From: Anaerolineales bacterium
GTDB taxonomy: Bacteria; Chloroflexota; Anaerolineae; Anaerolineales; Villigracilaceae
NCBI GenBank assembly: GCA_034435215.1
Contig: DAOTXM010000492.1
Location: 12,611-76,610, forward strand
Length of the DNA stretch: 64,000 nucleotides
Direction of reading: 5' to 3'
Positions within the stretch are counted from its first letter, which is position 1, and every line of letters starts with the position of its first letter. The position numbers and the translations under genes are program-made. Below are positions 1-64,000 of this stretch, piece after piece. The notes below the pieces were generated by a model. That model ran no database searches and was not told where the DNA came from. It saw only the letters and a program-made list of their open reading frames with translations.

Positions 1-343
1 AAGGCGGAGCGTGCGGCCGAACTGCATACGACAGCGGATTGAAATCCTTACCACGTATAATCACGTTCTCACCGCACTTAGAGGCGAAATTTGGCCGACA
101 TCTTATTGATATACAACCACGGTTATGCTAAACTAATGATAGAAAGATGCCTGCCGCGTCTTAGCCTCTTTCACCTCTTTGATAAGCCGTCTTATTGATG
201 ATGAGAACGATACAAAGCAACGAGGCAAATCGAAGTAGCAATTCTAAGCGGGGATATCGAATACAGTACTGTATAGATGTTTGTAGCGGTAAAACGGTTG
301 GCCACTGGTCCTATTTTGCTATTTCTAGTGAAAAGGCGTCCAT

Positions 344-706
344 ATGGCTACACCAACACCTGTTACAGAGCTATCACCACTAGATCAAATTCGTCTGGTC
401 GAAGCAGAAATAACGCGCAAAATTGTCACGGCTCGTGAAGAATCTGAGTGCATTATTGCGAATGCACGTACACAAGCCACTCTTCTCAAAAAACAGGCGT
501 ACGATTCTGGGATCCGTGCAGGACAGATCCATTATAAGGAAATCATATCCAAAGCCGAGGAGGAAGCGCGAGCAATCGTAGAACACGCGTACAATCGGGC
601 GGCTGACCTGCGGCGGAAGGGGCAGGCTAGTATGGAGGCAGCGATTCAGGAGACCACAAGCATCGTCCTGGGTGTGAAAGGAGGCGGGAAGTCAAATGAA
701 CCTTGA
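344..706 (+). CDS. V/A-type ATP synthase peripheral-stalk subunit (G/H-like)
   Basis: 120-aa charged helical ORF (EEEARAIVEHAYNRAADLRRKG) heading an I-K-E-C-F-A-B-D gene string. Its stop overlaps the subunit I start. Confidence 0.7.
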   Translation: MATPTPVTELSPLDQIRLVEAEITRKIVTAREESECIIANARTQATLLKKQAYDSGIRAGQIHYKEIISKAEEEARAIVEHAYNRAADLRRKGQASMEAAIQETTSIVLGVKGGGKSNEP

Positions 707-2582
707 GATGGTCCCCATTGAGATCATAGGGCTAAAAACCAGTATTCAAGCAGCTGTTCACACATTGCGGCAGTTGGGTTGCATGCACATCGAGGAATTG
801 GCCGATATACCCGAGGTTTCGGCACGACCGTTATCGCTGGATCGAGATACGCTTCGGCGGCAGGAGGAGCTTAGTCTGCTGCTCGCGCGTATCGGGGGGT
901 TGTTGGATGCTCTGAACGGCGCTCACCTAACGCCCGCTTTTTTCCCTATCGAGAATTATCTGACCGAGGCCCGCGCAGGAGTGGAAGAACTCATGCCCAC
1001 AGTAAAGTCGCTTACTTCCCGGCGCGAGCGGCTCGAATCCGAACTTGCTTCTCTACCCCGTTACGAGGCGACGCTCCGCAAGTTGCTACCGATCATGCCG
1101 GAGTCGGTACGCGAATCGGGAAACAGATCGGTGGGCATCCTGGTCAGCCGCGAACACATGGACATCCTGGATGGAATCGGCAAGCGCGTCTTCGATCTGA
1201 CTCAGGGGCATGCTGAGGTGGTTGCCAGCGATGTGGACGTTTCCACGCGTGCTATGTTGATCGTCTTCCCTGAGAAATTCACCAAGGAGATCGAAACCCT
1301 GCTGGGGCGCGAGGATATTTCACGCCTGCGCCTGCCCGCCGAGTTGGGAGAAGGAACTCCTGACATTGTCCTGGCGGCTTTGTATCGCCGCATGGCAGCC
1401 ATCCCCGAACAGGTCAAAGAGATCGACCATGAACTGGCCGGACTGTCTGCGCAATGGAATGGAAAACTGGCCGCCTGGCGCGCTGCCCTGCAGGATGAGA
1501 TCGAAACATCGCGTATCCTGCCGCGCTTTGGGGAAACCGACCTGACCTTTGTGCTGGCAGGCTGGGTTCCCGCCAGGGATGTCGAAAGGGTCGAGGCAGC
1601 CCTTCTGGAGAACGTCGGCAATACCGTCTTCATCCAGCGCTTGAAAATGACCCCGGAAATGAAAAAGAGCGCACCGGTTATCCTGCAAAATCCACGGCTG
1701 GCCAGACCCTTCGAGAGCCTGGTTAGATTGCTAGCCCTGCCGCGTTACGGTCACATTGATCCGACACGTATGATGGCGTTCTTCCTGCCCATCTTCTTCG
1801 GCATGATCCTCGGCGACGTGGGGTACGGGATCCTGGTCCTGGCGCTCAGCCTGGGATTCTTGCGCCGCTTCAAAGCCGGCATTGTGCGCGATATCCTCAT
1901 CGTGCTGGCCATGGGAGCTGGCTGGAGTATCCTGTTCGGATTTTTGTACGGCGAGGTTTTCGGCACGTTGGGTGAACATTTCGGGATGCATGCCCTGTGG
2001 TTCGACCGTACCAGCTCAGAGCACGTGATGGGGTTGCTGCTCATGACGGTTGCGATTGGCGCAGTACACATCACACTCGGTTTGATCCTGGGTGTTTGGG
2101 AAGCCGTCAAAGACAAAAGCCGCAGTCATCTGCTGGAACGCGGAGGCATGCTCGTAGGCCTGATCGGTCTCTTTTTCATGGTTGGCGTGTTGACAAATTT
2201 CCTGCCGCAGGGCTTCATGAGTCTTGCCATCGCCATTGTGATCATCGGCATCGTATTGTTGAGCGCATCGCTCGGCTGCCTGGGCGTCATCATGGGACCG
2301 ATCGAGTTCATCACATTGATCGGCAATGTACTTTCCTATCTACGTATTGCGGCAATCGGACTGGCTTCGGTCTACCTGGCAAAGGTGGCAAATGAAGTAG
2401 CAGGGATCGTGGGCAATCTCGTCGTGGGCGCAATCCTGGCCATCCTGATCCACGCTCTGAATCTCGTCCTCGGCATGTTCAGCCCCACCATCCACAGTCT
2501 ACGTTTGCATTACGTGGAATTCTTTCGCAAATTCTACGAAGGCGGCGGAAAGCCGTATGAGCCGTTCAGGAGTCGAATGTAG
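696..2582 (+). CDS. atpI: V/A-type ATP synthase subunit I (membrane a-subunit)
   Basis: 628 aa with a soluble N-terminal half followed by multiple TM helices. Conserved SYLRIAAIGLA arginine motif and a C-terminal LRLHYVEFFRKFYEGGG. Confidence 0.93.
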   Translation: MNLEMVPIEIIGLKTSIQAAVHTLRQLGCMHIEELADIPEVSARPLSLDRDTLRRQEELSLLLARIGGLLDALNGAHLTPAFFPIENYLTEARAGVEELMPTVKSLTSRRERLESELASLPRYEATLRKLLPIMPESVRESGNRSVGILVSREHMDILDGIGKRVFDLTQGHAEVVASDVDVSTRAMLIVFPEKFTKEIETLLGREDISRLRLPAELGEGTPDIVLAALYRRMAAIPEQVKEIDHELAGLSAQWNGKLAAWRAALQDEIETSRILPRFGETDLTFVLAGWVPARDVERVEAALLENVGNTVFIQRLKMTPEMKKSAPVILQNPRLARPFESLVRLLALPRYGHIDPTRMMAFFLPIFFGMILGDVGYGILVLALSLGFLRRFKAGIVRDILIVLAMGAGWSILFGFLYGEVFGTLGEHFGMHALWFDRTSSEHVMGLLLMTVAIGAVHITLGLILGVWEAVKDKSRSHLLERGGMLVGLIGLFFMVGVLTNFLPQGFMSLAIAIVIIGIVLLSASLGCLGVIMGPIEFITLIGNVLSYLRIAAIGLASVYLAKVANEVAGIVGNLVVGAILAILIHALNLVLGMFSPTIHSLRLHYVEFFRKFYEGGGKPYEPFRSRM

Positions 2583-2668
2583 CGTATGACCCTAAAGGTT
2601 TCGCCCCCCCACTCCGTTCGGGGATGCTGCGCAAAACCTTTAGGGTCTGTACCGTGAAGGAGGCAAAA

Positions 2669-2908
2669 ATGGAAATCGATCTGACTGCAATCGGGACCGG
2701 ACTGACCGCAGTTGGCGCGGGACTGGCAATCGGTCTTGCCGCTATCGGCACCGGCCTGGCGCAAGGCAGGATCGGCTCTGCCGGTGCCGGCGTGATCGCT
2801 GAAAAACCCGAAGCCCTGGGGATCGTCATCCTGCTCATCGCCATCCCTGAGACGATGGTCATCCTGGGATTCGCGGTGGCGGCGATGGTGTTACTACTCG
2901 GCGGATAA
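2669..2908 (+). CDS. atpK: V/A-type ATP synthase proteolipid subunit K (c-ring)
   Basis: 79-aa two-helix hairpin, Gly/Ala-rich (GLAIGLAAIGTGLAQGRIG) with carboxylate motif IPETMVILGF. Start moved to the ATG at 2669, which follows GGAGG. The track ORF begins at 2624. Confidence 0.93.
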   Translation: MEIDLTAIGTGLTAVGAGLAIGLAAIGTGLAQGRIGSAGAGVIAEKPEALGIVILLIAIPETMVILGFAVAAMVLLLGG

Positions 2909-2909
2909 G

Positions 2910-3533
2910 ATGGGATTGCAGGCCATCCTGGAGAAGATTCGCGCGGAGGGAGAGGCGCAAGTCCAGGAGATCGAACAGAGCGCACAGATCCAGGTGAATG
3001 GTATCCTGGCACAGGCCCGGGCAGAGGCACGCCAGATCGAAGAAGACGCCTGTGCCGAGGTCAGCGCGCCCGCCGTTGCAGAACGTGCGCGCATCCTCCA
3101 CCGGGCGCGTCTGGAGGCTTTGCGCATCATTGGGGATGTAAGGGAGGAACTGGTAGACACCGCCATCACCCGCGCACGTGAACGTCTTGCGTCCATCCGC
3201 GCTGACCGGTCTTACCCCGAGGTGGTACGCACACTGACCGAAGAAGCGTTGGCCGAACTAAACTCAGGCGACGCTGGAAACGCTCAACTTCTGGCGGATC
3301 CGCGTGACCGGGCTATTCTAGCAAGCGTTCTCGACGATCTGGAGTTGGATCTACCTGTGGACTACGGGCTGAACTGCTGGGGCGGGTTGATCGCTAAAAG
3401 CAAGGATGGCCGCGTAGTCGTTATCAACACCTTCGAATCCCGGCTGGAACATGCCACCGCGTTCTTACGCAGCCACCTGGCCGCGTTTTTCGAGCAGGAA
3501 CAACCTGCCTTGAGGGAGACGCTCCGTGTCTGA
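2910..3533 (+). CDS. atpE: V/A-type ATP synthase subunit E
   Basis: 207 aa with a long N-terminal charged helix (ILEKIRAEGEAQVQEIEQSAQ) and a globular C-terminus. Position between K and C. Confidence 0.85.
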   Translation: MGLQAILEKIRAEGEAQVQEIEQSAQIQVNGILAQARAEARQIEEDACAEVSAPAVAERARILHRARLEALRIIGDVREELVDTAITRARERLASIRADRSYPEVVRTLTEEALAELNSGDAGNAQLLADPRDRAILASVLDDLELDLPVDYGLNCWGGLIAKSKDGRVVVINTFESRLEHATAFLRSHLAAFFEQEQPALRETLRV

Positions 3534-4602
3534 TTACGATTATGGCAACGCGCGCCTACGTGTGATGAAATCCAGGTTGCTTCCTCGGAGCGAACTGGAG
3601 GCTCTGGCGGGGACTGGCACCCTGCCGGGACTGATCGCAGCCCTGACCAAAACTGTTTACCAGAAATCGGTCGAGGCTGCCCTGACGCGCGTCACCGGTC
3701 TGGAATGCATTGACGAGGCGTTGAGGAACGATCTTATCGGCACTGTCGGGAAGTTGCGTGACTTTTACACGGAAAACGCCGGAAAGACAGTCGCAATCAT
3801 CCTGGGAACTTACGATATTCATAACCTCAAAGCGATCCTGCGTGGACTCGCAAAGAATGTGCCCGCTGGAGATATTCTTACGATCCTGCTGCCGATCGGT
3901 GAATTGAGCATGAGCACGTTGCGCGAACTGGCCCAGTTGAACAACCCGCGCGAGGCGATAGACCTGCTGGCAAGCATGGGTCTCTCGATTGCCTGGCCGC
4001 TTCTCAACGTGCGGGCGGAGGTCCCAGGGGCGGAGACATTCGAGATGGAATTGGCTCTTGACAAGTGGTATCACGAGAAAGCCCGCCAAAGCCTGAGAAG
4101 CGAGACAGGCAGGGTGGACCCGCTGTCTCATGCGCTGGCGTTAGAGGCAGATCTTGTAAATGTGCTGACCGTCCTGCGATTTGCACAGGATCCGCATGCA
4201 CGGGACCTGCTTCGCGACCGGTTAGGTACAGATGAGATCGAGTATTTACTCATCGGACCCGGGCGTATTCCCTACGAACTGTTTTCGAACGCTTACCGGC
4301 AGGACTCGGTGGCCGCTGCGGGTGAAATCCTGTCAGGAACATTCCTGGAGCCGGCCCTGCACGCCGGGTTGGAAGCCTATGCGCGCTCGAACCGCCTGAG
4401 CGACATCGAAAGACAACTGAGACGTTACCGGCTGGAATGGATGACGGAGCAGATCACAAAAGACCCGCTGGGCATTGGCATGGTACTTGGGTATGTGGCA
4501 TTGAAGACCAACGAAATCGGCAACATTCGTTGGATCGCCCAAGGGATCAATCTGGGGTTGAAACCGGATGCCATTCGCGCAGAACTGGAAATGGTTTCAT
4601 GA
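3526..4602 (+). CDS. atpC: V/A-type ATP synthase subunit C (eukaryotic d homologue)
   Basis: 358 aa starting YDYGNARLRVMKSRLL, typical of the AC39/d family. Operon position fits. Confidence 0.9.
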   Translation: MSDYDYGNARLRVMKSRLLPRSELEALAGTGTLPGLIAALTKTVYQKSVEAALTRVTGLECIDEALRNDLIGTVGKLRDFYTENAGKTVAIILGTYDIHNLKAILRGLAKNVPAGDILTILLPIGELSMSTLRELAQLNNPREAIDLLASMGLSIAWPLLNVRAEVPGAETFEMELALDKWYHEKARQSLRSETGRVDPLSHALALEADLVNVLTVLRFAQDPHARDLLRDRLGTDEIEYLLIGPGRIPYELFSNAYRQDSVAAAGEILSGTFLEPALHAGLEAYARSNRLSDIERQLRRYRLEWMTEQITKDPLGIGMVLGYVALKTNEIGNIRWIAQGINLGLKPDAIRAELEMVS

Positions 4603-4943
4603 GCCAATTATTCGTTCTCACACGCCCTGTCCTCGTCCCCGGTTTTCAGCTGGCCGGTGTGGACGCCCACGGCGTAGAAGATGTAGAAAGCGCCCAAGAA
4701 CTGATCGAGAATTGGATGGCCGCCGGAGAAGCAGGTTTGCTGGCAATCGATGATGGCCTGCTGACTCACATGGATGCGGACTTTTTGAAACGTCTCGCCT
4801 CATCCGAACACCTGCCTTATATCGCGATTCCTGGCGGTCAGCCGCTGGGCCCCGAAGCTTCGCAGAGATACCGCATCGCAACGTTGATTCGACAGGCGAT
4901 CGGTTTCCATATCACCTTCAAAGGCGAGGAGGAACAGGAATGA
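4599..4943 (+). CDS. atpF: V/A-type ATP synthase subunit F
   Basis: 114 aa from the internal ATG at 4599 (ATGA overlap with the atpC stop): MSQLFVLTRPVLVPGFQLAGV...LLAIDDGL. The upstream part of track ORF 4437..4943 overlaps atpC in another frame. Confidence 0.88.
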   Translation: MSQLFVLTRPVLVPGFQLAGVDAHGVEDVESAQELIENWMAAGEAGLLAIDDGLLTHMDADFLKRLASSEHLPYIAIPGGQPLGPEASQRYRIATLIRQAIGFHITFKGEEEQE

Positions 4944-6733
4944 TCGAACCCGGGAATGAGGTCGGCAAAGTAATACGCATCGCTGGACCCGTTGTGAGGG
5001 CCGAGGGTCTGGAAAACGTCCGGCTATACGATGTCGTACATGTCGGCGAGATGGGACTCATTGGCGAGGTGATCCGTCTTTCCGAAGGCATCACCACGAT
5101 CCAGGTGTACGAAGATACATCGGGCATTCGTGTCGGCGAACCGGTTCACGGTACGGGGTTTCCCCTGGTCGCCCTGTTGGGACCAGGTCTGTTGGGACAG
5201 GTCTATGATGGGTTACAGAGACCACTCGAACTCCTGGCCAGGGCAAGCGGCGAGTTTATCCAACGCGGCGTGCAGGCCTCACCGTTGCCCGAAGAGAAAC
5301 GCTGGAAATTTACGCCAAGCGTTGCAGTGGGCGCAATGGTGGGACCCGGTGATATTCTGGGCGTAGCACCAGAATCGCGGACAATCGAACATCGTATTAT
5401 GGTTCCACCTCGCCAGCGCGGGCGGGTGGTCAGCATCCGTGAGGGTGAGGTCAACGTCAATGAAACGGTGGCGATCATCGAGTCCGGGGATGAAGCGAGA
5501 AGAAAAAATGTGGAGGTCACGCTCGTTCAGCGCTGGCCTGTGCGCCAGCCACGTCCCTGCCAGGCGCGTCTCGCACCGCGTGAACCGTTGTTGACAGGGA
5601 CACGCATCATCGATGCTTTTTTCCCGGTGGCGAAAGGCGGCTCGGCCATCATCCCAGGCGGTTTCGGGACGGGGAAAACCGTGACCGAACATAGTCTCGC
5701 GCGCTGGGCGGATGCGGATGTGGTGGTTTATGTGGGATGCGGCGAGCGCGGCAACGAGATGACCGAGGTGCTGGAGGAGTTCCCGAAACTGGAAGATCCG
5801 CGTACTGGTGCGCCGCTGATGGAACGCACGGCGCTGATTGCCAATACTTCGAACATGCCGGTGGCTGCGCGGGAGGCCAGCATTTATACCGGCATTACGA
5901 TTGCGGAGTACTACCGCGATATGGGCTACGATGTGCTAATGCTGGCCGATTCCACGTCGCGCTGGGGAGAAGCCCTGCGCGAGATTTCGGGGCGCTTGGA
6001 GGAGATGCCCGGCGAAGAGGGTTACCCGGCGTACCTGGCCGCGCGCCTGGCGGAATTTTACGAACGCTCCGGGCGGGTCATTTGTTTGGGGAATCACGGC
6101 GCAAATACCCAAGGTCGCATAGGTTCCGTGTCGGTGGTTGGGGCAGTGTCGCCTCCTGGCGGCGACTTCTCGGAACCCGTGACCCAAAACTCGATGCGTG
6201 TGGCCAGCACCTTTTGGGCCTTGGATTACGATCTTTCTCGCCGCCGTCATTTCCCGGCGATCAACTGGACGGATAGTTATTCGCTCTACAATTTTCATGA
6301 TTGGTTCGAACGCGAAGTGGGGACCGATTGGGATGAGTTATCGAAAGAAGCCATGGCGCTGTTGCAACGGGAGGTGGAACTGCTCGAGATCGTCCAACTG
6401 GTCGGCCCCGATGCACTGGCTGTACCCGAACGTGCCGTGCTGGCAATCGCGCGCATGTTGCGGGAAGACTTTCTCCAGCAATCGGCTTATGGTGATGTGG
6501 ACCGCTACTGCTCGATCCGCAAGGCTTACTGGATGCTCAAGACGATCATGGAGTTCTATCATCACACGCAGGCTGCTTTGGAAGCGAAGATCCCGTTGGA
6601 ACGCATCACGGCGTTGCCGGTCGCTTCGGATATTGCACGGATGAAGGAAATCCTGGTGGACTCCGCCGAGAAGGAAATACGCGCCATCATGGACCGCGTG
6701 CAGTTCAGTTTTGCAGACCTGGGAGTTGGCTGA
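4940..6733 (+). CDS. atpA: V/A-type ATP synthase catalytic subunit A
   Basis: 597 aa with Walker A GGFGTGKT, the A-subunit-specific insertion, and GERGNEM / [18 protein letters not shown] motifs. Confidence 0.98.
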
Positions 6734-6734
6734 G

Positions 6735-8159
6735 ATGCTCAAGACGCTGCCACTGCCTCGCCTGCTGACCACCGAATACCGGACGGTCTCCCAGATCAAA
6801 GGTCCGCTGGTCTTCGTCGAACGCATTGCGGGCGTGGCGTACAACGAGATCGTGGAGATCATCGGCCCGGATGGCAATGTGCGTCTCGGACAGGTCATGG
6901 AAGTGGATCAGCAGCGCTGCATGGTTCGCATCTTTCTCGGGACCTCCGGTCTGGATCTCGAGACAACGCGAGTGCGCTTCACCGGGGATGTGGCCCGTCT
7001 TGGGGTGTCGCTCTCCATGCTGGGGCGCGTCCTGAATGGTTCCGGTCAGCCGATCGATGGGGGCCCGCCCATCATTCCAGAGCGCTCACTCGACATCAAC
7101 GGGCTGCCGATCAACCCATCGATGCGGACCCACCCGAGCGAGTTCATCCAAACGGGCGTCTCGGCCATAGATGGTCTCAATACCCTGACGCGTGGGCAGA
7201 AGCTCCCCATCTTCTCCGGCGCGGGTTTACCGGCGAACGAACTGGCCGCACAGATTGCGTCGCAGGCGCGCGTGGTTGGCGGCGAGGAGGGGGGGCGCAC
7301 GGCTGGTCGCGGTAGCGAACCGTTTGCAGTGGTCTTCGCTGCGATTGGGATCACACAACGCGAGACATCCTTCTTCATGGATCAATTCCGCGCCAGTGAT
7401 GCAATGGACCGCACGGTGTTGTTCGTCAACCGCGCTGACGATCCGTCCATCGAACGCCTGCTTACCCCGCGCGCGGCGCTGACGGCGGCTGAATATCTGG
7501 CATTTACGCATCACCGTCACGTGCTGGTCATCCTGACCGACATGACGAATTATTGCGAGGCGTTACGTGAGATCGCTGCGGCCAGCGAGGAAGTGCCGGG
7601 CAGGCGCGGTTATCCGGGATACATGTATTCAGACCTGGCAAGTTTGTACGAGCGCTCCGGGCGCATCCGCGGCAATCCTGGCTCGGTGACACAACTGGTC
7701 ATCCTGACCATGCCCGATGACGATATCACGCATCCCATCCCCGACCTGACCGGCTACATCACCGAGGGACAGATCGTAATGAGCCGTGATTTACATCGCA
7801 AGGGCATCTATCCTCCCATTGATGTACTGCCGTCGCTCTCAAGGTTGATGAACGATGGGATCGGTAGAGGCAAGACCCGCGCCGATCATCGCTCTGTCGC
7901 CGACCAGCTTTATGCTTTTTACGCCGAAGGCCGCGACCTGCGTCGTCTGGTGGCAATCATCGGCGAAGCGGCGCTGTCCGCAGAAGATCGCCGTGTGTTG
8001 GATTTCGCCAAACGCTTCGAAGAGACATTCATCGGGCAGGGAACGGTCAACCGTGAAGTCAGTGATACCCTTAATCGCGCCTGGGAATTACTGGCTCCCA
8101 TGCCCGCCGAATCGCTCAAACGGATTCCGAAGGAGTTCATCGAGCAATATCATAGATAA
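6735..8159 (+). CDS. atpB: V/A-type ATP synthase subunit B
   Basis: About 474 aa with [25 protein letters not shown] and [14 protein letters not shown] motifs. ATG 6735 is preferred because it lies just after the atpA stop. Track start is 6711. Confidence 0.97.
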
Positions 8160-8168
8160 AGAGGTAAT

Positions 8169-8247
8169 ATCACTGCGAGTCTTTGGCGAAGCAGTCTCCT
8201 GTAACGAGGGATTGCTTCTTCGGGGAGGGCATCCTCCTCGCAATGAC
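8169..8247. repeat. Palindromic intergenic repeat, copy a (GTCATTGCGAG...GAAGCAATC / GATTGCTTC...CTCGCAATGAC family)
   Basis: ATCACTGCGAG..GAAGCAGTCTCC..GGGATTGCTTC..CTCGCAATGAC nested inverted repeats between atpB and atpD. Same architecture as the copies at 19570, 48658 and 49444. Confidence 0.8.
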
Positions 8248-8260
8248 ATAAGTAAACGAT

Positions 8261-8899
8261 ATGAGCAACGTATCCGTCACCCGCATGGAACTATTAGCCC
8301 GCAAGGCGCAAATCGCGCTGGCGAGCCAGGGAAGGGATTTGCTCGAGCAAAAGCGCATGGCTTTGATGAAGGAGTTCATGCGTACAGCGGATACCGCGCT
8401 GGAACATTCGGACGCGCTCCAGGTCTCGGCGGCAAATGCCAGCCAGTCTCTAGCGCGCACAGAGGCCATGGCGGGGGTAGAATCCGTTCGGTCGGCGGCG
8501 CTGGCCTCTCGTGGCGGATTCAGCCTCGAGGTCACGACCAGCAGCGTGATGGGGGTGAGAGTCCCGCACATCGAACAAAAGAGTGCCTCCCGCTCATTCC
8601 TGCAGAGAGGTTATTCGATTGTCGGCGCTTCGATCAGCATCGACGAAACTGCTTCCGCATTCGAAAGAGAGATCGAAGCCATCATCCAACTGGCGGAGAC
8701 CGAACTACGCCTCGTGCGCTTGGGTGACGAGATCCAGCGCACTTCGAGACGGTTGAACGCGCTCGATCATTTTTTGATCCCGCGCCTCAAAGTGGAACGG
8801 GATTTCATTCAGATGGCGCTGGACGAAAGAGAACGCGCCGATCATTTTCGCCTGAAATTAGTAAAACATGCGTTGGAACGCAAACGAGGAGCTGATTAA
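8261..8899 (+). CDS. atpD: V/A-type ATP synthase central-stalk subunit D
   Basis: 212 aa starting VTRMELLARKAQIALASQGRDLLEQKR, typical of subunit D. Last conserved gene of the operon. Confidence 0.93.
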   Translation: MSNVSVTRMELLARKAQIALASQGRDLLEQKRMALMKEFMRTADTALEHSDALQVSAANASQSLARTEAMAGVESVRSAALASRGGFSLEVTTSSVMGVRVPHIEQKSASRSFLQRGYSIVGASISIDETASAFEREIEAIIQLAETELRLVRLGDEIQRTSRRLNALDHFLIPRLKVERDFIQMALDERERADHFRLKLVKHALERKRGAD

Positions 8900-8917
8900 C
8901 CAAAGTTGGAGGTAAAA

Positions 8918-9175
8918 ATGTCTACGGATATACTAAATGATGCCTTACCATCGACAACGGACGAAATCCATGCTTTATTGGAAAAATGCCTGATCAATGC
9001 ATACTTGAAAAGTAAAGGATATACACACGAAAGCCTGAAGAACTTGCCGGAAGAGAAAGCACACCAAATTTTGAAAGAAGCCTCCACCTACGCCTCAGGC
9101 AAACTTGCAGAAATCGAAATCAGGGCGCGCTTTACTGAAGATCTTCAAGAGAGCGGTCACTCCCTGGAAACTTAA
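8918..9175 (+). CDS. Hypothetical small protein (85 aa)
   Basis: ATG at 8918 preceded by GGAGG, 19 nt after the atpD stop. Visibly lower GC than the operon. No recognisable motif. Confidence 0.45.
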   Translation: MSTDILNDALPSTTDEIHALLEKCLINAYLKSKGYTHESLKNLPEEKAHQILKEASTYASGKLAEIEIRARFTEDLQESGHSLET

Positions 9176-9216
9176 TGCAAACACTATCGCCTCGCAAAAC
9201 GTAATGGTGCCACCTG

Positions 9217-10636
9217 TGTAAAGTCTCATAAATTCGTACCTTAACAGTCTCATAAAATCATACCCCCGCCAAAGGGATCAGGAGTGGCAACTGGAAGGCT
9301 TGCGGAGCAGGCAGTTCTGCAACGGTGTAGCCCAGAATGTCTTCTTTGCTCAATCCACGGGTCGGGAGAGACTGGATTATTTCTCCTTGCTGGGTGCGGA
9401 AGCAAAAGCAGCGCCTTTCTGGCTCAAATTAAGCCGAAATGACTTGTCCGGCATATTTGGCACCCACCGTGTAATAGTGGCCTAATACTGAGACACGTCC
9501 GTTTTTGCTGACTTGCCGTATGGCAATATACCGGCTAACGAAGCGATAGGCGCGTTCCAGGTCGAAGAGCAGCCATTCTTGGCTTGGATCAAAGGGGCGT
9601 CCGCTGCTACGGGCGAAAGGGTAAACCTGCAAAGGCGGCTTACCATGGCAGTGGGCAGCTTGGGACGGATAAGTCTGGTTATAAAACGCGCGCGTTTCAT
9701 CGAGCGTATGTTGCAGGCTCGCCAGGGCTGAGAAGGTCTGGCCTTTGCAAGCCAGGTCAAAGATGGTGCGGTGCTCACGCTCCACTGCGCCCTGGTCGGT
9801 TGGACGTGCCGGACGACTGGTGATGTGTTGAATGCCCAATCCCGCCAGCCAGATGGTAAAGAGCGATGGGTAGTTTTCGTCACTTGACCCGACATACACC
9901 GTTTCATGGTCAGTCTGGATCTCTTCCGGCAACCCCCACTCGCAAAAGGCTTCTCGCAAGGTTGCTTGGACCTCCTGCAAAGTGATTTTTCGCCAACGTT
10001 TTGTGGTGGTGGTGAGAAAGGCTTTCGAGCCAATCATCAACCCAAGCGGGTCACGCACATTGAGCAGGTTGACCTTTTCGCGGGACATCACTGACAACCC
10101 TTCCTGGGCATCCATCTGCCACCGCTGATGAGGTCGAATGACAACGGGCGGCGGCTTTTCCGGGTACGTGCGCTTGTTGCGCTCCTGAACCGCTTGCGGA
10201 CAGCGTTCTTTGAAAAGCACTGCCAGGCGCGAGCAACTGGGAAGTTCTTCGAGCGGCTTCCCCAACTTCTTGGCCAGTTTCAGCCGAACCGTCACCGCTC
10301 CCCAGCCCGGATGCTCTTGTTTCATCTTCACGGCTTCTTCCACAATCTCCGCCGCATAGCTGCTAAGCGTTCCGCTGCAAGGGCGACCGCGAGGCTTTGC
10401 TGCCTGATTGTCGCGCTGGCGTCGCCAGTGCTTGCGCACTGTGTAAATCGAGCAATGCATTTCTGCTGCAATCGCTTTCAGCATCCAACCTTCTTGTTTG
10501 TACTGCACGATTCTTTCTTGTTCCGCCACTGTCAATGGGCGCCAAGGAATTGCCATACCTCCTCCAATTTCGACTTTTGCATGGAGTAGAGGTACGATTT
10601 TATGAGATTGTAAAGGTACGAACTAGAGATTCTACA
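9217..10636 (-). mobile_element. IS481-like insertion sequence (single rve/DDE transposase)
   Basis: Imperfect terminal inverted repeats of about 47 bp: TGTAAAGTCTCATAAATTCGTACCTTAACAGTCTCATAAAATCATACC at 9217 versus the reverse complement of 10590..10636, TGTAGAATCTCTAGTTCGTACCTTTACAATCTCATAAAATCGTACC. Flanked by the direct repeat ACCTG (9212..9216 and 10637..10641). Confidence 0.9.
9429..10556 (-). CDS. IS transposase (N-terminal HTH plus integrase-core rve domain)
   Basis: 375 aa with an N-terminal HTH (CSIYTVRKHWRRQR) and DDE core signatures WQMDAQEG, IQTDHETVY and PTDQGAVEREHRTIFD. Confidence 0.93.
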   Translation of the reverse strand: MAIPWRPLTVAEQERIVQYKQEGWMLKAIAAEMHCSIYTVRKHWRRQRDNQAAKPRGRPCSGTLSSYAAEIVEEAVKMKQEHPGWGAVTVRLKLAKKLGKPLEELPSCSRLAVLFKERCPQAVQERNKRTYPEKPPPVVIRPHQRWQMDAQEGLSVMSREKVNLLNVRDPLGLMIGSKAFLTTTTKRWRKITLQEVQATLREAFCEWGLPEEIQTDHETVYVGSSDENYPSLFTIWLAGLGIQHITSRPARPTDQGAVEREHRTIFDLACKGQTFSALASLQHTLDETRAFYNQTYPSQAAHCHGKPPLQVYPFARSSGRPFDPSQEWLLFDLERAYRFVSRYIAIRQVSKNGRVSVLGHYYTVGAKYAGQVISA

Positions 10637-10668
10637 ACCTGGCTACTATGCAATATGCACAATGGCGT

Positions 10669-11277
10669 TCACGCAAACGGTTGCTTACAAACATTACAAT
10701 AGATTTCCATTCTGTCAAGAGCGGATTTTTTTATCTGAATTGTATGTGGAGGCAGGCAGTCACATCTAGCAGTGACACATTCGTCTTGACTAGATCCGCT
10801 TTTCATTAGGTTTTCTACATAGAGCACAGCCTGGATAAGCCCACTATTCTGACGAATTGATGCGGCAAGAGGCTCTATGAGTGTTTGCCATTTTTGAATT
10901 GCTTCAGGGGCTAATATCCATCGAATGCAATTCGTTTTTGCGTCTCGGATCGCGCATAGGCCAAAGGAACGGGCTGGTTTGATATACCAGGGAGAAAACC
11001 GACTGATATATTCAATCACATCCATAAGCATATTGGCCAGAACAATTTCAGCAGCCTTCTCAGGCGAGGTGATCTCGGCTCCGTCAAACAGGTGCTGAAT
11101 ATCCGGAAGCTCGCCGCCTGAATCATAGTAATCACATAAGGTTCGCCAAGTATGTTCCAGGGTTTCATCCAATTCTTCGATTGGATCAATATAAAGTTTT
11201 TCAAAATGTTTCGGTACCATGATAGCCCTACCCGAAGTACTATCACCGGCAAGACGGTTGAATTTGCAAATCGGCAC
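10669..11277 (-). CDS. Hypothetical protein with Cys-rich C-terminus
   Basis: 202-aa ORF (GTG at 11277, alternative ATG at 11220) directly downstream of the hdrCB fusion on the same strand. Low GC. C-terminal CVTARCDC...YCNVCKQ suggests a small metal-binding module. No family recognised. Confidence 0.5.
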   Translation of the reverse strand: MPICKFNRLAGDSTSGRAIMVPKHFEKLYIDPIEELDETLEHTWRTLCDYYDSGGELPDIQHLFDGAEITSPEKAAEIVLANMLMDVIEYISRFSPWYIKPARSFGLCAIRDAKTNCIRWILAPEAIQKWQTLIEPLAASIRQNSGLIQAVLYVENLMKSGSSQDECVTARCDCLPPHTIQIKKSALDRMEIYCNVCKQPFA

Positions 11278-11294
11278 CGATGAGAAGTCTTATC

Positions 11295-12710
11295 TTAGAT
11301 GAACGCCTTATTTTTCAAAAGTCTGCGAGGATCAATCAAATTTTTGTGAAACGCAGTAGCCTTATCTGACAATCCAAAAGCTAGCGCCATCAATTGGGAT
11401 AAATACAATATCGGCATAGGTTCATCCATTTTCATCTGCGTCTGGCGCGCATCCAGATTGGCATGGCAAAGCGGACAAGCCACCGCGATTATGTCTGCAC
11501 CCGATGCCCGAGCCTGGTTGATTAAACGGCTGCTTAGGGTCAGGACAATATCGGGACGAGATAGCGAGTGCGAGGCTCCGCAGCAACAGGTTTTATAGGA
11601 CCAATCGATCGCATTTGCGCCCAACGCCGATACAATCTCGTCCATGTTGGTTGGATTCTCGACATGCTTTGCGCCAGTCACATCAGCCGGGCGTGTCAAC
11701 AAACAGCCGTAATAGCAAACTACGTTCAAGCCAACCAACCTCTTTACCACCTTCTCTTCCACTTCGCGTAAGCTGACATGTTTAAGAATGGTCTCCATCA
11801 ATGTGTTGATCTCAACCGTATCTTGATACCGGTAACCAATCTTTTCAGCTACCTGCTGAACATGCTGTGGATCATGACGTAATCTATATTGGGCAGTTTT
11901 GTGACGGTTGAAACATGCCGCACAAGGCATGACAACCTCTTTAAAACCACTTTGCTCTATCAGGGACAAGTTCTCTAAAGGCAAGCGTAGAGCTGCATCA
12001 GGGTCAATACGATGTGCGGCGCTGCTTCCACAGCATACCCATCCGCGCGGCTCGATCAGGTCGATCTCCAAAACCTTGAAAATCGCCTGCGTAGAAGAGT
12101 TGAACTCAACAGCAGTTGAATGCAAAGAACAACCCGGATAGTAAGCCACTGAATTAGCTGCGCCGAGAAGGGGTTTCACTTTGCGTGGTGGGAGAGTCGG
12201 GCTGGGTAAAAAACGCAATTTGTTTTTTTGGAACATCTTGATGCCCAAATCCATATCGGCCATGATGTTCATTGTCCGAAGTTTCATTTCAGCAAGTAAG
12301 CCCAACTCATAAGCCCGTCCCCACATCCTGACCTCACGCATAAAGGCCCTGTTGAAATAATCCACTTCAGGGACTTGAGGCCGAATCCCCTGCTGGGATG
12401 CGAGGCGCGTCAAATAGTCCATAATGGAAGCGATGTCTAACCCTTGTGGACAACGCGTGGTACAAGTCTGGCAGGCCGCGCATAGCCAAGGAGTTTGCGC
12501 GTGCAAGGCAATATCTTCCTGACCCAGTTGGAGTGCGCGCATGATTTGGTTGGGTTGCCAATCAAAGAACTCGCTTACCGGACATCCACTGGTGCATTTG
12601 ACGCACTGGTAACAAAGATAGACGTTCTCACCTAGCTCTTCCTGGATTTGTCGCGCCAGATTGGTTTTGATCGTGATCGGTCGGTCGGGTATTTTCTGAT
12701 TCACGCTCAT
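11295..12710 (-). CDS. hdrCB: Heterodisulfide reductase HdrC/HdrB fusion (2x[4Fe-4S] plus two CCG domains)
   Basis: N-terminal CYQCVKCTSGCP / CAACQTCTTRCP ferredoxin motifs (HdrC). C-terminal CCG-type motifs (YYPGCSLH, VCCGSS, YYGCLLTRP, CCCGAS, ACPLCHANL) typical of HdrB. Confidence 0.9.
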   Translation of the reverse strand: MSVNQKIPDRPITIKTNLARQIQEELGENVYLCYQCVKCTSGCPVSEFFDWQPNQIMRALQLGQEDIALHAQTPWLCAACQTCTTRCPQGLDIASIMDYLTRLASQQGIRPQVPEVDYFNRAFMREVRMWGRAYELGLLAEMKLRTMNIMADMDLGIKMFQKNKLRFLPSPTLPPRKVKPLLGAANSVAYYPGCSLHSTAVEFNSSTQAIFKVLEIDLIEPRGWVCCGSSAAHRIDPDAALRLPLENLSLIEQSGFKEVVMPCAACFNRHKTAQYRLRHDPQHVQQVAEKIGYRYQDTVEINTLMETILKHVSLREVEEKVVKRLVGLNVVCYYGCLLTRPADVTGAKHVENPTNMDEIVSALGANAIDWSYKTCCCGASHSLSRPDIVLTLSSRLINQARASGADIIAVACPLCHANLDARQTQMKMDEPMPILYLSQLMALAFGLSDKATAFHKNLIDPRRLLKNKAFI

Positions 12711-12746
12711 CGCTTCATCTCCTGAACATCAGCTTACTTCCGTTAC

Positions 12747-13766
12747 CTAAGCTTCCTTTACAACCGGACGCGGGTACAGCCCCGCCCCTTCCACAATCGG
12801 CTTGACTGCTTCCTCCCACTCGATTGCCATGATGTGCACTCCTGCGACGCCCCTGATTGCACGTAACTGCAGGATGAGTTCGATGCAGATACGAATGCCT
12901 TCCTCCTGCCAGGCCTGTGACCGGGCTTTTTTATCCTCTTTGGTCAGGTCCTCTTTCTTGATGCCAGCCCAGGGTGCGCCAGCTTTTTCCATCCTCGCTA
13001 TTAGCTCATCCGGGACCAGAATCCCAGGTACGCTGTCCTTCATGTAACGCGCCATGCCGGGGCTTTTCAGGGGACCAACCCCTGCCAGGATGTATGTTTG
13101 TTCATGCAGCCCCAGCTCACGGACTTTGTGCATGAAACGCTCAAAGGCCACCACGTCATAAACCAACTGGGTCTGTATGAAATTGGCGCCAGCTTTGACC
13201 TTTTTTGCCAACCGATATGGGCGGAAATCGATTGGATCGGCAAAAGGCGCGGCCGCTGCGCCAACAAAAAAGCGTGGCTCCTGTCCTTTCATCGGGTCGC
13301 CGCACTGAAAGACATGCTCGTCTCGCATGGTTGCGACCATCTGGAGTAATTGTACCGAGTCGAGATCGAATACATTTTTCGCAGTGGGATGGTTGCCAAA
13401 GGTCTGGTGGTCGCCGCTCAGGCAGAGCAGGTTGCGCATTCCGAGGGCGTATGCGCCGAGCAAATCGCTTTGTATTGCCAGACGATTGCGATCCCGGCAG
13501 GTCATTTGGACAACGGGTTCCAGGCCTTCTTGCACGACAATCGCGCCGGAACCAATGCTAGACATGCGCACGATGGCTGTCTGGTTATCGGTGATGTTGA
13601 CCGCATCACAATAGCCTCTCAGCAACGCCGCCTTTTCCCGGATGACATGTTCGTCGGCGCTTTGCGGTGGACCAAGCTCAGCGGTGACAGCAAAATGTCC
13701 GGCCTTGAGTACGCGTTCCAGGTTGGAGCCAACCAGGTATCCATTTGGGCTGATATTCGTCGTCAT
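12747..13766 (-). CDS. metF: 5,10-methylenetetrahydrofolate reductase
   Basis: 339 aa with FAVTAELGPP, VNITDNQ, LCLSGDH and FFVGAAAAPF, characteristic MTHFR TIM-barrel motifs. Confidence 0.93.
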   Translation of the reverse strand: MTTNISPNGYLVGSNLERVLKAGHFAVTAELGPPQSADEHVIREKAALLRGYCDAVNITDNQTAIVRMSSIGSGAIVVQEGLEPVVQMTCRDRNRLAIQSDLLGAYALGMRNLLCLSGDHQTFGNHPTAKNVFDLDSVQLLQMVATMRDEHVFQCGDPMKGQEPRFFVGAAAAPFADPIDFRPYRLAKKVKAGANFIQTQLVYDVVAFERFMHKVRELGLHEQTYILAGVGPLKSPGMARYMKDSVPGILVPDELIARMEKAGAPWAGIKKEDLTKEDKKARSQAWQEEGIRICIELILQLRAIRGVAGVHIMAIEWEEAVKPIVEGAGLYPRPVVKEA

Positions 13767-13769
13767 CTT

Positions 13770-14453
13770 TCACTCCTCCTCGGCAGCCAGGCGCAAATCT
13801 TCCCGCACGATCTTGCGCGGCCCGCCATCACGCGACTTCTGCCAGTTCTTCGGCGGTCGGATTGCATAAATATTTTCGAGTCTGCCCATGCTGGATAAAC
13901 GGTCATAAATGAGCTGCCAGGCACAGGGAATGTTCGGGTCGATTTCACAGTGTCCGGCCTCGGAGCCACCACAGGGTCCGTTCAGAAGCGATTTGGAGCA
14001 GCGTGCAATCGGGCAGATTCCTCCTGTCAGATCCAGAATGCAATCCCCGCAAGCCGCGCAGCGTTCCGACCAGACGCCCTGTTCGGTTGGTAAGCCCAGA
14101 AACGTAGTATTCAACCCCGGCACGACCCAGGTATCCGGGAAATGTTCGGCAATCGCCTGGACGCCGATCCCGCAGCCCAGGGAGAGGACAATGTCCGCAT
14201 CTTTCACCTGCTCGGCGGCTTGATCCAGGTACTCCCATTCACACTGGCGCTGAACGGTGGCATGTGTCACCTGTTTACCGTTCCCATCGAGTTTGGTTGC
14301 CATGCGCAAAGAGGCAGCCAGGATCGCGGCTTCACGTTCACCACCGGCAAAACAAACTGTGACACAGGTGCCACAACCCAGAACCAACACTTTTTCCGCA
14401 CTCCCCAGCAGGGATTTGATTTCCGCAAGTGGTTTTTGTTCTGCAATGATCAT
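13770..14453 (-). CDS. metV: MetV (MTHFR C-terminal-domain-like zinc/FeS protein)
   Basis: 227 aa with LGCGTCVTVC, CAACGDCILDLTGGICPIARCSKSLLNGPCGGS. Immediately upstream of metF, as in acetogen metVF units. Confidence 0.88.
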   Translation of the reverse strand: MIIAEQKPLAEIKSLLGSAEKVLVLGCGTCVTVCFAGGEREAAILAASLRMATKLDGNGKQVTHATVQRQCEWEYLDQAAEQVKDADIVLSLGCGIGVQAIAEHFPDTWVVPGLNTTFLGLPTEQGVWSERCAACGDCILDLTGGICPIARCSKSLLNGPCGGSEAGHCEIDPNIPCAWQLIYDRLSSMGRLENIYAIRPPKNWQKSRDGGPRKIVREDLRLAAEEE

Positions 14454-14962
14454 TTGGACACCTCCGGTTTGGAGCTCAACGTTTGATGCTCCATCGAATT
14501 TTTTTCTTCTGATGATCCGCTATCCTGTAGCTCAGATCTGCGCAACGGGTTCAATCCGAGCTTTTCGATCTTCGAAGTCATCTCCTGCGCGGTCGAAACA
14601 AACTCGCCCGCCATCGCTGACGACATATTGAACATCTGCACACGCTCAGGCTCCAGGCCAATCTGCTCCAACAGTTCCTGCACGCGCTTCACTCGGCGGG
14701 TTGCGTTCAAATTACCTTCCAGGTAATGACAGTCGCCCGGCAGTCAACCTGCCACCATGACGCCATCCACGCCATTCTCAAAAGCCTGCAAAGCCATCAA
14801 AACATCCAGTTTGCCAGCACACGGCAGGAGGATGATTTTCACATTGGGAGGATATTGCATCCGTAAGCCTCCGGCCAGGTCGGCTGCCGCATAGGCGCAG
14901 TGCTCACAACAAAATGCCAGGATTTGAACTTGCTCACCAGGCACAGGTGGCGTATGGCTCAT
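14450..14962 (-). CDS. mvhD: MvhD-like [2Fe-2S] subunit with in-frame TGA (predicted selenocysteine)
   Basis: Track ORFs 14744..14962 and 14450..14710 are in the same frame, separated by one TGA (complement of 14744..14746). Read-through gives ...GVDGVMVAG-U-LPGDCHYLEGNLNATRRVKRVQELL. The U aligns with the Cys of the paralog at 19714..20211 (...GVYEVA-C-PIGNCHHVRGN...). Confidence 0.8.
14711..14727 (-). promoter_or_regulatory. Candidate bacterial SECIS hairpin
   Basis: mRNA AUUACCU-GGA-AGGUAAU (7-bp stem, G-rich loop) starts 16 nt 3' of the UGA. Confidence 0.55.
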
Positions 14963-14974
14963 TCCACAAACTCC

Positions 14975-17900
14975 TTATCGAACTGCCTCGACAGGCACAA
15001 AATCACTCGCCGGACACACTAGCGCGCCAATCTTGGCGGCCATCTGGACATCGGTGTAATGAAGTAACTGAATGGCGCGCGCCGGGCATTCCGCCGCGCA
15101 TACGCCGCAACCCTGGCAGACAGAAGGCTCAATGAAGGCCGCGCCCAGGATATTGCCTACACCAGGCTGGTTTGGCTGGATTTGCGGCACTTGGAAAGGG
15201 CAAATGCGGACACAGGTGAGGCAGCCAGTGCAAAGCTGTTGATCGACCACCGCCACCTGCCCACCCGCGGCCTGCGTGCTGCGACTGAGCACGCGCGCCG
15301 CCCGAGCCGCGGCCGCCTGCGCCTGGATCATGCTCTCATCCAGCAGTTTGGGGTAATGGGCAAAACCAGCCATGAAGATGCCATCCGTAGCAAAGTCAAC
15401 CGGGCGGAGCTTGACATGCGCCTCAAGGAAAAATCCATTCGCGTCGACAGGCACTTTGAACATGGCGGATAGATCGTACACATCCTTGTTTGGCACAATT
15501 GGCATGGATAGCGCCAGCAGGTCGGGATGCAGGATCAAGTCGCGATGCAGTACAGGTTCCCAAACCTTGACACTGATCACTGGCAATTGACCACTGATCA
15601 CTGATGACTGATCGCTGTCCACTGTCACTTCCGGCTTCCTGTCGAAGTCATAGCGGACGAAGGTTACGCCCATAGCGCGCGCCTGGGTGTAGAGCCGCTC
15701 TTTGAAACCATAGGCGCGAATATCGCGATACAGGATGGTGACCTGCATCCCCGGATTCAATTCTTTCAACCGAATGGCGTTCTTCAGCGCCACGGTGCAG
15801 CAGATACGGCTGCAGAACTGTTCGGCGGGGCCAACACACAGGATCATGACTACGGAATTGAGTTCCTGCACACTGGTTTCATCCGTAAGATGCGCTTCAA
15901 GTTCTTGCTGAGTGATAATTCGTGGGTTGGTTCCGTAGCCGTATTCCGGCTGGCGATATTCTTGAGCGCCGGTTGCCAGAATAGTTGCGCCATGCACGAT
16001 CTCAAGTTGCTCACCTGTACCGTTTCTAATCACGCTGGTAAAGTTTCCTTTGAAACCATGCGTCTCGGTCACCCGGCTGTTCAAATGGACGGTAATTTTG
16101 GGGTGGGAATTGATCTGCTCAACCAGTTGTCGAAGCACTTTTTGAGGCTCTCTGCCGTTCAACGGGACATACACATTCCGTAAATTCCCGCCCAACTTGC
16201 TTTCCTTCTCCACCAAGTGAACCGGGAAACCCTGATCGGCTAGCGAGAGCGCAGCGGTCATCCCGGCAGCGCCGCCACCAACCACCAGCGCAACCTGTCG
16301 CACAGGGATTTCGATAGTGTAAATCGGATTTAACAACGCCGCGCGCGAGACAGCCATCCGCACCAGGTCTTTCGCTTTAGCAGTGGCAGCTTCCCGATCC
16401 GTGGAATGAACCCAGGAGCACTGGTTGCGGATGTTCGCCATCTCGAACAGGTAAGGATTCAGTCCCGCCGTTCGCAGACTGTCCCGGAATAACGGTTCAT
16501 GCGTGTGAGGCGTGCAACTTGCCACTACTACGCGGTTGAGCTGATGTTCATTCACCTGTTCGATGATGTGACGGATACTGTCCTGGGAGCAGGTGTATAG
16601 ATTGGATTCAGCATGGACAACATAAGGCAAGGTGGCAGCGTACTCGCTAACAACCGGCACATCCAGGTATCCGGCGATGTTCGAGCCACAATGACAGACG
16701 AACACGCCAATGCGGGGCGGCTCGCCATTGACGTCCCGTTCAGGCGGGAATTCAGGGGTGGTAGTCAGCGTAAAACGGGACCCACTCAAATGTCCGGCCG
16801 CGGCGGCCGCTGCTCCGCTGGCTTCGACAATCGATTCGGGGATGTCCTTGGGCTCGCAGAACGGTCCAACAGCGTAGATTCCCAGGCGGCTGGTTTCCAC
16901 AGGATTGAACTGCGCGGTACGGCAAAAACCATGTTCGTCCAGTTCAACGCCCAAGCGCTGGCCCAGGGCGCGCACATCCGGTGAGATTTCCATACCAACC
17001 GAAAGGACGACCATATCAAAGCGCTTGAAGAATGCTTTTCCATTCTCATCCTGATAGCGCAGGAGCAAATCGCGACTCTCAGGGTCTTCGTGCAAGGCGC
17101 TGATTCGGCAGCGGGTATAGGTGATACCATATCGCTGGCGCGCCCGCTCGTAATACTCCAGGTAGCCTTTGGAGAAAGCGCGCATGTCCATCATGAAAAC
17201 CTGGATATCCAGGTTCGGATGATGTTCCTTGGCCATGATAGCTTCCTTGGTAGCATACATACAGCAGACAGCAGAACAATAATCATGGCTCTGATCACGC
17301 GAACCGATGCACTGCAAGAACGCGATGCGCTTGGGAGTGCTGTCATCCGATGGACGCTGAATATGTCCCATTGTCGGGCCGGAAGCCGATAGCAAGCGTT
17401 CGAATTGCAGCGAAGTCACCACGTTTGGATAGCGTCCAAAGCCATATTCCTGCGAGAGTTCAGCGCGATAGATTTCGTATCCGGGCGCTAAAATGACGGC
17501 TCCCACATCCAGGCTTTGTTCGCGAGCAGGCATATCATGATCGATTGCATTCACCCCACAGGCAAAGACGCAACTCATACATTCAGAACAAATGCCGCAC
17601 GCCAGGCAGCGAGCTGCTTCAGCTTGCGCGCTTTCATCGTCGTAGCCACCCTCGACTTCGGCAAAATTCGAGATGCGTTCTTCGACCGTCAGTTCAGGCA
17701 TGGGTACGCGCGGCTGGAGCTTGATCTCACCGCGGGCGATGCGATCTTCGATTTCCTGTTGGGAGAGTTTGACCACCGGAAGTTCAGGCTTGGGCGGCGG
17801 TTCGAGTGCAGCGCCTCGCAGATAGCGAAGGATGGATTTAGCCGCCTTGTGACCGCTATCCACGGCCTCGATGACGAAAGCCGTACCGGAAACACTATCG

Positions 17901-19546
17901 CCCGCTGCATAAACACCCGGACGGGTGGCAGCGAAGGTATTGGGATTGATGGCAATGGTTTTCGTCGCCGTCAGGCCTACACCGGCATCTTCGGGGATAA
18001 AGGCCAAACCTGCGCGCTGGCCAACCGAAAAGATGACCGTATCACACTCGATGATGTGGTTGGAGTCCGGGACTTTCTCGACCTCCAGGCGGCCAACCTC
18101 GTCGAAGCGGAACGAGCTGACCTGCATGCACTCCACACCCCGCGCTCGACCGTTCCCGTTGCCATGAATCTGTTCAAAGGAACGACTGTTGTAGATTGTG
18201 ATCCCCTCTTCTTGCGCGGCTTCGATCTCCCATGCGTGGGCGGGCATTTCTTCCCGACCTTCCAGGCAGGCCATAGAAACCTGGCAGCCCAGGCGCACGG
18301 CGGAACGGGCTACGTCAATGGCGACGTTGCCACCGCCTAGTACCAGCACGCGCGGGCCAAAGGGTTTTCCATCCGGTGTGCCAATAGAATCATTTTCATC
18401 TCGTTCGTAGCGACCCAAACGCATGTCTCGCAGGAAGTGGGTGTTGATCAACACGCCATCCAAGTTGGCGCCAGGGATTGGCAGGCGCACACCCTCATGC
18501 GCACCAACGGCGATCAACACCGCCGAAAAGCCTTCTTCAAAGAGGTCGTCCAGATTGGATACGGGCGAATTCAAGCGCAATTCCACGCCGAGATCGATGA
18601 TGTCCTGGACTTCGCGCTCGATAATCTCGGCCGGCAGACGGAACTCGGGCACCCCCAGGCGCAGCATCCCACCTGCGACCGGCATCGCCTCGAAAATAGT
18701 GACAGGATACCCATCCCGGATGATATCCTGCGCAGCAGTCAATCCACATGGCCCTGCGCCAATGATGGCTACCCTTTTATCGGGATATTTGATTTCCACA
18801 GGTTTGACCGGCTGGCGCGGCTCGGCGTAGACCTTATCGGTCACGAAGCGTTTCAGGGCGTGGATATTGATCGGTTCATCGACCAAGCCACGGTTGCAAG
18901 CTATCTCGCAGCGATGATTGCAGATGCGTCCGCAAATGCCGGGAAAGGGGTTGTCCATTTTGATGACGCGCAAAGCATCTGCCCAGCGTCCTTCCCTGAT
19001 CAGGGCAATGTACCCCTGGGCGCGCTGTCCTGCCGGACAGGCATCGCGGCAGGGGGCAATGCCGCGCTTCTGGATCGCAAACGCATTTGGTGTGGCTTGC
19101 GGATACTGCTTATAGATAGCATGCCGTTTGGATAATCCCTCATTGAAAAGATCCGGCACAATAACCGGACATACATCAATGCAGTCCCCACAGGCAACAC
19201 ATTTATCTGCGATGACATATCGAGGATTGTGTAGCATGCGCGCGGTAAAATTCCCTACCTGCCCCTGCACATCCAGCACCTCGGTATTGGCCATGATTTC
19301 GATGTTAGGATGTCTGGCTACTTCAACCAGTTTTGGGGAAATTGTGCACATGGCACAATCATTGGTTGGGAAAGTCTTATCGAGCTGGGCCATCTTACCT
19401 CCGATGGCCGACTGCTTTTCCACCAGATAAACCTTAAAGCCCTGATCGGCCAGATCCAGCGCGGCCTGCATCCCCGCAATGCCCCCTCCCACCACCATCA
19501 CTGCTCCAGTGGACTGATTTTCAGGATCATTTACGACCTTGGCCAT
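14975..19546 (-). CDS. hdrL: HdrL-like giant flavoprotein: HdrA with an inserted GltD/NfnB-like NAD(P)H module, an MvhD-like domain and a second HdrA-like unit
   Basis: 1523 aa. HdrA N-terminus (VVGGGIAGMQAALDLA, FPTNDCAMCTISPK). GltD-like segment (GICGRICNHRCEIAC, RVAIIGAGPCGLTAA, VLGGGNVAIDVAR, YAAGD). HdrA core (LQCIGSRD..YCSAVCCMYATKEA). MvhD-like insert (GVFVCHCGSNIAGY). Second FAD unit (VVGGGAAGMTAAL) and terminal 2x[4Fe-4S] motifs. Confidence 0.88.
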   Translation of the reverse strand: MAKVVNDPENQSTGAVMVVGGGIAGMQAALDLADQGFKVYLVEKQSAIGGKMAQLDKTFPTNDCAMCTISPKLVEVARHPNIEIMANTEVLDVQGQVGNFTARMLHNPRYVIADKCVACGDCIDVCPVIVPDLFNEGLSKRHAIYKQYPQATPNAFAIQKRGIAPCRDACPAGQRAQGYIALIREGRWADALRVIKMDNPFPGICGRICNHRCEIACNRGLVDEPINIHALKRFVTDKVYAEPRQPVKPVEIKYPDKRVAIIGAGPCGLTAAQDIIRDGYPVTIFEAMPVAGGMLRLGVPEFRLPAEIIEREVQDIIDLGVELRLNSPVSNLDDLFEEGFSAVLIAVGAHEGVRLPIPGANLDGVLINTHFLRDMRLGRYERDENDSIGTPDGKPFGPRVLVLGGGNVAIDVARSAVRLGCQVSMACLEGREEMPAHAWEIEAAQEEGITIYNSRSFEQIHGNGNGRARGVECMQVSSFRFDEVGRLEVEKVPDSNHIIECDTVIFSVGQRAGLAFIPEDAGVGLTATKTIAINPNTFAATRPGVYAAGDSVSGTAFVIEAVDSGHKAAKSILRYLRGAALEPPPKPELPVVKLSQQEIEDRIARGEIKLQPRVPMPELTVEERISNFAEVEGGYDDESAQAEAARCLACGICSECMSCVFACGVNAIDHDMPAREQSLDVGAVILAPGYEIYRAELSQEYGFGRYPNVVTSLQFERLLSASGPTMGHIQRPSDDSTPKRIAFLQCIGSRDQSHDYCSAVCCMYATKEAIMAKEHHPNLDIQVFMMDMRAFSKGYLEYYERARQRYGITYTRCRISALHEDPESRDLLLRYQDENGKAFFKRFDMVVLSVGMEISPDVRALGQRLGVELDEHGFCRTAQFNPVETSRLGIYAVGPFCEPKDIPESIVEASGAAAAAAGHLSGSRFTLTTTPEFPPERDVNGEPPRIGVFVCHCGSNIAGYLDVPVVSEYAATLPYVVHAESNLYTCSQDSIRHIIEQVNEHQLNRVVVASCTPHTHEPLFRDSLRTAGLNPYLFEMANIRNQCSWVHSTDREAATAKAKDLVRMAVSRAALLNPIYTIEIPVRQVALVVGGGAAGMTAALSLADQGFPVHLVEKESKLGGNLRNVYVPLNGREPQKVLRQLVEQINSHPKITVHLNSRVTETHGFKGNFTSVIRNGTGEQLEIVHGATILATGAQEYRQPEYGYGTNPRIITQQELEAHLTDETSVQELNSVVMILCVGPAEQFCSRICCTVALKNAIRLKELNPGMQVTILYRDIRAYGFKERLYTQARAMGVTFVRYDFDRKPEVTVDSDQSSVISGQLPVISVKVWEPVLHRDLILHPDLLALSMPIVPNKDVYDLSAMFKVPVDANGFFLEAHVKLRPVDFATDGIFMAGFAHYPKLLDESMIQAQAAAARAARVLSRSTQAAGGQVAVVDQQLCTGCLTCVRICPFQVPQIQPNQPGVGNILGAAFIEPSVCQGCGVCAAECPARAIQLLHYTDVQMAAKIGALVCPASDFVPVEAVR

Positions 19547-19569
19547 CTTACTACCTTTCGCTATCTACT

Positions 19570-19700
19570 GTCATTGCGAGCGTTCCTTCCTGACACTGAC
19601 CGTCAGGACGGTGTGCGAAGCAATCCTATTTTCAAGTAATTCACGGATAATTTTGGGCCACGAGATTGCTTCGTCGAGAAGTACGCCTCCTCACAATGAC
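19570..19700. repeat. Palindromic intergenic repeat, copy b
   Basis: GTCATTGCGAG..CGAAGCAATCC...GAGATTGCTTCG..CCTCACAATGAC between the hdrL start and the mvhD stop. Confidence 0.8.
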
Positions 19701-19713
19701 ATAAATGCGCATG

Positions 19714-20211
19714 TTATTTGCGTCTGCCGCGAAATTTGTTCTCCTCTTCTTCGATTTCTTTTTCAGGGACCTTAGCCGCCTCCTTCCAGACCTTTAACGG
19801 GTTCGGCCCTAATTGGCGGATTCGTTCCGTCATGGTTTGGGCGGCCATCGCAAAGGCTTGTCCCTGGCTACCGGACATAAAGAACATATCCAGACGCTCT
19901 TTACCCAAACCAATTTCATCTAATAATTTCTGTGCCCGTTGAATTCTGGCCAGTCCGCGCTCATTGCCGCGTACATGATGGCAATTTCCAATCGGGCAGG
20001 CAACCTCGTAGACGCCGTCCGCCCCTTGTTCGAAAGCCTCTAAAATGTAGCGGATGTCCGTTTTCCCGGTGCAGGGTAGACGGATAAATTTAACGTTGGC
20101 TGGATATTGAATGTACAGTGCGCCAGCCGTGTCAGCCGCCATATATCCGCAGTATACGCAGTAGAAGGCGGTGATCTCAGGTTCAAAGGGTGGAGCTGGA
20201 TTATCCTTCAT
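19714..20211 (-). CDS. mvhD: MvhD-like [2Fe-2S] subunit (Cys form)
   Basis: 165 aa with ITAFYCVYCGYMAADTAG, LPCTGK and ACPIGNCHH. ATGA overlap with the upstream hdrA. Confidence 0.9.
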   Translation of the reverse strand: MKDNPAPPFEPEITAFYCVYCGYMAADTAGALYIQYPANVKFIRLPCTGKTDIRYILEAFEQGADGVYEVACPIGNCHHVRGNERGLARIQRAQKLLDEIGLGKERLDMFFMSGSQGQAFAMAAQTMTERIRQLGPNPLKVWKEAAKVPEKEIEEEENKFRGRRK

Positions 20212-23200
20212 CGCAATATCTCATACCCTTTTCCTGGCAACCAGCTTCCCAATCCGGCAACGTTGCGGAGCATGATCTGGCTGTCGGTGAAATTGACAAG
20301 CTGTATCGCATTGGCAGGGCATTCGCCGGTACAGGTTCCACATCCTTGGCACTGGGCCGAATCAATATAAGCTGCTCCACCCAGTTTTCCGACCCCATAT
20401 CGACCTTCTTCCTGAATGACCTGTGGAATGCCAAAAGGACAGGTGCGAGTGCAAGTCAGGCAACCGACACACTTTTCAGGGTCGACCTGGGCAACTACCC
20501 CGCCCAGGTAAAGCGATTCCCAGGCCAACAGGGTTATCGCACGTGCAGAGGCGGCTAAAGCGTGACTGATACTCTCTTCGATGAACTTAGGATAGTGCGC
20601 CATGCCTGCCAGGAAGATACCCTCACGCATGAAATCCATTGGGCGCAGTTTCAACTGCGCCTCGCTGAAGAACCCTTCACTGGACAGGGGAACGCGCAAC
20701 ATTTGGGCAAGCTCTCTTGTGCCTTCAGATGGTGCAATGGACATACTCAGGGGGATAATATCCGCTGGAAGCAACAGCCAACGATCCAGTGACACATCCA
20801 GCACTTTTACTTCCAGATGGTCCTGAACCCAATTGATTTGGGGAGGATTCTCATCGGTATAACGAACAAAGATCACCCCACGTTGACGAGCTTCTGTATA
20901 GTGCTCTTCGCGAAAACCATACGTAACGATGTTTTTATACAGCACGCTAACCTGACAGTTTGGATTCATCAACTTGATACGAATGGCATTTTTCAATGTG
21001 GCAGTACAACATACTCGCGAGCAATAGTCTGCTTCACCCGGGGGATGCACACATTGGATCATCACCACATTCTTTAAGGCCGCAATTTGCTCAGGATGAT
21101 GAATAACTGTCTCCTCCAACTTTCTCTGCGTAATCACATTGGGGAGATCCAGCCAAGGATGTTTCTGGGTCTCCTGGCCACCGGTCGCAACGATGGTCAC
21201 ACCGTGATCGAAGGCTGTTCTCACAACAGTCCCATCCTGCTGCCGAGTGGTAATCTCAGTCTGGAAATAACCCACATGGCCGGTATGCTTTACCACCTCG
21301 GTACGCGTAAAGACATTGATCCGTTGATGCGAACGGACGCGATTGACCAGATCGCGCAACAGGCGTTGCGGGTTGAAACCTGCAGCAACGTAGTAAATAT
21401 TTAGAAGGTTCCCCCCTAACATTTCAGATTGTTCTACCAAGTTGACGCTGAAACCACTATCTGCAATGGCTAGTGCAGCAGTCAGTCCTGCTACACCTCC
21501 TCCAATGACCAATGCATTTGACCTGCAACGATGCTTCTTTTTGTACACCGGCTGTGCCAAAGCAACTCGGCCCACCGCGATACGGATCGATTCCAGGGCT
21601 TTACGCTGGGCCAAGTCTCGCTGCCACTGGTGGACTCTCCCACATTGCTCGCGCAAATTGACCAATTCTAATAGATAAGGATTCAAACCTGCATGTCTAA
21701 CAGTACGTTGGAAGAGTGATTCATGTGTTCGACTGCTACACGCTGCAATGACGATCCGGTTGATGTTTTCAGTTTGAATCTTTCCTCGGATGTACTCCAG
21801 AGATTCAGGGACACAGGCGAACTCAAGCACCTCGCTTGATACTACACCATCCCATTTGGCCACCTGATTTGCCAGGTCCTTGGTATCCAAGTTTTCACCC
21901 AGGGTATCTTTACAAGAACAGACAAAAACACCCGTGCGCAGAGGCTGATCAGAAACATCCTTTTCGGGGGGTAAACCGTCCACTGATAGGAAAGGCCATT
22001 GACGGGTATAAACATTTGAACACAAACGGTCATTGAGCAATCGCATGACCTCTGCAGCGGCACCGCTGGCGTCAATAACAGTTTCAACAATTTCCTTCGG
22101 TGAAGAAAATGCTCCGCAGACAAATACTCCTGGATGGGTAGTTTGCAAAGGGGTGAATTTTTCCGTCCGGCAGAATCCATATTCGTTCAGTTCGATGTTG
22201 AAACTCTTAGAAAGCTGGGCAGCCGAACTTGGAGGAAGCACTCCGGTTGCCAAAACAACCATTCCATATCGTTGTTGTTTAAGCGGCCCATTGGGATCGG
22301 CATAATTTACGATAACATCATGACTATCCGGGTCTTCTTGAAGTGAAGAGACTCGACAGCGACTGTAATGAATGTTGTACTGGTTCCGTGCCCTTGAAAA
22401 ATATTTGTGGTACTCTTTGTTGAACGCTCGTTCATCCATGATGAAAATCTGGCATTCAATTTCTTCTCCCAAACGCTGCTTGGCCAGGATCGCTTCTTTG
22501 GTGGCATACATGCAACAAATCGATGAGCAATAGGAGTATTCCGGGCTGCGTGAACCTATGCATTGCAACCAGGCGATCGATCGAGGACGTTGACCATCTG
22601 AAGGGCGCACCAAAATTCCTTCCGTCGGACCCGAACGACTGGCAAGCCGTTCGTATTGCATGGCATGTAGTACGTTCGGATATCGCCCATAACCATATTC
22701 TTCCAACTTGGATGGGTCAAAACTCTGAAAGCCTACAGCAAGGACAATAGCGCCAACCTCAACCGAGAGCAATCGCGCTTGTTGATCCAAGTCAATAGCC
22801 CCGGTTGGACATATTTCCGCGCATTTTTTACAATCAGGCTGGCATTGATTACGGTCGATCACGTAAGCATCTGGCATAGCCCGCGCAGCGACTTTATAAG
22901 CCGCCTTGCGAATACTTAATCCCTGTTGGTATTCATCTGCAAGCTCAACCGGACAAACTTGGGAGCAATACCCACAGTTTATACAGCGCGCCGGATCAAC
23001 GAAACGTGGTTCTTGACGCAGTGAAACAGTAAAGTCTCCAGCCTGGCCTTCCGCATCAATAACCAGCGTATTGGTTAAGATCTCAATATTAGGATGCAAG
23101 TTGTGTTGAATATAAGCCGGGGAGATAGAGGGACGGGTACATCCGTAGCCGTGGTCTGATGTGCCTCTACAAAGAACGCAATCATGTTGGGGGAACATAA

Positions 23201-23366
23201 AACCGAGCTGTGCGACTCGCCCACCCAAACAGGGGGTTTGCTCGACCAAATACACTTTCAGGCCAGCATCCGCAAGGTCAAGGGCAGCACGCATTCCTCC
23301 AATGCCGCCACCTACGACCAAAACCATCGGTCTGGCTTGAATGTTTGGAGAGTTTGGAGCATACAT
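20208..23366 (-). CDS. hdrA: Tandem HdrA-like flavoprotein (two HdrA units joined by an MvhD-like domain)
   Basis: 1052 aa with VVGGGIGGMRAALDLA, CINCGYCSQVCP, LQCIGSRS..YCSSICCMYATKEA, GVFVCSCKDTLGE, a second VIGGGVAGLTAALA, and terminal CVGCLTCTRTCP / CQGCGTCTGECP. Confidence 0.88.
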   Translation of the reverse strand: MYAPNSPNIQARPMVLVVGGGIGGMRAALDLADAGLKVYLVEQTPCLGGRVAQLGFMFPQHDCVLCRGTSDHGYGCTRPSISPAYIQHNLHPNIEILTNTLVIDAEGQAGDFTVSLRQEPRFVDPARCINCGYCSQVCPVELADEYQQGLSIRKAAYKVAARAMPDAYVIDRNQCQPDCKKCAEICPTGAIDLDQQARLLSVEVGAIVLAVGFQSFDPSKLEEYGYGRYPNVLHAMQYERLASRSGPTEGILVRPSDGQRPRSIAWLQCIGSRSPEYSYCSSICCMYATKEAILAKQRLGEEIECQIFIMDERAFNKEYHKYFSRARNQYNIHYSRCRVSSLQEDPDSHDVIVNYADPNGPLKQQRYGMVVLATGVLPPSSAAQLSKSFNIELNEYGFCRTEKFTPLQTTHPGVFVCGAFSSPKEIVETVIDASGAAAEVMRLLNDRLCSNVYTRQWPFLSVDGLPPEKDVSDQPLRTGVFVCSCKDTLGENLDTKDLANQVAKWDGVVSSEVLEFACVPESLEYIRGKIQTENINRIVIAACSSRTHESLFQRTVRHAGLNPYLLELVNLREQCGRVHQWQRDLAQRKALESIRIAVGRVALAQPVYKKKHRCRSNALVIGGGVAGLTAALAIADSGFSVNLVEQSEMLGGNLLNIYYVAAGFNPQRLLRDLVNRVRSHQRINVFTRTEVVKHTGHVGYFQTEITTRQQDGTVVRTAFDHGVTIVATGGQETQKHPWLDLPNVITQRKLEETVIHHPEQIAALKNVVMIQCVHPPGEADYCSRVCCTATLKNAIRIKLMNPNCQVSVLYKNIVTYGFREEHYTEARQRGVIFVRYTDENPPQINWVQDHLEVKVLDVSLDRWLLLPADIIPLSMSIAPSEGTRELAQMLRVPLSSEGFFSEAQLKLRPMDFMREGIFLAGMAHYPKFIEESISHALAASARAITLLAWESLYLGGVVAQVDPEKCVGCLTCTRTCPFGIPQVIQEEGRYGVGKLGGAAYIDSAQCQGCGTCTGECPANAIQLVNFTDSQIMLRNVAGLGSWLPGKGYEILR

Positions 23367-23819
23367 TTTTGTTACCTCAGCACCTTAATCCGATGGATAT
23401 TTGTTTTGAAAAGCAAAACACCTCCCTGCCTGATGCAAGGGAGGCGTTAGAGCGAGGCAAGCGTATTGTTTACCTGCCTGTATCAACCAGGGCGGTTGAA
23501 TCAATCAACAAATAAGTAACCTGCAATCAAAATTCAACCTAAAATCATTGTAGCATTTCGAAAAATGAAAGTCAATCAAAATTCTGGAGGTGGGTGTGTA
23601 GTATTTTTTCGGAAAAGTCGTCCACAGCGGCGCAAAAAGCATCTACAACGGCATCGCTAGCGGTTGTAACGAAGGAAGCCTCCGAAAATTTGCTACACAC
23701 CCTCTGGAGGTTTCTGATATACCCAGGTCGGTTGAAAATTGCGCTTTTTTACGAGAAGGAATGCGCAATTTTCAACCGTGGGTATTATATATACTCGTAT
23801 GGTGCAGCGCACGATCTGT

Positions 23820-24707
23820 CTAATTTGTTTCCACGGACTGCGGTTGTCGAGTAAGTTGATACTGGTTTTCCCATTTCTCCGCGAATTTCAAGCGGATATA
23901 CCCATAGCGCACCAAAAGCATGACCACGCCCGCCACCGCCATAATGCCAGCCACCAAGCGCGAGTAGCTCAAGTCCGTGCCGGGGATGCGGGGCTGGTCG
24001 GGCCGGAAGGCTTCGATGATGACGCGGCCCACACCAGCGAGCACCAGCCACCAACTGAACATCGCGCCAGGTTTGAATTTCCCGGGAAATCGTCGTGCAG
24101 CCCATAACAACAAGCCCGCCGCCAGGAAGTTCCAGATCATTTCATAAGCAAAGGTCGGATGGAAACGCGTGCTTTCTGGATAGAGAGTCATATTGCTGTA
24201 TTGCGGAAGGCGATGCTGCGCTTCGATAGGGATACCCCAGGGCAGCATGGTTGGCTGGCCGTAGAGTTCCTGGTTGATGAAGTTGGCCGGGCGGGCAATC
24301 GCCTGTCCGATCATCGTGACGGGTGCGGCCACGTCCAGGAGCAGCCAGGGGTCCAGGTTGTTGCGACGGATATAGAAGATCATCGCCAGCGCGCCAAATA
24401 ATAGTCCGCCAAAAAAGTGCAATCCGCCCTGGGGGATGTTCAGGATCTGGCCGGGGTTGTCTAGGTAGTAAGAATTCCCGCCCAACGTGGCGTTGGCCAC
24501 ATACCACAAACGCGCACCCACCACTCCAACAGGCAAAGCCCAGATGAGCGAATTCCAGATATGTTCACTGTTCTCGCCACGATGGGTGTATTCACGTTCG
24601 GCGATCCAGGCGGCTACGATCACACCCAGCATGACCAGCACGCCATACCAGCGTAACGCAATCGTGATACCGAAAATTTCAAAGGAAAAAATGACAGGAT
24701 CGATCAA
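23820..24707 (-). CDS. lgt: Prolipoprotein diacylglyceryl transferase
   Basis: 295 aa with IALRWYGVLVMLG and GARLWYV, polytopic membrane protein with an Lgt-type profile. Confidence 0.9.
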   Translation of the reverse strand: MIDPVIFSFEIFGITIALRWYGVLVMLGVIVAAWIAEREYTHRGENSEHIWNSLIWALPVGVVGARLWYVANATLGGNSYYLDNPGQILNIPQGGLHFFGGLLFGALAMIFYIRRNNLDPWLLLDVAAPVTMIGQAIARPANFINQELYGQPTMLPWGIPIEAQHRLPQYSNMTLYPESTRFHPTFAYEMIWNFLAAGLLLWAARRFPGKFKPGAMFSWWLVLAGVGRVIIEAFRPDQPRIPGTDLSYSRLVAGIMAVAGVVMLLVRYGYIRLKFAEKWENQYQLTRQPQSVETN

Positions 24708-24857
24708 GAGACACCTCTAGGCTTGGAGTGTGGCCATTATATCATTATGAGTGTGACAGCTATCACCCATGAATTGTGACAAAAAACACATTACTTTAAC
24801 GTCAAAATGCTTACAATAATAGTAAAGGTTTACAAAAAAGGTAAATATTTAGAAACC

Positions 24858-25313
24858 ATGATCCGCATCAACCGCAAGACCGACTATGCCATCCGCGTCA
24901 TCCTGGCCCTCGCCAAACAGGGGGACGAGGCTATATTGTCCACCTCCAAAATCCAGCAGGAAATGCTCATCCCCAAAGCGTTGTCGTTGCGCGTTGTCGC
25001 AGAACTAGCAAAGGTTGGGTTCATCGTTACCTACCCTGGCCGCGAGGGCGGGCTGAAGCTGGCACATCCGGCAGCAGAGATCAACTTGCGCCAAGTAGTG
25101 ATGCACTTCGAAAGCAATTTCACCGTCTCAGAATGTTTACACGGGGGCGGTACTTGCCCCTTCGACCACAGTTGCCCGGTCCGCTGTCGGTGGGCGCGCC
25201 TACAAGCTGTGATTCTTCAAGAATTGGAAAACACCACCTTCGACGAATTGGCGCGGGAAGCAGCCACAGGGGCAACACTGCTTCCGTTCAACACCGAGCA
25301 GGTTGAGGCGTAG
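24858..25313 (+). CDS. Rrf2-family transcriptional regulator (three-Cys cluster-binding type)
   Basis: MIRINRKTDYAIRVILALAK start (ATG 24858). C-terminal CLHGGGTCPFDHSCPVRC resembles IscR/NsrR-type Fe-S ligands. Track ORF starts earlier at 24807. Confidence 0.9.
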   Translation: MIRINRKTDYAIRVILALAKQGDEAILSTSKIQQEMLIPKALSLRVVAELAKVGFIVTYPGREGGLKLAHPAAEINLRQVVMHFESNFTVSECLHGGGTCPFDHSCPVRCRWARLQAVILQELENTTFDELAREAATGATLLPFNTEQVEA

Positions 25314-25420
25314 GAGGAACGCGGAAAGGAGGGCGCAGTCCGGGAGGGACGCTACCGAATCATCTGATCTCATTCATTCAAAAATCAATATCGATCCGAA
25401 TCTATCAAGGAGAATGCACT

Positions 25421-26782
25421 ATGGATGCACTTGTTCTTGCACGCTGGCAATTTGCCATTACCACCATCTTCCACTTCTTCTTCGTCCCGCTGACACTGGG
25501 ATTGTCCATCTTCGTAGCCCTGGTGGAGACGAAGTATGTTCGCAGCGGCGACGAGGTCTACAAGAAGATGGCCAAGTTCTGGGGGACGATCTTCCTGATC
25601 AACTTCGCCATGGGCGTCGTGACGGGCATCGTCCAGGAGTTCCAGTTCGGCCTGAACTGGTCGGAATACAGCCGCTTCATGGGCGACATCTTTGGCGCGC
25701 CGCTGGCCATCGAGGCGCTGCTGGCCTTTTATATGGAAAGCACCTTCATCGGCGTGTGGGTCTTTGGCTGGGGCAAACTTTCGAAGAAGGCGCACCTGGC
25801 CGCTGCCTGGCTGGTAGCCATTGGCTCCAACATTTCGGCGCTGTGGATCCTGATCGCGAACTCGTTCATGCAGAACCCGGTAGGCTACGGGATCGAAGGC
25901 GGGCGCGCCGTGATGAAGGATTTCTTTGCGCTTCTGACCAACCCCAATGTCTGGTACCAGTTCCCGCACGTTCTCTCGGCCGGGATCGCAATGGCGGGCT
26001 TCGTGGTGATGGCCTTCAGCGCCTGGCACCTGCTGCGCAAGCATGATGTGACCATCTTCCGCCCGTCGTTCCAGTGGGCAGCGCGTTATGCGCTGGTCGG
26101 CTCGTTGCTGGTGGGCGTGATCGGCCACTTCCAGGGACAGTTCCTGGTGGAGCACCAACCGCTCAAGATGGCCGCCGCTGAGGCGTTGTGGAAAACCGAA
26201 ACCCCCGCCGGTTTCGCAGTTGTAGCGGGGATCGATGAAGGCGCACAGAGTAACTCCTTCGAGTTGAAGATCCCGGGCGCCTTGTCCTTCCTGTCGTACA
26301 ACAATTTCAGCCAGGAAGTGAAAGGCATCAAGGACCTGCAAGCCGAGGCGGCGGCGCAATACGGCGAAGGGAATTATGTCCCGCCTGTGGCGCTCAACTT
26401 CTGGTCGTTCCGCATTATGGTCGGCGCTGGTTCGCTGATGGTACTGCTGGCGCTGCTGGCGGTCATCTGGAGCGACGGCAAGCGCGAAATTGACAGCAAG
26501 CAGGGTTTCCTGAAAGCGATGATGTTCGCGCCTATCCTGCCCTACCTGGCATCCACCTTCGGCTGGGTGATGGCAGAGACTGGCCGCTGGCCATGGATCG
26601 TCTTCGGCTTGCAAAAGATCGAAAATGCCGTGTCGCCCAACGTCCCGGCCTGGAACGTGGCTTTCTCGCTGGTCGTGCTGGGCTTGCTCTACGCTGCACT
26701 GACCATTGTGGCTGTCAAACTTGGTCTCAAGTACGGCAAGAGTGATATCAAAATCCGCGAATCCGCTGCGGCGGCTGATTAA
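25421..26782 (+). CDS. cydA: Cytochrome bd oxidase subunit I (copy 1)
   Basis: 453 aa with LARWQFAITTIFHFFFVPLTLG and GVVTGIVQEFQFGLNWSEYSRF. Confidence 0.96.
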   Translation: MDALVLARWQFAITTIFHFFFVPLTLGLSIFVALVETKYVRSGDEVYKKMAKFWGTIFLINFAMGVVTGIVQEFQFGLNWSEYSRFMGDIFGAPLAIEALLAFYMESTFIGVWVFGWGKLSKKAHLAAAWLVAIGSNISALWILIANSFMQNPVGYGIEGGRAVMKDFFALLTNPNVWYQFPHVLSAGIAMAGFVVMAFSAWHLLRKHDVTIFRPSFQWAARYALVGSLLVGVIGHFQGQFLVEHQPLKMAAAEALWKTETPAGFAVVAGIDEGAQSNSFELKIPGALSFLSYNNFSQEVKGIKDLQAEAAAQYGEGNYVPPVALNFWSFRIMVGAGSLMVLLALLAVIWSDGKREIDSKQGFLKAMMFAPILPYLASTFGWVMAETGRWPWIVFGLQKIENAVSPNVPAWNVAFSLVVLGLLYAALTIVAVKLGLKYGKSDIKIRESAAAAD

Positions 26783-26796
26783 ATCGGAGGAGAATA

Positions 26797-27813
26797 ATGG
26801 ACCTCAATACTATCTGGTTTATCCTGGTCACCGTCCTGTTCATCGGGTTCTTCTTCCTGGAAGGCTTCGATTACGGGGTCGGTATCCTGCTGCCCTTCCT
26901 GGGCAAGAATGACAAAGAACGCCGCGCCATCATCAACACGATTGGCCCAGTGTGGGACGGCAACGAAGTGTGGATGCTGACGGCGGGCGGCGCCATGTTC
27001 GCTTCCTTCCCACATGTCTATGCCACCCTGTTCAGCGGCTTCTACCTGGCGCTGGTGCTGATGCTGGTGGCGCTCATCCTGCGCGGCGTGGCGTTCGAAT
27101 ATCGCCAGAAATACGCCGACCAGGCCTCGCGGGAGCGCTGGGACTGGGCTATCTTCATCGGCTCGGCCCTGCCCGCCCTGCTGTGGGGCGTGGCGGTCGG
27201 CAACCTGATGCGCGGCGTGGCCATTGACGAGAACATGTACTACTGGGGCGGGCTGCTGCCGTTGCTCAATCCGTTCTCGATCCTGGGCGGGCTGGTCTTT
27301 GTGGCGCTGTTCACGATGCACGGCGCAAATTACCTGGCGTTGAAGACCGAAGGTGCAGTCGAAACACGCGCCAAAGACGTGGCTTTCAAGGCCTGGATTG
27401 CCGCCACCGTCCTGACGGTTGCCTTTGTAGTTTGGACCTTCTTTGCCACCGATATCCTGACCAAACCGGGCGTCAATGGCTTGATCCCGGCGGCGCTGGC
27501 GGCGGCAGCCTTGCTGACGGTCGGTTACTTCAGTAAAGCGGGCGAATACGGTTCGGCCTTCATTGGCGGCTCGCTGGCTGTTGTCTTCGCTACCATCATG
27601 GTGTTCGCCGGGCTGTTCCCGCGCATCCTGATCTCCACCATTGACCCGGCCTACAGCCTCGATATCTGGAACGCCTCGTCCACGCCCTACACGTTGACCG
27701 TCATGACCATCGTGGCCGTCATCTTTGTCCCCATCGTGCTGGCCTACCAGATCTGGACCTACCGCGTCTTCCGCGCCCGTGTCAAGGCGGACCCGAAAAC
27801 CCTGGTGTACTGA
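26797..27813 (+). CDS. cydB: Cytochrome bd oxidase subunit II (copy 1)
   Basis: 338 aa with LEGFDYGVGILLPFLGKND.ERRAIINTIGPVWDGNEVW. Confidence 0.95.
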   Translation: MDLNTIWFILVTVLFIGFFFLEGFDYGVGILLPFLGKNDKERRAIINTIGPVWDGNEVWMLTAGGAMFASFPHVYATLFSGFYLALVLMLVALILRGVAFEYRQKYADQASRERWDWAIFIGSALPALLWGVAVGNLMRGVAIDENMYYWGGLLPLLNPFSILGGLVFVALFTMHGANYLALKTEGAVETRAKDVAFKAWIAATVLTVAFVVWTFFATDILTKPGVNGLIPAALAAAALLTVGYFSKAGEYGSAFIGGSLAVVFATIMVFAGLFPRILISTIDPAYSLDIWNASSTPYTLTVMTIVAVIFVPIVLAYQIWTYRVFRARVKADPKTLVY

Positions 27814-27834
27814 AATCCCGCTGACGTACGAATC

Positions 27835-27863
27835 GGGGCAGGATAACAACCTGCCCCATTTTT
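27835..27863 (+). terminator. Intrinsic terminator after cydAB copy 1
   Basis: GGGGCAGG-ataacaa-CCTGCCCC followed by ATTTTT. Confidence 0.75.
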
Positions 27864-28000
27864 GTCCTCTGGACAAGACTTTTTCTGCCTGTTGTAGTAT
27901 AAATGGTTTGTGACGCCTGTCACGCAAAGACTCATTTGCTGCCCAAACCAACGGCTATCGAAACGCTTTCGTAAGCATAATCACCTTGAATGGAGGTTGG

Positions 28001-29395
28001 ATGGACCCCGTTATCCTTTCCCGCTGGCAGTTTGCCGCGACGACAATCTATCACTTCTTCTTCGTCCCGCTCACGCTGGGACTCTCGTGGCTTGTGGCGC
28101 TGCTGCACACCCAGTATTACCGCACGGGCGATGAAAAATTCAAGCGCCTGACGAAGTTCTGGGGCAAGCTGTTTCTGATTAACTTTGCCATGGGGGTGGT
28201 GACCGGCATCGTGCAGGAATTTCAGTTCGGCATGAACTGGTCGGAATACAGCCGATTCGTGGGCGATATCTTCGGCGCACCGCTGGCCATCGAAGCCCTG
28301 ACGGCCTTCTTCATGGAGAGCACCTTCCTGGGCATCTGGATTTTCGGCTGGGAGCGCGTTCCCAAAGGCCTGCACCTGGCCTCCATCTGGCTGGCAGCCC
28401 TGGGGTCGAACCTCTCGGCGTTGTGGATTTTGCTGGCCAACGGCTTCATGCAGCATCCGGTCGGCTTCGATCCCGCCAGCGTGGAGACCGGCCGCCTGAT
28501 GCTGAACGATTTCCTGGCCCTGGCTACCAACCCGAAAGGTTGGCTGTTCTTCTGGCATACGCTGGCCTCTGGACTGGCGACCGCCGGCTTCTTTGTGTTG
28601 GGTATCAGCGCTTGGCACCTGGCCCGAAAGAAAGATGAAACCTTCTTCAAGTATTCCTTCCAACTGGGTGCCATCGTGTCCCTGCTGTTCACCGTCATCG
28701 TGGGGTTGGGCGGCCACGAACAGGGACGCTACGTGATGGAAACCCAACCGATGAAGATGGCTTCCATCGAGGCGCTCTGGGAGACCGAACAACCTGCTTC
28801 GTTTTCGATTATTACCATCGGCGACTTGACGGGGAAAAACCTGGTTTGGGAAATCCGCATCCCGCGCCTGCTCAGCCTGATCGCCTGCAACAACCTGACC
28901 TGTGAAGTGCGCGGCGTGAACGACGTGCAAGCCGAGTACGAAGCGAAATATGGCCCCGGCGATTACGTCCCGCTGATGGTCATCACTTATTGGGCATTCC
29001 GCTTCATGTTCGGCGCCTCGCTGCTGATGGTGGCGGTCGGCGCGTATGCCGTCTTCCTGGTCGTCAAGGATTGGCCGCAGAAGTGGATGCGCTGGTTGAA
29101 ATGGCTGCCCTGGAGCATTGCCCTGCCCTACATCGCCAACTCCAGTGGCTGGATCCTGACCGAAACCGGACGCCAGCCCTGGATTGTACAGGGACTGTTA
29201 CGAACCGAGCAGGCCAACTCCCCCAACGTGAGCGGCGGAATGGTCTTGTTCACCCTGGTCGGTTTCGTGGTCATCTATGCCGCGCTGATGGCTGCCGATA
29301 TTTACCTGCTGACCCGCTTTGCCAAAGCCGGCCCCGATGCCACTGACAAAGGCGTCATCGGCGACCCGGCCCTGCTGGTGGGCGCACAAGACTGA
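28001..29395 (+). CDS. cydA: Cytochrome bd oxidase subunit I (copy 2)
   Basis: ATG 28001 follows GGAGG. MDPVILSRWQFAATTIYHFFFVPLTLG, closely parallel to copy 1. Confidence 0.95.
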   Translation: MDPVILSRWQFAATTIYHFFFVPLTLGLSWLVALLHTQYYRTGDEKFKRLTKFWGKLFLINFAMGVVTGIVQEFQFGMNWSEYSRFVGDIFGAPLAIEALTAFFMESTFLGIWIFGWERVPKGLHLASIWLAALGSNLSALWILLANGFMQHPVGFDPASVETGRLMLNDFLALATNPKGWLFFWHTLASGLATAGFFVLGISAWHLARKKDETFFKYSFQLGAIVSLLFTVIVGLGGHEQGRYVMETQPMKMASIEALWETEQPASFSIITIGDLTGKNLVWEIRIPRLLSLIACNNLTCEVRGVNDVQAEYEAKYGPGDYVPLMVITYWAFRFMFGASLLMVAVGAYAVFLVVKDWPQKWMRWLKWLPWSIALPYIANSSGWILTETGRQPWIVQGLLRTEQANSPNVSGGMVLFTLVGFVVIYAALMAADIYLLTRFAKAGPDATDKGVIGDPALLVGAQD

Positions 29396-29407
29396 AGGAG
29401 GCTTGCC

Positions 29408-30445
29408 ATGTTACCCGAAACATTACAAACCATCTGGTTCATCCTGATCGCCGTCTTGTGGATCGGCTTCTTCGTGCTGGAAGGCTTCGATTTCGGCGTC
29501 GGGCTGGTGCTACCCTTCCTCGGAAAGAAAGACGAGGAGCGGCGCGCCATCATCAATACCATCGGCCCGCACTGGGATGGCAACGAGGTCTGGCTCATCG
29601 CAGCCGGCGGCGCGATGTTCGCTGCCTTTCCCATGTGGTACGCAACCATGTTCAGTGGTTTCTACCTGGCCTTGTTTCTGCTACTCTTCGGCCTGATCAT
29701 CCGCGGCGTGGCCTTCGAATTCCGCTCGAAGGACTACAACCCCAAATGGCGCAATTTGTGGGATTGGGCTATTTTTTTCGGATCGCTCATCCCCGGTCTT
29801 TTAATCGGTGTAGCCTTCGCTAACCTGGCTGCTGGTGTACCGATCGATGCCAGCATGCACTTCACCGGCAGCCTGTTGACCTTGCTAATCAACGGGAACG
29901 GGTATACGCTGGTGGGCGGTCTGCTGGCGTTGTCCGTATTTGCCTTGCATGGCAGCATCTTCCTCAGCTTGAAACTGAAGGACGATATGCAGAAACGTGC
30001 CCAGATCTTTGCACGCAAACTCTGGGGGCTGGCTATGATCGTGGTGCTCGTTTACGCGGTCTGGACATTCTTCGCCACCGACTTCATCGAGCATCTCGGC
30101 ATCAATCCGGGCATCTATCCACTTGGCGCGGTGGTCACCATGGCGCTGGTCGGGACCGTCTTCCTGCCCCGCAAAATGGATGGCTGGGCTTTTGTGATGA
30201 CCATCTTGCATCTGGTGCTTACGCAGGTTAGTTTCTTCCTGCTGCTCTTCCCGCGCGTCATGATCTCCAGCACCAATCCCGATTACAGCCTGACGATTTA
30301 TAACGCTTCATCTTCGCCGTACACACTGCAGGTGATGTCCATCGTGGCGCTCATCTTCGTCCCAATCGTACTGGCTTACCAGGGATACTCATACTGGGTC
30401 TTCCGCAAGCGTGTCTCAACCGATCCAAAGACACTGACATACTAA
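29408..30445 (+). CDS. cydB: Cytochrome bd oxidase subunit II (copy 2)
   Basis: 345 aa with LEGFDFGVGLVLPFLGKKDEERRAIINTIGPHWDGNEVW. Confidence 0.95.
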   Translation: MLPETLQTIWFILIAVLWIGFFVLEGFDFGVGLVLPFLGKKDEERRAIINTIGPHWDGNEVWLIAAGGAMFAAFPMWYATMFSGFYLALFLLLFGLIIRGVAFEFRSKDYNPKWRNLWDWAIFFGSLIPGLLIGVAFANLAAGVPIDASMHFTGSLLTLLINGNGYTLVGGLLALSVFALHGSIFLSLKLKDDMQKRAQIFARKLWGLAMIVVLVYAVWTFFATDFIEHLGINPGIYPLGAVVTMALVGTVFLPRKMDGWAFVMTILHLVLTQVSFFLLLFPRVMISSTNPDYSLTIYNASSSPYTLQVMSIVALIFVPIVLAYQGYSYWVFRKRVSTDPKTLTY

Positions 30446-30467
30446 CCAAACACCCTTTAAAATTTCG

Positions 30468-30495
30468 GAGTGCGGACTAAGTCCGCACTCATTTT
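30468..30495 (+). terminator. Intrinsic terminator after cydAB copy 2
   Basis: GAGTGCGGAC-taa-GTCCGCACTC followed by ATTTT, 12 nt before the cydDC start. Confidence 0.7.
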
Positions 30496-30506
30496 ATAAT
30501 AAACCA

Positions 30507-33500
30507 ATGCACCGCCGATTGCTGGCCCTTGCTCGCGATAGCCGCTTCAGCCTGGCACTAACGATTCTTTCAGGATCGATGGCCGGGCTGTTGACCATCT
30601 GGCAGGCCTGGCTCATCAGCAGAACAGTCACTGGAGTCTTCCTGGAAGGGCAGACTTTGGTGCAAGTAACAGGCTGGCTGCACCTGCTTCTGGTCATCAT
30701 GACAGGGCGAGGAGTGCTGGCCTGGGTTAACGAGGTGAGCGCCAACGCGGTGGCCGTCAGCATCAAAACCGACCTGCGTAAGCGGCTCTTTGCCCATATC
30801 CAGGCACTGGGCCCCGCCTACACACGCGCCGAACGGACCGGTGAACTGACCATGGCAGCCATGGAGGGCATCGAGGCCCTGGATGCTTATTTCAGCCAAT
30901 ATTTACCACAACTGGTCATTACTGCGCTTGTTCCCCTCTCAATTTTGCTTTTTGTTTTTCCACTCGACCTGCTCTCGGGCATCATCCTGCTCGTTACAGC
31001 GCCACTCATCCCATTCTTCATGATCCTGATCGGCAAAGGCGCTGAGATCGTTACCAACCGCCAGTATGAGACCCTCAGCCGCTTATCCGCCCACTTTCTC
31101 GATAGCCTGCAAGGCCTGACCACGCTCAAGATTTTCGGCCAGTCCAAGGCGCATGCCAAATCCATCGCTAAAGTCAGCGACCAATTCCGTGACAGGACGA
31201 TGGCTGTCCTACGCGTCACCTTCCTCTCGGCGCTGGCGCTGGAACTGCTCGCCACGCTCAGCACGGCAGTCATTGCCGTAGAGATCGGTCTGCGCTTGCT
31301 GTATGCCAGAATGGAATTTCGTGAGGCCTTCTTCCTGCTCATCCTGGCTCCGGAATTCTACCTGCCGCTGCGCATGCTCGGCATGCGCTTTCATGCGGGC
31401 ATGGCGGGCACGAGCGCAGCGAAAAGAATTTTCGAAATTTTAGATCTGCCCTCACCCCTGCTCCCCTCTCCCGCTGGGAGAGGGGATGGGGGTGAGGGAA
31501 AATTTGAAATTATTTCTCTCCAAAATGCCTCCTTCACCTATCCGGGTGAACCCGTTCCTGCCCTGCAAAACATCGACTTGCACATCAAAGCAGGCCAGCA
31601 CATTGCCCTGGTCGGTCCCAGCGGCGCGGGAAAAAGCACGTTGGTTAATTTGCTCCTGGGTTTCATCCAGCCTACTTCTGGACAGATCATCACGCATTAC
31701 GCGCAACGAAATATGCACCAGGCCTCATCCAAAACCATTAACCATTCCCCAATAACCAAATACACAGCCTGGGTTCCACAAAAGCCCTACATCTTTCATG
31801 ACACGATCGCCGCTAACCTTCGTCTTGGCAAGCCAGACGCCACGGAAGAAGAACTGATCGTTGCCGCAAAATCTGCATACCTGCACGAATTCATTATTTC
31901 CCTACCGGCTGGCTACCAGACAGTCGTCGGCGAGGGCGGTGCCCGTCTCAGCGGCGGGCAGGCCCAACGTCTCGCTCTGGCGCGCGCTTTCCTGAAAGAT
32001 GCCCCCATCTTGATCCTGGACGAACCTACCTCCAGCCTCGATCCCGAAACCGAGACCTTGCTCGAAGAATCCACCCGCCGGCTTATGCAAGGAAAGACGA
32101 CGATTACCATCGCTCACCGCCTGAATACCGTCTACCAAGCCGACCAGATCGTGGTGCTCGATAAAGGCCGCATCGTGGAACAAGGCACACACGCCGACCT
32201 GCTGGCAAGGCATGGACTCTACGCCAGCATGGTCGGTGCACAAGCCAAAAGCCACAAGCCTCAGACTGCGCATAACGCTGAACGTTCAACGTCGAATGCC
32301 CGCTCAACCGTTCCTCAATCACTAATCCCCTTCGGAGACGATGTCGCCAATCGTAAATCACAAATCGTCAATCCTAAATCGGAGATCCTGCCTCGTCTTC
32401 TCTCCTTCCTCTCCGGCTCCTGGCGTTGGGTTGCCCTTTCGGTGCTGCTAGGTACGCTGACCATTGGGGCCAACGTCTCGCTGATGGGTACATCCGCCTG
32501 GCTCATCTCGACAGCTGCGTTGCATCCATCCGTGGCGGAACTACAGGTTGCCATCGTCGGCGTGCGTTTCTTCGGCATCAGCCGCGGTGTCTTCCGGTAT
32601 GCGGAACGCCTGGTCTCGCATGATGTTACTTTTCGGCTGCTCTCCCGCCTGCGCGTCTGGTTCTACGCAAAGCTCGAGCCGCTTGCGCCTGCCCGCTTGA
32701 TGGACTATCGCGCTGGTGACCTGCTCGCGCGCATCACCGGCGACGTGGAAACCCTGGAAAACTTCTACGTACGCGTAGTCTCCCCACCACTGGTCGCTGC
32801 GGTTACCGCTTGCGGAGTTGCCATCTTCCTCGCCTCTTTCTACCCGCTACTTGCCACCGTCTTGATTGGCTTTTTCCTTGCCCTTGGCTTGTTTCTGCCG
32901 TTTCTATCCCAACGGCTCAGCCGCGGACCAGGGAAAGCTCTCATCAAACTGCGCTCTGATCTTCACACCCAATTAGTTGACGGCATACAGGGAATGGCGG
33001 ACATCCTTGCTTACGGTCGTGCAGCCGATCGATTGAAGCTCATCGCGAATACCAGCCATGACTATGGGCTCGCCCAACGCAGCATGGCACGTATCAGCGG
33101 ACTGCAATCCGCGATGATGACACTGCTCACCAACCTGAGTATGTGGACAGTGCTTTTCATGAGCATTCCCCTCGTCAGCGATGGACGTCTGGAAGGCGTG
33201 ATGCTTGGTACATTGGCTTTGTTGACTCTGGCATCCTTCGAAGCAGTAACACCCCTGCCTCTTGCCGCACAGATGTGGGTGAGTGTGCAAACGGCTGCAG
33301 GAAGATTATTTGAGATCGTGGATGTGGAACCCATGGTGAATGAGAATGGAGAGCAGAGAGTAGAGAGCAGACCAGGGATGGACGTATTCTCTACCCTCCA
33401 ATTTTCCAATCTCTCTTTTACTTATCCGGGTCAAACGATCCCTGTCATTCAAGACATTTCTTTCCGGTTGGAGTCTGGCAAGTCGCTGGCTATTGTCGGG

Positions 33501-34127
33501 CCGAGCGGTGCGGGGAAGAGCACTCTGGTCAATTTGTTGCTCAGGTTCTGGGAATATAGTTCGGGGGACATCCGCCTGGGTAAAGAATCGCTGCATAGCC
33601 TGGAGCAGAATGAAGTCCGGGCATACTGCGCTGTTGTTCCACAAAATTCGCACTTCTTTAATGCCACAGTCCGCGAAAATCTGGCATTGGCCCGCCCGTC
33701 CGCATCCGTCAGAGAGGTCGAAGAGGCTGCCCAATGGGCAAAAATCCACAAGTTCATCCTGGGATTGCCGCATGGATATGACACATTCATCGGCGAACAA
33801 GGGCAGCGCCTTTCGGGTGGCGAACGCCAGCGGCTGGTAATTGCACGGGCATTGTTGAAGGACGCACCTATTTTGATCCTGGACGAACCCACCGCCAATC
33901 TCGATCCACTAACCGAGAAACAGGTGCTGGAAACGCTCTTCGGTTTGATGAGAGGCAGGACCACTTTGCTCATTACGCACCGGCTGGTCGGGCTGGAGAA
34001 CATGGATGAAATCCTGGTGATGGAACACGGGCGGATCGTCGAGCGCGGCACACAGGTTGGATTGTTGCAGAAAAACGGGATGTATCGCCGGTTATGGGAT
34101 TTGCAAAATAGAATCCTGGAAAGTTAG
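30507..34127 (+). CDS. cydDC: Fused CydD-CydC ABC exporter (two TMD-NBD halves in one ORF)
   Basis: 1206 aa with two Walker A sites (GPSGAGKST twice), two LSGGxxQR signatures and two Walker B sites (ILILDEPT twice), each preceded by a six-helix TMD. A low-complexity linker lies around 32240..32400. Confidence 0.9.
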   Translation: MHRRLLALARDSRFSLALTILSGSMAGLLTIWQAWLISRTVTGVFLEGQTLVQVTGWLHLLLVIMTGRGVLAWVNEVSANAVAVSIKTDLRKRLFAHIQALGPAYTRAERTGELTMAAMEGIEALDAYFSQYLPQLVITALVPLSILLFVFPLDLLSGIILLVTAPLIPFFMILIGKGAEIVTNRQYETLSRLSAHFLDSLQGLTTLKIFGQSKAHAKSIAKVSDQFRDRTMAVLRVTFLSALALELLATLSTAVIAVEIGLRLLYARMEFREAFFLLILAPEFYLPLRMLGMRFHAGMAGTSAAKRIFEILDLPSPLLPSPAGRGDGGEGKFEIISLQNASFTYPGEPVPALQNIDLHIKAGQHIALVGPSGAGKSTLVNLLLGFIQPTSGQIITHYAQRNMHQASSKTINHSPITKYTAWVPQKPYIFHDTIAANLRLGKPDATEEELIVAAKSAYLHEFIISLPAGYQTVVGEGGARLSGGQAQRLALARAFLKDAPILILDEPTSSLDPETETLLEESTRRLMQGKTTITIAHRLNTVYQADQIVVLDKGRIVEQGTHADLLARHGLYASMVGAQAKSHKPQTAHNAERSTSNARSTVPQSLIPFGDDVANRKSQIVNPKSEILPRLLSFLSGSWRWVALSVLLGTLTIGANVSLMGTSAWLISTAALHPSVAELQVAIVGVRFFGISRGVFRYAERLVSHDVTFRLLSRLRVWFYAKLEPLAPARLMDYRAGDLLARITGDVETLENFYVRVVSPPLVAAVTACGVAIFLASFYPLLATVLIGFFLALGLFLPFLSQRLSRGPGKALIKLRSDLHTQLVDGIQGMADILAYGRAADRLKLIANTSHDYGLAQRSMARISGLQSAMMTLLTNLSMWTVLFMSIPLVSDGRLEGVMLGTLALLTLASFEAVTPLPLAAQMWVSVQTAAGRLFEIVDVEPMVNENGEQRVESRPGMDVFSTLQFSNLSFTYPGQTIPVIQDISFRLESGKSLAIVGPSGAGKSTLVNLLLRFWEYSSGDIRLGKESLHSLEQNEVRAYCAVVPQNSHFFNATVRENLALARPSASVREVEEAAQWAKIHKFILGLPHGYDTFIGEQGQRLSGGERQRLVIARALLKDAPILILDEPTANLDPLTEKQVLETLFGLMRGRTTLLITHRLVGLENMDEILVMEHGRIVERGTQVGLLQKNGMYRRLWDLQNRILES
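31449..31498. repeat. GC-rich nested palindrome inserted in frame in cydDC
   Basis: CCCTCACCCC tg C TCCCCTCTCCC gct GGGAGAGGGGA t GGGGTGAGGG, two stems of 10 and 11 bp. Encodes PSPLLPSPAGRGDGGEG between the TMD1 end and NBD1. Confidence 0.8.
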
Positions 34128-34231
34128 TCTTTAAAAATTTCCCATACCAGATTGACTTTCGAATCCATCCTGTTATATACTATGATTACATCGCCAAATT
34201 CCACCCATTCAGTTCAAAGGAGGAGAAATCC

Positions 34232-35938
34232 ATGAATGACCGTCCCTGGTACGCCAAGTATGACAAAGGCGTTCCGAAAACAATCGACTATCCTAAAAAG
34301 CCGCTATATCATTTTCTGGAAGAGTCGGCCAGTAAGTATCCCGATAAGCCATGTACGATCTTCAAGGGAGCCATCATTACATATAAAGAGATGAATGAAA
34401 TGACCGACCGCGTGGCCGCCGCGCTCGCTGATCTAGGCGTGAAAAAAGGCGACCGGGTCGGCATTTTCATGCCCAATACTCCCCAATTTGTAATGGCGTA
34501 CTTTGGCATTCTGAAGGCGGGCGGCGTGGTCGTAGCCACCAACCCATTGTATACGCCCGCTGAAATCGAATACCAGGCCAGTGATGCAGGGATCGAGGTC
34601 ATGTTTGTGATGACCAACTTCTACAAGACCATCAAAGCCGCCCAACCCAGGACAAAAATCAAGAAATTGATCGTAACGAACATCAAAGAGGCCCTGCCGC
34701 CTGTCACGCGTTTGCTCTTCACACTGGTTGTGGAGAAAAAGGGTGGACATCGGGTCGAAGGACCCCTGCCAGAAGGCGATATGTGGATGCAGGAGTTGAT
34801 CGCCAAATATGAACCTTCGGCTCGACCCAAGCTCGAAATTGATCCCGATGATACGGCCTTGTTCCAGTACTCAGGTGGAACGACGGGTGTCTCGAAAGGC
34901 GCGGTGGCGACGCACTTCAACGTGGTGGCCAACGCCCTTCAAATCAAGAGTTGGATGACTAACATCAAGGAGGGCGATGAAATTGTTTTGATGGGCATCC
35001 CGCTCTTTCACGTCTATGGCATGGTGGCAGGCATGCATTTTGGCATGGCCTCTGGCGCCAGCCTGGTCATGATCCCCAATGTGCGCGACCTGAAGGATGT
35101 GCTGGAAAACATCAAAAAATATCGCCCCAGCATCTTCCCCGGTGTCCCTACGCTGTACAACGCGTTGAATAATCATCCGGACGTGGTCTCCGGGAAATAT
35201 GACCTTTCATCCATTAAAGCCTGCATCTCCGGTTCGGCCCCATTGATGCGTGAGACGAAGGAACGCTTTGAAGCGCTCTCCGGCGGGAAAGTTTTCGAAG
35301 GCTTTGGCTTATCCGAAGCACCGACCGCTTCGCACTGCAACCCGTTGCTGGGCGAGAACCGTACCGGATCGATTGGCCTGCCCCTGCCGGATGTAGATGC
35401 CAAAATCATCAGTCTCGATGATGGCGAGACCGAGTTGAACGTGGGAGAAGTTGGCGAACTGGTCCTGAATAGTCCAAATGTAATGAAGGGCTATCACAAT
35501 ATGCCGACCGAGACGGCCAACGCACTGCGCAAGTTGAAGGACGGCAAGACCTGGCTGTTCACCGGTGATATCGCCCGCATGGACGAAGACGGTTATTTCT
35601 ACATTGTCGACCGCAAGAAGGAATTGATCAAGCCGGGTGGCTTCCAGGTCTGGCCGCGTGAAGTGGAAGAGGTGTTGGCTGCGCATCCGAAAGTGCTGGA
35701 AGCCGGTGTGGCGGGTATCCCCGATCCCTACCGTGGTGAAACAGTTAAAGCCTGGATTGTGCTCAAACCCGGTGAGAGCGCTACCGAGGAAGAACTCAAG
35801 GCCTTCTGCAAGGAAAAACTGGCTGCGTATAAGGTGCCGACTCACTACGAGTTTCGGAGCGAGTTGCCCAAGACAACCGTCGGCAAGATTTTGCGGCGCG
35901 AGCTGGTCCGCCAGCATAAGGAAGCGGAAGCAAAGTAG
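34232..35938 (+). CDS. Long-chain-fatty-acid--CoA ligase (AMP-binding family)
   Basis: 568 aa with the AMP-binding motif QYSGGTTGVSKGA, plus GYGLSEA-like FEGFGLSEAP, TGDIARMDEDGYFYIVDRKKELIK and KTTVGKILRRE. Confidence 0.92.
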   Translation: MNDRPWYAKYDKGVPKTIDYPKKPLYHFLEESASKYPDKPCTIFKGAIITYKEMNEMTDRVAAALADLGVKKGDRVGIFMPNTPQFVMAYFGILKAGGVVVATNPLYTPAEIEYQASDAGIEVMFVMTNFYKTIKAAQPRTKIKKLIVTNIKEALPPVTRLLFTLVVEKKGGHRVEGPLPEGDMWMQELIAKYEPSARPKLEIDPDDTALFQYSGGTTGVSKGAVATHFNVVANALQIKSWMTNIKEGDEIVLMGIPLFHVYGMVAGMHFGMASGASLVMIPNVRDLKDVLENIKKYRPSIFPGVPTLYNALNNHPDVVSGKYDLSSIKACISGSAPLMRETKERFEALSGGKVFEGFGLSEAPTASHCNPLLGENRTGSIGLPLPDVDAKIISLDDGETELNVGEVGELVLNSPNVMKGYHNMPTETANALRKLKDGKTWLFTGDIARMDEDGYFYIVDRKKELIKPGGFQVWPREVEEVLAAHPKVLEAGVAGIPDPYRGETVKAWIVLKPGESATEEELKAFCKEKLAAYKVPTHYEFRSELPKTTVGKILRRELVRQHKEAEAK

Positions 35939-35940
35939 GA

Positions 35941-36000
35941 CTGTCGATCAGAAAGAAAAAGCTCTTTCGAGTTTTCGAAAGGGCTTTTTTTCTTCGACAG
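35941..36000. terminator. Bidirectional terminator between convergent acyl-CoA ligase and ftsH
   Basis: CTGTCGA..AAAAAGCTCTTTCGA-gttt-TCGAAAGGGCTTTTTTT..TCGACAG, nested hairpins with T-runs on both strands. Confidence 0.75.
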
Positions 36001-37857
36001 TTATGCCGGTTGCGGTGTCCCGCTTCGTTTTTCGACCGGCGGCGGAAAGATGGCTTCGAATTCCTCGCGGGTGATGCTTTCGGCTTCGAGCAGTTTTTGC
36101 GCCACTGCATCCAGTTCCCGCCGATACTTCCTCAGGATGTCCTGGGCACGGGTATAGGCCTCATCCACAATCTTGCGGACTTCGGCATCGATCTTTTCTG
36201 CAACTGCATCCGAATAATCGCGCTGCTCCGAAATCTCGCGACCTAGGAAGATCAACTCTTCCTTCTGCCCGTAAACCATGTTCCCCAGCGTTTCGCTCAT
36301 CCCAAGACGTGTGACCATGGTGCGCGCCATGCGGGTGACCTGCTCGAGGTCGCCGGATGCACCGGAAGTAATGTCATCGAAGACCTGCTCTTCGGCTACA
36401 CGCCCGCCGAGGGCATAAGCCAGGGTCGCCATGAATTTCTTGCGCGACATCAGCAGGCGATCTTCATCCGGGCGGAACCAGGTGATCCCTCCGGCCTGTC
36501 CGCGACCGACGATGGTCACTTTTTGGACGGGATCGGCTTCGGGGATGGCGTTCCCAACCACAGCATGACCAGCCTCATGGTAAGCAATGATGCGCTTTTC
36601 CTCGTCCGAGATCAGGCGGGATTTACGCTCTGGGCCCATCACAACGCGCTCGATGGCTTCTTCCAGTTCTGGTTGTCCGATGGCTTTCTTATTGCGACGA
36701 GCTGCAAGGATGGCACCTTCATTGACCAGGTTTTCCAGATCAGCGCCGACGAAACCGGGGGTGCCGCGCGCCAGGGAGGCCAGGTCGACCTGCGGATCAA
36801 GCGGTTTCCCCTTGACATGTACTTTCAAGATAGCCTCGCGACCACGTACATCCGGCCGATCCAACGTAACACGGCGGTCGAAACGACCGGGGCGCAACAG
36901 AGCCGGGTCGAGAATGTCGGGTCGGTTGGTGGCTGCGACGATGATGACGTTCGTATCTGTATCGAAACCGTCCATTTCGACCAACATCTGGTTGAGGGTC
37001 TGTTCGCGCTCATCATGCGAACCACCCAAACCGGCCCCACGCTGGCGGCCGACAGCATCGATCTCATCGACGAAGATGATGCAGGGCGAATGGCGTTTGG
37101 CTTGATCGAACAGGTCGCGCACACGGCTGGCGCCCACACCGACGAACATTTCCACGAATTCCGAGCCGGAAATCGAGAAGAATGGGACGCCCGCCTCGCC
37201 TGAGACAGCCTTGGCCAGCAGTGTCTTCCCCGTACCGGGCGGCCCTACCAGTAGTACACCTTTGGGAATGCGTGCGCCAAGCTGAATGAACTTTTGCGGT
37301 TCGCGCAGGAATTCCACCACCTCAGCCAGTTCTTCTTTGGCCTCTTCTACGCCAGCCACATCCGAGAATGTGACCGTGGGATGATCGCCGCTGAACATAC
37401 GCGCACGGGACTTGCCGAATGCCATGGCCTGGTTATTGCTACCCTGCGCCTGCCGGAAGATGAACCACAAGACCCCGCCCATCAACAAGACCGGCAGGAT
37501 AAAAACAAGATTGCTGAGAATCCCAACCCAGGTAGAAGGCGGTTTAACTTCGAGTTTTATATTATCAGGTGCCAGTTGCTCTGCCGTCACACCCAAACCT
37601 GCGAGTTGCTCCACCAGGGTGGCTCCCGGTTCCTTTTGAGAGGACTTTTCCGTGCCATCCCCATATACAACCTGGATCTTATCATCACTTGCGACAATAA
37701 CCCGGTTAATCTTGCCAGTTTGAATATCGTAAGCAACCTGATTTATTGTTAATACATCCTCACTGGTCGTGTCTTGCCGGAAACCCATGTAAAACATGGC
37801 AACCAGGGCAACGATCAGCAGGAAATAGACGAGAAACGATTGATTTCGCGAATTCAC
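36001..37857 (-). CDS. ftsH: ATP-dependent zinc metalloprotease FtsH
   Basis: 618 aa with Walker A GPPGTGKT, Walker [32 protein letters not shown] and zinc site HEAGH. Confidence 0.98.
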
Positions 37858-37990
37858 TTAATCCTCCAGTACCGATACGATTATACCAATCTACTCTTAT
37901 GACGAGTAGTACAGGATAATTCTTATAATAATTTTCTTATATATCCCTGTCAAAACCAATCAAATTCGGGGCTTGAGGGCTTTTTTCGTA

Positions 37991-38752
37991 TCATTCGAGG
38001 AGGAGTTCCACCGGACAATGGTCCGAGCCCTGCATGTTTTCATGAATGATCACGTCTTTGACGTGCGGGACAAGCGCTTCTGAAACCAGATAATAGTCGA
38101 TCCGCCAGCCAATCCCACGCTGACGCGCATTAAAGCGATAGGTCCACCATGTATATTGCACGCGTTCCGGGTAAAGCCTGCGGTATACATCCACAAAGCC
38201 ATGATCAAGGAACTTCTGTACCCATTCCCGCTCTTCAGGCAAAAAACCGGAAGTTGTCTCGTTCTCTTCGGGGTTCCTCAAATCGATAGGCATGTGGGCT
38301 GTATTGAAATCACCCGTGATGATGATTTGCTCTCCCGCTGTATGCAGCGCACCACAAATTTCCAATAAATGGGCATAAAAATCCAGTTTATAGTTCACAC
38401 GCTCCTGGCCGCGTTGACCATTAGGGAAGTAGATATTGTAAAGCAGGAAGCCTGGGTGACGGGTGCGAATGACGCGCCCTTCAACGTCGAACTGTGGCGC
38501 TTGCATGCCAAGCTCAACCTCCAACGGTTCTTCACGCGCAAAGGTAGCTACACCGCTATATCCGGGGCGCTCGGCCGGATTCCAGATCACCTGGTATCCC
38601 GGGAAGTCCCGTTGTTCCTCGGTCAATTGCTCGGGGCGGGCTTTGATTTCCTGGAGGCAGAGCACGTCCGGAGTCCAGGAAAGGACCGCGCTGAGTGCAT
38701 CCTTCTTCAATGCGGCGCGCAAGCCGTTTACATTCCAGGTAACAATTTTCAC
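37991..38752 (-). CDS. xth: Exodeoxyribonuclease III
   Basis: (V)KIVTWNVNGLRAALKK start at GTG 38752, preceded by GAGG. LCLQEIK, TGDFN, SDHCPV. The longer track ORF (to 38947) would overlap the divergent response-regulator gene. Confidence 0.93.
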   Translation of the reverse strand: MKIVTWNVNGLRAALKKDALSAVLSWTPDVLCLQEIKARPEQLTEEQRDFPGYQVIWNPAERPGYSGVATFAREEPLEVELGMQAPQFDVEGRVIRTRHPGFLLYNIYFPNGQRGQERVNYKLDFYAHLLEICGALHTAGEQIIITGDFNTAHMPIDLRNPEENETTSGFLPEEREWVQKFLDHGFVDVYRRLYPERVQYTWWTYRFNARQRGIGWRIDYYLVSEALVPHVKDVIIHENMQGSDHCPVELLLE

Positions 38753-38796
38753 ATTGCCTCGCTTTGTGGTAAACTTGCCCGTAGGACAGGCATTAT

Positions 38797-39195
38797 ATGA
38801 ACGATACAGAAACCAAACATATCCTATGCATCGAAGACGAACCGGAAATGATCGATTTGATTCGTCTGATCCTTGGTCGGCGGGGATTTGAAGTGATTGG
38901 CGCAGCGGGCGGCAAAGAAGGCCTGGAAAAAGTGCGCCAGGAACCACCCGATTTGATCCTGCTCGACCTGATGATGCCAGACATGGACGGGTGGGAAGTA
39001 TACCAGCAAATAAAAGCCGACGAAAAAACCAAAACGATCCCAGTCATCGTGGTTACAGCAAAAGCGCAAAGCATCGATAAAGTGCTTGGACTGCATATTG
39101 CCAAAGTCGATGACTACATTGCCAAACCGTTCAGTCCACAAGACCTTTTGAACAGCGTGGACAAAGTGTTCGGCGCAAAAAACTTGTCGGCCTGA
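38797..39195 (+). CDS. Single-domain response regulator (CheY-like receiver)
   Basis: 132 aa with ILCIEDEPE, LILLDLMMPDMDGWEV and VVTAK. No output domain. Confidence 0.92.
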   Translation: MNDTETKHILCIEDEPEMIDLIRLILGRRGFEVIGAAGGKEGLEKVRQEPPDLILLDLMMPDMDGWEVYQQIKADEKTKTIPVIVVTAKAQSIDKVLGLHIAKVDDYIAKPFSPQDLLNSVDKVFGAKNLSA

Positions 39196-39251
39196 CCACC
39201 ACAGCACACAAACGGGGCGGCGCAAGTCGCCCTGTTTTCTTGTTACGATAG

Positions 39252-39629
39252 ATGATGTCTCGCTTCATTTTTGTACGCAACCTGAACCAACCGGACCTGA
39301 CGCCAGCGCGTGTCAAATATTGCGACTCCTTCTTGTGCCGCCTGCGCGGATTGATGTTCCGGCAGCGCCTCGACCGGGACGATGGCCTGCTTCTGGTCCA
39401 GGGGCGACGCGACAGCCGGATCGACTCAGCCATCCACATGCTGTTCGTCCCGTTCGACCTGAATGTGGTCTGGATCGATGCCAGTCTGACGGTTGTGGAC
39501 AAAGTCATCGCCAAAGCCTGGCGGCCGGCCTACGTTCCAGTCAGACCCGCCTGCTATATACTCGAAATCCACCCGGAGCGCTGGGAGGACTATCAAATCG
39601 GGGATAAAGTGGTATTCCAGGATGTTTAA
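39252..39629 (+). CDS. DUF192-family protein
   Basis: 125 aa with LCRLRGLMFRQ, IHMLFVPFDLNVVWID and YILEI, matching the DUF192 pattern. Confidence 0.75.
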   Translation: MMSRFIFVRNLNQPDLTPARVKYCDSFLCRLRGLMFRQRLDRDDGLLLVQGRRDSRIDSAIHMLFVPFDLNVVWIDASLTVVDKVIAKAWRPAYVPVRPACYILEIHPERWEDYQIGDKVVFQDV

Positions 39630-41037
39630 ACGTTTTATCCCGACCATTGCCCTTATCATTATCTTGTTCTTATTTTCCCACCCTGCATCCGCGCAGACAG
39701 CGGAAGGGCCGATCTATATCGTGCAATCCGGCGATACGTTGTCTTTGATCTCCGCTCGCTTCAACGTCGACCTGGCAGAGCTGATGAACGCCAACAACAT
39801 CAGCGATCCCAACCTGCTTTCCGCTGGGCAGCAACTGGTCATTCCCGGCCTGGAGGGGATCAGCGGCGTACTGGTAACCGAGTTCGTGCAATTCGGCGAT
39901 TCCTTTCGCAGCATCAGCCGCCGTGCACAAATTGGGGAACCCACCCTGCGTAAGCTCAACCGGCTGGTCAGCCCGACTGAGCTGTACGTGGGCGTCAGCC
40001 TGATCGTACCGCAACAAACGGGGGAGAATCGACTGACCGCGCGTATCACGCCTTCCAACGGTGAATCGCTGCTCGAACTGGCTGTCAAGAATAACACCGA
40101 TCCCTGGACACTGACCCACATCAACAGATTGAGCGGCACCTGGGATGCACTTCCTGGCGACGTGCTGTATGTGACTGGCAGTGTATCTGAAACGGTCGCC
40201 AGCGGTCTCCCGGCTGTTTTCAAAGATGCAAAAGCCAGTCCCCTGCCCCTCAAACAAGGCGGGACGACCGTCATCCGCGTGCAGGTGCCGGAGGGAGTAA
40301 CCGTCAGTGGCATGCTGGTGGATCATGCCCTGCATTTCTTCCCGGACGGTGAAAGTGCCCCTCAGGGGGATGGCAGCCAGGTTGCGTTGCAGGGCGTACA
40401 TGCCCTGCTCGAGCCGGGTCCCTACCCCCTGCGTCTGGAAGCGACTTTACCCGATGGCAGCAAACAATCTTTCGAGCAAATGGTGCTGGTAACGACCGGA
40501 AATTACCAACGGGAAGACCTATACGTCGAATCCAGCACGATCGACCCCGCCGTGACAGAACCGGAAAACGAACAAATCCTGGGGTTGACAGCCAATGCCA
40601 ATCCCGAAAAATTCTGGAACGGTGTTTTCGGCTCCCCAGCGGTCTACCCGGATTGCTTTACGTCAAGGTACGGAACCCGACGGACTTATTATGGTGTCAA
40701 TACAAACGTCGAAATCCAGGGATTCCACACCGGCCTGGATTTCTGTGGTGGCGAAGGCCTGCAGATTACAAGTCCCGCGCCGGGGATCGTGGTATTTGCC
40801 GGTCCGTTGGCCGTGCGCGGGAACGCCACCGTAATCGACCATGGCTGGGGTGTATACAGCGGTTTCTGGCACCAATCGCAAATCGACGTTCAGGTTGGAG
40901 AGCGGGTCGAAGGTGGTCAGGTGATTGGCCTGGTTGGCGGGACGGGACGCGTCACCGGGGCGCACCTGCACTGGGAAGTGTGGGTCAACGGCGTGCAGGT
41001 CAATCCGCTGGATTGGCTGCAACAGGCATATCCCTGA
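39622..41037 (+). CDS. Secreted LysM-repeat M23 peptidase
   Basis: ATG 39622 gives the signal peptide MFKRFIPTIALIIILFLFSHPASA. LysM-like YIVQSGDTLSLISARF. C-terminal M23 motifs HTGLDF and GAHLHWEV. Confidence 0.9.
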   Translation: MFKRFIPTIALIIILFLFSHPASAQTAEGPIYIVQSGDTLSLISARFNVDLAELMNANNISDPNLLSAGQQLVIPGLEGISGVLVTEFVQFGDSFRSISRRAQIGEPTLRKLNRLVSPTELYVGVSLIVPQQTGENRLTARITPSNGESLLELAVKNNTDPWTLTHINRLSGTWDALPGDVLYVTGSVSETVASGLPAVFKDAKASPLPLKQGGTTVIRVQVPEGVTVSGMLVDHALHFFPDGESAPQGDGSQVALQGVHALLEPGPYPLRLEATLPDGSKQSFEQMVLVTTGNYQREDLYVESSTIDPAVTEPENEQILGLTANANPEKFWNGVFGSPAVYPDCFTSRYGTRRTYYGVNTNVEIQGFHTGLDFCGGEGLQITSPAPGIVVFAGPLAVRGNATVIDHGWGVYSGFWHQSQIDVQVGERVEGGQVIGLVGGTGRVTGAHLHWEVWVNGVQVNPLDWLQQAYP

Positions 41038-41041
41038 GAGA

Positions 41042-41092
41042 ATGTCGAAAATAAAGGTGGCGTGTGCAGCGCGCCACCTTTATTTTCGACAT
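41042..41092. terminator. Bidirectional terminator (21-bp perfect stem)
   Basis: ATGTCGAAAATAAAGGTGGCG-tgtgcagcg-CGCCACCTTTATTTTCGACAT between convergent genes. A T-run follows. Confidence 0.8.
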
Positions 41093-41121
41093 CTTTTCGC
41101 AAACAATATATATCGACTTGA

Positions 41122-43521
41122 CTACTTGTTCACCCAGAATCCCAGGTGGTTAGAGACAGCCGATTCGTTTCCGGGGATATTGCCTTCGATGGGTGAGTTC
41201 AACACGAACGGTCCTCCCAACGCCCCTTCGATGACCATGGCGGAAGAACCACCGCCATCCAGGTTGATTCCAGTGTAAGCGCCCAGCGAGATCAGGAAAT
41301 CGGCCATGTCCGGGAAGGTCGCGCCTTCGCTATAACCCGGCTGGCGTCCGTCGATCACCACCAGGAACAGCCAGCGTCCATTCTGGTTGAGCCCGGCCGC
41401 TGTGCGCGGCTCGACAGATTGGCTTTCTAGATTGGCAATTCGTTTGCCCTTATCCACCAGCATCCGGTCGCCGGAAACAGCATTGTAAATGGCACCCAGT
41501 GGTGTGTTGAAAGAGACCTCATTATTCTTATTGATATACATGATTGGCCTGCCCTCCCATTGCTGGGAGTACACCGTACCGCGGGAGGCTGCATAGCTGT
41601 TGACCTTGACAGGTTCGCCGCCATTGGGACAATACTGCTGTGGGTTATACGTATCCTGGTCGAGATACTTGAAGCCATCGCCATTGACCGCCACTTGCAA
41701 GCCGAAGTCCTGTAAGAATTTGGAAGTTTTGCGCGTGCAAATCAAACCGCTGGCATGGCTGGGTGGCGTCACCAGGCATTTCAGGCCGGTGGTACGCATA
41801 TCGATTGCCAGAACGTGGGCGACCATTCTGCGTGGCGTCTTCATCTCCTTCCGGAAATACGTGACGCCAGTAAAAATCCTTTGCGTCAATTGTTCAGGCG
41901 CTGTGGTTCCCAAGTCAGTCAGATAGGAAACAGCACACCAACCCACCAAGCCGTCGAAGCGTTGGACGCGGACCCAGCTCCCGTCCTCGTTGGATTCCAG
42001 CGCCACGACAATCTGGCCCTGCGCCAGGGAACCAACCTTGTTGCTGGAAGTGCTCGGCCCCTCGCGCACGTTCAAGGTCGCGACCTTGACCTGGTACCAG
42101 TTTTTCGGAGGGGTGACGGGGGGAGGCGGTTCCCCGCCACCAGGTGGCGGCGTGGGAGCAGTCGTCAACACCAGGTAGCTGGCAAAACACCAGCCGGTCA
42201 GCCCGTCCGATTCGCGGCGAATTTTGATCCAACTCCCGTCGCTGTTCTTTTCGAGCGCCTTGACAACCTCATTGAAAGCCAATGAGCCGATCTTGGCCTC
42301 GCTTGTGCTGGGACCCTGGCGAACGTTCAAAACCGAGGCTGTGACGCGATACCATTCCACCACGCTGGGCGGTTCCCCTGTATCGGGTGGCGCGGTCGTC
42401 TCTTGCAGGTAAGCGGCATAACACCAGCCAGTCAGCCCGTCTGAGGGCCGATAGATTTTGATCCAACTGTTGGCGACAGCGAATTCGAGCGCCTTGACCA
42501 CTTCACCTTGCGCCAGGGTCCCAACATTATCGTAGCTCGTGCTGGGACCAGAACGCACGTTCAAGGCAGTCGTGGTAACGCGGTACCATTTTGGTTCCGT
42601 GGTGGGTGGTTCCTCCGTATCCGGCGGTGTGGGGCTTTCGATTTTTATCAGGTGTGTCTTGTATATCCAGCCAGTCGTTCCATCAGTCCTTTTGACCTGC
42701 ATCCAGCTTTCATCGACGGTCGTATCGAGCAGTTCCAGGACTTCATCCTGCTGTAACGCACCAATCACGGTTTCGTCCACGCCCGGGCTGGTGCGTATGC
42801 TCAACTCGACACGGTATTTCCCTTCTACCTGACCGCCACCCGGAGGCGGTTCACCGGGTTCGGCAATCCCAAAACGTTGACGGAAGGCTACTGCATCGCC
42901 GTTGAAGTAATTTAAGTCGATGCCCTTGCTTTCCACACCATAGAGCTTGCCATCGCCAACTTCCGTGAACTGCCAGAACAACCATTCCTTCGGCCCCCAC
43001 GGTTTGGGGATGCTGGGTTCCGCCACGCCGTAGTTGGCAATCCACAAGGGATATTGGTGGAAATATTCCAAGCTCTGGGCTTCACTGGTCGCATTGGGAG
43101 CATTGTCCCGCCAGTAATAGAAGGCGGTATAAATCGCAATTTCCTTCTTGTCGACCAGCTGCTTGAGCCGCTCCAGAAAATCGTACCAGCTACGCCAACC
43201 CTTGTACGTGCCTCCATAAGCATCCTCGAAATCTGCAAACAGCGGCAATTCCCCCAAATCCCCATTCAACAAATCGACCCACAGTTCGGCCTGTCGTTTG
43301 GGGTCGGCGCGGCTGTCATAGAACCAATAGGTGCCACGCGGGAGTCCAGCATCCTTGGCCGCAACCCAATTATGCTTGAAATCCCTGTCGGGCCACAGGT
43401 TCTGTCCGGCGCGGATAATGACAAAATCCGCGGCCTTTTTCATTTTAGCAAAATCAATACGCTCCGGAGTCGTCGGTTCGTCTTGATAAAAACTTATATC
43501 AGGACCGATTGCATTTCCCAT
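41122..43521 (-). CDS. GH25 muramidase - 4x SH3b - phosphodiester glycosidase (NAGPA-like) multidomain protein
   Basis: 799 aa. N-terminal GPDISFYQ...FVIIRAG...GTYWFY (GH25). Four about-70-aa repeats (W/K)Y(R/Q)V...LNVR.GPSTS...G.L....V.ALE....SW.K(I/V).R.DG.TGW with Pro-rich linkers. C-terminal AVNGDGF...INLDGGGSSAMV (phosphodiester glycosidase family). No N-terminal signal peptide visible. Confidence 0.8.
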   Translation of the reverse strand: MGNAIGPDISFYQDEPTTPERIDFAKMKKAADFVIIRAGQNLWPDRDFKHNWVAAKDAGLPRGTYWFYDSRADPKRQAELWVDLLNGDLGELPLFADFEDAYGGTYKGWRSWYDFLERLKQLVDKKEIAIYTAFYYWRDNAPNATSEAQSLEYFHQYPLWIANYGVAEPSIPKPWGPKEWLFWQFTEVGDGKLYGVESKGIDLNYFNGDAVAFRQRFGIAEPGEPPPGGGQVEGKYRVELSIRTSPGVDETVIGALQQDEVLELLDTTVDESWMQVKRTDGTTGWIYKTHLIKIESPTPPDTEEPPTTEPKWYRVTTTALNVRSGPSTSYDNVGTLAQGEVVKALEFAVANSWIKIYRPSDGLTGWCYAAYLQETTAPPDTGEPPSVVEWYRVTASVLNVRQGPSTSEAKIGSLAFNEVVKALEKNSDGSWIKIRRESDGLTGWCFASYLVLTTAPTPPPGGGEPPPPVTPPKNWYQVKVATLNVREGPSTSSNKVGSLAQGQIVVALESNEDGSWVRVQRFDGLVGWCAVSYLTDLGTTAPEQLTQRIFTGVTYFRKEMKTPRRMVAHVLAIDMRTTGLKCLVTPPSHASGLICTRKTSKFLQDFGLQVAVNGDGFKYLDQDTYNPQQYCPNGGEPVKVNSYAASRGTVYSQQWEGRPIMYINKNNEVSFNTPLGAIYNAVSGDRMLVDKGKRIANLESQSVEPRTAAGLNQNGRWLFLVVIDGRQPGYSEGATFPDMADFLISLGAYTGINLDGGGSSAMVIEGALGGPFVLNSPIEGNIPGNESAVSNHLGFWVNK

Positions 43522-43714
43522 ACTGTTCTCCTTTAACTTAAATGCTCAAGAAATTGTACCAGCAAACTTGCGCGTGTGCGAAAATGTCTCTTTGTGAAGT
43601 CATTATCAGTAGATCACGAAATAGCTTGGAGAAACCCAAATGATTTGACAGATCGGAAAACTGAACCGATAATGGTTAAGGCATCTCATAAATTTCAAAT
43701 TTTGGAGCGTTACG

Positions 43715-45022
43715 ATGACAACCAAAACAGTGATGGTGATCGGGGCCGGGATCGCCGGCCTGACAGCCGCCTACCAGCTCAAGAAGGCAGGGCACAACGT
43801 TCTGGTCCTGGACATGAACAACTACGTTGGCGGGCGCATGGCCAACGTCGAATGGGAAGGCTTCCTGGTGGATATCGGGGCGAAATTCGTCACCACCGCC
43901 GACAAGTCGCTGTTGAAGATGGTCGAGGAGCTGGGGTTGAGCGACCAGATGGTCAAATCGACGGAAGGATTGACGATCACGATCTACCGGGATGGCAAGT
44001 TACATAGCGCCAATTTCCTGTCGATCCCCTCCTATTTTGGCTGGAGCGGTGTCTCTCTCAAGGCGCGCCTGGCAATGCTCAAACTGCTGCCGTATTTCCT
44101 GAAAGTAGGCAAGTTGGAGAGCGTTTATCACCTGGAGCGTGCTGCCTTGCCGGATGTGGATGAAACCTACGAACAGTTCTTCAAAGAGCACATCAGTGAG
44201 GAAATGTTCGAATATTGGGCTATTCCCATGTTCGAAACCATGTGCGCCTACACAGGCGAGGATGTTTCACGCAAGGCTTTCCTGGCAATGATGATGAGCT
44301 ACCTGAACGCCGACTCGGTCACGTTCCGGGATGGGATCGGGGTACTTCCGAAAAAACTGGCGGAGCAGGTCGAAGTCGAGCTGACGGCCCGGGTGAACGG
44401 GATCAGGATGGAGCAGGATGGAAGCGGTGTGGACGTCCGCTATAGCGTAGACGGCAAATCGAAAACGGTCGGCGCGGACCGTGTGATTGTCGCCGTTCCC
44501 GGGAACCACGTCCTGCCCCTGTTGGAGGACCCGCGGCCCGCCTGGCAGGCATTCTTCCCCAAGGTGCACTACAGCACCGGGGCGCTGCACTACCACATCG
44601 CAGAGACGGACTATCGGCCGCCCGTCAAAGGGACGTTCGTGCCGCGTTCGACAGGGCTGCCGATCAACAGCGTGGCCTTCGAGCGCCACCAGGACGGGCG
44701 CTGGCTGATGTTGACCGATCCGAGCGTATACACCTTCGACATGGCGCAGGACCCGGACATGCTGGCTGCGCAGGCGCAGGAGGTGGCCTGCACCATCTTC
44801 CCGGCATTGAAAGGGACCTTCCGCGCACACCGCATCTTCAAATGGCGCGACAAACTGCCCACCTTCCGTCCCGGCTACCTGGATGCACTGGCGCGCTTCT
44901 GGGAGAACCCGCAGGAGGGACCGGTCTATTTCTGCGGCGACTGCTTTGCCGGGCCGAGCACGGGCGGAGCGTTATACACCGGCATGGAATGCGCGGAACG
45001 TGTGCTCCAATCTTTTGGGTAG
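43715..45022 (+). CDS. FAD-dependent oxidoreductase (amine oxidase / protoporphyrinogen oxidase superfamily)
   Basis: 435 aa with the dinucleotide fold VMVIGAGIAGLTAAYQLKKAGHNVLVLDMNNYVGGR and a C-terminal FCGDCFAGPSTGGA. Confidence 0.8.
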   Translation: MTTKTVMVIGAGIAGLTAAYQLKKAGHNVLVLDMNNYVGGRMANVEWEGFLVDIGAKFVTTADKSLLKMVEELGLSDQMVKSTEGLTITIYRDGKLHSANFLSIPSYFGWSGVSLKARLAMLKLLPYFLKVGKLESVYHLERAALPDVDETYEQFFKEHISEEMFEYWAIPMFETMCAYTGEDVSRKAFLAMMMSYLNADSVTFRDGIGVLPKKLAEQVEVELTARVNGIRMEQDGSGVDVRYSVDGKSKTVGADRVIVAVPGNHVLPLLEDPRPAWQAFFPKVHYSTGALHYHIAETDYRPPVKGTFVPRSTGLPINSVAFERHQDGRWLMLTDPSVYTFDMAQDPDMLAAQAQEVACTIFPALKGTFRAHRIFKWRDKLPTFRPGYLDALARFWENPQEGPVYFCGDCFAGPSTGGALYTGMECAERVLQSFG

Positions 45023-45078
45023 TACCCTTTTTACCGAAGTGGAACCTGTGTCTTTGTCAGCTGAAGTTCAACTTGCAC

Positions 45079-45108
45079 TTGACTAAAGAACATTTGTTCT
45101 AATATAAT
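45079..45108 (+). promoter_or_regulatory. Near-consensus sigma-70 promoter with embedded LexA-type SOS box
   Basis: TTGACT (45079..45084) - 18 nt - TATAAT (45103..45108). The spacer contains AGAAC-ATTT-GTTCT (45087..45100), a perfect GAAC-N4-GTTC palindrome. ATG of the next gene is at 45116. Confidence 0.7.
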
Positions 45109-45115
45109 TCTAAAC

Positions 45116-45538
45116 ATGTTCCTGCTCCCATCCCGCCTGCGCAAGCTCCTGCAAAGGGCCAAGGGGTCGGATTCGCGCACCTTCAGCGCGGACCAGGAGT
45201 TGTTGGCCGCCATTCAAGAAGCTGCGCAAGCACAGGGCCGCAGCGAAGAAGAAATCTGGATGGACTTTGCCAGGGCCGGCCGGGAACAGTACCGGCAGAG
45301 TGGCGCGCTGGAAGCCCGCTGGGATTCGCTCTCGGAACGCGAGCAGGAGGTCACGGCACTGGCCTGCATGGGGTACAGGAACTACGAAATCGCCAAAACC
45401 CTGGGCATCTCCCACGAAACGGTCAAGACTCATTTGCAGAATGTCTTCATCAAATTCGATATCCACAGCCGCAAGGAACTGCGCCTGGCGCTCAGGGATT
45501 GGCGCTTCGATGAGTGGTGGGAGGATCGCAGCCCATAA
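45116..45538 (+). CDS. LuxR/GerE-type HTH regulator
   Basis: 140 aa. C-terminal LSEREQEVTALACMGYRNYEIAKTLGISHETVKTHLQNVFIKFDIHSRKEL is a canonical GerE HTH. N-terminal 70 aa not recognised. Confidence 0.85.
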   Translation: MFLLPSRLRKLLQRAKGSDSRTFSADQELLAAIQEAAQAQGRSEEEIWMDFARAGREQYRQSGALEARWDSLSEREQEVTALACMGYRNYEIAKTLGISHETVKTHLQNVFIKFDIHSRKELRLALRDWRFDEWWEDRSP

Positions 45539-45612
45539 GCAGCTATAGGGGGTGAAATTGCTCCGCCCCCACCCCTGCCTCCCCCAACGGCCTACCCCGA
45601 AAATCCCCCGCA

Positions 45613-45639
45613 CAATCCCCTGGCAGGGGATTGTTTTTT
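45613..45639 (+). terminator. Intrinsic terminator after the LuxR-type gene
   Basis: CAATCCCC-tggca-GGGGATTG followed by TTTTTT. Confidence 0.8.
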
Positions 45640-45665
45640 CATGCGTCCAACTTTATGCTGAGAAT

Positions 45666-46193
45666 ATGAACAAATTTTCTATATTACAACCCGGTCGTTG
45701 GACGCTGGCCCCTTTGCCGCGACATGAGCAACGGGAACAGGTGCTGGCTTGCATCGCAACCCTGGCGCTGGAAGGACCGGTCCTAGTTCTGGACGGCGGC
45801 GTGCTTTTCAATGTCTACAGGGTCGTGATGGCAGCCCACGGCCAGACGCGCCTCCTGAACCGCATCCGCTTCGCGCGCGCCTTCACCTGTTACCAGATAG
45901 TCGCCCTGCTCGAGCGTACGCCCGCCGAAGAGTTTTTCGTAGTCATTCTGGATTTGCTGGCGACTTTCCAGGATGAGAACGTACCCGCGGGCGAGCGCCT
46001 GCGCCTGTTGAAAACCTGCCTGCCGCACTTAACCCGCTTGAGCCGCCCACGCGGAGCGCTGGTTAGCGTGGGGCCGATTGCCAACATGCCGCCTGAATCC
46101 CGACCCCTGTTCCAGCTTCTTGAACGGGAAGCCGCGCAAGTGGTTGGATGGCAAACGCCCGCGCTCCCCGAGGGGCCTGCCAGACTCTTTTGA
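45666..46193 (+). CDS. RecA/Rad51-fold protein lacking a Walker A loop (ImuA/SulA-like)
   Basis: 175 aa from ATG 45666. VLVLDGGVLFNVYRV, RIRFARAFTCYQIVALLE and FFVVILDLLATFQDE...ERLRLLKTCLPHLTRLSR parallel RecA/Rad51 strands and the Walker B region, but no GxxxxGK(T/S) is present. Confidence 0.55.
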   Translation: MNKFSILQPGRWTLAPLPRHEQREQVLACIATLALEGPVLVLDGGVLFNVYRVVMAAHGQTRLLNRIRFARAFTCYQIVALLERTPAEEFFVVILDLLATFQDENVPAGERLRLLKTCLPHLTRLSRPRGALVSVGPIANMPPESRPLFQLLEREAAQVVGWQTPALPEGPARLF

Positions 46194-46194
46194 A

Positions 46195-46461
46195 ATGGGC
46201 CGCAATCTTCCCTCCATCACACAGGTCTTCCAGGAAGACAAAGAGTATCTTGTCCGCTTCCGCCGCCTGCTGCCCCGGCACGAGCACTGGATCATCGACG
46301 AGCTGCTGGCTTTCGCCCACCGGCACATCCCCGCGGTTGCTTATGCCGGGCATCCCCTGCCGTTCGTCATGTTCCTGCTGGCCATGCTGGTCGAACAACA
46401 CAAGCAACTCAAACGGCTGGAAGACGCGCTACATGCCATAAAAGAAGGGCGAAATGGGTGA
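46195..46461 (+). CDS. Hypothetical 88-aa protein, translationally coupled on both sides
   Basis: ATG lies 1 nt after the upstream TGA. Its stop overlaps the PolB start by 8 nt. No recognisable motif. Confidence 0.5.
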   Translation: MGRNLPSITQVFQEDKEYLVRFRRLLPRHEHWIIDELLAFAHRHIPAVAYAGHPLPFVMFLLAMLVEQHKQLKRLEDALHAIKEGRNG

Positions 46462-48787
46462 TTACACCGGCTGGCTGCTGGACCTGTACACCCATCCGCG
46501 TGACGGCCTGGTGCTCTGGCTGCTGTGCGACGACACCCGCCGGCGCCGCTTCCGGCAGGATTTCCCGGTCACGTTCTACGCCGCCGGCCCCGACCAGCGC
46601 CTGCGCGCGCTGTGGAAATTTCTGCGCGACCAGCCTGTGCAGGTCGAACTCTCCCGCGAAGAGCGGCGGGACTTGTTCTGCGGTCCGGTCACAGTGCTGG
46701 CGGCGCGCGTCCGGAATCCGCACCAACAGCCTGGCCTGTTCTGGCAGGTTGCGCGCCGGTTCCCGGATTTGAACTTTTACAACGCCGATATCCCCATCCA
46801 TCTGCACCATGCCGCGGCCTATGGCACCTTCCCGCTGGCGCGCTGCCGTACGCAAACAGACGGGCAGGGGAACATCGTTCACGTCGAAATGCTGGACTCG
46901 CCCTGGAAGCTGCACTCCCGCCCACCGCCGTTGCGCACTCTGACGGTCGAACCCGATGCCGATCCCTTCCACGCTTCGCCCAGGCGCCTGGTCCTGCGTA
47001 CCGCGCTCGGGCATTTTTCCATCCCCCTGGAACCCCGCGCGGACCTGCTGCGGACGTTACAGGAACGCCTCCTGCGCTACGACCCTGATCTGCTGTTGAC
47101 TGCCTGGGGTGACACCTGGCTGCTGCCAAAGTTATTGGAATGGGCCGAACAGCATAAAATGCGCCTGCCTCTCAACCGCGAACTGGGCGCAGGCGTGGTC
47201 CGGCGCGCCGAGCGCTCCTATTTTGCCTACGGGCAGGTTATCTATCGGGGACAGCAGGTCAAGCTGTTTGGGCGCTACCATATCGATATCCACAACGCAG
47301 TCATGTACCGCGATTACGGCCTGGACGGCATTTGGGAACTGGCGCGCGTCACCTCCCTGCCTGTGCAAACCGTGGCGCGTGTCTCACCGGGGACGGGCAT
47401 CTCCGCCATGCAGATTGTCACCGCCTTGCGGGAGAACATCCTCGTTCCCTGGCACAAGCAGGAACCAGAAGCGCTGCGCTCCGCGGCCGGGCAGTCCCGC
47501 ACGGACCTGGGCGGCCTGGTTGCCCAGCCGCCGGTCGGCCTGCACCGCGATGTGGCGGAGATCGATTTCATCTCCATGTATCCCAGTATCATGCGCCACT
47601 TCAACATCTCGCCGGAATTGGTGGGGGTGCCGGGCAATGAACCTGGCTTGGTCCCCAAGACGCTGGCGCCCCTGCTGGACAAGCGCGTTGCCCTCAAGCG
47701 GGCTCTCATGACGCTGCCAAAGGACGACCCCAACTACGTGCGCTTCAAGGCCTGTGCTTCCGCGCACAAGTGGCTGCTGGTCACCTGCTTCGGTTACCTG
47801 GGATACAAGAACGCCCGCTTCGGGCGCATCGAGGCGCATGAAGCGGTCACCGCCTTGGGGCGCGAAGTCCTTTTGCAGGCCAAGGAAGTCGCGGAAGGCA
47901 TGGGTTTCACGGTGCTGCATATGTACGTGGACGGCCTTTGGATCAAGAAAGAAGGCTGCAAAACGGTCAAGGACTTCGAGGCTTTGCTGCTCTCGATCCA
48001 CGAGCGGACAGGTCTCCCCATTGCGCTGGATGGCGTCTTCCGCTGGATCGCCTTCCTGCCATCCAGGCAGGATGCGCGCCTCTCGGTCGCCAATCGCTAT
48101 TTCGGTGTCCTCCAGGATGGCTCGACCAAGGAGCGTGGCATCGAACTGCGCCGCCAGGATACGCCGCCCTTCGTGGCGAAGGTACAGAGAAAAATACTGA
48201 ATATCCTGGCGCGGGCGGAGGATGCACGCGATTTGCCCTTTTATCTCCCCGAGATCCGGACGCTCGTGAACGAAGGGTTGGATGCTTTACGGCGCGGGGG
48301 GATTCCTTTGGAAGAACTCATCGTCCGCCAGCGCCTGAGCCGCGAACTGGACGCGTATCGCATGCCTTCGCCCGCCGCCCGCGCCGCCGCGCAATTGAGG
48401 GAAATCGGCAGGAATTTGCGGCCAGGGCAATCGGTGCGTTTGCTGTACATACGCGGTGAACCGAATGTCCGCGCCTGGGATTTGCCCACAGCGCCCGATC
48501 CGGCAGAGATCGACCTGGCCTGTTATCGGAAATTATTGTTAGAAGCGGTACAGGCGATTCTAGAACCGATACAGGAAAGTAAGAATCTTTTCCCTTATCA
48601 AATTCCACTTCCAAACCTGGAGGAGAATCCTTTGGTTGAGTTCCCTAGCGTAGATTTGTCATTGCGAGCCGGTCTTTGGCGAAGCAATCTCCTTGGGATA
48701 AGGGAAACCCCGGCAAAAGGGAGATTGCTTCAGGAAAACCACTCTCGTAATGACACCCTTTTGGTAGATAGCATTAGCGTACGATGA
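46454..48787 (+). CDS. Family-B DNA polymerase, divergent (eroded exonuclease motifs, atypical motif C)
   Basis: 777 aa. Motif A DFISMYPSIM, motif B-like KWLLVTCFGYLGY, motif C position VLHMYVDGLWI, KxY-like ANRYFG, GIELRRQD. The last about 45 aa are encoded by a palindromic repeat (48658..48754). Confidence 0.85.
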   Translation: MGDYTGWLLDLYTHPRDGLVLWLLCDDTRRRRFRQDFPVTFYAAGPDQRLRALWKFLRDQPVQVELSREERRDLFCGPVTVLAARVRNPHQQPGLFWQVARRFPDLNFYNADIPIHLHHAAAYGTFPLARCRTQTDGQGNIVHVEMLDSPWKLHSRPPPLRTLTVEPDADPFHASPRRLVLRTALGHFSIPLEPRADLLRTLQERLLRYDPDLLLTAWGDTWLLPKLLEWAEQHKMRLPLNRELGAGVVRRAERSYFAYGQVIYRGQQVKLFGRYHIDIHNAVMYRDYGLDGIWELARVTSLPVQTVARVSPGTGISAMQIVTALRENILVPWHKQEPEALRSAAGQSRTDLGGLVAQPPVGLHRDVAEIDFISMYPSIMRHFNISPELVGVPGNEPGLVPKTLAPLLDKRVALKRALMTLPKDDPNYVRFKACASAHKWLLVTCFGYLGYKNARFGRIEAHEAVTALGREVLLQAKEVAEGMGFTVLHMYVDGLWIKKEGCKTVKDFEALLLSIHERTGLPIALDGVFRWIAFLPSRQDARLSVANRYFGVLQDGSTKERGIELRRQDTPPFVAKVQRKILNILARAEDARDLPFYLPEIRTLVNEGLDALRRGGIPLEELIVRQRLSRELDAYRMPSPAARAAAQLREIGRNLRPGQSVRLLYIRGEPNVRAWDLPTAPDPAEIDLACYRKLLLEAVQAILEPIQESKNLFPYQIPLPNLEENPLVEFPSVDLSLRAGLWRSNLLGIRETPAKGRLLQENHSRNDTLLVDSISVR
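48658..48754. repeat. Palindromic repeat, copy c (inside the 3' end of the PolB ORF)
   Basis: GTCATTGCGAG..CGAAGCAATCTCC...GGAGATTGCTTC..CTCGTAATGAC. Confidence 0.8.
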
Positions 48788-49320
48788 ACAGCCAGCAAAA
48801 ACCAAACAAGTCCAGGGTTTTCGTCATCCACGGCCGGGATGAAGGGATGCGCCGCGCGCTCTTCGATTTCTTGCGTTCCATCGATTTGAAGCCCATCGAG
48901 TGGAACGAAGCCGTTGCGCTGACCGGAAAACCGTCTCCATTTGTGGGCGAAATCCTGGATGCGGCCATGCAGTATGCACAGGCCATTCTCGTACTCTTTA
49001 CCGGTGACGACCAGGCGCGGCTGAGGGATGAATTCCTGTCGTGCAATGATCCCGCTTATGAAAGGGAGACCACTCCACAGTCCAGGCCGAACGTGATCTT
49101 CGAAGCCGGTCTGGCCTTGGGGAAATATCCTGAGCGCACTATCCTCGTCCAGGTTGGAAATCTCAGACCGTTCAGCGATATTGCCGGCCGGTATCTGATC
49201 CGGCTGAAGAATACTTCCAAGTCCAGGCAGGAGCTGGCGTTGCGCCTGCGACTTGCGGGCTGCGAAGTGGATCTCTCTGGGACAGACTGGCATGATGCCG
49301 GGACGTTTCCGGTGAAATAA
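48784..49320 (+). CDS. TIR-like nucleotide-binding domain protein (COG4271 / CAP12-Pycsar-TIR type)
   Basis: 178 aa with RVFVIHGRDEG...FL...LKPIEW...ILVLFTGDD...RPNVIFEAGLALGKYPERTILV...PFSDIAGRY, matching the pattern of stand-alone bacterial TIR-like proteins. ATGA overlap with the PolB stop. Confidence 0.75.
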   Translation: MNSQQKPNKSRVFVIHGRDEGMRRALFDFLRSIDLKPIEWNEAVALTGKPSPFVGEILDAAMQYAQAILVLFTGDDQARLRDEFLSCNDPAYERETTPQSRPNVIFEAGLALGKYPERTILVQVGNLRPFSDIAGRYLIRLKNTSKSRQELALRLRLAGCEVDLSGTDWHDAGTFPVK

Positions 49321-49323
49321 AGG

Positions 49324-49384
49324 CGTCCCGAAGATTGAATTTGAGATTATTTGCTTTTTCGCGAAAAACCTTCGGGACGTTTTT
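49324..49384 (+). terminator. Terminator after the TIR-like gene
   Basis: CGTCCCGAAG...(36-nt loop with inner TTTTTCGCGAAAAA hairpin)...CTTCGGGACG followed by TTTTT. Confidence 0.6.
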
Positions 49385-49443
49385 GATAAGAAAGCCTTCC
49401 CGTCGATTGGACAGGAAGGCCTATCAAACTTTTCTACGCAAAT

Positions 49444-49550
49444 GTCATTACCTCACCAAAGTACGGCGGGGTTGCGAGGAGGGCGTTCTTCCCGCAAAGC
49501 AATTCCCTTCTGCAATGAGATTGCTTCGCCGCTACGCGGCTTGCAATGAC
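49444..49550. repeat. Palindromic repeat, copy d
   Basis: GTCATTACC..GCAAAGCAATTCC...GAGATTGCTTCG..CTTGCAATGAC, between the TIR-like gene and the ppdK stop. Confidence 0.75.
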
Positions 49551-49556
49551 ATATGT

Positions 49557-52316
49557 TTACTTATCTTCCGCAATACTCTTGCCACTATGTTTCAAGGCCA
49601 CATGCGCCGCGGCCAGGCGCGCCACCGGCACGCGGAACGGCGAGCAGGAGACGTAGTTATTGCCAATGATGTGGCACCATTCGATGGACTCGGGATCGCC
49701 GCCGTGCTCGCCACAGATGCCCACTTCCAATTCAGGACGGGTCTTGCGGCCCTCGGCAATCGCCATATCCATCAGCCTGCCCACGCCCTCGCGGTCGAGC
49801 GTCTGGAAGGGATTCTTTGGCAGGATGCCCTGCTCCACATACGTAACCAGGAAGTTGCGCTCGGCGTCGTCGCGCGAGTAGCCAAAGGTCATCTGGGTCA
49901 GGTCGTTGGTGCCAAAGGAGAAGAACTGCGCCAGTTTGGCCACCTCGCCAGCCGTCACGGCAGCGCGTGGGATTTCGATCATCGTCCCGAACTTGTATTC
50001 GAACTCGATGCCTTTCTCTTTCATTACAGTCGAGGCAATGCGCTCAAGGCGCGGCTGGATCCATTCCAGTTCCTTGACCGTGCCGGTCAGCGGGATCATC
50101 ACTTCGGGCTTAACCACGATACCGCGCTTGGAGCAATCTGCAGCGGCCTCGAAGATGGCGCGTACCTGCATCTCGACGATCTCGGGCATAGCAATGCTCA
50201 GGCGCACGCCGCGCAGACCCATCATTGGGTTGGATTCGTGCAGGCTTTTGATGGCTTTCAGCAAGTTTTCTTTTTCTTGCAAGCCTTTGGTCTCGCCCTT
50301 CACGCGCATGGTGATGACTTCTTCGAGCAGGGCTTCTTCGTCGGGCATGAACTCATGCAAAGGCGGGTCGATCAGGCGAATGATGACGGGATAACCATCC
50401 ATCGCTTCGAACAGGCCATCGAAGTCAGAACGCTGGCTGGGCAACAGCAGGTTCAGTTGTTTGGTGCGCTCTTCGCTGGTATTCGCCAGGATCATCTTCT
50501 GGACAATGGGCAGGCGTTCGGGTTCGAAGAACATGTGCTCGGTCCGGCACAGACCGATGCCCACCGCGCCGTACGAGCGGGCGCGTCGCGCATCCTTGGG
50601 ATAGTCGGCGTTGGTCCACACCTGCAGGCCGCGGGTGGGATAACCCTTTGGCCCCTTGCGCATGCCGTCGCGGGCGCAGATCTCGTCAGCCCAGTTGAGC
50701 AGGGTCATCAGCTCGGTTTGTTCCTCGAGCGAGGGCGCACTCGTCGGGATTTTGCCGACGAACACCTCGCCGGTGGTGCCGTCCACTGAAATCCATTCCC
50801 CTTCTTTGACAATCTTGCCATCCACGGACATCTGGCGTTTTTCGAGATCGATCTTGATGGCTGACGCACCCACTACACATGGAATGCCGAACTGACGGGC
50901 GACCACCGCTGCATGCGACGTGGCGCCGCCCTCGCTGGTGAGCACGCCCTGGGAGGCGATCATGCCATGTACGTCATCCGGTTTAGTGAACGGTCGCACC
51001 ATGATCACTTCCTGCTTGCTCTCCTTGGCCATTTTCTCGGCTGTGTCAGCATCGAAATATGCCTGGCCGACGGCCGCGCCCGGGGAAGCATTGACGCCTT
51101 TGGCAAAGAATGCTCCGGATCCTTCGGCTGCCTTCTTGGCTTTGTCATCGAACTGTGGGTGCAGGAGCGCATCCACATTCTCCGGGCTGACGCGCAGAAC
51201 CGCCTCATCCTTCGAAATCAGACCTTCGTTAGCCATATCCACCGCAATCTTGACCGCGGCCTTGGCCGTCCGCTTGCCGCTACGAGTCTGGAGCATCCAC
51301 AGTCTGCCGCGTTCGATGGTGAACTCGACATCCTGCATTTCCTTATAGTGTCGCTCCAGTTTATCGGTAATTTCCATGAACTGGGCATATGCTTCGGGCA
51401 GAGTCTTCTGCATATTGACGATCGGTTCAGCATTGCGGATGCCGGCCACCACGTCTTCGCCCTGGGCATTGAGCAGGTAGTCACCCAACATCTTTTTCTC
51501 GCCTGTGGACGGATCGCGGGTGAAGGCCACGCCGGTGCCCGAGTCGTCTCCCATGTTGCCGAAGACCATGGTTACGATGTTGACAGCCGTACCCAGATCA
51601 TCCGAGATCCCGGTAGCACGACGATAATCCACGGCGCGCTTGCCATTCCAGGATTTGAAGACCGCTTCGGTTGCCAGTTCCAGTTGCTTGTAAGCATCCT
51701 GTGGAAAGTCCTGACCGGTTTCTTTCTTGAACACATCCTTGAACGTGGCGACCAACGCCTTCCAGTCCTCGGCTGTCAGTTCGGTATCGCTTTTATAACC
51801 CTTCTTGGCTTTGTATTCCGCCATTGGATGCTCGAAGGCTTCGTCGGCAATATCCATCACCACGGTGCCGAACATTTCGACCAGGCGGCGGTAAGAATCG
51901 TACACGAAGCGTGGATTGTCCGTCAGCTTGACCATCCCCTCAGCGGTGTCATCGTTCAGGCCAATATTAAGCACCGTATTCATCATGCCCGGCATGGAGA
52001 ACTTGGCCCCCGAGCGGCAGGAAACGAGCAGCGGATTGTTGGCATCGCCGAACTTCTTGCCGGTTTTCTCTTCCACCGCTTTCATGGCTGCCAGTTCCTG
52101 CTCCCACTGACCCGGAGGGAACTTACCCGTTTTGCGATATTCGTTACAAGCCTCGGTTGTGACCGTAAAACCGGGGGGGACCGGCACGCCTGCGCGGGTC
52201 ATATCCGCCAGCCCGGCGCCCTTTCCACCCAGCAGGGCGCGAACACCTTCCCAATCGCCGGCGTACTTCTCAGCCTCGGCGACTTCCTCGAAAAGGTAAA
52301 CCCATTTTTTTGACAT
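49557..52316 (-). CDS. ppdK: Pyruvate, phosphate dikinase
   Basis: 919 aa from ATG 52316 (MSKKWVYLFEE..GGKGAGLADM). Catalytic-His region TSEGGATSHAAVVARQFG. C-terminal GICGEHGGDP. The track ORF is extended 51 aa upstream. Confidence 0.97.
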   Translation of the reverse strand: MSKKWVYLFEEVAEAEKYAGDWEGVRALLGGKGAGLADMTRAGVPVPPGFTVTTEACNEYRKTGKFPPGQWEQELAAMKAVEEKTGKKFGDANNPLLVSCRSGAKFSMPGMMNTVLNIGLNDDTAEGMVKLTDNPRFVYDSYRRLVEMFGTVVMDIADEAFEHPMAEYKAKKGYKSDTELTAEDWKALVATFKDVFKKETGQDFPQDAYKQLELATEAVFKSWNGKRAVDYRRATGISDDLGTAVNIVTMVFGNMGDDSGTGVAFTRDPSTGEKKMLGDYLLNAQGEDVVAGIRNAEPIVNMQKTLPEAYAQFMEITDKLERHYKEMQDVEFTIERGRLWMLQTRSGKRTAKAAVKIAVDMANEGLISKDEAVLRVSPENVDALLHPQFDDKAKKAAEGSGAFFAKGVNASPGAAVGQAYFDADTAEKMAKESKQEVIMVRPFTKPDDVHGMIASQGVLTSEGGATSHAAVVARQFGIPCVVGASAIKIDLEKRQMSVDGKIVKEGEWISVDGTTGEVFVGKIPTSAPSLEEQTELMTLLNWADEICARDGMRKGPKGYPTRGLQVWTNADYPKDARRARSYGAVGIGLCRTEHMFFEPERLPIVQKMILANTSEERTKQLNLLLPSQRSDFDGLFEAMDGYPVIIRLIDPPLHEFMPDEEALLEEVITMRVKGETKGLQEKENLLKAIKSLHESNPMMGLRGVRLSIAMPEIVEMQVRAIFEAAADCSKRGIVVKPEVMIPLTGTVKELEWIQPRLERIASTVMKEKGIEFEYKFGTMIEIPRAAVTAGEVAKLAQFFSFGTNDLTQMTFGYSRDDAERNFLVTYVEQGILPKNPFQTLDREGVGRLMDMAIAEGRKTRPELEVGICGEHGGDPESIEWCHIIGNNYVSCSPFRVPVARLAAAHVALKHSGKSIAEDK

Positions 52317-52435
52317 AGTTGAACTCCTGAATAAAAAAGTTATGATAGCGACAAATCCAGCAAAGTTTACCACAAAGGATATTTTGAGGTATGGATGATT
52401 TCGCCGTGTGCACGCAAAACATATCAGGGACAACC

Positions 52436-52480
52436 CGCGAAAATGGGTGGGCGCTCGAAGCACGCCCACCCATTTTCGCG
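52436..52480. repeat. Perfect 18-bp-stem palindrome upstream of ppdK
   Basis: CGCGAAAATGGGTGGGCG-ctcgaagca-CGCCCACCCATTTTCGCG in the divergent ppdK / response-regulator intergenic region. Confidence 0.85.
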
Positions 52481-52618
52481 GTATTTTCTGACAACCTTTG
52501 CATGCACACTTTCGCCTTTACCAATGACCTGTGGATGAAGTCCCCAATTTGTTAATAGTTTGCAAAGTCAGGATGACGAAAAATAGGTCATAATAAGGCA
52601 ACAAGGAACTCTATTGTT

Positions 52619-53044
52619 ATGCCAAAAACTGTCCTAACCATAGATGACGATACCGCCATCACCGAGTTGTTAGCCATGTTGTTGCGTACGCATGGATATG
52701 AAGTGAAAACCGTCAACAGCGGTGAAGAAGGTGTCGAAGCTATAAAAAAATTGGATCCGCACGTAGTGATCCTTGATCTGATGATGCCTGGCATGGATGG
52801 ATGGCAGGTATGTAAGAGCGTGCGCGAATTCAGCAATGTGCCGATTGTGATCCTCTCTGCCCTCGATGACCCTGCCATGATCGCCAGCGCCTTGGATGCC
52901 GGCGCGGATGACTATCTGGTCAAGCCGGTTTCTAGCAGCATCCTGGTCGCTCACCTGAACAGGTTGATTCGCCGGACCGGCACTTTGGAGGCCCCCAACG
53001 GGTCGGTGATTCGCCCGGCGAGAACCCAGGCTCAAATTTCCTGA
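52619..53044 (+). CDS. Single-domain response regulator
   Basis: 141 aa with VLTIDDD, VVILDLMMPGMDGWQV, ILSAL and DDYLVKP. Confidence 0.9.
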   Translation: MPKTVLTIDDDTAITELLAMLLRTHGYEVKTVNSGEEGVEAIKKLDPHVVILDLMMPGMDGWQVCKSVREFSNVPIVILSALDDPAMIASALDAGADDYLVKPVSSSILVAHLNRLIRRTGTLEAPNGSVIRPARTQAQIS

Positions 53045-53087
53045 CTAAGGTAAAATAGAATATCCAAAATTTTTCAGGAGGCACACT

Positions 53088-53384
53088 GTGCAAACCTGTT
53101 CGCTTTGTAATGCTTCGTCCCCAGATCAGGCCAGTCATTGTGTCCATTGCAAGGCAGATCTTTCTGAACATTCCACCACGGCTTATGCGCTCAAACGTTT
53201 CAGAGCGAATCCGCGTGTCAAAGCGGTCACTGTTTCATCCTCACATAACGCCTGTTCCTATTGCTACGAACAATTAGGAACCTATCCAGTTGATCAAGTA
53301 CCGCCCCTTCCGCACAAAGGTTGTTCGCACACAAACGGTTGCCGGTGTTTCTATATCCCGGTGCTGAACGATATCTATCCATAG
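53088..53384 (+). CDS. Small zinc-ribbon protein
   Basis: 98 aa with CSLC..x12..CVHC at the N-terminus and CSYC...HKGCSHTNGCRC at the C-terminus. Confidence 0.5.
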   Translation: MQTCSLCNASSPDQASHCVHCKADLSEHSTTAYALKRFRANPRVKAVTVSSSHNACSYCYEQLGTYPVDQVPPLPHKGCSHTNGCRCFYIPVLNDIYP

Positions 53385-53487
53385 TCAGTAGATCACGAAA
53401 TATCTGAAAAATGCCCGAAAACAGGGGTGCGAGTGAACGCCCGCACCCCTGTTTTCGGGACCTCTTTTGATTTTCGTGAAGTACTGA
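53385..53487. repeat. Composite palindromic element / bidirectional terminator
   Basis: Outer arms TCAGTAGATCACGAAAT / ATTTTCGTGAAGTACTGA enclose an 18-bp perfect hairpin, CCCGAAAACAGGGGTGCG-agtgaacgcc-CGCACCCCTGTTTTCGGG. The 18-mer TCAGTAGATCACGAAATA recurs at 43606..43623. Confidence 0.75.
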
Positions 53488-53589
53488 TAGCGGCTTATCA
53501 CAAAAACGGGTGAGGAGTAACTCCACTTTCCCCCTTCCTTAGAAAGCACCATTGTAAAAAAGAGAGACCGGATGGGCCGCTCTTTTGCT

Positions 53590-54354
53590 TCATAGCAAAC
53601 TTCTCAGGGTGGTTGCTGTGACCCATGGGTTTTCCAACATAGGCATGTGACCAACGCCTGATAGCTCCATGAGCGTTGCGTGCGGAATGAATGCTTTGAT
53701 TTCCTGCGCACGTTGGATGGGGATCAACTCGTCCGCTTCGCCATGAATGACAACTACTGGAAAATCGAAGTTGGACAAGGCGGAAGTCGAATCGTCCCGT
53801 TCAGCCATTGCCTTGAGCGCGCCGGCCAGTCCTGCTGGTGATTGCCGCGCGATCAAACTGCGGACGAGGGCCTGCACCCGCTCATCGGGCGTCAACTTGC
53901 CCGGCATCGACTCGGCCACTGCTCCCACGCCGGATTTCATGATCTCGGCAGCTGCTTCGTAGCGCCCCCGTTTGCGTTCGGGGGGATCAGCCAGCGCCTG
54001 GGATGCGACCAGGTCCAAGCCCGACATGCGTTCCGGATAAGCACGTGCAAACGCCAGCGAGATATAGCCCCCCATCGAATGCCCGGCGATGACAGCTTTT
54101 TCGATCCCAAGGTGATCAAGCAACCCGGCGATATCTGCCGCCATATCTGACATCTGGAATTGGCTCTCGACCACCTGGCTTTGACCGAAACCGCGCAGGT
54201 CGGGCAGGACAACGTCGAAGTCGCGCTCCAGCAAAGGAAGGACTTCGTTCCAAATCGTATGATCCAACGGATAGCCGTGTACCAGGACTAACGGTTTCCC
54301 TGCCCCTCGTCGCACAAAGGCAATTCGAACACCGTTAACGTTTGCTTTTTCCAT
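53590..54354 (-). CDS. Alpha/beta hydrolase
   Basis: ATG 54354 follows GGAGG. LVLVHGYPLDH, nucleophile elbow GHSMGG and C-terminal GHMP. Confidence 0.88.
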   Translation of the reverse strand: MEKANVNGVRIAFVRRGAGKPLVLVHGYPLDHTIWNEVLPLLERDFDVVLPDLRGFGQSQVVESQFQMSDMAADIAGLLDHLGIEKAVIAGHSMGGYISLAFARAYPERMSGLDLVASQALADPPERKRGRYEAAAEIMKSGVGAVAESMPGKLTPDERVQALVRSLIARQSPAGLAGALKAMAERDDSTSALSNFDFPVVVIHGEADELIPIQRAQEIKAFIPHATLMELSGVGHMPMLENPWVTATTLRSLL

Positions 54355-54356
54355 TT

Positions 54357-54893
54357 CTACCTCCAATTGACAGCCACTTTCAATTTACTGCCCAACTTCG
54401 ACCGGTAGTGCACGAATCCATTGTCACGCCCGTATTCATAGACCTGGCGGGTGATGTCTGCGTCCACTTTGCAATATTCGGCCACCTTTTCCAGTTCGCC
54501 TGCACGGAACCATTCCACGGCTTTAAGCCCGTCTGCGGATTTCTTTGTGCCCAGTGTAGCTTCGGCAATGGCGTCGAGACTCAACCTGAAACCCAGAACC
54601 CGGTGAATGTCCTGGAGCAGGTCAAGGGTGCGGAGCGAGGCGAAATTGAAGGTCGGGGCGTAGGGACGCAGCACCAGATAGTCGAAGCCTATCAAGTTGA
54701 AACCAACCACGCGGTCCGCAGCTTTGAGTTCATCGATCAAGGCCCAAGCATCCTTCTCCCAGTAGACAGCAAAGTCGTTCCGTACGGTGGAAAAGGTGAC
54801 GCCGCAAGCCAGGCGCAGTTTCTCGATGCCGGTTCGCCCGCCCACATCCTGGAAGAGGTTTTGCGATTCGAGGTCGAAAAAGACGAGGTTCAT
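54357..54893 (-). CDS. DEDDy 3'-5' exonuclease (RNase H-like fold)
   Basis: 178 aa with ExoI FFDLES, ExoII GFNLIGFDYLVL and ExoIII YCKVDADITRQVY. Confidence 0.75.
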   Translation of the reverse strand: MNLVFFDLESQNLFQDVGGRTGIEKLRLACGVTFSTVRNDFAVYWEKDAWALIDELKAADRVVGFNLIGFDYLVLRPYAPTFNFASLRTLDLLQDIHRVLGFRLSLDAIAEATLGTKKSADGLKAVEWFRAGELEKVAEYCKVDADITRQVYEYGRDNGFVHYRSKLGSKLKVAVNWR

Positions 54894-54913
54894 TCGATTT
54901 CCGATTTACGACT

Positions 54914-56605
54914 TTAGATTTTGGATTTGCGATTACCATCGCTGGCCAGCCACGCGCGTGCAAAGGCAAAGGCTTCTTCGCGGGTATGAATTTTGCCAAC
55001 GGCCTGGGCCTCGCGGATGGCTTCCAATACTTCGCCTACGCTTGGGCCGGGCTTAAGATCGAGTTCCTTCATCAGCGCATTGCCATCTAACAGGCGGGGC
55101 GGGGCGACTGTTTCTGTGGGCTTTTCCCAGTAGTTTTCGAGGAAGATGCGGCATACATCCAGCGTAGCCGTCCAGGTCTCCTGGGTGAGCGTGTGGCCGC
55201 GCGTGGCACGCGTATCGGCCAACGCCAGCAGGATCAAATCGACACCCGCTTCTCCGGCCTCGCGGAAGAAACGGTAAATGGCCTTGCGCGAAGGCGTCCT
55301 GTGTTCGCTTTCCATGCGATTGCTGTAAAAATGCACGCGCATATGATACCGAACGATCAATCGCAGGCGCTGGATTTCGTCGTTGCTCAGGTGCAGGGCG
55401 TGTGCACGCGCAACGGCCAACTCCGCGCCTTGCTCGTCGTGGCCCCAAAAGCGAATGCGACCGTCGTCGCCAGTTATTTTGCAAACCGGCTTGGCGACAT
55501 CGTGATACAAGGCTGCGAGGAACAACAGGGCGCGCACCGAGCGGTCGGCGTTGAGGGTGTTGGCAAAATGTGTGGCAAGCTGCTCACGGTAACGTCCCAG
55601 GCGCAGGATCAGCAGGCCGGTGAACAGGTCGCCTGTCGATTCGGGATCGTAGCCGGGAGCCAGGGCAGCCAGGATGTCATCGAGCTGGTTCATCACAGCC
55701 AGTGTGTGCGTCCAAACATCATAGACATGCGGTGCGGGTTGTTCCACACCTTTGAGCGCGGGCAACTCGGGCAGGAGGTGCGGCAGCACGCCCAGCATTT
55801 CCAAGGCGCGGATGGCCGTGCCCGGTTGCGGACCCTCCAGGATGCGAAACAACTCATCCCGCAGGCGTTCAGGAGAGACGCTTTGCAACTGCCCAGTGGC
55901 CTGCTTCATCTTCTGACGGGTTTCCAAGTCGATCTGGAATCCCAACCCGGCTGCCAGACGGATCCCGCGCAACACACGCACCGGATCATTTTCCAGGGAT
56001 TCCGGTGCGCAGGTGCGAATGCGCTTTGCTCGCAAGTCGTTTGCACCATTCAAAGGGTCGAAAAACGATCCGACGCGTAAATCGTAAGCAATGGCGTTGA
56101 TCGTGAAATCGCGGTCGCGCAGGTCGGCTTCGATATCCGCGCCACGATAGGTGGCAAAATCCAAAATGGTACGCACGCCGTTTTCCAGGGTCAGGACAAC
56201 ACGTCCGGTATCGCGCTCGTTGTCCAGTGGGTAGAACGCTCCCCGTAATTTATTGGCAACGCGCCGCGCCAGTTGGATGCCATCGGCAGGCACGGCAAAG
56301 TCCAGGTCGTGTGACATTCGTCCCAACAGGGCGTCACGCACTGCGCCACCAACCAGGTAGATTTCCTGGCCAGCGGGCAGTGCTTCCTGCACGGAAATCA
56401 ATAAAGGGGAAAAGGAAAAAGGCGAAGGCATGAAGATGATTTCGGGAATTTCCTTGTGACGGTGAGTCTGCGCCGCGCGGCGCGCTTCTTCGGGGGTATT
56501 GCCCTGGGCAATGATTTTTCCGTGCAGGCGCGCCACCCAGCGTCCGGCGTAGGGAGAAGCAGAGCGAGAGTCCGGCTGCCCTTTTTTATCTGTCATTTCA
56601 TCCAC
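54914..56605 (-). CDS. CCA-adding enzyme / poly(A) polymerase family nucleotidyltransferase with HD domain
   Basis: 563 aa with LVGGAVRDALLGR..HDLDF, RDFTINA and an HD region (LYHDVAKP). An extra N-terminal segment of about 60 aa. C-terminal GNRKSKI is encoded by a short dispersed repeat. Confidence 0.85.
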   Translation of the reverse strand: MDEMTDKKGQPDSRSASPYAGRWVARLHGKIIAQGNTPEEARRAAQTHRHKEIPEIIFMPSPFSFSPLLISVQEALPAGQEIYLVGGAVRDALLGRMSHDLDFAVPADGIQLARRVANKLRGAFYPLDNERDTGRVVLTLENGVRTILDFATYRGADIEADLRDRDFTINAIAYDLRVGSFFDPLNGANDLRAKRIRTCAPESLENDPVRVLRGIRLAAGLGFQIDLETRQKMKQATGQLQSVSPERLRDELFRILEGPQPGTAIRALEMLGVLPHLLPELPALKGVEQPAPHVYDVWTHTLAVMNQLDDILAALAPGYDPESTGDLFTGLLILRLGRYREQLATHFANTLNADRSVRALLFLAALYHDVAKPVCKITGDDGRIRFWGHDEQGAELAVARAHALHLSNDEIQRLRLIVRYHMRVHFYSNRMESEHRTPSRKAIYRFFREAGEAGVDLILLALADTRATRGHTLTQETWTATLDVCRIFLENYWEKPTETVAPPRLLDGNALMKELDLKPGPSVGEVLEAIREAQAVGKIHTREEAFAFARAWLASDGNRKSKI

Positions 56606-56620
56606 CCTGCATCGTCCGGA

Positions 56621-57178
56621 TCAGTTTGCCTGGAGTTTTTCTAAATCGACAACGCCGATGAAGGGCAGGTTGCGGTAGTATTCGTCCAGGTCGAGTCCAT
56701 AGCCGAAGACGAACTTGTTGGGGATTACGAATCCGCGATAATGAATGGGGACAACCACTTCGCGGCGTTCCGCTTTGTCGAGCAACGAGCAGACCTTCAG
56801 GCTGCGCGGCTGGCGGGTGGAGAGCAATTCCAGCACGTGCGAGATGGTGTGACCACTGTCGATGATATCTTCCACCAAAAGCACATCCTTGTCGCGGATG
56901 TTGGTTTGCAGGTCGAGCGTCACACGGACGTTGCCGTCTGATTCGCGCGCGCCGGCTCCATAGGATGTGATTGCCATGAAATCAACCTGATGCGGGACGG
57001 TAATACGGCGCATCAAATCCACAAGAAAGACGATGCCGCCACGCAAAATGCAGATCAAGAGCAGGTTGTCGGTGTCAGCGTAATCGCGACTGATTTCTTC
57101 CCCGATCTCTACAATGCGGTTTTGCAGGGTATCTTCGTCGATCAGGGTTTCAGCCAGAAACTCATGATAATCTTGCAT
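56621..57178 (-). CDS. hpt: Hypoxanthine phosphoribosyltransferase
   Basis: 185 aa with LLICILRGG and the PRPP motif VLLVEDIIDSGHT. Confidence 0.95.
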   Translation of the reverse strand: MQDYHEFLAETLIDEDTLQNRIVEIGEEISRDYADTDNLLLICILRGGIVFLVDLMRRITVPHQVDFMAITSYGAGARESDGNVRVTLDLQTNIRDKDVLLVEDIIDSGHTISHVLELLSTRQPRSLKVCSLLDKAERREVVVPIHYRGFVIPNKFVFGYGLDLDEYYRNLPFIGVVDLEKLQAN

Positions 57179-57220
57179 AATAACTCCAACATAAACACCT
57201 CTTTGCAGGACATCGTACCC

Positions 57221-57790
57221 TTAGCGGGGTACCTCATGGTGTTCACGGCAGCGAGCTTCATATAACTCAGAAGCGCCAACGATCACGACCGGGTCATCGT
57301 AGCGCGCCGGTTTGCCGTTGACCAGGCGCTGGGTGCGCGAGGCCTCGTCGCCACAGGTCATGCAAATGGCGTGCAGCTTGTCCACTTTCTCGGCTTTTGC
57401 CATTAATATCGGCATGGGGCCAAACGGTTCGCCGCGGAAGTCCATGTCCAGGCCGGCCACGATGACACGCACGCCATGTTCCGCCAGTTCCTGGGCCACA
57501 TCCACGACTTCGGGATCGAAAAACTGGGCTTCATCGATGGCCACGACCGTTGTATCCTGGTCGATGCGTTCACGGATGGTTGCCGCCTTTTCCACCGGGA
57601 TGGCATCGAAGTTTGCGCCAGCATGCGACGTGACTTTTTCCACTGCATACCGGACGTCGATGGCGGGTTTGAACACCTGCACCTTTTGTCTGGCAATGGT
57701 AGCACGCACCAGGCGGCGGATGAGTTCATCCGTCTTGCCGCTGAACATGGAACCGCAGATTACTTCGATGGAACCGGTGTGATGTTTCAT
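57221..57790 (-). CDS. tdk: Thymidine kinase
   Basis: 189 aa with [23 protein letters not shown] and the zinc motif C..C(GDEA). Confidence 0.95.
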
Positions 57791-57901
57791 AGCTTCCTTT
57801 CCAATTCTAGCATTCGTAATGGTTCTTCAGGCTTCGCCGTGAAAGGAGGCCGAAGAAATGGCGGGGCTTAGTTTTTTTTCAGGGAGTTCTTCATGCAGCA
57901 A

Positions 57902-57930
57902 AACAGGCAGATGCGTTGCACCTGCCTGTT
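57902..57930 (-). terminator. Possible terminator downstream of rpmE
   Basis: AACAGGCAG-11 nt-CTGCCTGTT hairpin 33 nt after the stop. The U-tract on the minus strand is weak. Confidence 0.4.
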
Positions 57931-57962
57931 AAGTTTACCTGAGTTTGCGAAAGACGCAATCC

Positions 57963-58433
57963 TTAGGCGACTGTTTCCGCTTCCGGGAATTCGTATCCCA
58001 GGGCGCGTAATTTCTTCTTGGCGTCGATCAGGGACTTTTGACCAAAACCTGTAATTGCCAGCACAGCCTCTTCGCCCTCGGCGAGTTTATTCATGAACTG
58101 GCCTACTTTTTTGATGCCTGCCTTGGCCAGCGCCTCGGTTGGGCGTTTGCCCAATTCGAGATCGGCCACCGGGCGCTCGGGGGAAACTTTCTCGGTCTCC
58201 CGCGCTTTCTTTTCCGCTACATAATCCTGGCGAGCTTGAAGTTTTTTGTAGAAGCGATCGACCTGGCCTTCGATGTCTACGATACGGGCCTGTTCCCCAG
58301 AAAAGAACGGGTGACAATTGGAACAGATTTCGACTCGGATTTCTTTCCTGGTCGAACCGGTTTTCCAGGTATTCCCACAGGCGCAGGTCACGGTGGCATC
58401 CACATAGAATGTGGGATGGATATCTTTCTTCAT
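57963..58433 (-). CDS. rpmE: Ribosomal protein L31 fused to an RNA polymerase alpha-CTD-like helix-hairpin-helix domain
   Basis: Residues 1-66, [32 protein letters not shown], make a complete zinc-type L31. Residues about 85-150, [45 protein letters not shown], follow the alpha-CTD pattern (DLEL.VR....L...I..VGDL....L....N.G.KSL.EI...L...G). Confidence 0.85.
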
Positions 58434-58445
58434 ACCAGTATCCTT

Positions 58446-58703
58446 TTATTCCTCGGCAGGAACAACGTTGACCCGTTTGCGACCATGGATCAGATCGAAT
58501 GTTACGATCCCGTTCGTTGTAGCGAACAGGGTGTCATCGCTGCCTTTGCCAACGTTAAGACCAGGTTTGATGCTTGTACCTCGCTGGCGAACCAGGATGT
58601 TGCCTGAAAGCACAAACTGACCTGCGTAGCGTTTCACGCCCAGGCGCTGGGAATTGCTATCTCGTCCGTTGCGGCTCGAACCGCCGCCTTTTTTATGTGC
58701 CAT
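58446..58703 (-). CDS. rpmA: Ribosomal protein L27
   Basis: [24 protein letters not shown], canonical L27 N-terminus. 85 aa. Confidence 0.98.
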
Positions 58704-58715
58704 TTCTACCTCGCA

Positions 58716-59261
58716 CTATTTCTTTTTTGTCTTGGTCGAAGAAGATTTGTCAGTGGTCTTCTTCGCTGTAGTCTTCTTAACCGGAGCCTTTTTAGCCTGT
58801 TCCTCTTTCGCAGCCGGTTTCTTCCCCTTTGGGGACGATGTGGCTGTTCCTTTTTTCTTTTCGAGCTTCTTTTCAACCTTGGCTTCGGCTTGCTCTTCAG
58901 CAGGGGCTTCCGCTTTCTCGACCCTGGCAGCCTTGCGCACCTCGCCGGGTTTTCCAATCCCATCCACCATCAAACGTGTGTATTGCTGGCGATGGCCGAC
59001 TTTGACGCGGATGCGTTTCTTCGGGCTGTATTTGAAGACGGTAAGTTTGGGGCCCTTGAAATGGTTCAACACCGTGGTATTGATCTGTACACCGTCAATA
59101 GTGGGCATTCCAACGGTAACTTCTTCACCGTTTACCAACATCAACACGCGTTCCAGACCAACTTTTTCGCCAGCGTCGACCGGCAGACGATCGACCTCGA
59201 TGGTCTCGCCTTCGACGGCCTTGTATTGCTTGCCGCCGCTTTCCACAATTGCATATTTCAT
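58716..59261 (-). CDS. rplU: Ribosomal protein L21 with Lys/Ala-rich C-terminal tail
   Basis: ATG 59261: MKYAIVESGGKQYKAVEG...HRQQYTRL (L21 core of about 103 aa), then about 78 aa of AEAPAEEQAEAKVEKKLEKKKG..KKPAAKEEQAKKAPVKKTTAKKTT..TKTKKK. Confidence 0.9.
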   Translation of the reverse strand: MKYAIVESGGKQYKAVEGETIEVDRLPVDAGEKVGLERVLMLVNGEEVTVGMPTIDGVQINTTVLNHFKGPKLTVFKYSPKKRIRVKVGHRQQYTRLMVDGIGKPGEVRKAARVEKAEAPAEEQAEAKVEKKLEKKKGTATSSPKGKKPAAKEEQAKKAPVKKTTAKKTTDKSSSTKTKKK

Positions 59262-59387
59262 TTTTTCTCCTGGCATTTCACTTCGCCGCACGAACCGCGG
59301 GAGGTTTCTCCTTCGCCGATGTGCGGGGAAGCCGGGTTACAAACGACCGCCCCGGCTGGTCTCGCTGCCAGGGCAGAAGCGGACGGT

Positions 59388-59416
59388 ATTATACCTGTTG
59401 CGGGGTTCTGTGTCAA
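59388..59416 (-). promoter_or_regulatory. Consensus sigma-70 promoter of the rplU-rpmA-rpmE operon
   Basis: The minus strand reads TTGACA - 17 nt - TATAAT (perfect hexamers), about 125 nt upstream of the rplU ATG. Confidence 0.75.
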
Positions 59417-59534
59417 CGCTTAGACAGACTGAATCCATTAATCCAACTGTAAATATCCAATTGACAAACAGCTTAGGCTCATATATGCTGTTATTATCAC
59501 ACTAACAGTGTTTTTCAAGATAACGGGAGTATGG

Positions 59535-60386
59535 ATGAAATCAGAAAATTCCAAAACCTTATGGGAAGTAATCCGCAGCTGGCTGCCCTGGACTTTGATC
59601 CCGTTGATTCTAGGCGTTCTAGCTGCTATTGCAATCCCCATCCCAAAGATCGGCGTTATATCATTCAATGATGCCATCTACGATTACAGCGGCCAGTACT
59701 TGATAGCTCAGATCCGCTATGCGCGTGAACACCCCGAAATCCGTGCCGTGGTGCTGAAAATCAACAGCCCGGGCGGGACGGTGGTGGACACCGAAGCTGC
59801 CTACCTGGAACTCGTCCGTTTGCGCCAAGAAAAACCGGTGGTCGCCTCGGTTGGCGGGATGGCTGCCAGCGGTGGATATTACCTGATCTCCGGCGCGGAC
59901 TATGTTTACGCCAAGCCAACTTCTATGATCGGCAATGTCGGTGTAATTGGATATTTGCCTCCCGAGCCTTTCTTATTCGAAGAAATCATCTCCACTGGCC
60001 CCTACAAATTATGGGGCTCTCCCCGCGACACATACCAGCGGGAAATCGAAGCAGTCAAACAGGGTTTTTATCAAGCTGTCATCGCAGGCCGCGGCGAGCG
60101 CTTGAAGATTGGCCCGGAGACCTTGCTGCGAGGGCAGATCTGGCTCGGGACTGAAGCGCTGGAATTGGGTCTGATCGATGCGCTTGGCTCTGACTCAGAC
60201 GCTATCGAGGAAGCTGCTGAAATGGCAAAGGTCTGGCACTACGATGTAATCGATGTTATCGGTTTGATCATCGAAACCTTCGAGCCCACCAAATTCTACG
60301 CATCGGCAGATGGCGTGAATTTGTCATACCCCGAAAAACCGGGGCTGTACATGCTTTATATCCCGCCGCTCCCGACAAGTAAATAG
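59535..60386 (+). CDS. sppA: Signal peptide peptidase SppA (S49, 36K type)
   Basis: ATG 59535 follows GGGAG. One N-terminal TM helix, NSPGG and MAASGGYY motifs. Confidence 0.88.
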   Translation: MKSENSKTLWEVIRSWLPWTLIPLILGVLAAIAIPIPKIGVISFNDAIYDYSGQYLIAQIRYAREHPEIRAVVLKINSPGGTVVDTEAAYLELVRLRQEKPVVASVGGMAASGGYYLISGADYVYAKPTSMIGNVGVIGYLPPEPFLFEEIISTGPYKLWGSPRDTYQREIEAVKQGFYQAVIAGRGERLKIGPETLLRGQIWLGTEALELGLIDALGSDSDAIEEAAEMAKVWHYDVIDVIGLIIETFEPTKFYASADGVNLSYPEKPGLYMLYIPPLPTSK

Positions 60387-60395
60387 GAGGCTGAC

Positions 60396-61841
60396 ATGAA
60401 CCGCAACAAATTTTGGTTTGGCCTGTTGGCCTTCGTTCTCCCTATCCTGTTGAGGGTTGTATGGTACTACAATGGAATAACTACCCGCCCGGAAATCGTT
60501 ACGCCCAATTATGGCAAGATCACATTACCTCAACCCGCCTTTTCTACGCCAGAAACACGAGAGGCGGCTGTCTCAACGAGTAAGGTCATTCTGTTCGACG
60601 CCGCACACACCAACCTGTACGATGCCGGGGAGATCCAGCCACTGGTAGAGGCGCTCACCCGCGCGGGTGGGCGCGTCGAAATGTACGACAGTTCGTCTGA
60701 CTTGAAAACCAGCTTAAAATATGCCAGTGCATATGTAGTCATCTCACCTACCCTTGCCTACAGTGCGGAAGAGATCCTGACGGTGCAGAAATTTGTCCAT
60801 AGCGGCGGCAGGCTGCTCGTCCTGAGTGACGCGACGCGCGGCACAAGCATAGATTACGATACCGGCATCACTGAATTCATCCCGGATGTAAACACCCTCA
60901 ATCCCGTGTTGGCTCCATATGACCTTCGTTTCAATTTCGATTACATATACAATATTCAGGAGAATGAGGGTAATTTTCGAAACGTCTATTTCAGCGATTT
61001 CGGCGAGGCTGATTTCACGGCGAACCTGGGGAGGGTGGTGCTATATGGCGCTCATTCCGTCGAATCAGACTCGGGGACCTTACTCCTGCTCGGCGATCAA
61101 ACTACGCTTTCTTCGCTGACAGATTCCAACGAGGGCGGGCTGGCAGCTGCGGCCCTGAGCGCAGAAGGCAATGTACTGGCAATTGGCGATTTCACTTTCC
61201 TGAGCGCTCCATATAACCAGGTGGAAGATAACGGCTTGCTAGTACAGCATGTGGTCGAGTTCCTGCTGGCCGGTGAGCGCATACCTGGGTTGGATGACTT
61301 GCCGTATCTATTTTCCCAACCAGTTGTGAGCGTGCTGCCGGTGGGTGATGCGCAGTTGAATGCTGGAACAATCCCCATCCTTGTGGGCCTGCAGTCCATG
61401 CTCGATAAAATGGGAAAGAAGATGGAGATCGTGGACGAAACGCCAGCCTCGGGTGATGTGCTTGTCTTCGGTACAATCCCCCCCGATGAAATCTTGAAGC
61501 CTTACCTGGGTGAATTCGATATCACGCTGGATGAGTCCGCGGAGTATATCGAAATCCCCGGCTTCGGCGAAGTTGATCCTTCCGGTATTGGCCTGGTATT
61601 GTTCAAGCCAGATCGATCTGGCAATACCCTGGTCCTGTTGACCGATTCTGCCGACAACCTGCCATTGCTGTTCAACGCCCTGGTCAATGAATTTTCGACC
61701 AGTTGCGTCACGAGCGGCAATATAGCCATTTGCAATACCAGTTCCGGCAAAAGTTCGTCGGAAGAGGTAGTAGAAGAAACACCGGGTGAAGAAGATGCGG
61801 GCGGCGAGAACATGACGCCCACCACGACCCCGGCTGGATAA
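60396..61841 (+). CDS. Membrane-anchored hypothetical protein (possibly DUF4350/GldG-like)
   Basis: 481 aa with an N-terminal TM helix (FWFGLLAFVLPILL). VILFDAAHTN...YVVISP...GGRLLVLSD resembles the class-I amidotransferase-like fold of DUF4350 proteins. Acidic Ser/Glu-rich C-terminus. Confidence 0.5.
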   Translation: MNRNKFWFGLLAFVLPILLRVVWYYNGITTRPEIVTPNYGKITLPQPAFSTPETREAAVSTSKVILFDAAHTNLYDAGEIQPLVEALTRAGGRVEMYDSSSDLKTSLKYASAYVVISPTLAYSAEEILTVQKFVHSGGRLLVLSDATRGTSIDYDTGITEFIPDVNTLNPVLAPYDLRFNFDYIYNIQENEGNFRNVYFSDFGEADFTANLGRVVLYGAHSVESDSGTLLLLGDQTTLSSLTDSNEGGLAAAALSAEGNVLAIGDFTFLSAPYNQVEDNGLLVQHVVEFLLAGERIPGLDDLPYLFSQPVVSVLPVGDAQLNAGTIPILVGLQSMLDKMGKKMEIVDETPASGDVLVFGTIPPDEILKPYLGEFDITLDESAEYIEIPGFGEVDPSGIGLVLFKPDRSGNTLVLLTDSADNLPLLFNALVNEFSTSCVTSGNIAICNTSSGKSSSEEVVEETPGEEDAGGENMTPTTTPAG

Positions 61842-61960
61842 AATCTTGTGGTGGAATATTCCGCGGCTGGCTGTTACAGCAATTGAATGAAAAGTACATG
61901 GTACACCAAATGGCGCGCCACGCACTTTGGTACAGAGATCGACCGGTTACAACCAAGTGA

Positions 61961-63001
61961 TTAGAAGCCAATTGTCCGATAATGTAGAAGGATCATACTA
62001 AGTATCCAGAAGAATGGGACGATCCAACGCGTCATGAGATGGAGTTTTTTAGCCTGTTCAGTTTTTTCTTTGCCCAGTAATAGGAATAAAGCAACCGCAA
62101 TGCCGAGCGCAATCGTGATAAAGATATATTGAAGGATCATGAATTGGTCGGCATACGTCAGGTACCCAACAGGCGGGACGGAGGCCGTAAGGGTCATGTG
62201 ATAGAAAATTGCGCTGGCCAGCGTTGCGGCGGTCAAATTCAGGCGATCCTCGGCATCCTCGTGCGGCATAAGGAACGACAACATCCCCACCCCGATAATC
62301 ACGATGGCTGCGAACAATCCTTTCAGGAATGAGGATTGCCAGGGGTGGGAAATATTCACGCTGAAAATATAGCGCGAGTAGCCCTCGTTATTGAAAACTG
62401 GATAGGGATGATTCTCGACCCTTGCCTGCCAGTCATCTTCCGTGTTGGGGGTGTCCAGCCCGTTTAAATCCCATCCCGAGACGATTACATATTCATCCAC
62501 CCCACTGCCTGCTTTGTCGACGACGTAAACAAGCTCATTGGTCGTCAGGCTCTTATCTTCGATTTCAATTGTAAGCGCATGAGCGTCGAAGGGATAGTCT
62601 TCCAGGTCGAGTCTGGTTGCCAGGTTGGCACGCACGCGATAACTGTAGCGCCTGTCCGTGGCGGATTGCAGATCTTTGTAGATCTCATCGGTTGCGTTCA
62701 TGATATCGAATTGCGGTTCCGGACAGGGCCGATTACATGTAAGGGTCAGGTAAAAATCGATCGTGTACCCGCCAGTGGTCATGTCCAGGTTCCCGACGCT
62801 CAGAATATAGATGCCCACCTGGACCTCCACAGGCCCGTCCCCGGATTGTAAGCTCGGGAGTGGGGAGCTTGCCTGCTCAGAAGCAATGGAAGCTTGCGCG
62901 GCAACAGGCTGGCTGCCCTTTGTCCCAAACGTAATAACCGTCATCAGAGCCAGGGCCAACAAGAACAACCCACTCCATCGAAAAATGTTTTTCTGTTCCA
63001 T
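61961..63001 (-). CDS. Prokaryotic pentameric ligand-gated ion channel (GLIC/ELIC family)
   Basis: 346 aa with a signal peptide and a beta-rich extracellular domain (VQVGIYILSVGNLDMTTGGYTIDFYLTLT). The Cys-loop equivalent is DYPFDAHALTIEIE. Four TM helices follow, with the M2-like segment DRLNLTAATLASAIFYHMTLTASVP. Confidence 0.8.
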   Translation of the reverse strand: MEQKNIFRWSGLFLLALALMTVITFGTKGSQPVAAQASIASEQASSPLPSLQSGDGPVEVQVGIYILSVGNLDMTTGGYTIDFYLTLTCNRPCPEPQFDIMNATDEIYKDLQSATDRRYSYRVRANLATRLDLEDYPFDAHALTIEIEDKSLTTNELVYVVDKAGSGVDEYVIVSGWDLNGLDTPNTEDDWQARVENHPYPVFNNEGYSRYIFSVNISHPWQSSFLKGLFAAIVIIGVGMLSFLMPHEDAEDRLNLTAATLASAIFYHMTLTASVPPVGYLTYADQFMILQYIFITIALGIAVALFLLLGKEKTEQAKKLHLMTRWIVPFFWILSMILLHYRTIGF

Positions 63002-63319
63002 GGTATCTCCAATTATATAAATTCAAAATAGAGCTGAAATTTCATTAATTTTACATTTGAATTGTCATGAAACAATTTACAAAACGGAAATGTCCCCGCC
63101 AAACTAAAGCAGGCCTGATCAACCCTGAATTTGATTTTGGACGCAGATAACACTGATTCACACTCATAAAAAGAAAAACCGGTATTTCACCTGCCCTTCC
63201 TGCGCATGCGTTCGGGGCAAGTGTGGGGGCGGTGCAAGGGTCCGTGTGAGTCAACGTGCTTATTTGACTGGAAGATATGACTCACCCCGAAAGATCGATT
63301 TCAGGGCAAATCATGTTCA

Positions 63320-63727
63320 CTATTGTTTGACCGCGATTGTCACGGTAAATGTCTCTATGGGTGGAACACTTTCCCAGGGTCGCATGTATCCCAGATTCAG
63401 CTTGGTCTCACCTTTGCCAATAGCCTTGAAGCGGAAGGTCTCTGTGCCGCCCGCGCCGACCAGACCTTCCGAGCCCGGCGATTGCTGATATTCAGGCTCG
63501 CCATCCTGGACGAGAACAGTCGCATCGACTTCCATCACCTGCCAGCTATAGCCTGTTGTTGGGTTCGAGACGAGCGTCAGGGTCACAATGTCACCGGGCT
63601 GCACGGTGATCTGCTTGCCGTTATCCGCATCCGAGAGGCTGGTCCCATTTGCGCCACAGCCGGAAAACAGAGCGAGCATCAGAAAAAAAGACATCACAAC
63701 AACAGTGCGCATCAGTTTGTCGGCCAT
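63320..63727 (-). CDS. Chagasin-family (I42) cysteine-peptidase inhibitor lipoprotein
   Basis: Lipobox LFSGC after the signal peptide. Signature SNPTTGYSW, GAGGTETFRFKA. Confidence 0.88.
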   Translation of the reverse strand: MADKLMRTVVVMSFFLMLALFSGCGANGTSLSDADNGKQITVQPGDIVTLTLVSNPTTGYSWQVMEVDATVLVQDGEPEYQQSPGSEGLVGAGGTETFRFKAIGKGETKLNLGYMRPWESVPPIETFTVTIAVKQ

Positions 63728-63836
63728 TTCTCTCTCCTTTCCGAAAACACATTCTCCTAAAATGAATGACGTTCACCATCTGAAAAAGGTTCCTTTGCCC
63801 ATTGACAAAGCCGCCTGCCTCCGCTAATCTTGGAGC

Positions 63837-64000
63837 ATGGCAAAGCCAGATGCTGCGCAACGAAAAATAGTCCATGCCTCATTGGATGCAAAGATTTTTC
63901 TCTCCGGGCCGGCTGGATGCGGCAAGACCACCGTCGGCGTGGAACGGATGAAGCACCTGCTCGAGCAGGGCGTCCGTGCGGACTCGCTCCTGGTGCTGAC
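63837..64000 (+). CDS. UvrD/PcrA-like helicase, N-terminal fragment (runs off the window)
   Basis: ATG 63837 follows GGAG: MAKPDAAQRKIVHASLDAKIFLSGPAGCGKTTVGVERM (Walker A). A TTGACA-17-TAATCT promoter-like sequence lies at 63802..63830. Confidence 0.6.
   Translation, partial: MAKPDAAQRKIVHASLDAKIFLSGPAGCGKTTVGVERMKHLLEQGVRADSLLVL

What the first reader, a model, noticed from the sequence alone, without database searches (positions are those of the whole stretch)
14450..14962. In-frame TGA in mvhD aligns with a conserved Cys: probable selenoprotein with a SECIS-like hairpin
ORFs 14744..14962 and 14450..14710 share a frame and are interrupted only by TGA (complement of 14744..14746). Read-through yields a full-length 170-aa MvhD: ...GVDGVMVAG-U-LPGDCHYLEGNLNATRRVKRVQELLEQIGLEPERVQMF. 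The Cys-containing paralog 5 kb away reads ...GADGVYEVA-C-PIGNCHHVRGNERGLARIQRAQKLLDEIGLGKERLDMF. The TGA therefore replaces exactly the first Cys of the C-x4-C-H cluster motif. Sixteen nt 3' of the UGA is the hairpin AUUACCU-GGA-AGGUAAU (14711..14727), and the UGA itself sits in the loop of GGCAG-GUUGA-CUGCC (14739..14753). Sec-containing MvhD/VhuD and HdrA homologues are known from methanococci and deltaproteobacterial sulfate reducers. A Sec/Cys paralog pair in a single operon is a neat natural experiment.
Basis: partly seen in the sequence, partly recalled or inferred. Interest (0 to 1): 0.7.

Follow-up and report, generated by a model that had tools for sequence, protein, structure and literature searches.

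The report
Selenocysteine-coding mvhD with conserved SECIS hairpin
The in-frame TGA in this small iron-sulfur electron-carrier gene (mvhD) almost certainly encodes selenocysteine, directed by a short RNA hairpin 16 bases downstream; this is a new example of an already known kind of selenoprotein, here in a Chloroflexota-type bacterium.

Summary
On the minus strand one frame runs from ATG 14962 to TGA 14450, interrupted only by TGA 14746..14744. The 170-aa read-through matches the whole MvhD/FlpD domain, and the TGA falls on a nearly invariant Cys.

The interpretation also holds. A degenerate DNA pattern for VAG-TGA-[LM][PE]G[DNE]CH found at least 115 species genomes with the same in-frame TGA in an intact mvhD. 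Most are Chloroflexota/Anaerolineae and Desulfobacterales; a few are Acidobacteriota.

In all 116 Sec forms, the six codons forming hairpin 14727..14711 are frozen as CAT TAC CTG GAA GGT AAT or CAT TTC CTG GAA GGA AAT. Every TAC→TTC change is paired with GGT→GGA, which preserves the base pair. Neighbouring wobble sites vary freely. In 111 Cys-form homologues the same codons are unconstrained.

The hairpin meets the loop, stem and spacing rules of the bacterial SECIS model.

Sec-containing MvhD/VhuD is an established selenoprotein family, and this column is also Sec in Methanococcus VhuD. This is a new member, not a new kind.

Untested: selA/B/C/D in the rest of the genome. None of them lies in this window.

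The parts
14450..14962 (-). mvhD (170 codons including UGA-Sec at codon 73): the [2Fe-2S] adaptor subunit of an HdrA-type electron-bifurcating complex
   Evidence: Searches give the frame. PF02662, E = 2.3e-49, full profile; alignment with 28 full-length homologues. AAGGAG lies at 14976..14971, 8 nt before the ATG. The stop overlaps the metV start (ATGA at 14453..14450).
14744..14746 (-). UGA codon read as selenocysteine (residue 73)
   Evidence: It aligns with a nearly invariant Cys. The same codon is TGA in at least 115 other species genomes with coding sequence in frame on both sides. The same column is 'X' (Sec) in VhuD of PDB 9sfi chain K.
14711..14727 (-). Bacterial SECIS hairpin. 5' arm AUUACCU 14727..14721, loop GGA 14720..14718, 3' arm AGGUAAU 14717..14711. 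It is embedded in codons His79-Tyr80-Leu81-Glu82-Gly83-Asn84.
   Evidence: six codons frozen in 116 of 116 Sec forms, free in 111 Cys forms; 98.9% of cells paired, against 28-70% when the 3' partners are slid. RNAalifold predicts exactly this helix and nothing else.
14728..14743 (-). 16-nt spacer between the UGA and the SECIS stem (23 nt from UGA to apical loop)
   Evidence: Wobble positions in the spacer vary freely among orthologues, so it is constrained in length only.
14739..14753 (-). Present here but not conserved, so not part of the element.
   Evidence: -7.7 kcal/mol in the window; 5/5 pairs in only 12 of 116 Sec forms.
14975..19546 (-). HdrL-type fusion (HdrA-like plus GltD/NAD(P)H-oxidoreductase-like domains, 1523 aa) directly upstream of mvhD-Sec
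   Evidence: Pyr_redox_2, Fer4_20, FAD_oxidored, Fer4; conserved upstream of Sec-mvhD in related loci.
13770..14453 (-). metV (small subunit of methylene-THF reductase), translationally coupled to mvhD
   Evidence: PF12225. MetV lies downstream of Sec-mvhD in at least 83 of 115 loci.
12747..13766 (-). metF (methylenetetrahydrofolate reductase)
   Evidence: PF02219.
11295..12710 (-). Fused HdrC/HdrB-like subunit (Fer4 dicluster plus two CCG domains)
   Evidence: PF02754, PF13534.
19714..20211 (-). Second MvhD (Cys form, different subfamily), downstream of the 1052-aa HdrA-like gene
   Evidence: PF02662, E = 9e-40; 49% identity; the hairpin codons vary in this subfamily.
20208..23366 (-). HdrA-like flavoprotein/ferredoxin fusion (1052 aa), first gene of the cluster

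Best explanation
This is one gene, mvhD, encoding a 170-residue selenoprotein. During translation, the hairpin AUUACCU-GGA-AGGUAAU forms in the mRNA 16 nt downstream of the UGA, so its G-rich apical loop lies 23 nt from the codon. As in other bacterial selenoprotein genes, the hairpin would bind SelB-GTP-Sec-tRNA(Sec), and the UGA would be decoded as selenocysteine instead of stop. That step is inferred, not shown. Translation then continues to the real stop at 14450, which overlaps the metV start codon (ATGA). Expression of the downstream metV-metF-hdrBC genes is therefore probably coupled to read-through. The protein is the [2Fe-2S] adaptor subunit that passes single electrons to or from the flavin of an HdrA-type subunit. 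Here it belongs to an HdrA/HdrL-MvhD-MetVF-HdrBC cluster of the Moorella type, a presumed electron-bifurcating methylene-tetrahydrofolate reductase of the Wood-Ljungdahl pathway. Sec73 replaces the first Cys of the C-x4-C-H motif. By elimination it is most likely one of the four ligands of the [2Fe-2S] cluster; this too is an inference. Shown here: gene integrity, conservation of the UGA, and RNA-level selection on the hairpin. Inferred: SelB dependence, actual Se incorporation, ligand role, and function of the enzyme complex.
For: (1) The read-through product matches the full PF02662 profile at E = 2e-49, and the UGA aligns with a nearly invariant Cys. About 115 of these are intact mvhD genes with roughly 70 in-frame codons on each side of the TGA. 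In tblastn, 117 HSPs cross the '*' at column 73. Hosts listed are mostly Chloroflexota/Anaerolineae and Desulfobacterales, plus some Acidobacteriota and one Leptospirales. (3) In 116 of 116 Sec forms, codons 79-84 are CAT-TAC-CTG/CAG/CGG-GAN-GGT-AAT or CAT-TTC-CTG-GAN-GGA-AAT. His is always CAT, Asn always AAT, and the third base of Tyr/Phe is always C. The Gly third base always complements the Tyr/Phe second base (82 TAC/GGT, 34 TTC/GGA). Adjacent codons use all synonymous options, for example Cys78 TGT 58: TGC 58 and Gly76 with four codons. (4) In the control of 111 Cys-form homologues with the same protein motif, usage is CAT 57: CAC 54 and AAT 55: AAC 55. All four Gly codons occur, the amino acids at 81-82 vary, and 7/7 pairs form in only 2 of 111. 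Fisher p is 1e-21 to 1e-45, not corrected for relatedness. (5) The closing pair changes U-A to G-C (CGG GAC) and to A-U (CAG GAT). These swaps alter the amino acid on both sides to keep the pair. (6) RNAalifold predicts only this helix. (7) The hairpin fits the published bSECIS model: 7-bp stem, 3-nt loop starting GG, 23 nt from the UGA (for the criteria). (8) The column is Sec ('X') in M. maripaludis VhuD, PDB 9sfi_K. MvhD/VhuD is listed as an experimentally verified selenoprotein family (PMC13188914), and four Sec-mvhD genes are reported in Desulfobacterium autotrophicum (PMC2702500). (9) An identical sequence, TGA included, is in a second assembly. (10) Sec-containing formate dehydrogenases are reported in marine Anaerolineae that carry the same hdr-mvhD-metVF cluster (PMC5736913).
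Against: No selA, selB, selD or tRNA-Sec lies in the 64-kb window, and the rest of the genome could not be reached. The hairpin alone is weak (-4.5 to -5.1 kcal/mol). The region folds no better than shuffled sequence. The model's MFE criterion of -7.5 kcal/mol or lower is met only when non-conserved flanking pairs are included (-8.3 and -9.2). The A-U to U-A swap follows the Chloroflexota versus non-Chloroflexota split, so it may be a single evolutionary event. The Fisher tests treat related sequences as independent. No Rfam family matched. There is no experimental evidence for this organism.
Confidence: 0.93

Rival explanations
1. Split gene or pseudogene. A nonsense mutation (TGC/TGT to TGA) inactivated mvhD, or divided it into two separately translated polypeptides of 72 and about 86-97 residues.
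For: Gene callers treat it this way. In GCA_964541345.1 the 72-aa fragment is annotated as its own gene, followed by another ORF. The ORF listing reports two ORFs. No Sec machinery lies in the window.
Against: The same TGA is kept in at least 115 species from several phyla, with both halves under protein-level conservation. There is no conserved start codon after the TGA: CTG in 96 of 116, ATG in 12 of 116. The downstream hairpin is under strict RNA-level selection only when the codon is TGA. The C-terminal half alone would lack Cys19 and Cys48.
Confidence: 0.02
2. A sequencing or assembly error turned a Cys codon into TGA in this window.
For: A single-base change (TGC/TGT to TGA) would be enough, and the closest full-length database homologues (up to 79% identity) all carry Cys.
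Against: A second public assembly has the identical sequence, although it may derive from the same reads. More decisively, the window carries the exact Sec-specific codon signature CAT TAC CTG GAA GGT AAT. A full 7/7 hairpin occurs in all-but-6 of the Sec forms and in only 2 of 111 Cys forms. An erroneous TGA would not come with a matching SECIS.
Confidence: 0.01
3. The UGA is recoded, but not (or not only) as Sec. Examples are Cys delivered through the same SelB/SECIS route under selenium limitation, or near-cognate read-through. The hairpin would then act as a general read-through or pausing signal.
For: Nothing here measures which residue is inserted. The hairpin is weak and short.
Against: The position is a Cys/Sec column, and it is Sec in the solved VhuD structure. 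The hairpin matches the SelB-type bSECIS geometry, including the G-G at the start of the loop, which is invariant or nearly invariant among orthologues. No other gene in the window needs TGA read-through.
Confidence: 0.04

Closest known systems
[quoted passage not shown]
   Same: Same Pfam domain (PF02662), E = 1.5e-36 over residues 13-141. Sec ('X' in the deposited sequence) occupies the same column as U73 here. Both have the same role as the [2Fe-2S] adaptor bound to HdrA (PMC13518236).
   Different: VhuD has a second Sec at the column of our Cys22, where the window protein keeps Cys. Archaeal SECIS elements lie in the 3' UTR, whereas here the SECIS is inside the coding sequence. The partner there is a [NiFeSe] hydrogenase or Fdh; here no hydrogenase genes are adjacent and the cluster contains metVF.
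Sec-containing MvhD1/2/3/5 next to HdrA/HdrL in Desulfobacterium autotrophicum HRM2 and other Desulfobacterales
   Same: Bacterial, with mvhD directly downstream of an hdrA or hdrL (Hdr/glutamate-synthase fusion) gene, and Sec-containing (PMC2702500). Desulfobacteraceae genomes in my scan carry the same TGA column and the same hairpin, with the UUC/GGA variant.
   Different: The host phylum differs: the window's nearest relatives are Anaerolineae/Chloroflexota. I did not retrieve the HRM2 sequences themselves, so identity of the Sec column in those four genes is inferred from related Desulfobacteraceae MAGs.
[quoted passage not shown]
   Same: Same gene content: hdrA-type, mvhD, metV, metF, and hdrB/C fused as described for Chloroflexi (PMC5736913).
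   Different: That paper, in the passages retrieved, does not report Sec in MvhD. The window has two HdrA-like genes (1052 aa and a 1523-aa HdrL-type fusion) and two MvhD genes.
Bacterial SECIS consensus model (bSECISearch; criteria quoted in PMC13188914)
   Same: Stem 4-16 bp (here 7). Loop 3-9 nt (here 3). G in the first two loop positions (here GG). 16-37 nt from the UGA to the loop (here 23).
   Different: The conserved helix alone is weaker than the model's -7.5 kcal/mol cut-off (-4.5 to -5.1). No conserved lower stem is present.
BamF of class II benzoyl-CoA reductase (Geobacter metallireducens), an MvhD-like selenoprotein
   Same: An MvhD-homologous [2Fe-2S] adaptor with Sec, bound to an HdrA-like bifurcating subunit (bioRxiv 10.64898/2026.04.10.717634).
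   Different: BamF's Sec19 is the N-terminal, non-ligand residue near the cluster, which by numbering and description is probably the column of our Cys22, not column 73. BamF is more than 100 residues longer.

Membership tests
MvhD/VhuD/FlpD selenoprotein family (PF02662) | Full-length match to the FlpD/MvhD domain | tested here: met
   E = 2.3e-49, residues 14-136 on profile positions 1-123 of 123. E = 1e-33 to 1e-36 against solved MvhD/VhuD chains.
MvhD/VhuD/FlpD selenoprotein family (PF02662) | Conserved Cys set of the [2Fe-2S] site (columns 19, 48, 73, 78) plus the extra Cys at column 22 | tested here: met
   C19, C22, C48 and C78 are invariant. Column 73 is Cys in all 29 other sequences and UGA here.
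MvhD/VhuD/FlpD selenoprotein family (PF02662) | In-frame UGA at a column that is Cys in homologues and Sec in a verified member | tested here: met
   In PDB 9sfi_K (M. maripaludis VhuD) the column is 'X'. That X stands for Sec is inferred from the family's two known Sec residues (PMC13188914).
MvhD/VhuD/FlpD selenoprotein family (PF02662) | Genomic association with an HdrA-type flavoprotein | tested here: met
   the HdrL-type gene ends 13 nt upstream. HdrA/HdrL lies upstream in most of the 115 related loci.
MvhD/VhuD/FlpD selenoprotein family (PF02662) | Selenium actually incorporated at the UGA | not testable with these tools
   Needs 75Se labelling or mass spectrometry.
Bacterial SECIS element (consensus model) | 4-16 bp upper stem with a 3-9 nt apical loop, immediately downstream of the UGA inside the ORF | tested here: met
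   7 bp plus a 3-nt loop at 14727..14711.
Bacterial SECIS element (consensus model) | At least one G in the first two apical-loop positions (G[G|U] pattern) | tested here: met
   The loop is GGA. The first G is invariant and the second is conserved in at least 90% of 38 diverse orthologues.
Bacterial SECIS element (consensus model) | 16-37 nt between the UGA and the apical loop | tested here: met
   23 nt. No indels occur in this stretch in the 116 orthologues.
Bacterial SECIS element (consensus model) | MFE of -7.5 kcal/mol or lower | tested here: inconclusive
   The hairpin alone is -4.5 to -5.1. UGA plus 44-47 nt gives -8.3 and -9.2, but with extra pairs that are not conserved.
Bacterial SECIS element (consensus model) | Structure conserved with compensatory change, and only when the codon is UGA | tested here: met
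   7/7 pairs in 110 of 116 Sec forms against 2 of 111 Cys forms. Swaps seen are A-U/U-A, and U-A/G-C/A-U at the closing pair.
Bacterial SECIS element (consensus model) | Binding by SelB | not testable with these tools
   No SelB sequence from this genome is available. Needs a binding or reporter assay.
Sec-decoding trait of the host (selA, selB, selC, selD) | Presence of the four genes in the genome | not testable with these tools
   They are absent from the 64-kb window. The only other assembly of this organism found (GCA_964541345.1) cannot be queried as a whole. The trait is documented in Chloroflexi/Anaerolineae (PMC1794560, PMC5736913).
HdrABC-MvhD-MetVF type methylene-THF reductase | Co-linear hdrA-type, mvhD, metV, metF and hdrB/C genes | tested here: met
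HdrABC-MvhD-MetVF type methylene-THF reductase | Electron-bifurcating methylene-THF reductase activity | not testable with these tools
   A biochemical property.

The most novel reading that the evidence does not exclude
Sec73 is a direct selenolate ligand of the MvhD [2Fe-2S] cluster, not a redox-active Cys/Sec pair as in most selenoproteins. This Se-ligated cluster is then the standard form of the MetVF-Hdr methylene-THF reductase in a large share of anaerobic Chloroflexota. That would make their Wood-Ljungdahl carbon metabolism selenium-dependent. A recent review states that Sec-MvhD occurs exclusively in sulfate reducers and methanogens. The ligand assignment is by elimination. Column 22 is described as the extra non-ligand Cys (Cys16 of M. 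marburgensis MvhD, PMC13580544). Column 18 is missing in VhuD and in the window's own paralogue. That leaves columns 19, 48, 73 and 78 as the four ligands.
Probability: 0.55. Interest if true: 0.45.

Novelty: new member of a known kind. Interest (0 to 1): 0.3.

Why it matters
In practice, standard gene callers split this gene into two fragments, as happened in GCA_964541345.1. In at least 115 species genomes the electron-carrier subunit of a central carbon-fixation enzyme is therefore probably mis-annotated as truncated or missing. Biologically, selenium use extends to the Hdr-MvhD-MetVF module of Anaerolineae-type Chloroflexota, which are abundant in sediments and the subsurface. The data also give a very clean natural example of an RNA signal overriding codon choice and even amino-acid choice: residues 81-82 are fixed as Leu-Glu only in Sec forms. 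The 18-nt signature TGA-N16-ATT[AT]CCTGGAAGG[TA]AAT could serve as a simple annotation rule. None of this changes the current picture of Sec decoding.

Tried and rejected
Folding energy as evidence: the hairpin region is no more stable than dinucleotide shuffles, so thermodynamics neither supports nor refutes the SECIS.

Rfam scan of the window: no hits.

tRNA-Sec: ARAGORN found no tRNA in the window. Across the 119 genome loci it reported only one tRNA line and no tRNA-Sec match.

Other selenoprotein candidates in the window: I listed every in-frame TGA flanked by at least 60 open codons on both sides. All others are ordinary stops followed by the next gene in the same frame, or shadow ORFs. 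For example, 58038..58607/58654..59505 has no Pfam hit and overlaps the L31 gene on the other strand.

Sec in the neighbouring HdrA/HdrL genes of related loci: none was detected by tblastn stop-in-alignment screening.

Identifying the source genome: an exact-protein look-up of the 1523-aa HdrL found nothing. MetV and the 72-aa fragment led only to two short contigs of one fragmented MAG. The source genome was not among the first 119 rows of the genome scan.

Direct statement of the MvhD cluster ligands: not found in the open-access papers read, so the ligand role rests on elimination.

Full report
**Observation.** On the minus strand, an ORF starts at ATG 14962, preceded by AAGGAG at 14976..14971. 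It runs in one frame to TGA 14452..14450 and is interrupted only by TGA 14746..14744. With Cys placed at the TGA, the 170-residue product matches Pfam PF02662 (FlpD/MvhD) over the whole profile, E = 2.3e-49. A protein search returned 4,221 homologues. The best are full-length 'hydrogenase iron-sulfur subunit / MvhD' proteins from Chloroflexi/Anaerolineae MAGs, up to 79% identical. In an alignment of 28 of them plus the window's own paralogue (19714..20211, 49% identical), the TGA falls on the nearly invariant Cys of VAG-C-LPGDCH.

**Context.** The gene lies in a minus-strand cluster with the following members.
- An HdrA-like gene of 1052 aa at 20208..23366.
- A Cys-type MvhD at 19714..20211.
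- A 1523-aa HdrA/GltD-like fusion of the 'HdrL' type at 14975..19546.
- The UGA-containing mvhD at 14450..14962.
- metV at 13770..14453.
- metF at 12747..13766.
- A fused HdrC/B-like CCG protein at 11295..12710.

The mvhD stop overlaps the metV start (ATGA). This is the Moorella-type hdr-mvhD-metVF arrangement already described for marine Anaerolineae (PMC5736913). The rest of the window carries V-type ATPase, cytochrome bd, cydDC, FtsH, PPDK and other housekeeping genes. It contains no selA, selB, selD or tRNA genes.

**Is the TGA conserved?** I scanned one genome per species (185,579 genomes) for the exact degenerate pattern GTN GCN GGN TGA NTN SMN GGN RAN TGY CAY. By my arithmetic (about 39 bits of specification, 1.2e12 positions), about two chance matches are expected. 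In about 115 of them the TGA lies inside an intact mvhD, with roughly 70 in-frame codons on each side and good alignment to the window protein. Four are chance hits. tblastn gives 117 alignments that cross a '*' at column 73. The listed hosts are mostly Chloroflexota (Anaerolineae, Anaerolineales, Promineifilaceae, Aggregatilineales, Ardenticatenales). There are also many Desulfobacteraceae/Desulfosarcina, a few Acidobacteriota and one Leptospirales. In at least 83 of 115 loci metV(-metF) follows, and HdrA/HdrL-like genes precede in most. A stop codon kept at one Cys column across phyla, with both halves of the protein conserved, is not a pseudogene.

**Is the hairpin real?** Energy alone gives no signal. 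The region folds no better than shuffles (z = -0.2 and -0.5), and the 17-nt hairpin is only -4.5 kcal/mol. Comparison with other genomes is decisive.

- In all 116 distinct Sec-form sequences, the six codons that make the hairpin read CAT TAC CTG GAA GGT AAT or CAT TTC CTG GAA GGA AAT, with limited variation only at the closing pair and loop.
- His is CAT 116:0 and Asn is AAT 116:0. The Tyr/Phe third base is C 116:0.
- The Gly third base is U with UAC (82 cases) and A with UUC (34 cases), with no exceptions. That is an A-U to U-A compensatory swap.
- The flanking codons use synonymous codons freely: Cys78 is TGT 58: TGC 58, and Gly76 uses all four codons.
- The closing pair also changes U-A to G-C (CGG…GAC) and to A-U (CAG…GAT). 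These swaps alter both amino acids to keep the pair.

As a control I scanned metagenomes with the same pattern but TGY in place of TGA. In 111 Cys-form homologues usage is CAT 57: CAC 54 and AAT 55: AAC 55. All four Gly codons occur, residues 81-82 are variable, and only 2 of 111 form all seven pairs, against 110 of 116 Sec forms. Fisher p values are 1e-21 to 1e-45; they ignore relatedness. On 38 diverse Sec forms, 98.9% of cells pair, against 28-70% when the 3' partners are slid. RNAalifold predicts exactly this helix and nothing else.

The hairpin satisfies the published bacterial SECIS model on stem length (7 bp), loop length (3 nt), G-G at the start of the loop, and spacing from the UGA (23 nt). 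The energy criterion is met only with non-conserved flanking pairs (criteria from PMC13188914).

I do not count it as part of the element.

One caveat applies. In the loci whose titles were listed, the UAC/GGU form is seen in Chloroflexota and the UUC/GGA form in the other phyla. That swap may therefore be a single event. The closing-pair swaps are additional events.

**Artefact checks.** Two contigs of another public assembly (GCA_964541345.1) are 100% identical to window 12355..16172, TGA included. The annotation there splits the gene into a 72-aa product and a downstream ORF. The window also carries the full Sec-specific codon signature, which an erroneous TGA would not bring with it.

**What the residue does.** Solved MvhD/VhuD structures match at E = 1e-32 to 1e-36. 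In M. maripaludis VhuD (9sfi_K) the deposited sequence has 'X' at the columns of our Cys22 and our U73. The family is known to carry two Sec residues (PMC13188914).

[quoted passage not shown] It names His68 and Asp71 as residues contacting a ligand held by the HdrA Cys pair (PMC13580544). With the offset of 6 taken from the alignment coordinates, these are our C22, L74 and D77. The Asp match supports the numbering.

Column 18 is absent in VhuD and in the window's own paralogue. Columns 19, 48, 73 and 78 therefore remain as the four cluster ligands. I infer, at roughly 55-70% confidence, that Sec73 is a selenolate ligand of the [2Fe-2S] cluster.

**Comparison with the known.** Sec-containing MvhD/VhuD is an experimentally verified selenoprotein family. 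Four Sec-mvhD genes next to hdrA/hdrL are reported in Desulfobacterium autotrophicum, whose genome also encodes selA, selB, selC and selD. BamF of Geobacter is another Sec-MvhD relative, with Sec at a different position. Sec use in Chloroflexi, and Sec-containing formate dehydrogenases in Anaerolineae with this very gene cluster, are documented.

What I did not find in the papers read is any mention of Sec in the MvhD of Chloroflexota. The 2026 review says these hydrogenase-family selenoproteins occur exclusively in sulfate reducers and methanogens. The present scan shows them to be common in Anaerolineae-type genomes and tied to metVF rather than to a hydrogenase. That is an extension of range, not a new mechanism.

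**Verdict.** The window contains a bona fide selenoprotein gene with a coding-region SECIS. It is a new member of a known kind. Still open are whether the Sec machinery is present elsewhere in this genome, whether Se is actually inserted, and whether Sec73 ligates the cluster.

Noticed in passing
L044, L052, L064 (Acidobacteriota MAG contigs JAFGIY010000157.1, CAZTHE010000036.1, CAYTYP010000031.1): These bacterial mvhD genes carry two in-frame TGAs, at the columns of Cys22 and Cys73. This is the same two-Sec pattern as archaeal VhuD. After the first TGA there is a different candidate hairpin (GGACC-UGGCA-GGUUC) about 14-16 nt downstream.
   Followed up: partly
L153 and L173 (metagenome contigs Ga0209691_1000656, OGCI01002548.1): The Cys-form homologues closest to the window protein look like decaying SECIS fossils. 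L153 reads CAT TTT TTG GAA GGA AAT and still forms 7/7 pairs, two of them G·U. L173 reads CAC TTT TTA GAG GGG AAC and forms 5/7. This suggests recent Sec-to-Cys conversions.
   Followed up: partly
L040 (CAVPPE010000002.1, uncultured Chloroflexia MAG), 923-952 and 7900-7929: Two separate Sec-type mvhD copies lie within 8 kb of one genome. One has the CGG…GAC (G-C) variant of the hairpin's closing pair.
   Followed up: no
window 57963..58433 (-): A 156-aa ORF combines a ribosomal protein L31 domain (residues 1-65, E = 4e-27) with a C-terminal domain matching the RNA polymerase alpha-subunit CTD (residues 79-143, E = 2e-7). This is an unusual fusion.
   Followed up: no
window 9429..10556 (-) and 10669..11277 (-): An rve-family integrase/transposase gene and a 202-aa ORF with no family match sit directly downstream of the hdr-mvhD-metVF-hdrBC cluster. 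The mobile element marks the end of the operon.
   Followed up: no
window 25421..26782 (+) and 27986..30445 (+): There are two cydA-like genes (453 and 469 aa). Only the second is followed by cydB, and then by a fused cydDC of 1206 aa. They are separated by a 390-aa minus-strand ORF with no family match, in an organism whose neighbouring operon implies anaerobic Wood-Ljungdahl metabolism.
   Followed up: no
GCA_964541345.1 contig CAZISC010000815.1 (locus L241, 1211-1429): The public annotation calls the N-terminal 72 codons of this selenoprotein as a separate FlpD gene and the remainder as another ORF. The same mis-annotation is probably present in the other 115 or more genomes found here.
   Followed up: partly

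Follow-up and report, generated by a model that had tools for sequence, protein, structure and literature searches.

The locus analysed here encodes a small GerE/LuxR-type regulator and, following it on the same strand, an inactivated RadA/Rad51 homologue (iRadA), a small helical protein (PPB2), a family B DNA polymerase of the PolB2 type and a TIR-like protein, with its best protein matches coming from metagenome-assembled genomes of Anaerolineales or Chloroflexota. A promoter with a LexA-type box in its spacer precedes the regulator gene, and a C-rich array, ending in a perfect palindrome, lies between the regulator gene and iRadA, ahead of a second -10-like element (Table 1).

Table 1. Features of the locus, with positions counted along the window, i.e., the entire 64-kb stretch of DNA that was analysed.
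Feature	Position	Strand	Basis or remark
-35 hexamer TTGACT	45079..45084	+	direct reading, promoter scan
LexA-type (Cheo-box) operator AGAACATTTGTTCT, GAAC-N4-GTTC palindrome	45087..45100	.	in the promoter spacer
-10 hexamer TATAAT	45103..45108	+	18 nt past the -35
GerE/LuxR-type HTH regulator gene, 140 aa	45116..45538	+	Pfam, homologues
C-rich array, TCCCCC-type repeats at about 45565, 45580, 45593, 45603 and 45615	45565..45634	+	conserved in 13 loci
Perfect palindrome ACAATCCCCTG-G-CAGGGGATTGT at the end of the array	45612-45634		followed by a T-run
-10-like TATGCT of the PolB2-operon promoter	45654..45659	+	6 nt before the iRadA ATG
iRadA, inactivated RadA/Rad51 homologue, 175 aa	45666..46193	+	homologues, fold
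PPB2, small helical PolB2 partner, 88 aa	46195..46461	+	identity to PF26485/DUF8156 genes
PolB2-type family B DNA polymerase	46454..48787	+	PF00136, motif C
TIR-like gene (CAP12/Pycsar TIR, PF10137)	48784..49320	+	Pfam, E=3e-28

Judged by its sequence, the cassette downstream of the regulator gene corresponds to the bacterial PolB2 mutasome operon (iRadA-PPB2-PolB2) already described, with a TIR-like gene added to it, an assignment made because of the fold of iRadA, the identity of PPB2 to annotated genes, the YVD motif of the polymerase and the gene order. The iRadA protein has 751 homologues, mostly of 175 aa, and its AF2 model (pLDDT 89) retrieves Rad51, RadA and DMC1 as the top Foldseek matches with a probability of 1.00; its sequence contains no Walker A GKT, the corresponding position reading LDGGVLFN. 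A longer ORF of 213 aa, opening at the GTG at 45552, was rejected as the gene, the homologues being 175-aa proteins that correspond to the ATG at 45666 and the longer frame running across the hairpin described below. PPB2, of the family arCOG07300/PF26485, is separated from the iRadA stop by 1 nt and runs 8 nt into PolB2; it is 52-53% identical to genes annotated with PF26485/DUF8156 in two related loci, L102 and L103 (E 2e-22 and 8e-14), and itself falls below the Pfam threshold in a direct domain search. Motif C of the polymerase is HMYVDGLWI, i.e., with YVD in place of DxD, and Pfam reports only the PF00136 polymerase domain, with no match to an exonuclease domain. In the supplement of Timinskas et al. 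2025, the rows for Chloroflexota PolB2 give HLYVDGIWV, with the same YVD motif (PMC11791011). The published bacterial operons have the same three genes in the same order, which is the only order reported for bacteria, and share with the present one both the substitution of YVD for DxD and a Rad51-fold iRadA that lacks Walker A (Makarova et al. 2014, PMC4104785; Timinskas et al. 2025, PMC11791011). The order iRadA-PPB2-PolB2 recurs in the related loci L098, L100-L103 and L108-L110. The last gene is joined to PolB2 by an ATGA in which its start and the PolB2 stop overlap, and PADLOC classifies its product as PDC-S35, otherwise returning weak HTH matches only and no evidence that the block constitutes a known defence system.

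The regulator is a compact protein with a C-terminal GerE-type HTH (PF00196, E=1.8e-15, 56.7 bits against a cut-off of 23.5 in Pfam), Sigma70_r4_2 being the only other domain match. Neither a receiver nor an autoinducer-binding domain is found by Pfam or NCBIfam, the 65-residue N-terminal part being without any domain. Homologues number 518, most of the top 120 being 138-142 aa long, and the N-terminus MFLLPSRLRKLL is common to 28 aligned homologues; the conserved N-terminus and these lengths are the reasons to regard the ATG at 45116-45118 as the true start. The pattern of the N-terminal sequence hints at a ribbon-helix-helix, whereas the AF2 monomer model, of moderate confidence (pLDDT 77), is all-helical instead.

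The regulator gene is served by a promoter that matches the consensus at 11 of 12 positions (TTGACT-N18-TATAAT in a promoter consensus scan). A first-pass annotation of this DNA had described the box as embedded in a near-consensus promoter, and both its coordinates and the TTGACT-N18-TATAAT arrangement agree with direct reading and with the scan. The operator occupies the spacer up to the -10, and a bound repressor would therefore exclude RNA polymerase. The same annotation held the GAAC-N4-GTTC palindrome to be unique in the 64 kb, which has to be corrected: there are three, at 22422, 42551 and 45088, the first two inside long ORFs on the minus strand (20208-23366 and 41122-43521, respectively). 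Three sites compare with an expectation of 1.04, and 10 of 100 shuffles reach three; likewise, AGAACNNNNGTTCT with at most one mismatch is found twice against 1.38 expected. The box counts inside the window alone are not above chance. They would thus fit a reading in which the palindrome arose by chance in an AT-rich promoter spacer and has no regulatory role, were it not for three other observations that make such an accident very improbable, namely the behaviour of the box in a position matrix, its recurrence in related loci and its presence at recA promoters.

The matrix was trained on other loci only (16 regulator or iRadA sites and 51 recA sites). It gives the box of the window 23.6 bits, the best score in the 64 kb, with the next independent match at 13.0, whereas the best scores of random 60-nt windows have a 99th percentile of 3.8 and a maximum of 10.3. 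The related loci comprise 11 from Anaerolineae (L001-L011), taken from a genome-collection scan with alignment of the regulator at 37-82% identity, together with L098, L100-L103 and L108-L110, which were added by exact-protein look-ups. The box is present in 20 out of 20 related Anaerolineae loci despite diverged flanks, and 16 of them share the same -35/box/-10 layout. Across these 16 aligned loci, whose regulators have 37-85% identity, what is kept throughout is CTTGAC (conserved at 90% or more), GAAC, GTTCTA and the -10, a single mismatch of the box occurring in two of them (GAAT in L001 and GTAC in L004). Variation is free in the 15 nt that precede the -35 and in the central part of the N4, for which ATTT, ACTT, ACAT, GTTT, AGAT, CTAT, ATAT, AAAT and GCTT are found. 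In L108-L110 the box also stands upstream of the regulator gene, but with leaders or in a shifted position. Where every perfect box of the related loci was listed, the GAAC-N4-GTTC sites lie nearly all at the regulator promoter. Because the promoter position is conserved in every related locus and the score reaches 23.6 bits, the box is regarded as non-random. One relative departs from the common arrangement: L101, which lacks the regulator gene, reads TAGAACAAATGTTCTG-CTATAAT-CAGGGC-ATG, with the box placed directly on the iRadA promoter and 6 nt between the -10 and the ATG.

The first-pass annotation had pointed to recA, along with lexA and uvrA, as a place where the local operator might be recognized, and the promoters of relatives, on which the recA evidence rests, carry the same box type at the same promoter position. 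With the RecA of L005 as query, 80 related metagenome loci were fetched, 72 of them with enough upstream sequence, and GAAC-N4-GT(G/A/T)C lies within 300 nt upstream in 59 of these 72 Anaerolineae-type recA regions. Almost all of these boxes have the form TTGAC-N5/6-box-TATACT/TATAAT, i.e., they sit in the promoter spacer against the -10, and over the roughly 700 kb searched the promoter-plus-box pattern has hardly any matches other than those at recA and the regulator gene. In L005 and L098 the two genes are divergent neighbours, each with its own box, the recA promoter reading TTGACG-AAC-CGAACATCTGTGC-TATACT.

LexA of Dehalococcoides, likewise a member of the Chloroflexi, binds the GAAC-N4-GTTC motif. 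In Firmicutes and Actinobacteria, experiments have established this motif as that of LexA (PMC3323433; PMC4234289). A tblastn search with the E. coli LexA and an approximate B. subtilis LexA as queries gave no lexA match in the window or in 97 loci, and since no lexA gene was found, we infer LexA as the binder from the motif and its distribution. The analysis thus supports, at the level of sequence, reading the palindrome as a LexA operator of the Gram-positive type that has been conserved between the -35 and the -10 of the regulator promoter; that AGAACATTTGTTCT works as a functional SOS-type operator on the regulator gene is likely, and its binder would most likely be the organism's own LexA. 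The initial proposal that the LuxR-type regulator is under DNA-damage control accordingly stands as far as a conserved operator and an equivalent box at recA are concerned, the binding of LexA and the induction by damage being predicted.

An alternative is that the GerE protein controls its own gene through the box, or that a factor other than LexA binds there, in which case the resemblance to a LexA operator would be coincidental. Palindromes commonly serve small HTH regulators for self-control, the box accompanies this regulator gene family in every locus examined, and the lexA search without a match would sit well with a binder other than LexA. Yet the same box type is carried by the recA promoters of the clade, most of which are on contigs where no GerE gene is close by, and by the iRadA promoter of L101, next to which there is no regulator gene, and the motif is the one already established for LexA; the boxes at these two kinds of promoter make autoregulation quite unlikely. 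A LexA-type operator stays the preferred reading of the box.

The regulator promoter has a further peculiarity in its proximity to the start codon. The -10 is followed after only seven bases (TCTAAAC) by the ATG, and no Shine-Dalgarno sequence precedes that ATG. Fourteen of the 16 aligned loci keep a distance of 7-9 nt between the two elements, which, taken with the conserved N-terminus, lends indirect support to the earlier suggestion of a leaderless mRNA; the regulator transcript of this organism is thus probably leaderless. Such a layout is not universal in the family, since L007, L010, L108 and L109 have leaders.

A second set of conserved elements lies between the regulator gene and iRadA. 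The TCCCCC-type repeats, spaced by roughly 10-15 nt, lead into a perfect 11-bp hairpin 74 nt past the regulator stop, which together with the T-run spans 45612-45640. The GGGGATT of this hairpin stands exactly 21 nt before the TATGCT of the PolB2-operon promoter, a promoter with no good -35. In an alignment of 13 loci (A3) three TCCCCC blocks are conserved, and GGGG.T and the TA...T of the -10, which appears as TATGCT, TATGAT, TATCCT, TACGCT, TATTCT or TAAGGT, are invariant. The distance from GGGGATT to the -10 is 21 nt in nearly all of the 13, one locus having an extra base, and the intervening sequence has diverged although its length is kept. L109 shows the same spacing. In all eight loci where this second promoter directly precedes iRadA, the gap from the -10 to the start is 6 nt.

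The distribution of the array indicates that it goes with the gene downstream of it. Thirteen loci have it, ahead of either iRadA or the TIR-like gene: in L001, L002 and L004, which are without iRadA-PPB2-PolB2, it precedes the TIR-like gene, which there directly follows the regulator gene, and it is absent from L006, L008 and L011, loci without the cassette. The matrix scan detects no conserved LexA-type box at this second promoter. A candidate second box, ATGAACAAATTTTCTA at 45666 (13.0 bits), was not counted as conserved, because its counterpart in L003, the closest relative, scores only 6.0 and the box is lacking elsewhere. A possible RNA element in the C-rich region was likewise discarded, the one Rfam match reaching 18 bits against a threshold of 37 and lying on the other strand.

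With its centre near -43 relative to the start predicted at 45666, and at a promoter without a -35, the palindrome has what we take to be the geometry expected for an activator of the LuxR/NarL type. The TCCCCC/GGGGATT repeats also resemble the NarL-type heptamers bound by GerE-family domains, L007 reading TCCCCCTATAGGGGA. The repeats and the palindrome are thus proposed as candidate binding sites of the GerE regulator; by the same likeness to NarL heptamers they are a better candidate site for that protein than the LexA-type box is, which is a further point against autoregulation through the latter.

The initial annotation had concluded that, by adjacency to the regulator gene, the PolB cassette too is under damage control. 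This step is not sustained: the hairpin and its T-run intervene, and the cassette has its own conserved promoter, one without a conserved LexA box; for the same reasons simple co-transcription with the regulator is doubted. The corresponding alternative would be a single five-gene LexA operon, read through from 45079, in which the array and hairpin are a leaky terminator or attenuator and the GerE protein has no role at the cassette. The five genes do lie on one strand and closely packed, the hairpin with its T-run resembles an intrinsic terminator, possibly a partial one, and C-rich, G-poor RNA of this kind is typical of Rho-loading sites. For that resemblance, and since the stretch might serve in Rho loading, part of the conservation of the array may reflect termination, and the hairpin may also terminate the regulator transcript. 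A terminator, however, has no need of a fixed spacing to a -10 and a start codon, whereas the 21-nt and 6-nt spacings are kept across loci whose regulators are only 37-40% identical and the spacer sequence is not; the sequence of the stem is itself conserved, beyond its ability to pair; and L001 and L002 have the array about 200 nt past the regulator stop, after other hairpins and just before the TIR-like gene. The fixed spacing and the conserved stem sequence make read-through as the whole explanation unlikely. Damage control of the cassette is thus most likely indirect, through the regulator, and appears from the promoter sequences to be direct only in L101, the relative without the regulator gene.

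The preferred reading can be laid out as a series of predicted steps. LexA bound to the box would repress the gene of a GerE-type activator. Upon DNA damage, the RecA-stimulated self-cleavage of LexA would free the regulator promoter, and a leaderless mRNA, with its 5' end on or beside the ATG at 45116, would allow the 140-aa GerE/LuxR-type DNA-binding protein to accumulate. Some 500 bp downstream, the protein would then occupy the TCCCCC repeats together with the AATCCCC/GGGGATT palindrome, and its binding to the array would activate a leaderless iRadA-PPB2-PolB2-TIR operon, i.e., the PolB2 translesion mutasome. In this scheme it is from sequence that we infer LexA as the binder, the leaderless state of both mRNAs, the binding of the array by the GerE protein and activation rather than repression; indeed, the GerE protein could act as a repressor instead of an activator. 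The cascade step taken alone seems to us evenly poised. The fuller proposition is a two-tier SOS circuit of the Anaerolineae, in which LexA represses a leaderless GerE-type activator gene, the level of the activator and not a ligand switches on the PolB2 mutasome of archaeal origin and the TIR-like enzyme via the TCCCCC array near -43, and the operon is wired directly to LexA in lineages without the activator; this we put forward tentatively, as having slightly less than an even chance of being right in full.

Parallels might be struck with several known systems. The PrtR-PrtN cascade controls the pyocins of Pseudomonas aeruginosa. On the Bacillus plasmid pBS32, LexA is reported to repress sigN/zpdN (PMC6751061). 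In both, a damage-sensitive repressor governs a second transcription factor, which in turn governs the effectors, as proposed here; the present circuit differs in that its second factor is a GerE-type HTH protein and its output a translesion polymerase complex, and in being predicted from sequence. NarL recognizes 7-2-7 heptamers of the TACCCCT type, and activators with GerE domains work at class II promoters. The GerE HTH is common to those LuxR/NarL-type activators and the regulator described here, and the candidate sites of the latter are C-rich and heptamer-like, ending in an inverted pair. Unlike those activators, this regulator is devoid of a receiver or autoinducer domain, such that its amount and not a signal would exert control through the predicted binding.

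The closest counterpart of the operator itself is the Cheo box, the Gram-positive LexA operator of Bacillus subtilis, Mycobacterium and Clostridium, to which the core palindrome and its spacing are identical. In those systems the operator overlaps the regulated promoter and the motif occurs at recA, and both traits are found again, at this locus and in its clade. The differences are that the target here is a GerE-type regulator gene, which is not among the SOS genes in the literature searched, that the box lies within a stereotyped module of -35, box, -10 and probably leaderless ATG, and that the recA sites of this clade have a fixed asymmetric GTGC right half; also, the LexA of this clade is assumed. 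With respect to the published PolB2 operons, the one described here has no adjacent lexA and instead carries a LexA-type box on an adjacent GerE regulator gene; it also has a second, regulator-type promoter and the appended TIR-like gene.

The bacterial PolB2 mutasome was structurally modelled only in 2025 (PMC11791011). Bellilinea, Ornatilinea apprima, Longilinea arvoryzae, Pelolinea submarina and Brevefilum fermentans figure in the supplements of that work among the Anaerolineae with PolB2. Bacterial PolB2 operons are enriched for a neighbouring lexA, from which their link to the SOS response was inferred (PMC11791011; PMC4104785). GerE appears in 131 of 1823 PolB2 neighbourhoods, as a count in a supplementary table that is given without discussion, and Timinskas et al. 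2025 include no operator or promoter analysis (PMC11791011). Thus, the operator type, the PolB2 operon and a general connection between PolB2 and the SOS response are already known. Relative to the literature searched, four elements appear new: a GerE-type regulator would be a conserved target of the SOS response, its -35, box, -10 and predicted leaderless start form a stereotyped module, the cassette has a second promoter equipped with a TCCCCC array, and the PolB2 operon would be wired in alternative ways, directly or by cascade.

Regulation of PolB2 in bacteria has so far rested on a single clue from gene neighbourhoods, the sometimes adjacent lexA. The present analysis offers a regulatory map for a large uncultured clade, consisting of an operator, a candidate member of the SOS regulon, a candidate activator array and two predicted leaderless transcripts, and the recA data provide an inferred model of the Anaerolineae operator that is usable to predict the rest of the regulon. 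That the same operon would be wired directly in one relative and through a cascade in others makes these bacteria useful for understanding the rewiring of the SOS response and the timing of mutagenic synthesis. If true, a two-tier circuit of this kind would delay or gate error-prone synthesis.

Across the metagenomic recA loci L018-L097, the recA operator of the clade is almost always asymmetric, reading GAAC-N4-GTGC, with the G of the right half present at 44 of 51 sites, whereas the right half of the box before the GerE/LuxR-type regulator gene is a perfect GTTC. This difference between the two operators suggests graded affinities. At two loci, the two genes are divergent neighbors with their boxed promoters back-to-back (see table). 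At one metagenomic recA locus (L049), a boxed promoter, TTGACAACTAGAACATTCGTGCTAAAAT, lies ~640 nt 5' of the recA match and directly 5' of a 151-aa ORF, NUDIX-like by eye, with which recA may be co-transcribed.

In the window, translational coupling links the TIR-like gene (PF10137, PADLOC PDC-S35) to PolB2; at L098, a related Anaerolineae locus, the TIR-like gene follows a split polB. Three close relatives (L001, L002 and L004) lack the PolB2 genes, and in them the regulator gene is followed by the same C-rich array as in the window and then directly by the TIR-like gene. PolB2 at L098 consists of two ORFs and its alignment at L009 falls into three overlapping pieces; both point to frameshifts, arising from either pseudogenes or assembly errors. 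At L109, a 1043-aa DnaE-type (PHP/DNA_pol3_alpha) polymerase gene lies directly 3' of PolB2 on the same strand, and may give this locus a second damage-related polymerase.

Elsewhere in the window, the near-palindrome AGAACGCACGTTCA, within a GH25/SH3/NAGPA gene, is found again in the L003 orthologue of that gene, a recurrence that probably represents coding conservation rather than an operator. The first third of the window is taken up by genes that have no relation to the LexA-box/PolB2 finding: an operon for a V-type ATPase, and a pair of very large genes for FAD/Fe-S oxidoreductases of 1523 and 1052 aa.

The LexA-type matrix gives ATGAACAAATTTTCTA, at the iRadA start codon of the window, 13.0 bits, exceeding the maximum of 10.3 among 3000 random 60-nt windows; the equivalent position scores 6.0 bits in the closest relative, L003, and yields no score with this matrix in the remaining loci. 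This could be a second operator, weak and specific to the lineage, or else chance. At L101, which has a PolB2 operon without an adjoining GerE gene, the LexA-type box and an extended -10 are fused (TGCTATAAT) and lie 6 nt 5' of the iRadA ATG. Because the box stands at iRadA with no GerE neighbor, the PolB2 operon is, as judged from promoter sequence, wired directly in some relatives and via the regulator in others.

Coordinates of the features discussed
Feature	Locus	Position
TIR-like gene	window	48784-49320
TIR-like gene	L001	6727-7260
TIR-like gene	L002	1869-2252
TIR-like gene	L004	6620-7141
Back-to-back recA/regulator promoters	L005	2941-3088
Back-to-back recA/regulator promoters	L098	7853-8000
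Boxed promoter TTGACAACTAGAACATTCGTGCTAAAAT	L049	2996
Split PolB2	L098	9658-11965
PolB2 in pieces	L009	7707-9871
DnaE-type gene	L109	6352-9483
AGAACGCACGTTCA	window	42550-42563
AGAACGCACGTTCA	L003	1887-1902
GH25/SH3/NAGPA gene (minus strand)	window	41122-43521
V-type ATPase operon and oxidoreductase genes	window	696-8900, 14975-23366
ATGAACAAATTTTCTA	window	45666-45681
Box with extended -10	L101	8933-8964

What the first reader, a model, noticed from the sequence alone, without database searches (positions are those of the whole stretch)
45116..49320. Candidate new damage-inducible module: LuxR regulator, P-loop-less RecA-fold protein, 88-aa protein, exo-degenerate PolB, TIR-like protein
After the SOS-box promoter, the LuxR-type gene and its terminator come four genes joined by 1-nt spacing or overlaps. 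They run 45666..46193, 46195..46461, 46454..48787 and 48784..49320. The first is a RecA/Rad51-like fold without a Walker A loop, as in ImuA/SulA-type proteins. The third is a family-B polymerase that appears to lack proofreading residues. This resembles the imuA-imuB-dnaE2 SOS mutagenesis cassette, but with a PolB in place of DnaE2 and no Y-family ImuB. It also has an added TIR-like protein of the type used as an effector in CBASS/Pycsar immunity. Two readings are possible. (a) It is a PolB-based translesion or mutagenesis machine controlled by a LexA-to-LuxR cascade. (b) It is a conflict or abortive-infection module in which DNA damage or aberrant DNA synthesis is coupled to a nucleotide-degrading TIR effector. 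I do not recognise this combination as a described system.
Basis: inference. Interest (0 to 1): 0.85.

Follow-up and report, generated by a model that had tools for sequence, protein, structure and literature searches.

The report
Damage-inducible PolB2 mutasome operon
This is a bacterial copy of the already described three-protein "PolB2 mutasome" (an inactive RadA, the small PPB2 protein and a proofreading-less family-B polymerase) for copying damaged DNA; the part that appears new is a two-step LexA-to-LuxR switch that seems to turn it on and that also controls the neighbouring TIR-like gene.

Summary
The five ORFs, the SOS-box promoter and the hairpin after the LuxR gene are all present at the stated coordinates. 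The three central genes are not a new system. They are the iRadA-PPB2-PolB2 operon, linked by Makarova 2014 and modelled as a heteropentameric translesion "mutasome" by Timinskas et al. 2025, who include Anaerolineae operons with the same YVD active-site variant.

Three things go beyond those papers:
1. In 31 of 34 related loci the LexA box sits in front of the small LuxR/GerE gene. It almost never sits in front of iRadA.
2. iRadA has its own conserved leaderless promoter. Its -35 region lies in a C-rich repeat array and a CCCC/GGGG palindrome centred near -43. The palindrome's flanking bases co-vary with the LuxR recognition helix.
3. The same promoter type lies directly upstream of the TIR-like gene in four loci that lack the polymerase genes, and three of these carry the LuxR gene next to it.

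The TIR-like gene is absent from all other PolB2 operons sampled. In the window it is separated from conserved PolB2 sequence by a palindromic repeat.

Verdict: a known system with a lineage-specific LexA-to-LuxR relay and a co-regulated TIR-like gene of unknown role. The CBASS-like immunity reading is not supported.

The parts
45079..45108 (+). SOS-regulated promoter of the LuxR gene. It has -35 TTGACT (45079-45084), the LexA-box-like palindrome AGAACATTTGTTCT (45087-45100) and -10 TATAAT (45103-45108). The ATG lies 7 nt downstream, so the mRNA is probably leaderless.
   Evidence: The same box (at most 1 mismatch) lies upstream of the LuxR gene in 31/34 related loci, usually 28-32 nt before the ATG.
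45116..45538 (+). Small LuxR/GerE-family regulator (140 aa). It has an N-terminal helical region of about 65 aa and a C-terminal HTH, with no receiver or ligand-binding domain. It is the proposed SOS-induced activator.
   Evidence: GerE 1.8e-15. A dedicated subfamily with a conserved WDFSxW C-terminus lies directly upstream of iRadA in 40/86 loci. Its recognition helix co-varies with the downstream palindrome.
45593..45665 (+). LuxR-type ('P_CCCC') promoter of the mutasome operon.
- C-rich direct repeats.
- Palindrome ACAATCCCCT-GGC-AGGGGATTGT at 45612-45634, centred about -43, followed by a T-run. It also has the form of an intrinsic terminator for the LuxR transcript.
- Weak -35 TTGTTT at 45631-45636.
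- -10 TATGCT at 45654-45659, 6 nt before the iRadA ATG, so the mRNA is probably leaderless.
   Evidence: An nhmmer profile of 19 such regions finds this as the only site in the 64-kb window (E 2.4e-13). In about 750 kb of loci it hits only upstream of iRadA or TIR-like genes. No SOS box is present here.
45666..46193 (+). iRadA: a catalytically inactive RadA/Rad51-core protein (175 aa). It lacks a Walker A motif and the N-terminal domain, and ends in ...PARLF, a candidate beta-clamp-binding tail.
   Evidence: BLASTP to a published iRadA gives 3e-23.
46195..46461 (+). PPB2 (arCOG07300 / DUF8156): an 88-aa helical protein with the N-terminal MGR(N/T) arm.
   Evidence: BLASTP to two published PPB2 sequences gives 2e-14 and 4e-12, aligned from residue 1. 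Homologues carry PF26485 in precomputed annotation. It is always found between iRadA and PolB2.
46454..48787 (+). PolB2: a family-B DNA polymerase with a dead exonuclease domain and the motif C variant Y-V-D. The part conserved across relatives ends near residue 706 (about 48571). Residues from about 734 to 777 are translated from a palindromic repeat.
   Evidence: In the family alignment of 29 sequences, motif A D371, motif B K439 and motif C D493 are invariant. Position 491 is Y in 26/29, and ExoII shows N to W and D to L. The motif 'HMYVDGLWI' is listed for a Chloroflexi PolB2 in PMC11791011.
48654..48755 (.). Dispersed palindromic repeat element (GTCATTGCGAG...GAAGCAATCTCC / GGAGATTGCTTC...TAATGACA) between conserved PolB2 sequence and the TIR-like gene. 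A second copy lies at about 49485-49554.
   Evidence: The core motif occurs 5 times in the window against 0.41 expected.
48784..49320 (+). TIR-like protein (PF10137, CAP12/Pycsar-type TIR fold; 178 aa) with invariant E107 in NVIFEAG. It is probably co-transcribed with PolB2 here. Its function is unknown.
   Evidence: The LuxR-type promoter lies directly upstream of its orthologues in L093, L094, L095 and L100.
49319..49390 (+). Terminator-like hairpin (GTCCCGAAG...CTTCGGGAC followed by TTTTT) that ends the unit.
   Evidence: (I5).

Best explanation
Identity (shown here or established in the literature):
- Genes 2-4 are a bacterial PolB2 mutasome operon (iRadA, PPB2, PolB2).
- Published AlphaFold models have one PolB2, one iRadA and a PPB2 trimer forming a translesion polymerase complex. 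In Sulfolobus, PolB2 is required for damage-induced mutagenesis.

Proposed control (inferred from sequence and comparison):
1. DNA damage leads to LexA cleavage. This de-represses the leaderless LuxR gene, whose LexA box sits between -35 and -10.
2. The LuxR-type protein binds the CCCC/GGGG palindrome and upstream C-rich repeats. These overlap the weak -35 of a second leaderless promoter, at a class-II activator position of about -43.
3. That binding switches on iRadA-PPB2-PolB2.
4. The same palindrome plus its T-run terminates the LuxR transcript, so the polymerase genes are insulated from direct SOS read-through.
5. The relay would delay or threshold expression of an error-prone polymerase.

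Action of the complex (inferred):
- The complex is probably brought to the beta-clamp by the C-terminal xxRLF tail of iRadA.
- It would then extend primers across or past lesions without proofreading.

TIR-like gene:
- In this Anaerolineales lineage it belongs to the same LuxR-controlled set. It is transcribed behind PolB2 here and directly from the LuxR-type promoter in genomes that lack the polymerase genes.
- Its biochemical role is not established. NAD+ or nucleotide hydrolysis is the obvious guess.
For: Identity:
- Gene order and tight spacing.
- The iRadA profile hits RadA at 2.6e-7. RAD51/RadA are the top folds. No Walker A is present.
- BLASTP to published iRadA and PPB2 gives 3e-23 and 2e-14.
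- PolB2 motifs match the published description.
- Synteny holds in all long loci.

SOS control:
- The box (at most 1 mismatch) lies upstream of LuxR in 31/34 loci. Only 1 locus has a box between LuxR and iRadA.
- In LuxR-less loci, 13/27 have the box directly upstream of iRadA.
- Background is 0.14 boxes per kb.
- lexA is enriched near bacterial polB2 in the literature.

Relay:
- The conserved -10 lies 6-7 nt before the iRadA ATG, and the palindrome is centred at about -43.
- The P_CCCC promoter and a direct SOS box at iRadA are mutually exclusive: 34 loci against 17, with none having both.
- Recognition helix K-T-H pairs with GGGGAT arms (14:1). K-G-Y pairs with GGGGTG arms (10:0). Fisher's test gives 3e-6.

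TIR link:
- P_CCCC lies directly upstream of TIR-like genes in L093, L094, L095 and L100, with E from 5e-6 to 2.5e-10. None of these was in the training set.
- LuxR with an SOS box is adjacent in L094, L095 and L100.
- The PolB2-TIR spacer is at most 45 nt in 5 of 6 loci that carry both.
Against: - No expression, binding or activity data exist for any bacterial member.
- LexA specificity in Anaerolineae is assumed from the Gram-positive/Dehalococcoides-type GAAC-N4-GTTC motif.
- The palindrome could be only a terminator, or LuxR could be a repressor.
- The helix/operator covariation may reflect a single evolutionary event, because it is not corrected for phylogeny.
- 19 of 42 LuxR-adjacent loci do not reach the promoter-profile threshold, and 5 loci have the promoter without a nearby LuxR gene.
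- The window's iRadA tail (PARLF) lacks the Q of the QLxLF clamp motif.
- The TIR-like gene is far better conserved (80-90%) than the cassette. It stays beside ppdK when the cassette is replaced by a version only 42% identical, or is absent.
- It is absent from every other PolB2 operon sampled and from the top 20 neighbours of 1823 published operons.
- No P_CCCC site lies between PolB2 and the TIR gene in the window.
Confidence: 0.7

Rival explanations
1. The TIR-like gene is an unrelated chromosomal backbone gene. The locus upstream of it, next to ppdK, is merely a hot spot where LuxR-PolB2 cassettes insert, are exchanged or are lost. Adjacency would then carry no functional meaning.
For: - TIR-like orthologues are 80-90% identical, while the cassette in front of them varies. 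PolB2 is 86% identical in L001 but 42% in L092 and L102, and is absent in L095 and L100.
- Transposases flank the cassette in L092 and L096.
- A repeat element separates PolB2 from TIR in the window.
- No TIR-like gene occurs next to about two dozen other complete PolB2 genes, and it is not in the published top-20 neighbours.
Against: - Four loci without polymerase genes have the LuxR-type promoter immediately upstream of the TIR-like gene. One is in a different genomic context (L094) and one has no LuxR gene nearby (L093).
- That is hard to explain by a hot spot alone.
Confidence: 0.3
2. There is no regulatory relay. The whole unit is one SOS operon read through a leaky terminator. The LuxR protein regulates something else or is an autoregulator or repressor, and the C-rich region is only a terminator.
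For: - The hairpin plus T-run has the form of an intrinsic terminator, and such structures are often leaky.
- The spacing between LuxR and iRadA is short, 127 nt.
- 15 of 40 loci lack a detectable hairpin and T-run.
Against: - A -10 hexamer is conserved at a fixed 6-7 nt from the iRadA ATG, and GG(G)ATTG is conserved at -35 even where no hairpin exists.
- The promoter stays with iRadA when unrelated genes are inserted between LuxR and iRadA (L032, L033, L039, L084).
- The promoter occurs without an upstream LuxR gene in L093.
- The recognition helix and the operator co-vary.
Confidence: 0.15
3. One reading: the module is an anti-phage or abortive-infection system in which aberrant DNA synthesis or damage is coupled to a TIR NADase effector.
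For: - PF10137 is the TIR domain of Cap12 and PycTIR effectors.
- The protein hits the PADLOC candidate family PDC-S35 at 3.6e-20.
- Its best structural match is TIR-STING.
- The putative catalytic Glu is invariant.
Against: - No CD-NTase, cyclase, STING/SAVED or other sensor domain is present. The protein is the bare TIR-like domain and lacks the N-terminal part of the PDC-S35 models.
- The neighbours are housekeeping genes: amine oxidase, ppdK, V-ATPase and FtsH.
- The polymerase trio is a widespread repair-type operon associated with lexA, SRAP and DUF72, and it nearly always lacks the TIR-like gene.
Confidence: 0.07

Closest known systems
PolB2 mutasome operon (iRadA-PPB2-PolB2; Makarova et al. 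2014, PMC4104785; Timinskas, Timinskas & Venclovas 2025, PMC11791011; 'G2/PolB2' in PMC12926913)
   Same: - Same three families in the only order reported for bacteria.
- PolB2 has a dead exonuclease and the first Asp of DxD replaced (YVD, as listed for Chloroflexota).
- PPB2 has the N-terminal MGR arm.
- iRadA lacks the P-loop and the N-terminal domain and carries a hydrophobic C-terminal tail.
- The operon is associated with the SOS system.
   Different: - Here and in about half of the Anaerolineae-type loci, LexA control appears indirect, through a dedicated LuxR/GerE gene and a second promoter. The papers only list GerE in a supplementary table and discuss lexA adjacency.
- A TIR-like gene is appended in this sub-lineage.
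- The PolB2 ORF runs into a repeat element.
ImuA-ImuB-DnaE2 SOS mutagenesis cassette
   Same: Both are LexA-controlled multi-protein translesion machines that include a RecA-fold protein without recombinase activity and use a clamp-binding accessory subunit.
   Different: - There is no Y-family ImuB and no C-family DnaE2.
- iRadA is of archaeal RadA descent, with top hits to RadA/Rad51 rather than to RecA or ImuA.
- The polymerase is family B.
- The relationship is analogy, not membership.
E. coli Pol V mutasome (UmuD'2C-RecA) and Pol II (polB)
   Same: - Like Pol V, it is an SOS-induced, late-acting, error-prone complex with a recombinase-fold subunit. The published comparison makes this point.
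- Like Pol II, it uses an SOS-inducible family-B polymerase.
   Different: - Pol V is family Y and uses active RecA.
- Pol II keeps an active proofreading exonuclease, a canonical DTD motif and its own QLGLF clamp motif, and matches the window protein only weakly (E 1e-10).
Class II LuxR/NarL-type activators (lux box centred at -42.5; NarL 7-2-7 heptamer sites). The comparison rests on my own knowledge.
   Same: - A GerE-type HTH protein.
- A palindromic site overlapping a weak -35, centred at about -43.
- A CCCC-containing half-site reminiscent of the NarL TACCCCT heptamers.
   Different: - No receiver or autoinducer domain is present.
- The input appears to be transcriptional, through LexA, rather than a ligand or phosphorylation.
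- The site doubles as a terminator hairpin.
- Binding has not been tested.
CBASS Cap12 (TIR-STING) and Pycsar PycTIR effectors
   Same: The PF10137 TIR-like fold and the conserved Glu in the NV-x-FE-x-G motif.
   Different: - There is no nucleotide-sensing domain and no cyclase partner.
- NCBIfam Cap12 models match far below cutoff (19 bits against 450).
- The gene sits in a housekeeping context and is controlled by a damage-linked promoter.

Membership tests
PolB2 mutasome operon | Three adjacent co-oriented genes in the order iRadA, PPB2, PolB2 (the only order reported in bacteria) | tested here: met
   Genes at 45666-46193, 46195-46461 and 46454-48787, with a 1-nt gap and an 8-nt overlap. 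The same order occurs in all related loci.
PolB2 mutasome operon | PolB2 is a family-B polymerase with motifs A and B intact and the first Asp of the motif C DxD replaced | tested here: met
   DFISMYPS, K439 and Y491-V-D493. D371 and D493 are invariant in 29 relatives. YVD is listed for Chloroflexota in PMC11791011.
PolB2 mutasome operon | [quoted passage not shown] | tested here: met
   ExoII N to W218 and D to L223. The ExoIII Tyr is W in 20/29. ExoI is not DxE.
PolB2 mutasome operon | iRadA is a RadA/Rad51 ATPase-core fold without the N-terminal domain and without ATPase-site residues | tested here: met
   Profile against RadA gives 2.6e-7. Foldseek top hits are RAD51/RadA/DMC1, probability 1.00. 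Walker A is present in 0/48. BLASTP to a published iRadA gives 3e-23.
PolB2 mutasome operon | PPB2 is a helical protein of about 90 aa with a conserved N-terminal 'MGRT' arm | tested here: met
   It starts MGRNLPSITQ. BLASTP to published PPB2 gives 2e-14 and 4e-12 from residue 1. The three-helix and trimer structure was not modelled here.
PolB2 mutasome operon | Assembly of a PolB2:iRadA:PPB2x3 heteropentamer | not testable with these tools
   No multimer prediction is available. The feature rests on published models of 40 other operons.
PolB2 mutasome operon | Clamp-binding motif (QLxLF-like) on iRadA or PolB2 | tested here: inconclusive
   iRadA ends in PARLF. Most of the 48 relatives end in x-x-R-L-F/W, and some in QLRLW. 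The Q is missing in the window protein.
PolB2 mutasome operon | DNA-damage-inducible expression | not testable with these tools
   Only sequence-level support is available: the conserved LexA-box-like palindrome.
ImuA-ImuB-DnaE2 cassette | Catalytically dead Y-family ImuB and C-family DnaE2 polymerase | tested here: not met
   No IMS or DNA_pol3_alpha domain occurs in the five proteins or in the other window ORFs scanned. A DnaE-type gene occurs next to the trio only in L010/L011.
CBASS / Pycsar | A CD-NTase or pyrimidine cyclase gene, plus an effector with a nucleotide-sensing domain | tested here: not met
   Only a bare PF10137 domain is present. Cap12 NCBIfam models score 19 and 15 bits against a cutoff of 450. 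No cyclase was found among the flanking ORFs scanned. PADLOC gives only the domain-level candidate PDC-S35.
E. coli-type Pol II | Active DEDDy exonuclease, DTD motif C and membership of the Pol II NCBIfam models | tested here: not met
   Pol II models score 38-64 bits against cutoffs of 570-1435. The best model is the archaeal-type NF004416 at 9e-120.

The most novel reading that the evidence does not exclude
In Anaerolineales, a dedicated LuxR-type activator made only after LexA cleavage defines a small second-tier SOS regulon. It would co-induce an archaeal-derived PolB2 mutasome and a stand-alone TIR-like enzyme. The TIR-like protein would then be a genuine DNA-damage-response effector, for example one causing NAD+ or nucleotide hydrolysis that leads to growth arrest or pool sanitation. 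It would work alongside the polymerase, or could substitute for it in genomes that keep only LuxR and TIR. That would be a TIR-fold protein wired into bacterial DNA-damage signalling rather than into phage-sensing circuits.
Probability: 0.3. Interest if true: 0.65.

Novelty: new variant of a known kind. Interest (0 to 1): 0.4.

Why it matters
- The PolB2 mutasome is the least understood prokaryotic translesion machine. No bacterial member has been studied experimentally, and its regulation in bacteria has been inferred only from lexA adjacency.
- A conserved LexA-to-LuxR relay with a recognisable operator gives a concrete, testable model for delayed or thresholded induction of an error-prone polymerase.
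- It also gives a handle for finding further regulon members, through the promoter profile and the helix/operator covariation.
- The link to a TIR-like gene would, if real, widen the roles of bacterial TIR-fold proteins beyond immunity.
- For the scan itself, the main point is corrective. The "new system" is a described one.

Tried and rejected
Searches that gave nothing:
- Pfam and NCBIfam searches of the 175-aa and 88-aa proteins gave no hit. The local Pfam copy lacks PF26485/DUF8156, so even good PPB2 homologues score nothing.
- Searching Kazlauskas 2020 for neighbourhood, RecA, TIR or SOS terms found nothing.
- Rfam at a permissive threshold found no riboswitch or attenuator in 44800-49700. 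The idea that the LuxR-iRadA spacer is a cis-regulatory RNA was dropped.
- A literature search for LexA or SOS-box with TIR or NADase returned only eukaryotic papers. A search for Chloroflexi LexA motif papers returned only general statements.
- tblastn for the TIR-like protein in 90 loci anchored on PolB2 or iRadA found it only in L001. TIR contexts therefore had to be collected from the TIR side.

Ideas checked and set aside:
- The 1052-aa ORF at 20208-23366 was checked as a possible DnaE2. It is an Fe-S/FAD oxidoreductase.
- Genes inserted between LuxR and iRadA in L032, L033 and L084 are unrelated (HigBA, SDR, flavin reductase, MntP) and are not extra system parts.
- A "split sigma factor" was considered, because PPB2 is reported as sigma-region-2-like and the LuxR protein weakly resembles sigma region 4. 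It was set aside because PPB2 is conserved in archaea, the TIR-only loci use the promoter without PPB2 nearby, and the -10 looks sigma-70-like.
- The acidic E-P-D at the ExoI position is conserved in the family. Because ExoII and ExoIII are lost, I do not read it as a functional exonuclease site.

Full report
**Observation**

The ORF list shows five co-oriented ORFs at exactly the stated coordinates:
- 45116-45538 (140 aa)
- 45666-46193 (175 aa)
- 46195-46461 (88 aa, an internal ATG of a longer ORF)
- 46454-48787 (777 aa)
- 48784-49320 (178 aa)

The junctions are a 1-nt gap, an 8-nt overlap and a 4-nt overlap. A near-consensus promoter, TTGACT-N18-TATAAT (45079-45108), encloses AGAACATTTGTTCT (45087-45100). 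That sequence is the GAAC-N4-GTTC type of LexA box, described for Firmicutes and Actinobacteria in PMC3323433. From my own recollection it was also reported for Dehalococcoides. A hairpin with a 10-bp stem and a T-run lies at 45612-45640. Pfam gives GerE (1.8e-15), DNA_pol_B (1.1e-22) and CAP12-PCTIR_TIR (3e-28), and nothing for the 175-aa and 88-aa proteins. The flanking genes are housekeeping: a GH25/SH3 wall hydrolase, an amine oxidase, ppdK, V-ATPase subunits, FtsH, the CCA-adding enzyme and thymidine kinase. The nearest relatives are Anaerolineales MAGs.

**The 175-aa protein**

It has 751 database relatives, all unnamed. A profile of 48 of them matches the ATPase core of archaeal RadA/Rad51 at E 2.6e-7, starting just after the P-loop. 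The AlphaFold model (pLDDT 90) has RAD51, RadA and DMC1 as its top 50 Foldseek hits.

**The polymerase**

Its best matches are archaeal family-B enzymes (5mdn, E 3e-34) and the NCBIfam archaeal-type model NF004416 (9e-120, below cutoff). E. coli Pol II matches only weakly. In an alignment of 29 relatives:
- Motif A Asp371, motif B Lys439 and the second Asp of motif C (D493) are invariant.
- The first Asp of DxD is Tyr in 26 of 29.
- The exonuclease II Asn and Asp are Trp and Leu.

**Identification with a known system**

A literature search led to Timinskas, Timinskas and Venclovas 2025 (PMC11791011) and to Makarova et al. 2014 (PMC4104785). These papers describe an operon of PolB2, an inactivated RadA ("iRadA") and a helical protein of about 90 aa (arCOG07300, "PPB2"). 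Their main points are:
- The operon was transferred once from archaea to bacteria.
- In bacteria it is found only in the order iRadA-PPB2-PolB2.
- PolB2 usually lacks the first Asp of DxD and has a decayed exonuclease domain.
- PPB2 carries an N-terminal MGRT arm.
- Clamp-binding motifs lie mostly at the iRadA C-terminus.
- lexA, SRAP and DUF72 are enriched nearby.
- High-confidence AlphaFold models give a PolB2:iRadA:PPB2x3 complex.
- PolB2 is required for damage-induced mutagenesis in Sulfolobus islandicus.

The window matches this description in several ways:
- The window's 88-aa protein starts MGRN. It aligns from residue 1 with two published PPB2 sequences (2e-14 and 4e-12).
- The 175-aa protein aligns with a published iRadA (3e-23).
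- The motif string HMYVDGLWI is listed in their supplement for a Chloroflexi PolB2.
- Homologues of the 88-aa protein carry PF26485/DUF8156 in precomputed annotation.
- Synteny of the three genes holds in every long enough locus I fetched.

The core is therefore a member of a described system, not a new one. The imuA-imuB-dnaE2 resemblance is an analogy.

**Regulation**

I fetched 5 genome loci, 80 metagenome loci anchored on iRadA, and several contigs by exact protein look-up.

- A LuxR/GerE gene of one dedicated subfamily lies directly upstream of iRadA in 40 of 86 non-duplicate loci. The subfamily has a conserved N-terminal helical part, an HTH and a C-terminal WDFSxW.
- Of the 34 loci with enough upstream sequence, 31 have AGAAC-N4-GTTCT (at most 1 mismatch) within 200 nt upstream of the LuxR start. 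It usually lies 28-32 nt before the ATG, that is between -35 and -10 of a promoter for a leaderless mRNA.
- Only one of these loci has a box between LuxR and iRadA.
- In loci without LuxR, 13 of 27 have the box directly in front of iRadA.
- The background is 0.14 boxes per kb, true sites included.

SOS control of the operon is thus conserved, but it comes in two designs: direct, and via LuxR.

**The second promoter**

Right-anchored on the iRadA ATG, the LuxR-type loci share this consensus:

gtta-CCCC-aaaaTCCCCC-N-aaTCCCC-N3-5-GGGGATTGTTTTTT-N-GCTAcxCTGGxGGC|ATG

In the window:
- The -10 is TATGCT at 45654-45659, 6 nt before the ATG.
- The -35 is a weak TTGTTT at 45631-45636.
- The palindrome at 45612-45634 is centred near -43.

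From general knowledge, -43 is the position used by class-II LuxR-type activators, and the half-site resembles NarL heptamers. In 25 of 40 loci the palindrome plus its T-run also has the form of an intrinsic terminator ending about 32 nt before the ATG.

An nhmmer profile of 19 such regions gave one hit in the 64-kb window. In about 750 kb of loci it hit only upstream of iRadA, or upstream of TIR-like genes as described below. This promoter and a direct SOS box at iRadA never coincide: 34 loci against 17, with none having both. The promoter stays with iRadA when unrelated genes are inserted after LuxR.

The LuxR recognition helix co-varies with the palindrome:
- K-T-H helices go with GGGGAT arms (14:1).
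- K-G-Y helices go with GGGGTG arms (10:0).
- Fisher's test gives 3e-6. It is not corrected for phylogeny, so the pattern may reflect a single switch.

I infer a relay:
1. LexA represses the LuxR gene.
2. The LuxR protein activates the mutasome promoter.
3. The palindrome also insulates the polymerase genes from read-through.

The published work lists GerE as the seventh most frequent neighbour family (131 of 1823 operons) in a supplementary table but does not discuss it. Neither paper mentions LuxR in its main text.

**The TIR-like gene**

It is PF10137, with an invariant Glu107 in NVIFEAG. The AF2 model has pLDDT 88. Its best PDB match is TIR-STING (E 2.5e-4), and it hits the PADLOC candidate PDC-S35 (3.6e-20).

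Against membership of the system:
- It follows PolB2 in only one (L001) of about two dozen complete PolB2 genes that were retrieved without reference to it.
- It is not among the published top-20 neighbours.
- In the window it is separated from conserved PolB2 sequence by a dispersed palindromic repeat (48654-48755). The PolB2 ORF happens to read through that repeat, and this creates the 4-nt overlap.
- Its orthologues are 80-90% identical and stay beside ppdK while the cassette in front varies. PolB2 is 86% identical in L001 and 42% in L092 and L102, and is absent in L095 and L100.

For a link:
- In L095 and L100 the arrangement is SOS box, LuxR, P_CCCC, TIR-like, ppdK.
- In L094 the same LuxR, P_CCCC, TIR-like unit sits in a different context.
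- In L093 P_CCCC lies directly upstream of the TIR-like gene with no LuxR nearby.
- The profile E-values for these sites range from 5e-6 to 2.5e-10, and none was in the training set.
- In 5 of 6 loci with both genes the PolB2-TIR spacer is at most 45 nt.

The best reading is that the TIR-like gene is not part of the mutasome, but in this lineage it belongs to the same LuxR-controlled, damage-linked set. Its biochemical role is unknown. No cyclase, STING/SAVED or other sensor accompanies it, so the CBASS/Pycsar-like reading is not supported.

**Verdict**

It is wrong that the system is undescribed, and the immunity reading is unsupported. The three-gene core is already known, from in silico work in bacteria and experiments in Sulfolobus.

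What appears new is the relay design, its operator, and the co-regulated TIR-like gene. All of this is inferred from comparative sequence analysis only. I rate it a new variant of a known kind, of moderate interest.

Noticed in passing
L098 230-4955: The PolB2 gene of a close relative is split by a group II intron ORF (RVT_1 + GIIM, 2303-4069). The two PolB2 halves are 84-85% identical to the window protein.
   Followed up: no
L010/L011 3743-6898: A 1051-aa DnaE-type Pol III alpha gene (PHP, DNA_pol3_alpha, finger, HHH_6) lies directly upstream of iRadA-PPB2-PolB2 on the same strand. It may be a DnaE2-like second damage polymerase beside the mutasome. Whether it is DnaE1 or DnaE2 was not decided, and no SOS box was found upstream.
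   Followed up: partly
L008/L009 7028-7561: An iRadA homologue (48% identity) has its own TTGACA/SOS-box/TACAAT promoter but no PPB2 or PolB2 within 7 kb. A PAS_10 protein, an MGMT-type methyltransferase and an AP endonuclease lie downstream.
   Followed up: partly
window 48654-48755, 49485-49554, 19661-19672: A dispersed palindromic repeat (GTCATTGCGAG...GAAGCAATCTCC / GGAGATTGCTTC...). One copy is translated as the last ~44 residues of the PolB2 ORF, and another lies after the terminator of the TIR-like gene. The core occurs 5 times in the window against 0.41 expected.
   Followed up: partly
window 45103-45118 and 45654-45668; most related loci: Both promoters place the -10 hexamer 6-7 nt before the ATG with no Shine-Dalgarno sequence. 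The LuxR and iRadA mRNAs are therefore probably leaderless. The TIR-only loci (L094, L095, L100) instead have a 45-75 nt leader.
   Followed up: partly
L001, L092, L096 compared with the window: The modules are mosaic.
- L001 combines a LuxR only 38% identical to the window's with a trio that is 86% identical.
- L092 has that second LuxR type with a trio that is 42% identical and a TIR-like gene that is 88% identical.
- Transposase genes flank the cassette in L092 and L096, which suggests cassette exchange at this locus.
   Followed up: partly
L032 1079-1711; L033 1067-2427; L084 2088-2654: Unrelated genes are inserted between the LuxR gene and the iRadA promoter: a HigB/HTH toxin-antitoxin pair, an SDR plus a flavin reductase, and MntP. 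The P_CCCC promoter remains adjacent to iRadA.
   Followed up: yes
L035, L036, L045, L053, L078, L081 (about 75 nt upstream of iRadA): These are hybrid promoters. A CACCC...GGGGATG element is followed by an SOS box that overlaps the -10 region, with no LuxR gene within 900 nt upstream. They may be an intermediate between the direct and relay designs.
   Followed up: no
window 58823-58835: The only other TCCCC-N-GGGGA palindrome in the window (TCCCCTTTGGGGA). The promoter profile does not hit it, so it is probably an ordinary hairpin.
   Followed up: partly
window 45116-45538 and 46195-46461: The LuxR protein weakly matches sigma-70 region 4 and ECF sigma models (Sigma70_r4_2, 2.4e-5). PPB2 is reported in PMC11791011 to resemble sigma region 2 structurally. 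A split-sigma relationship was considered, but no evidence supports it.
   Followed up: partly
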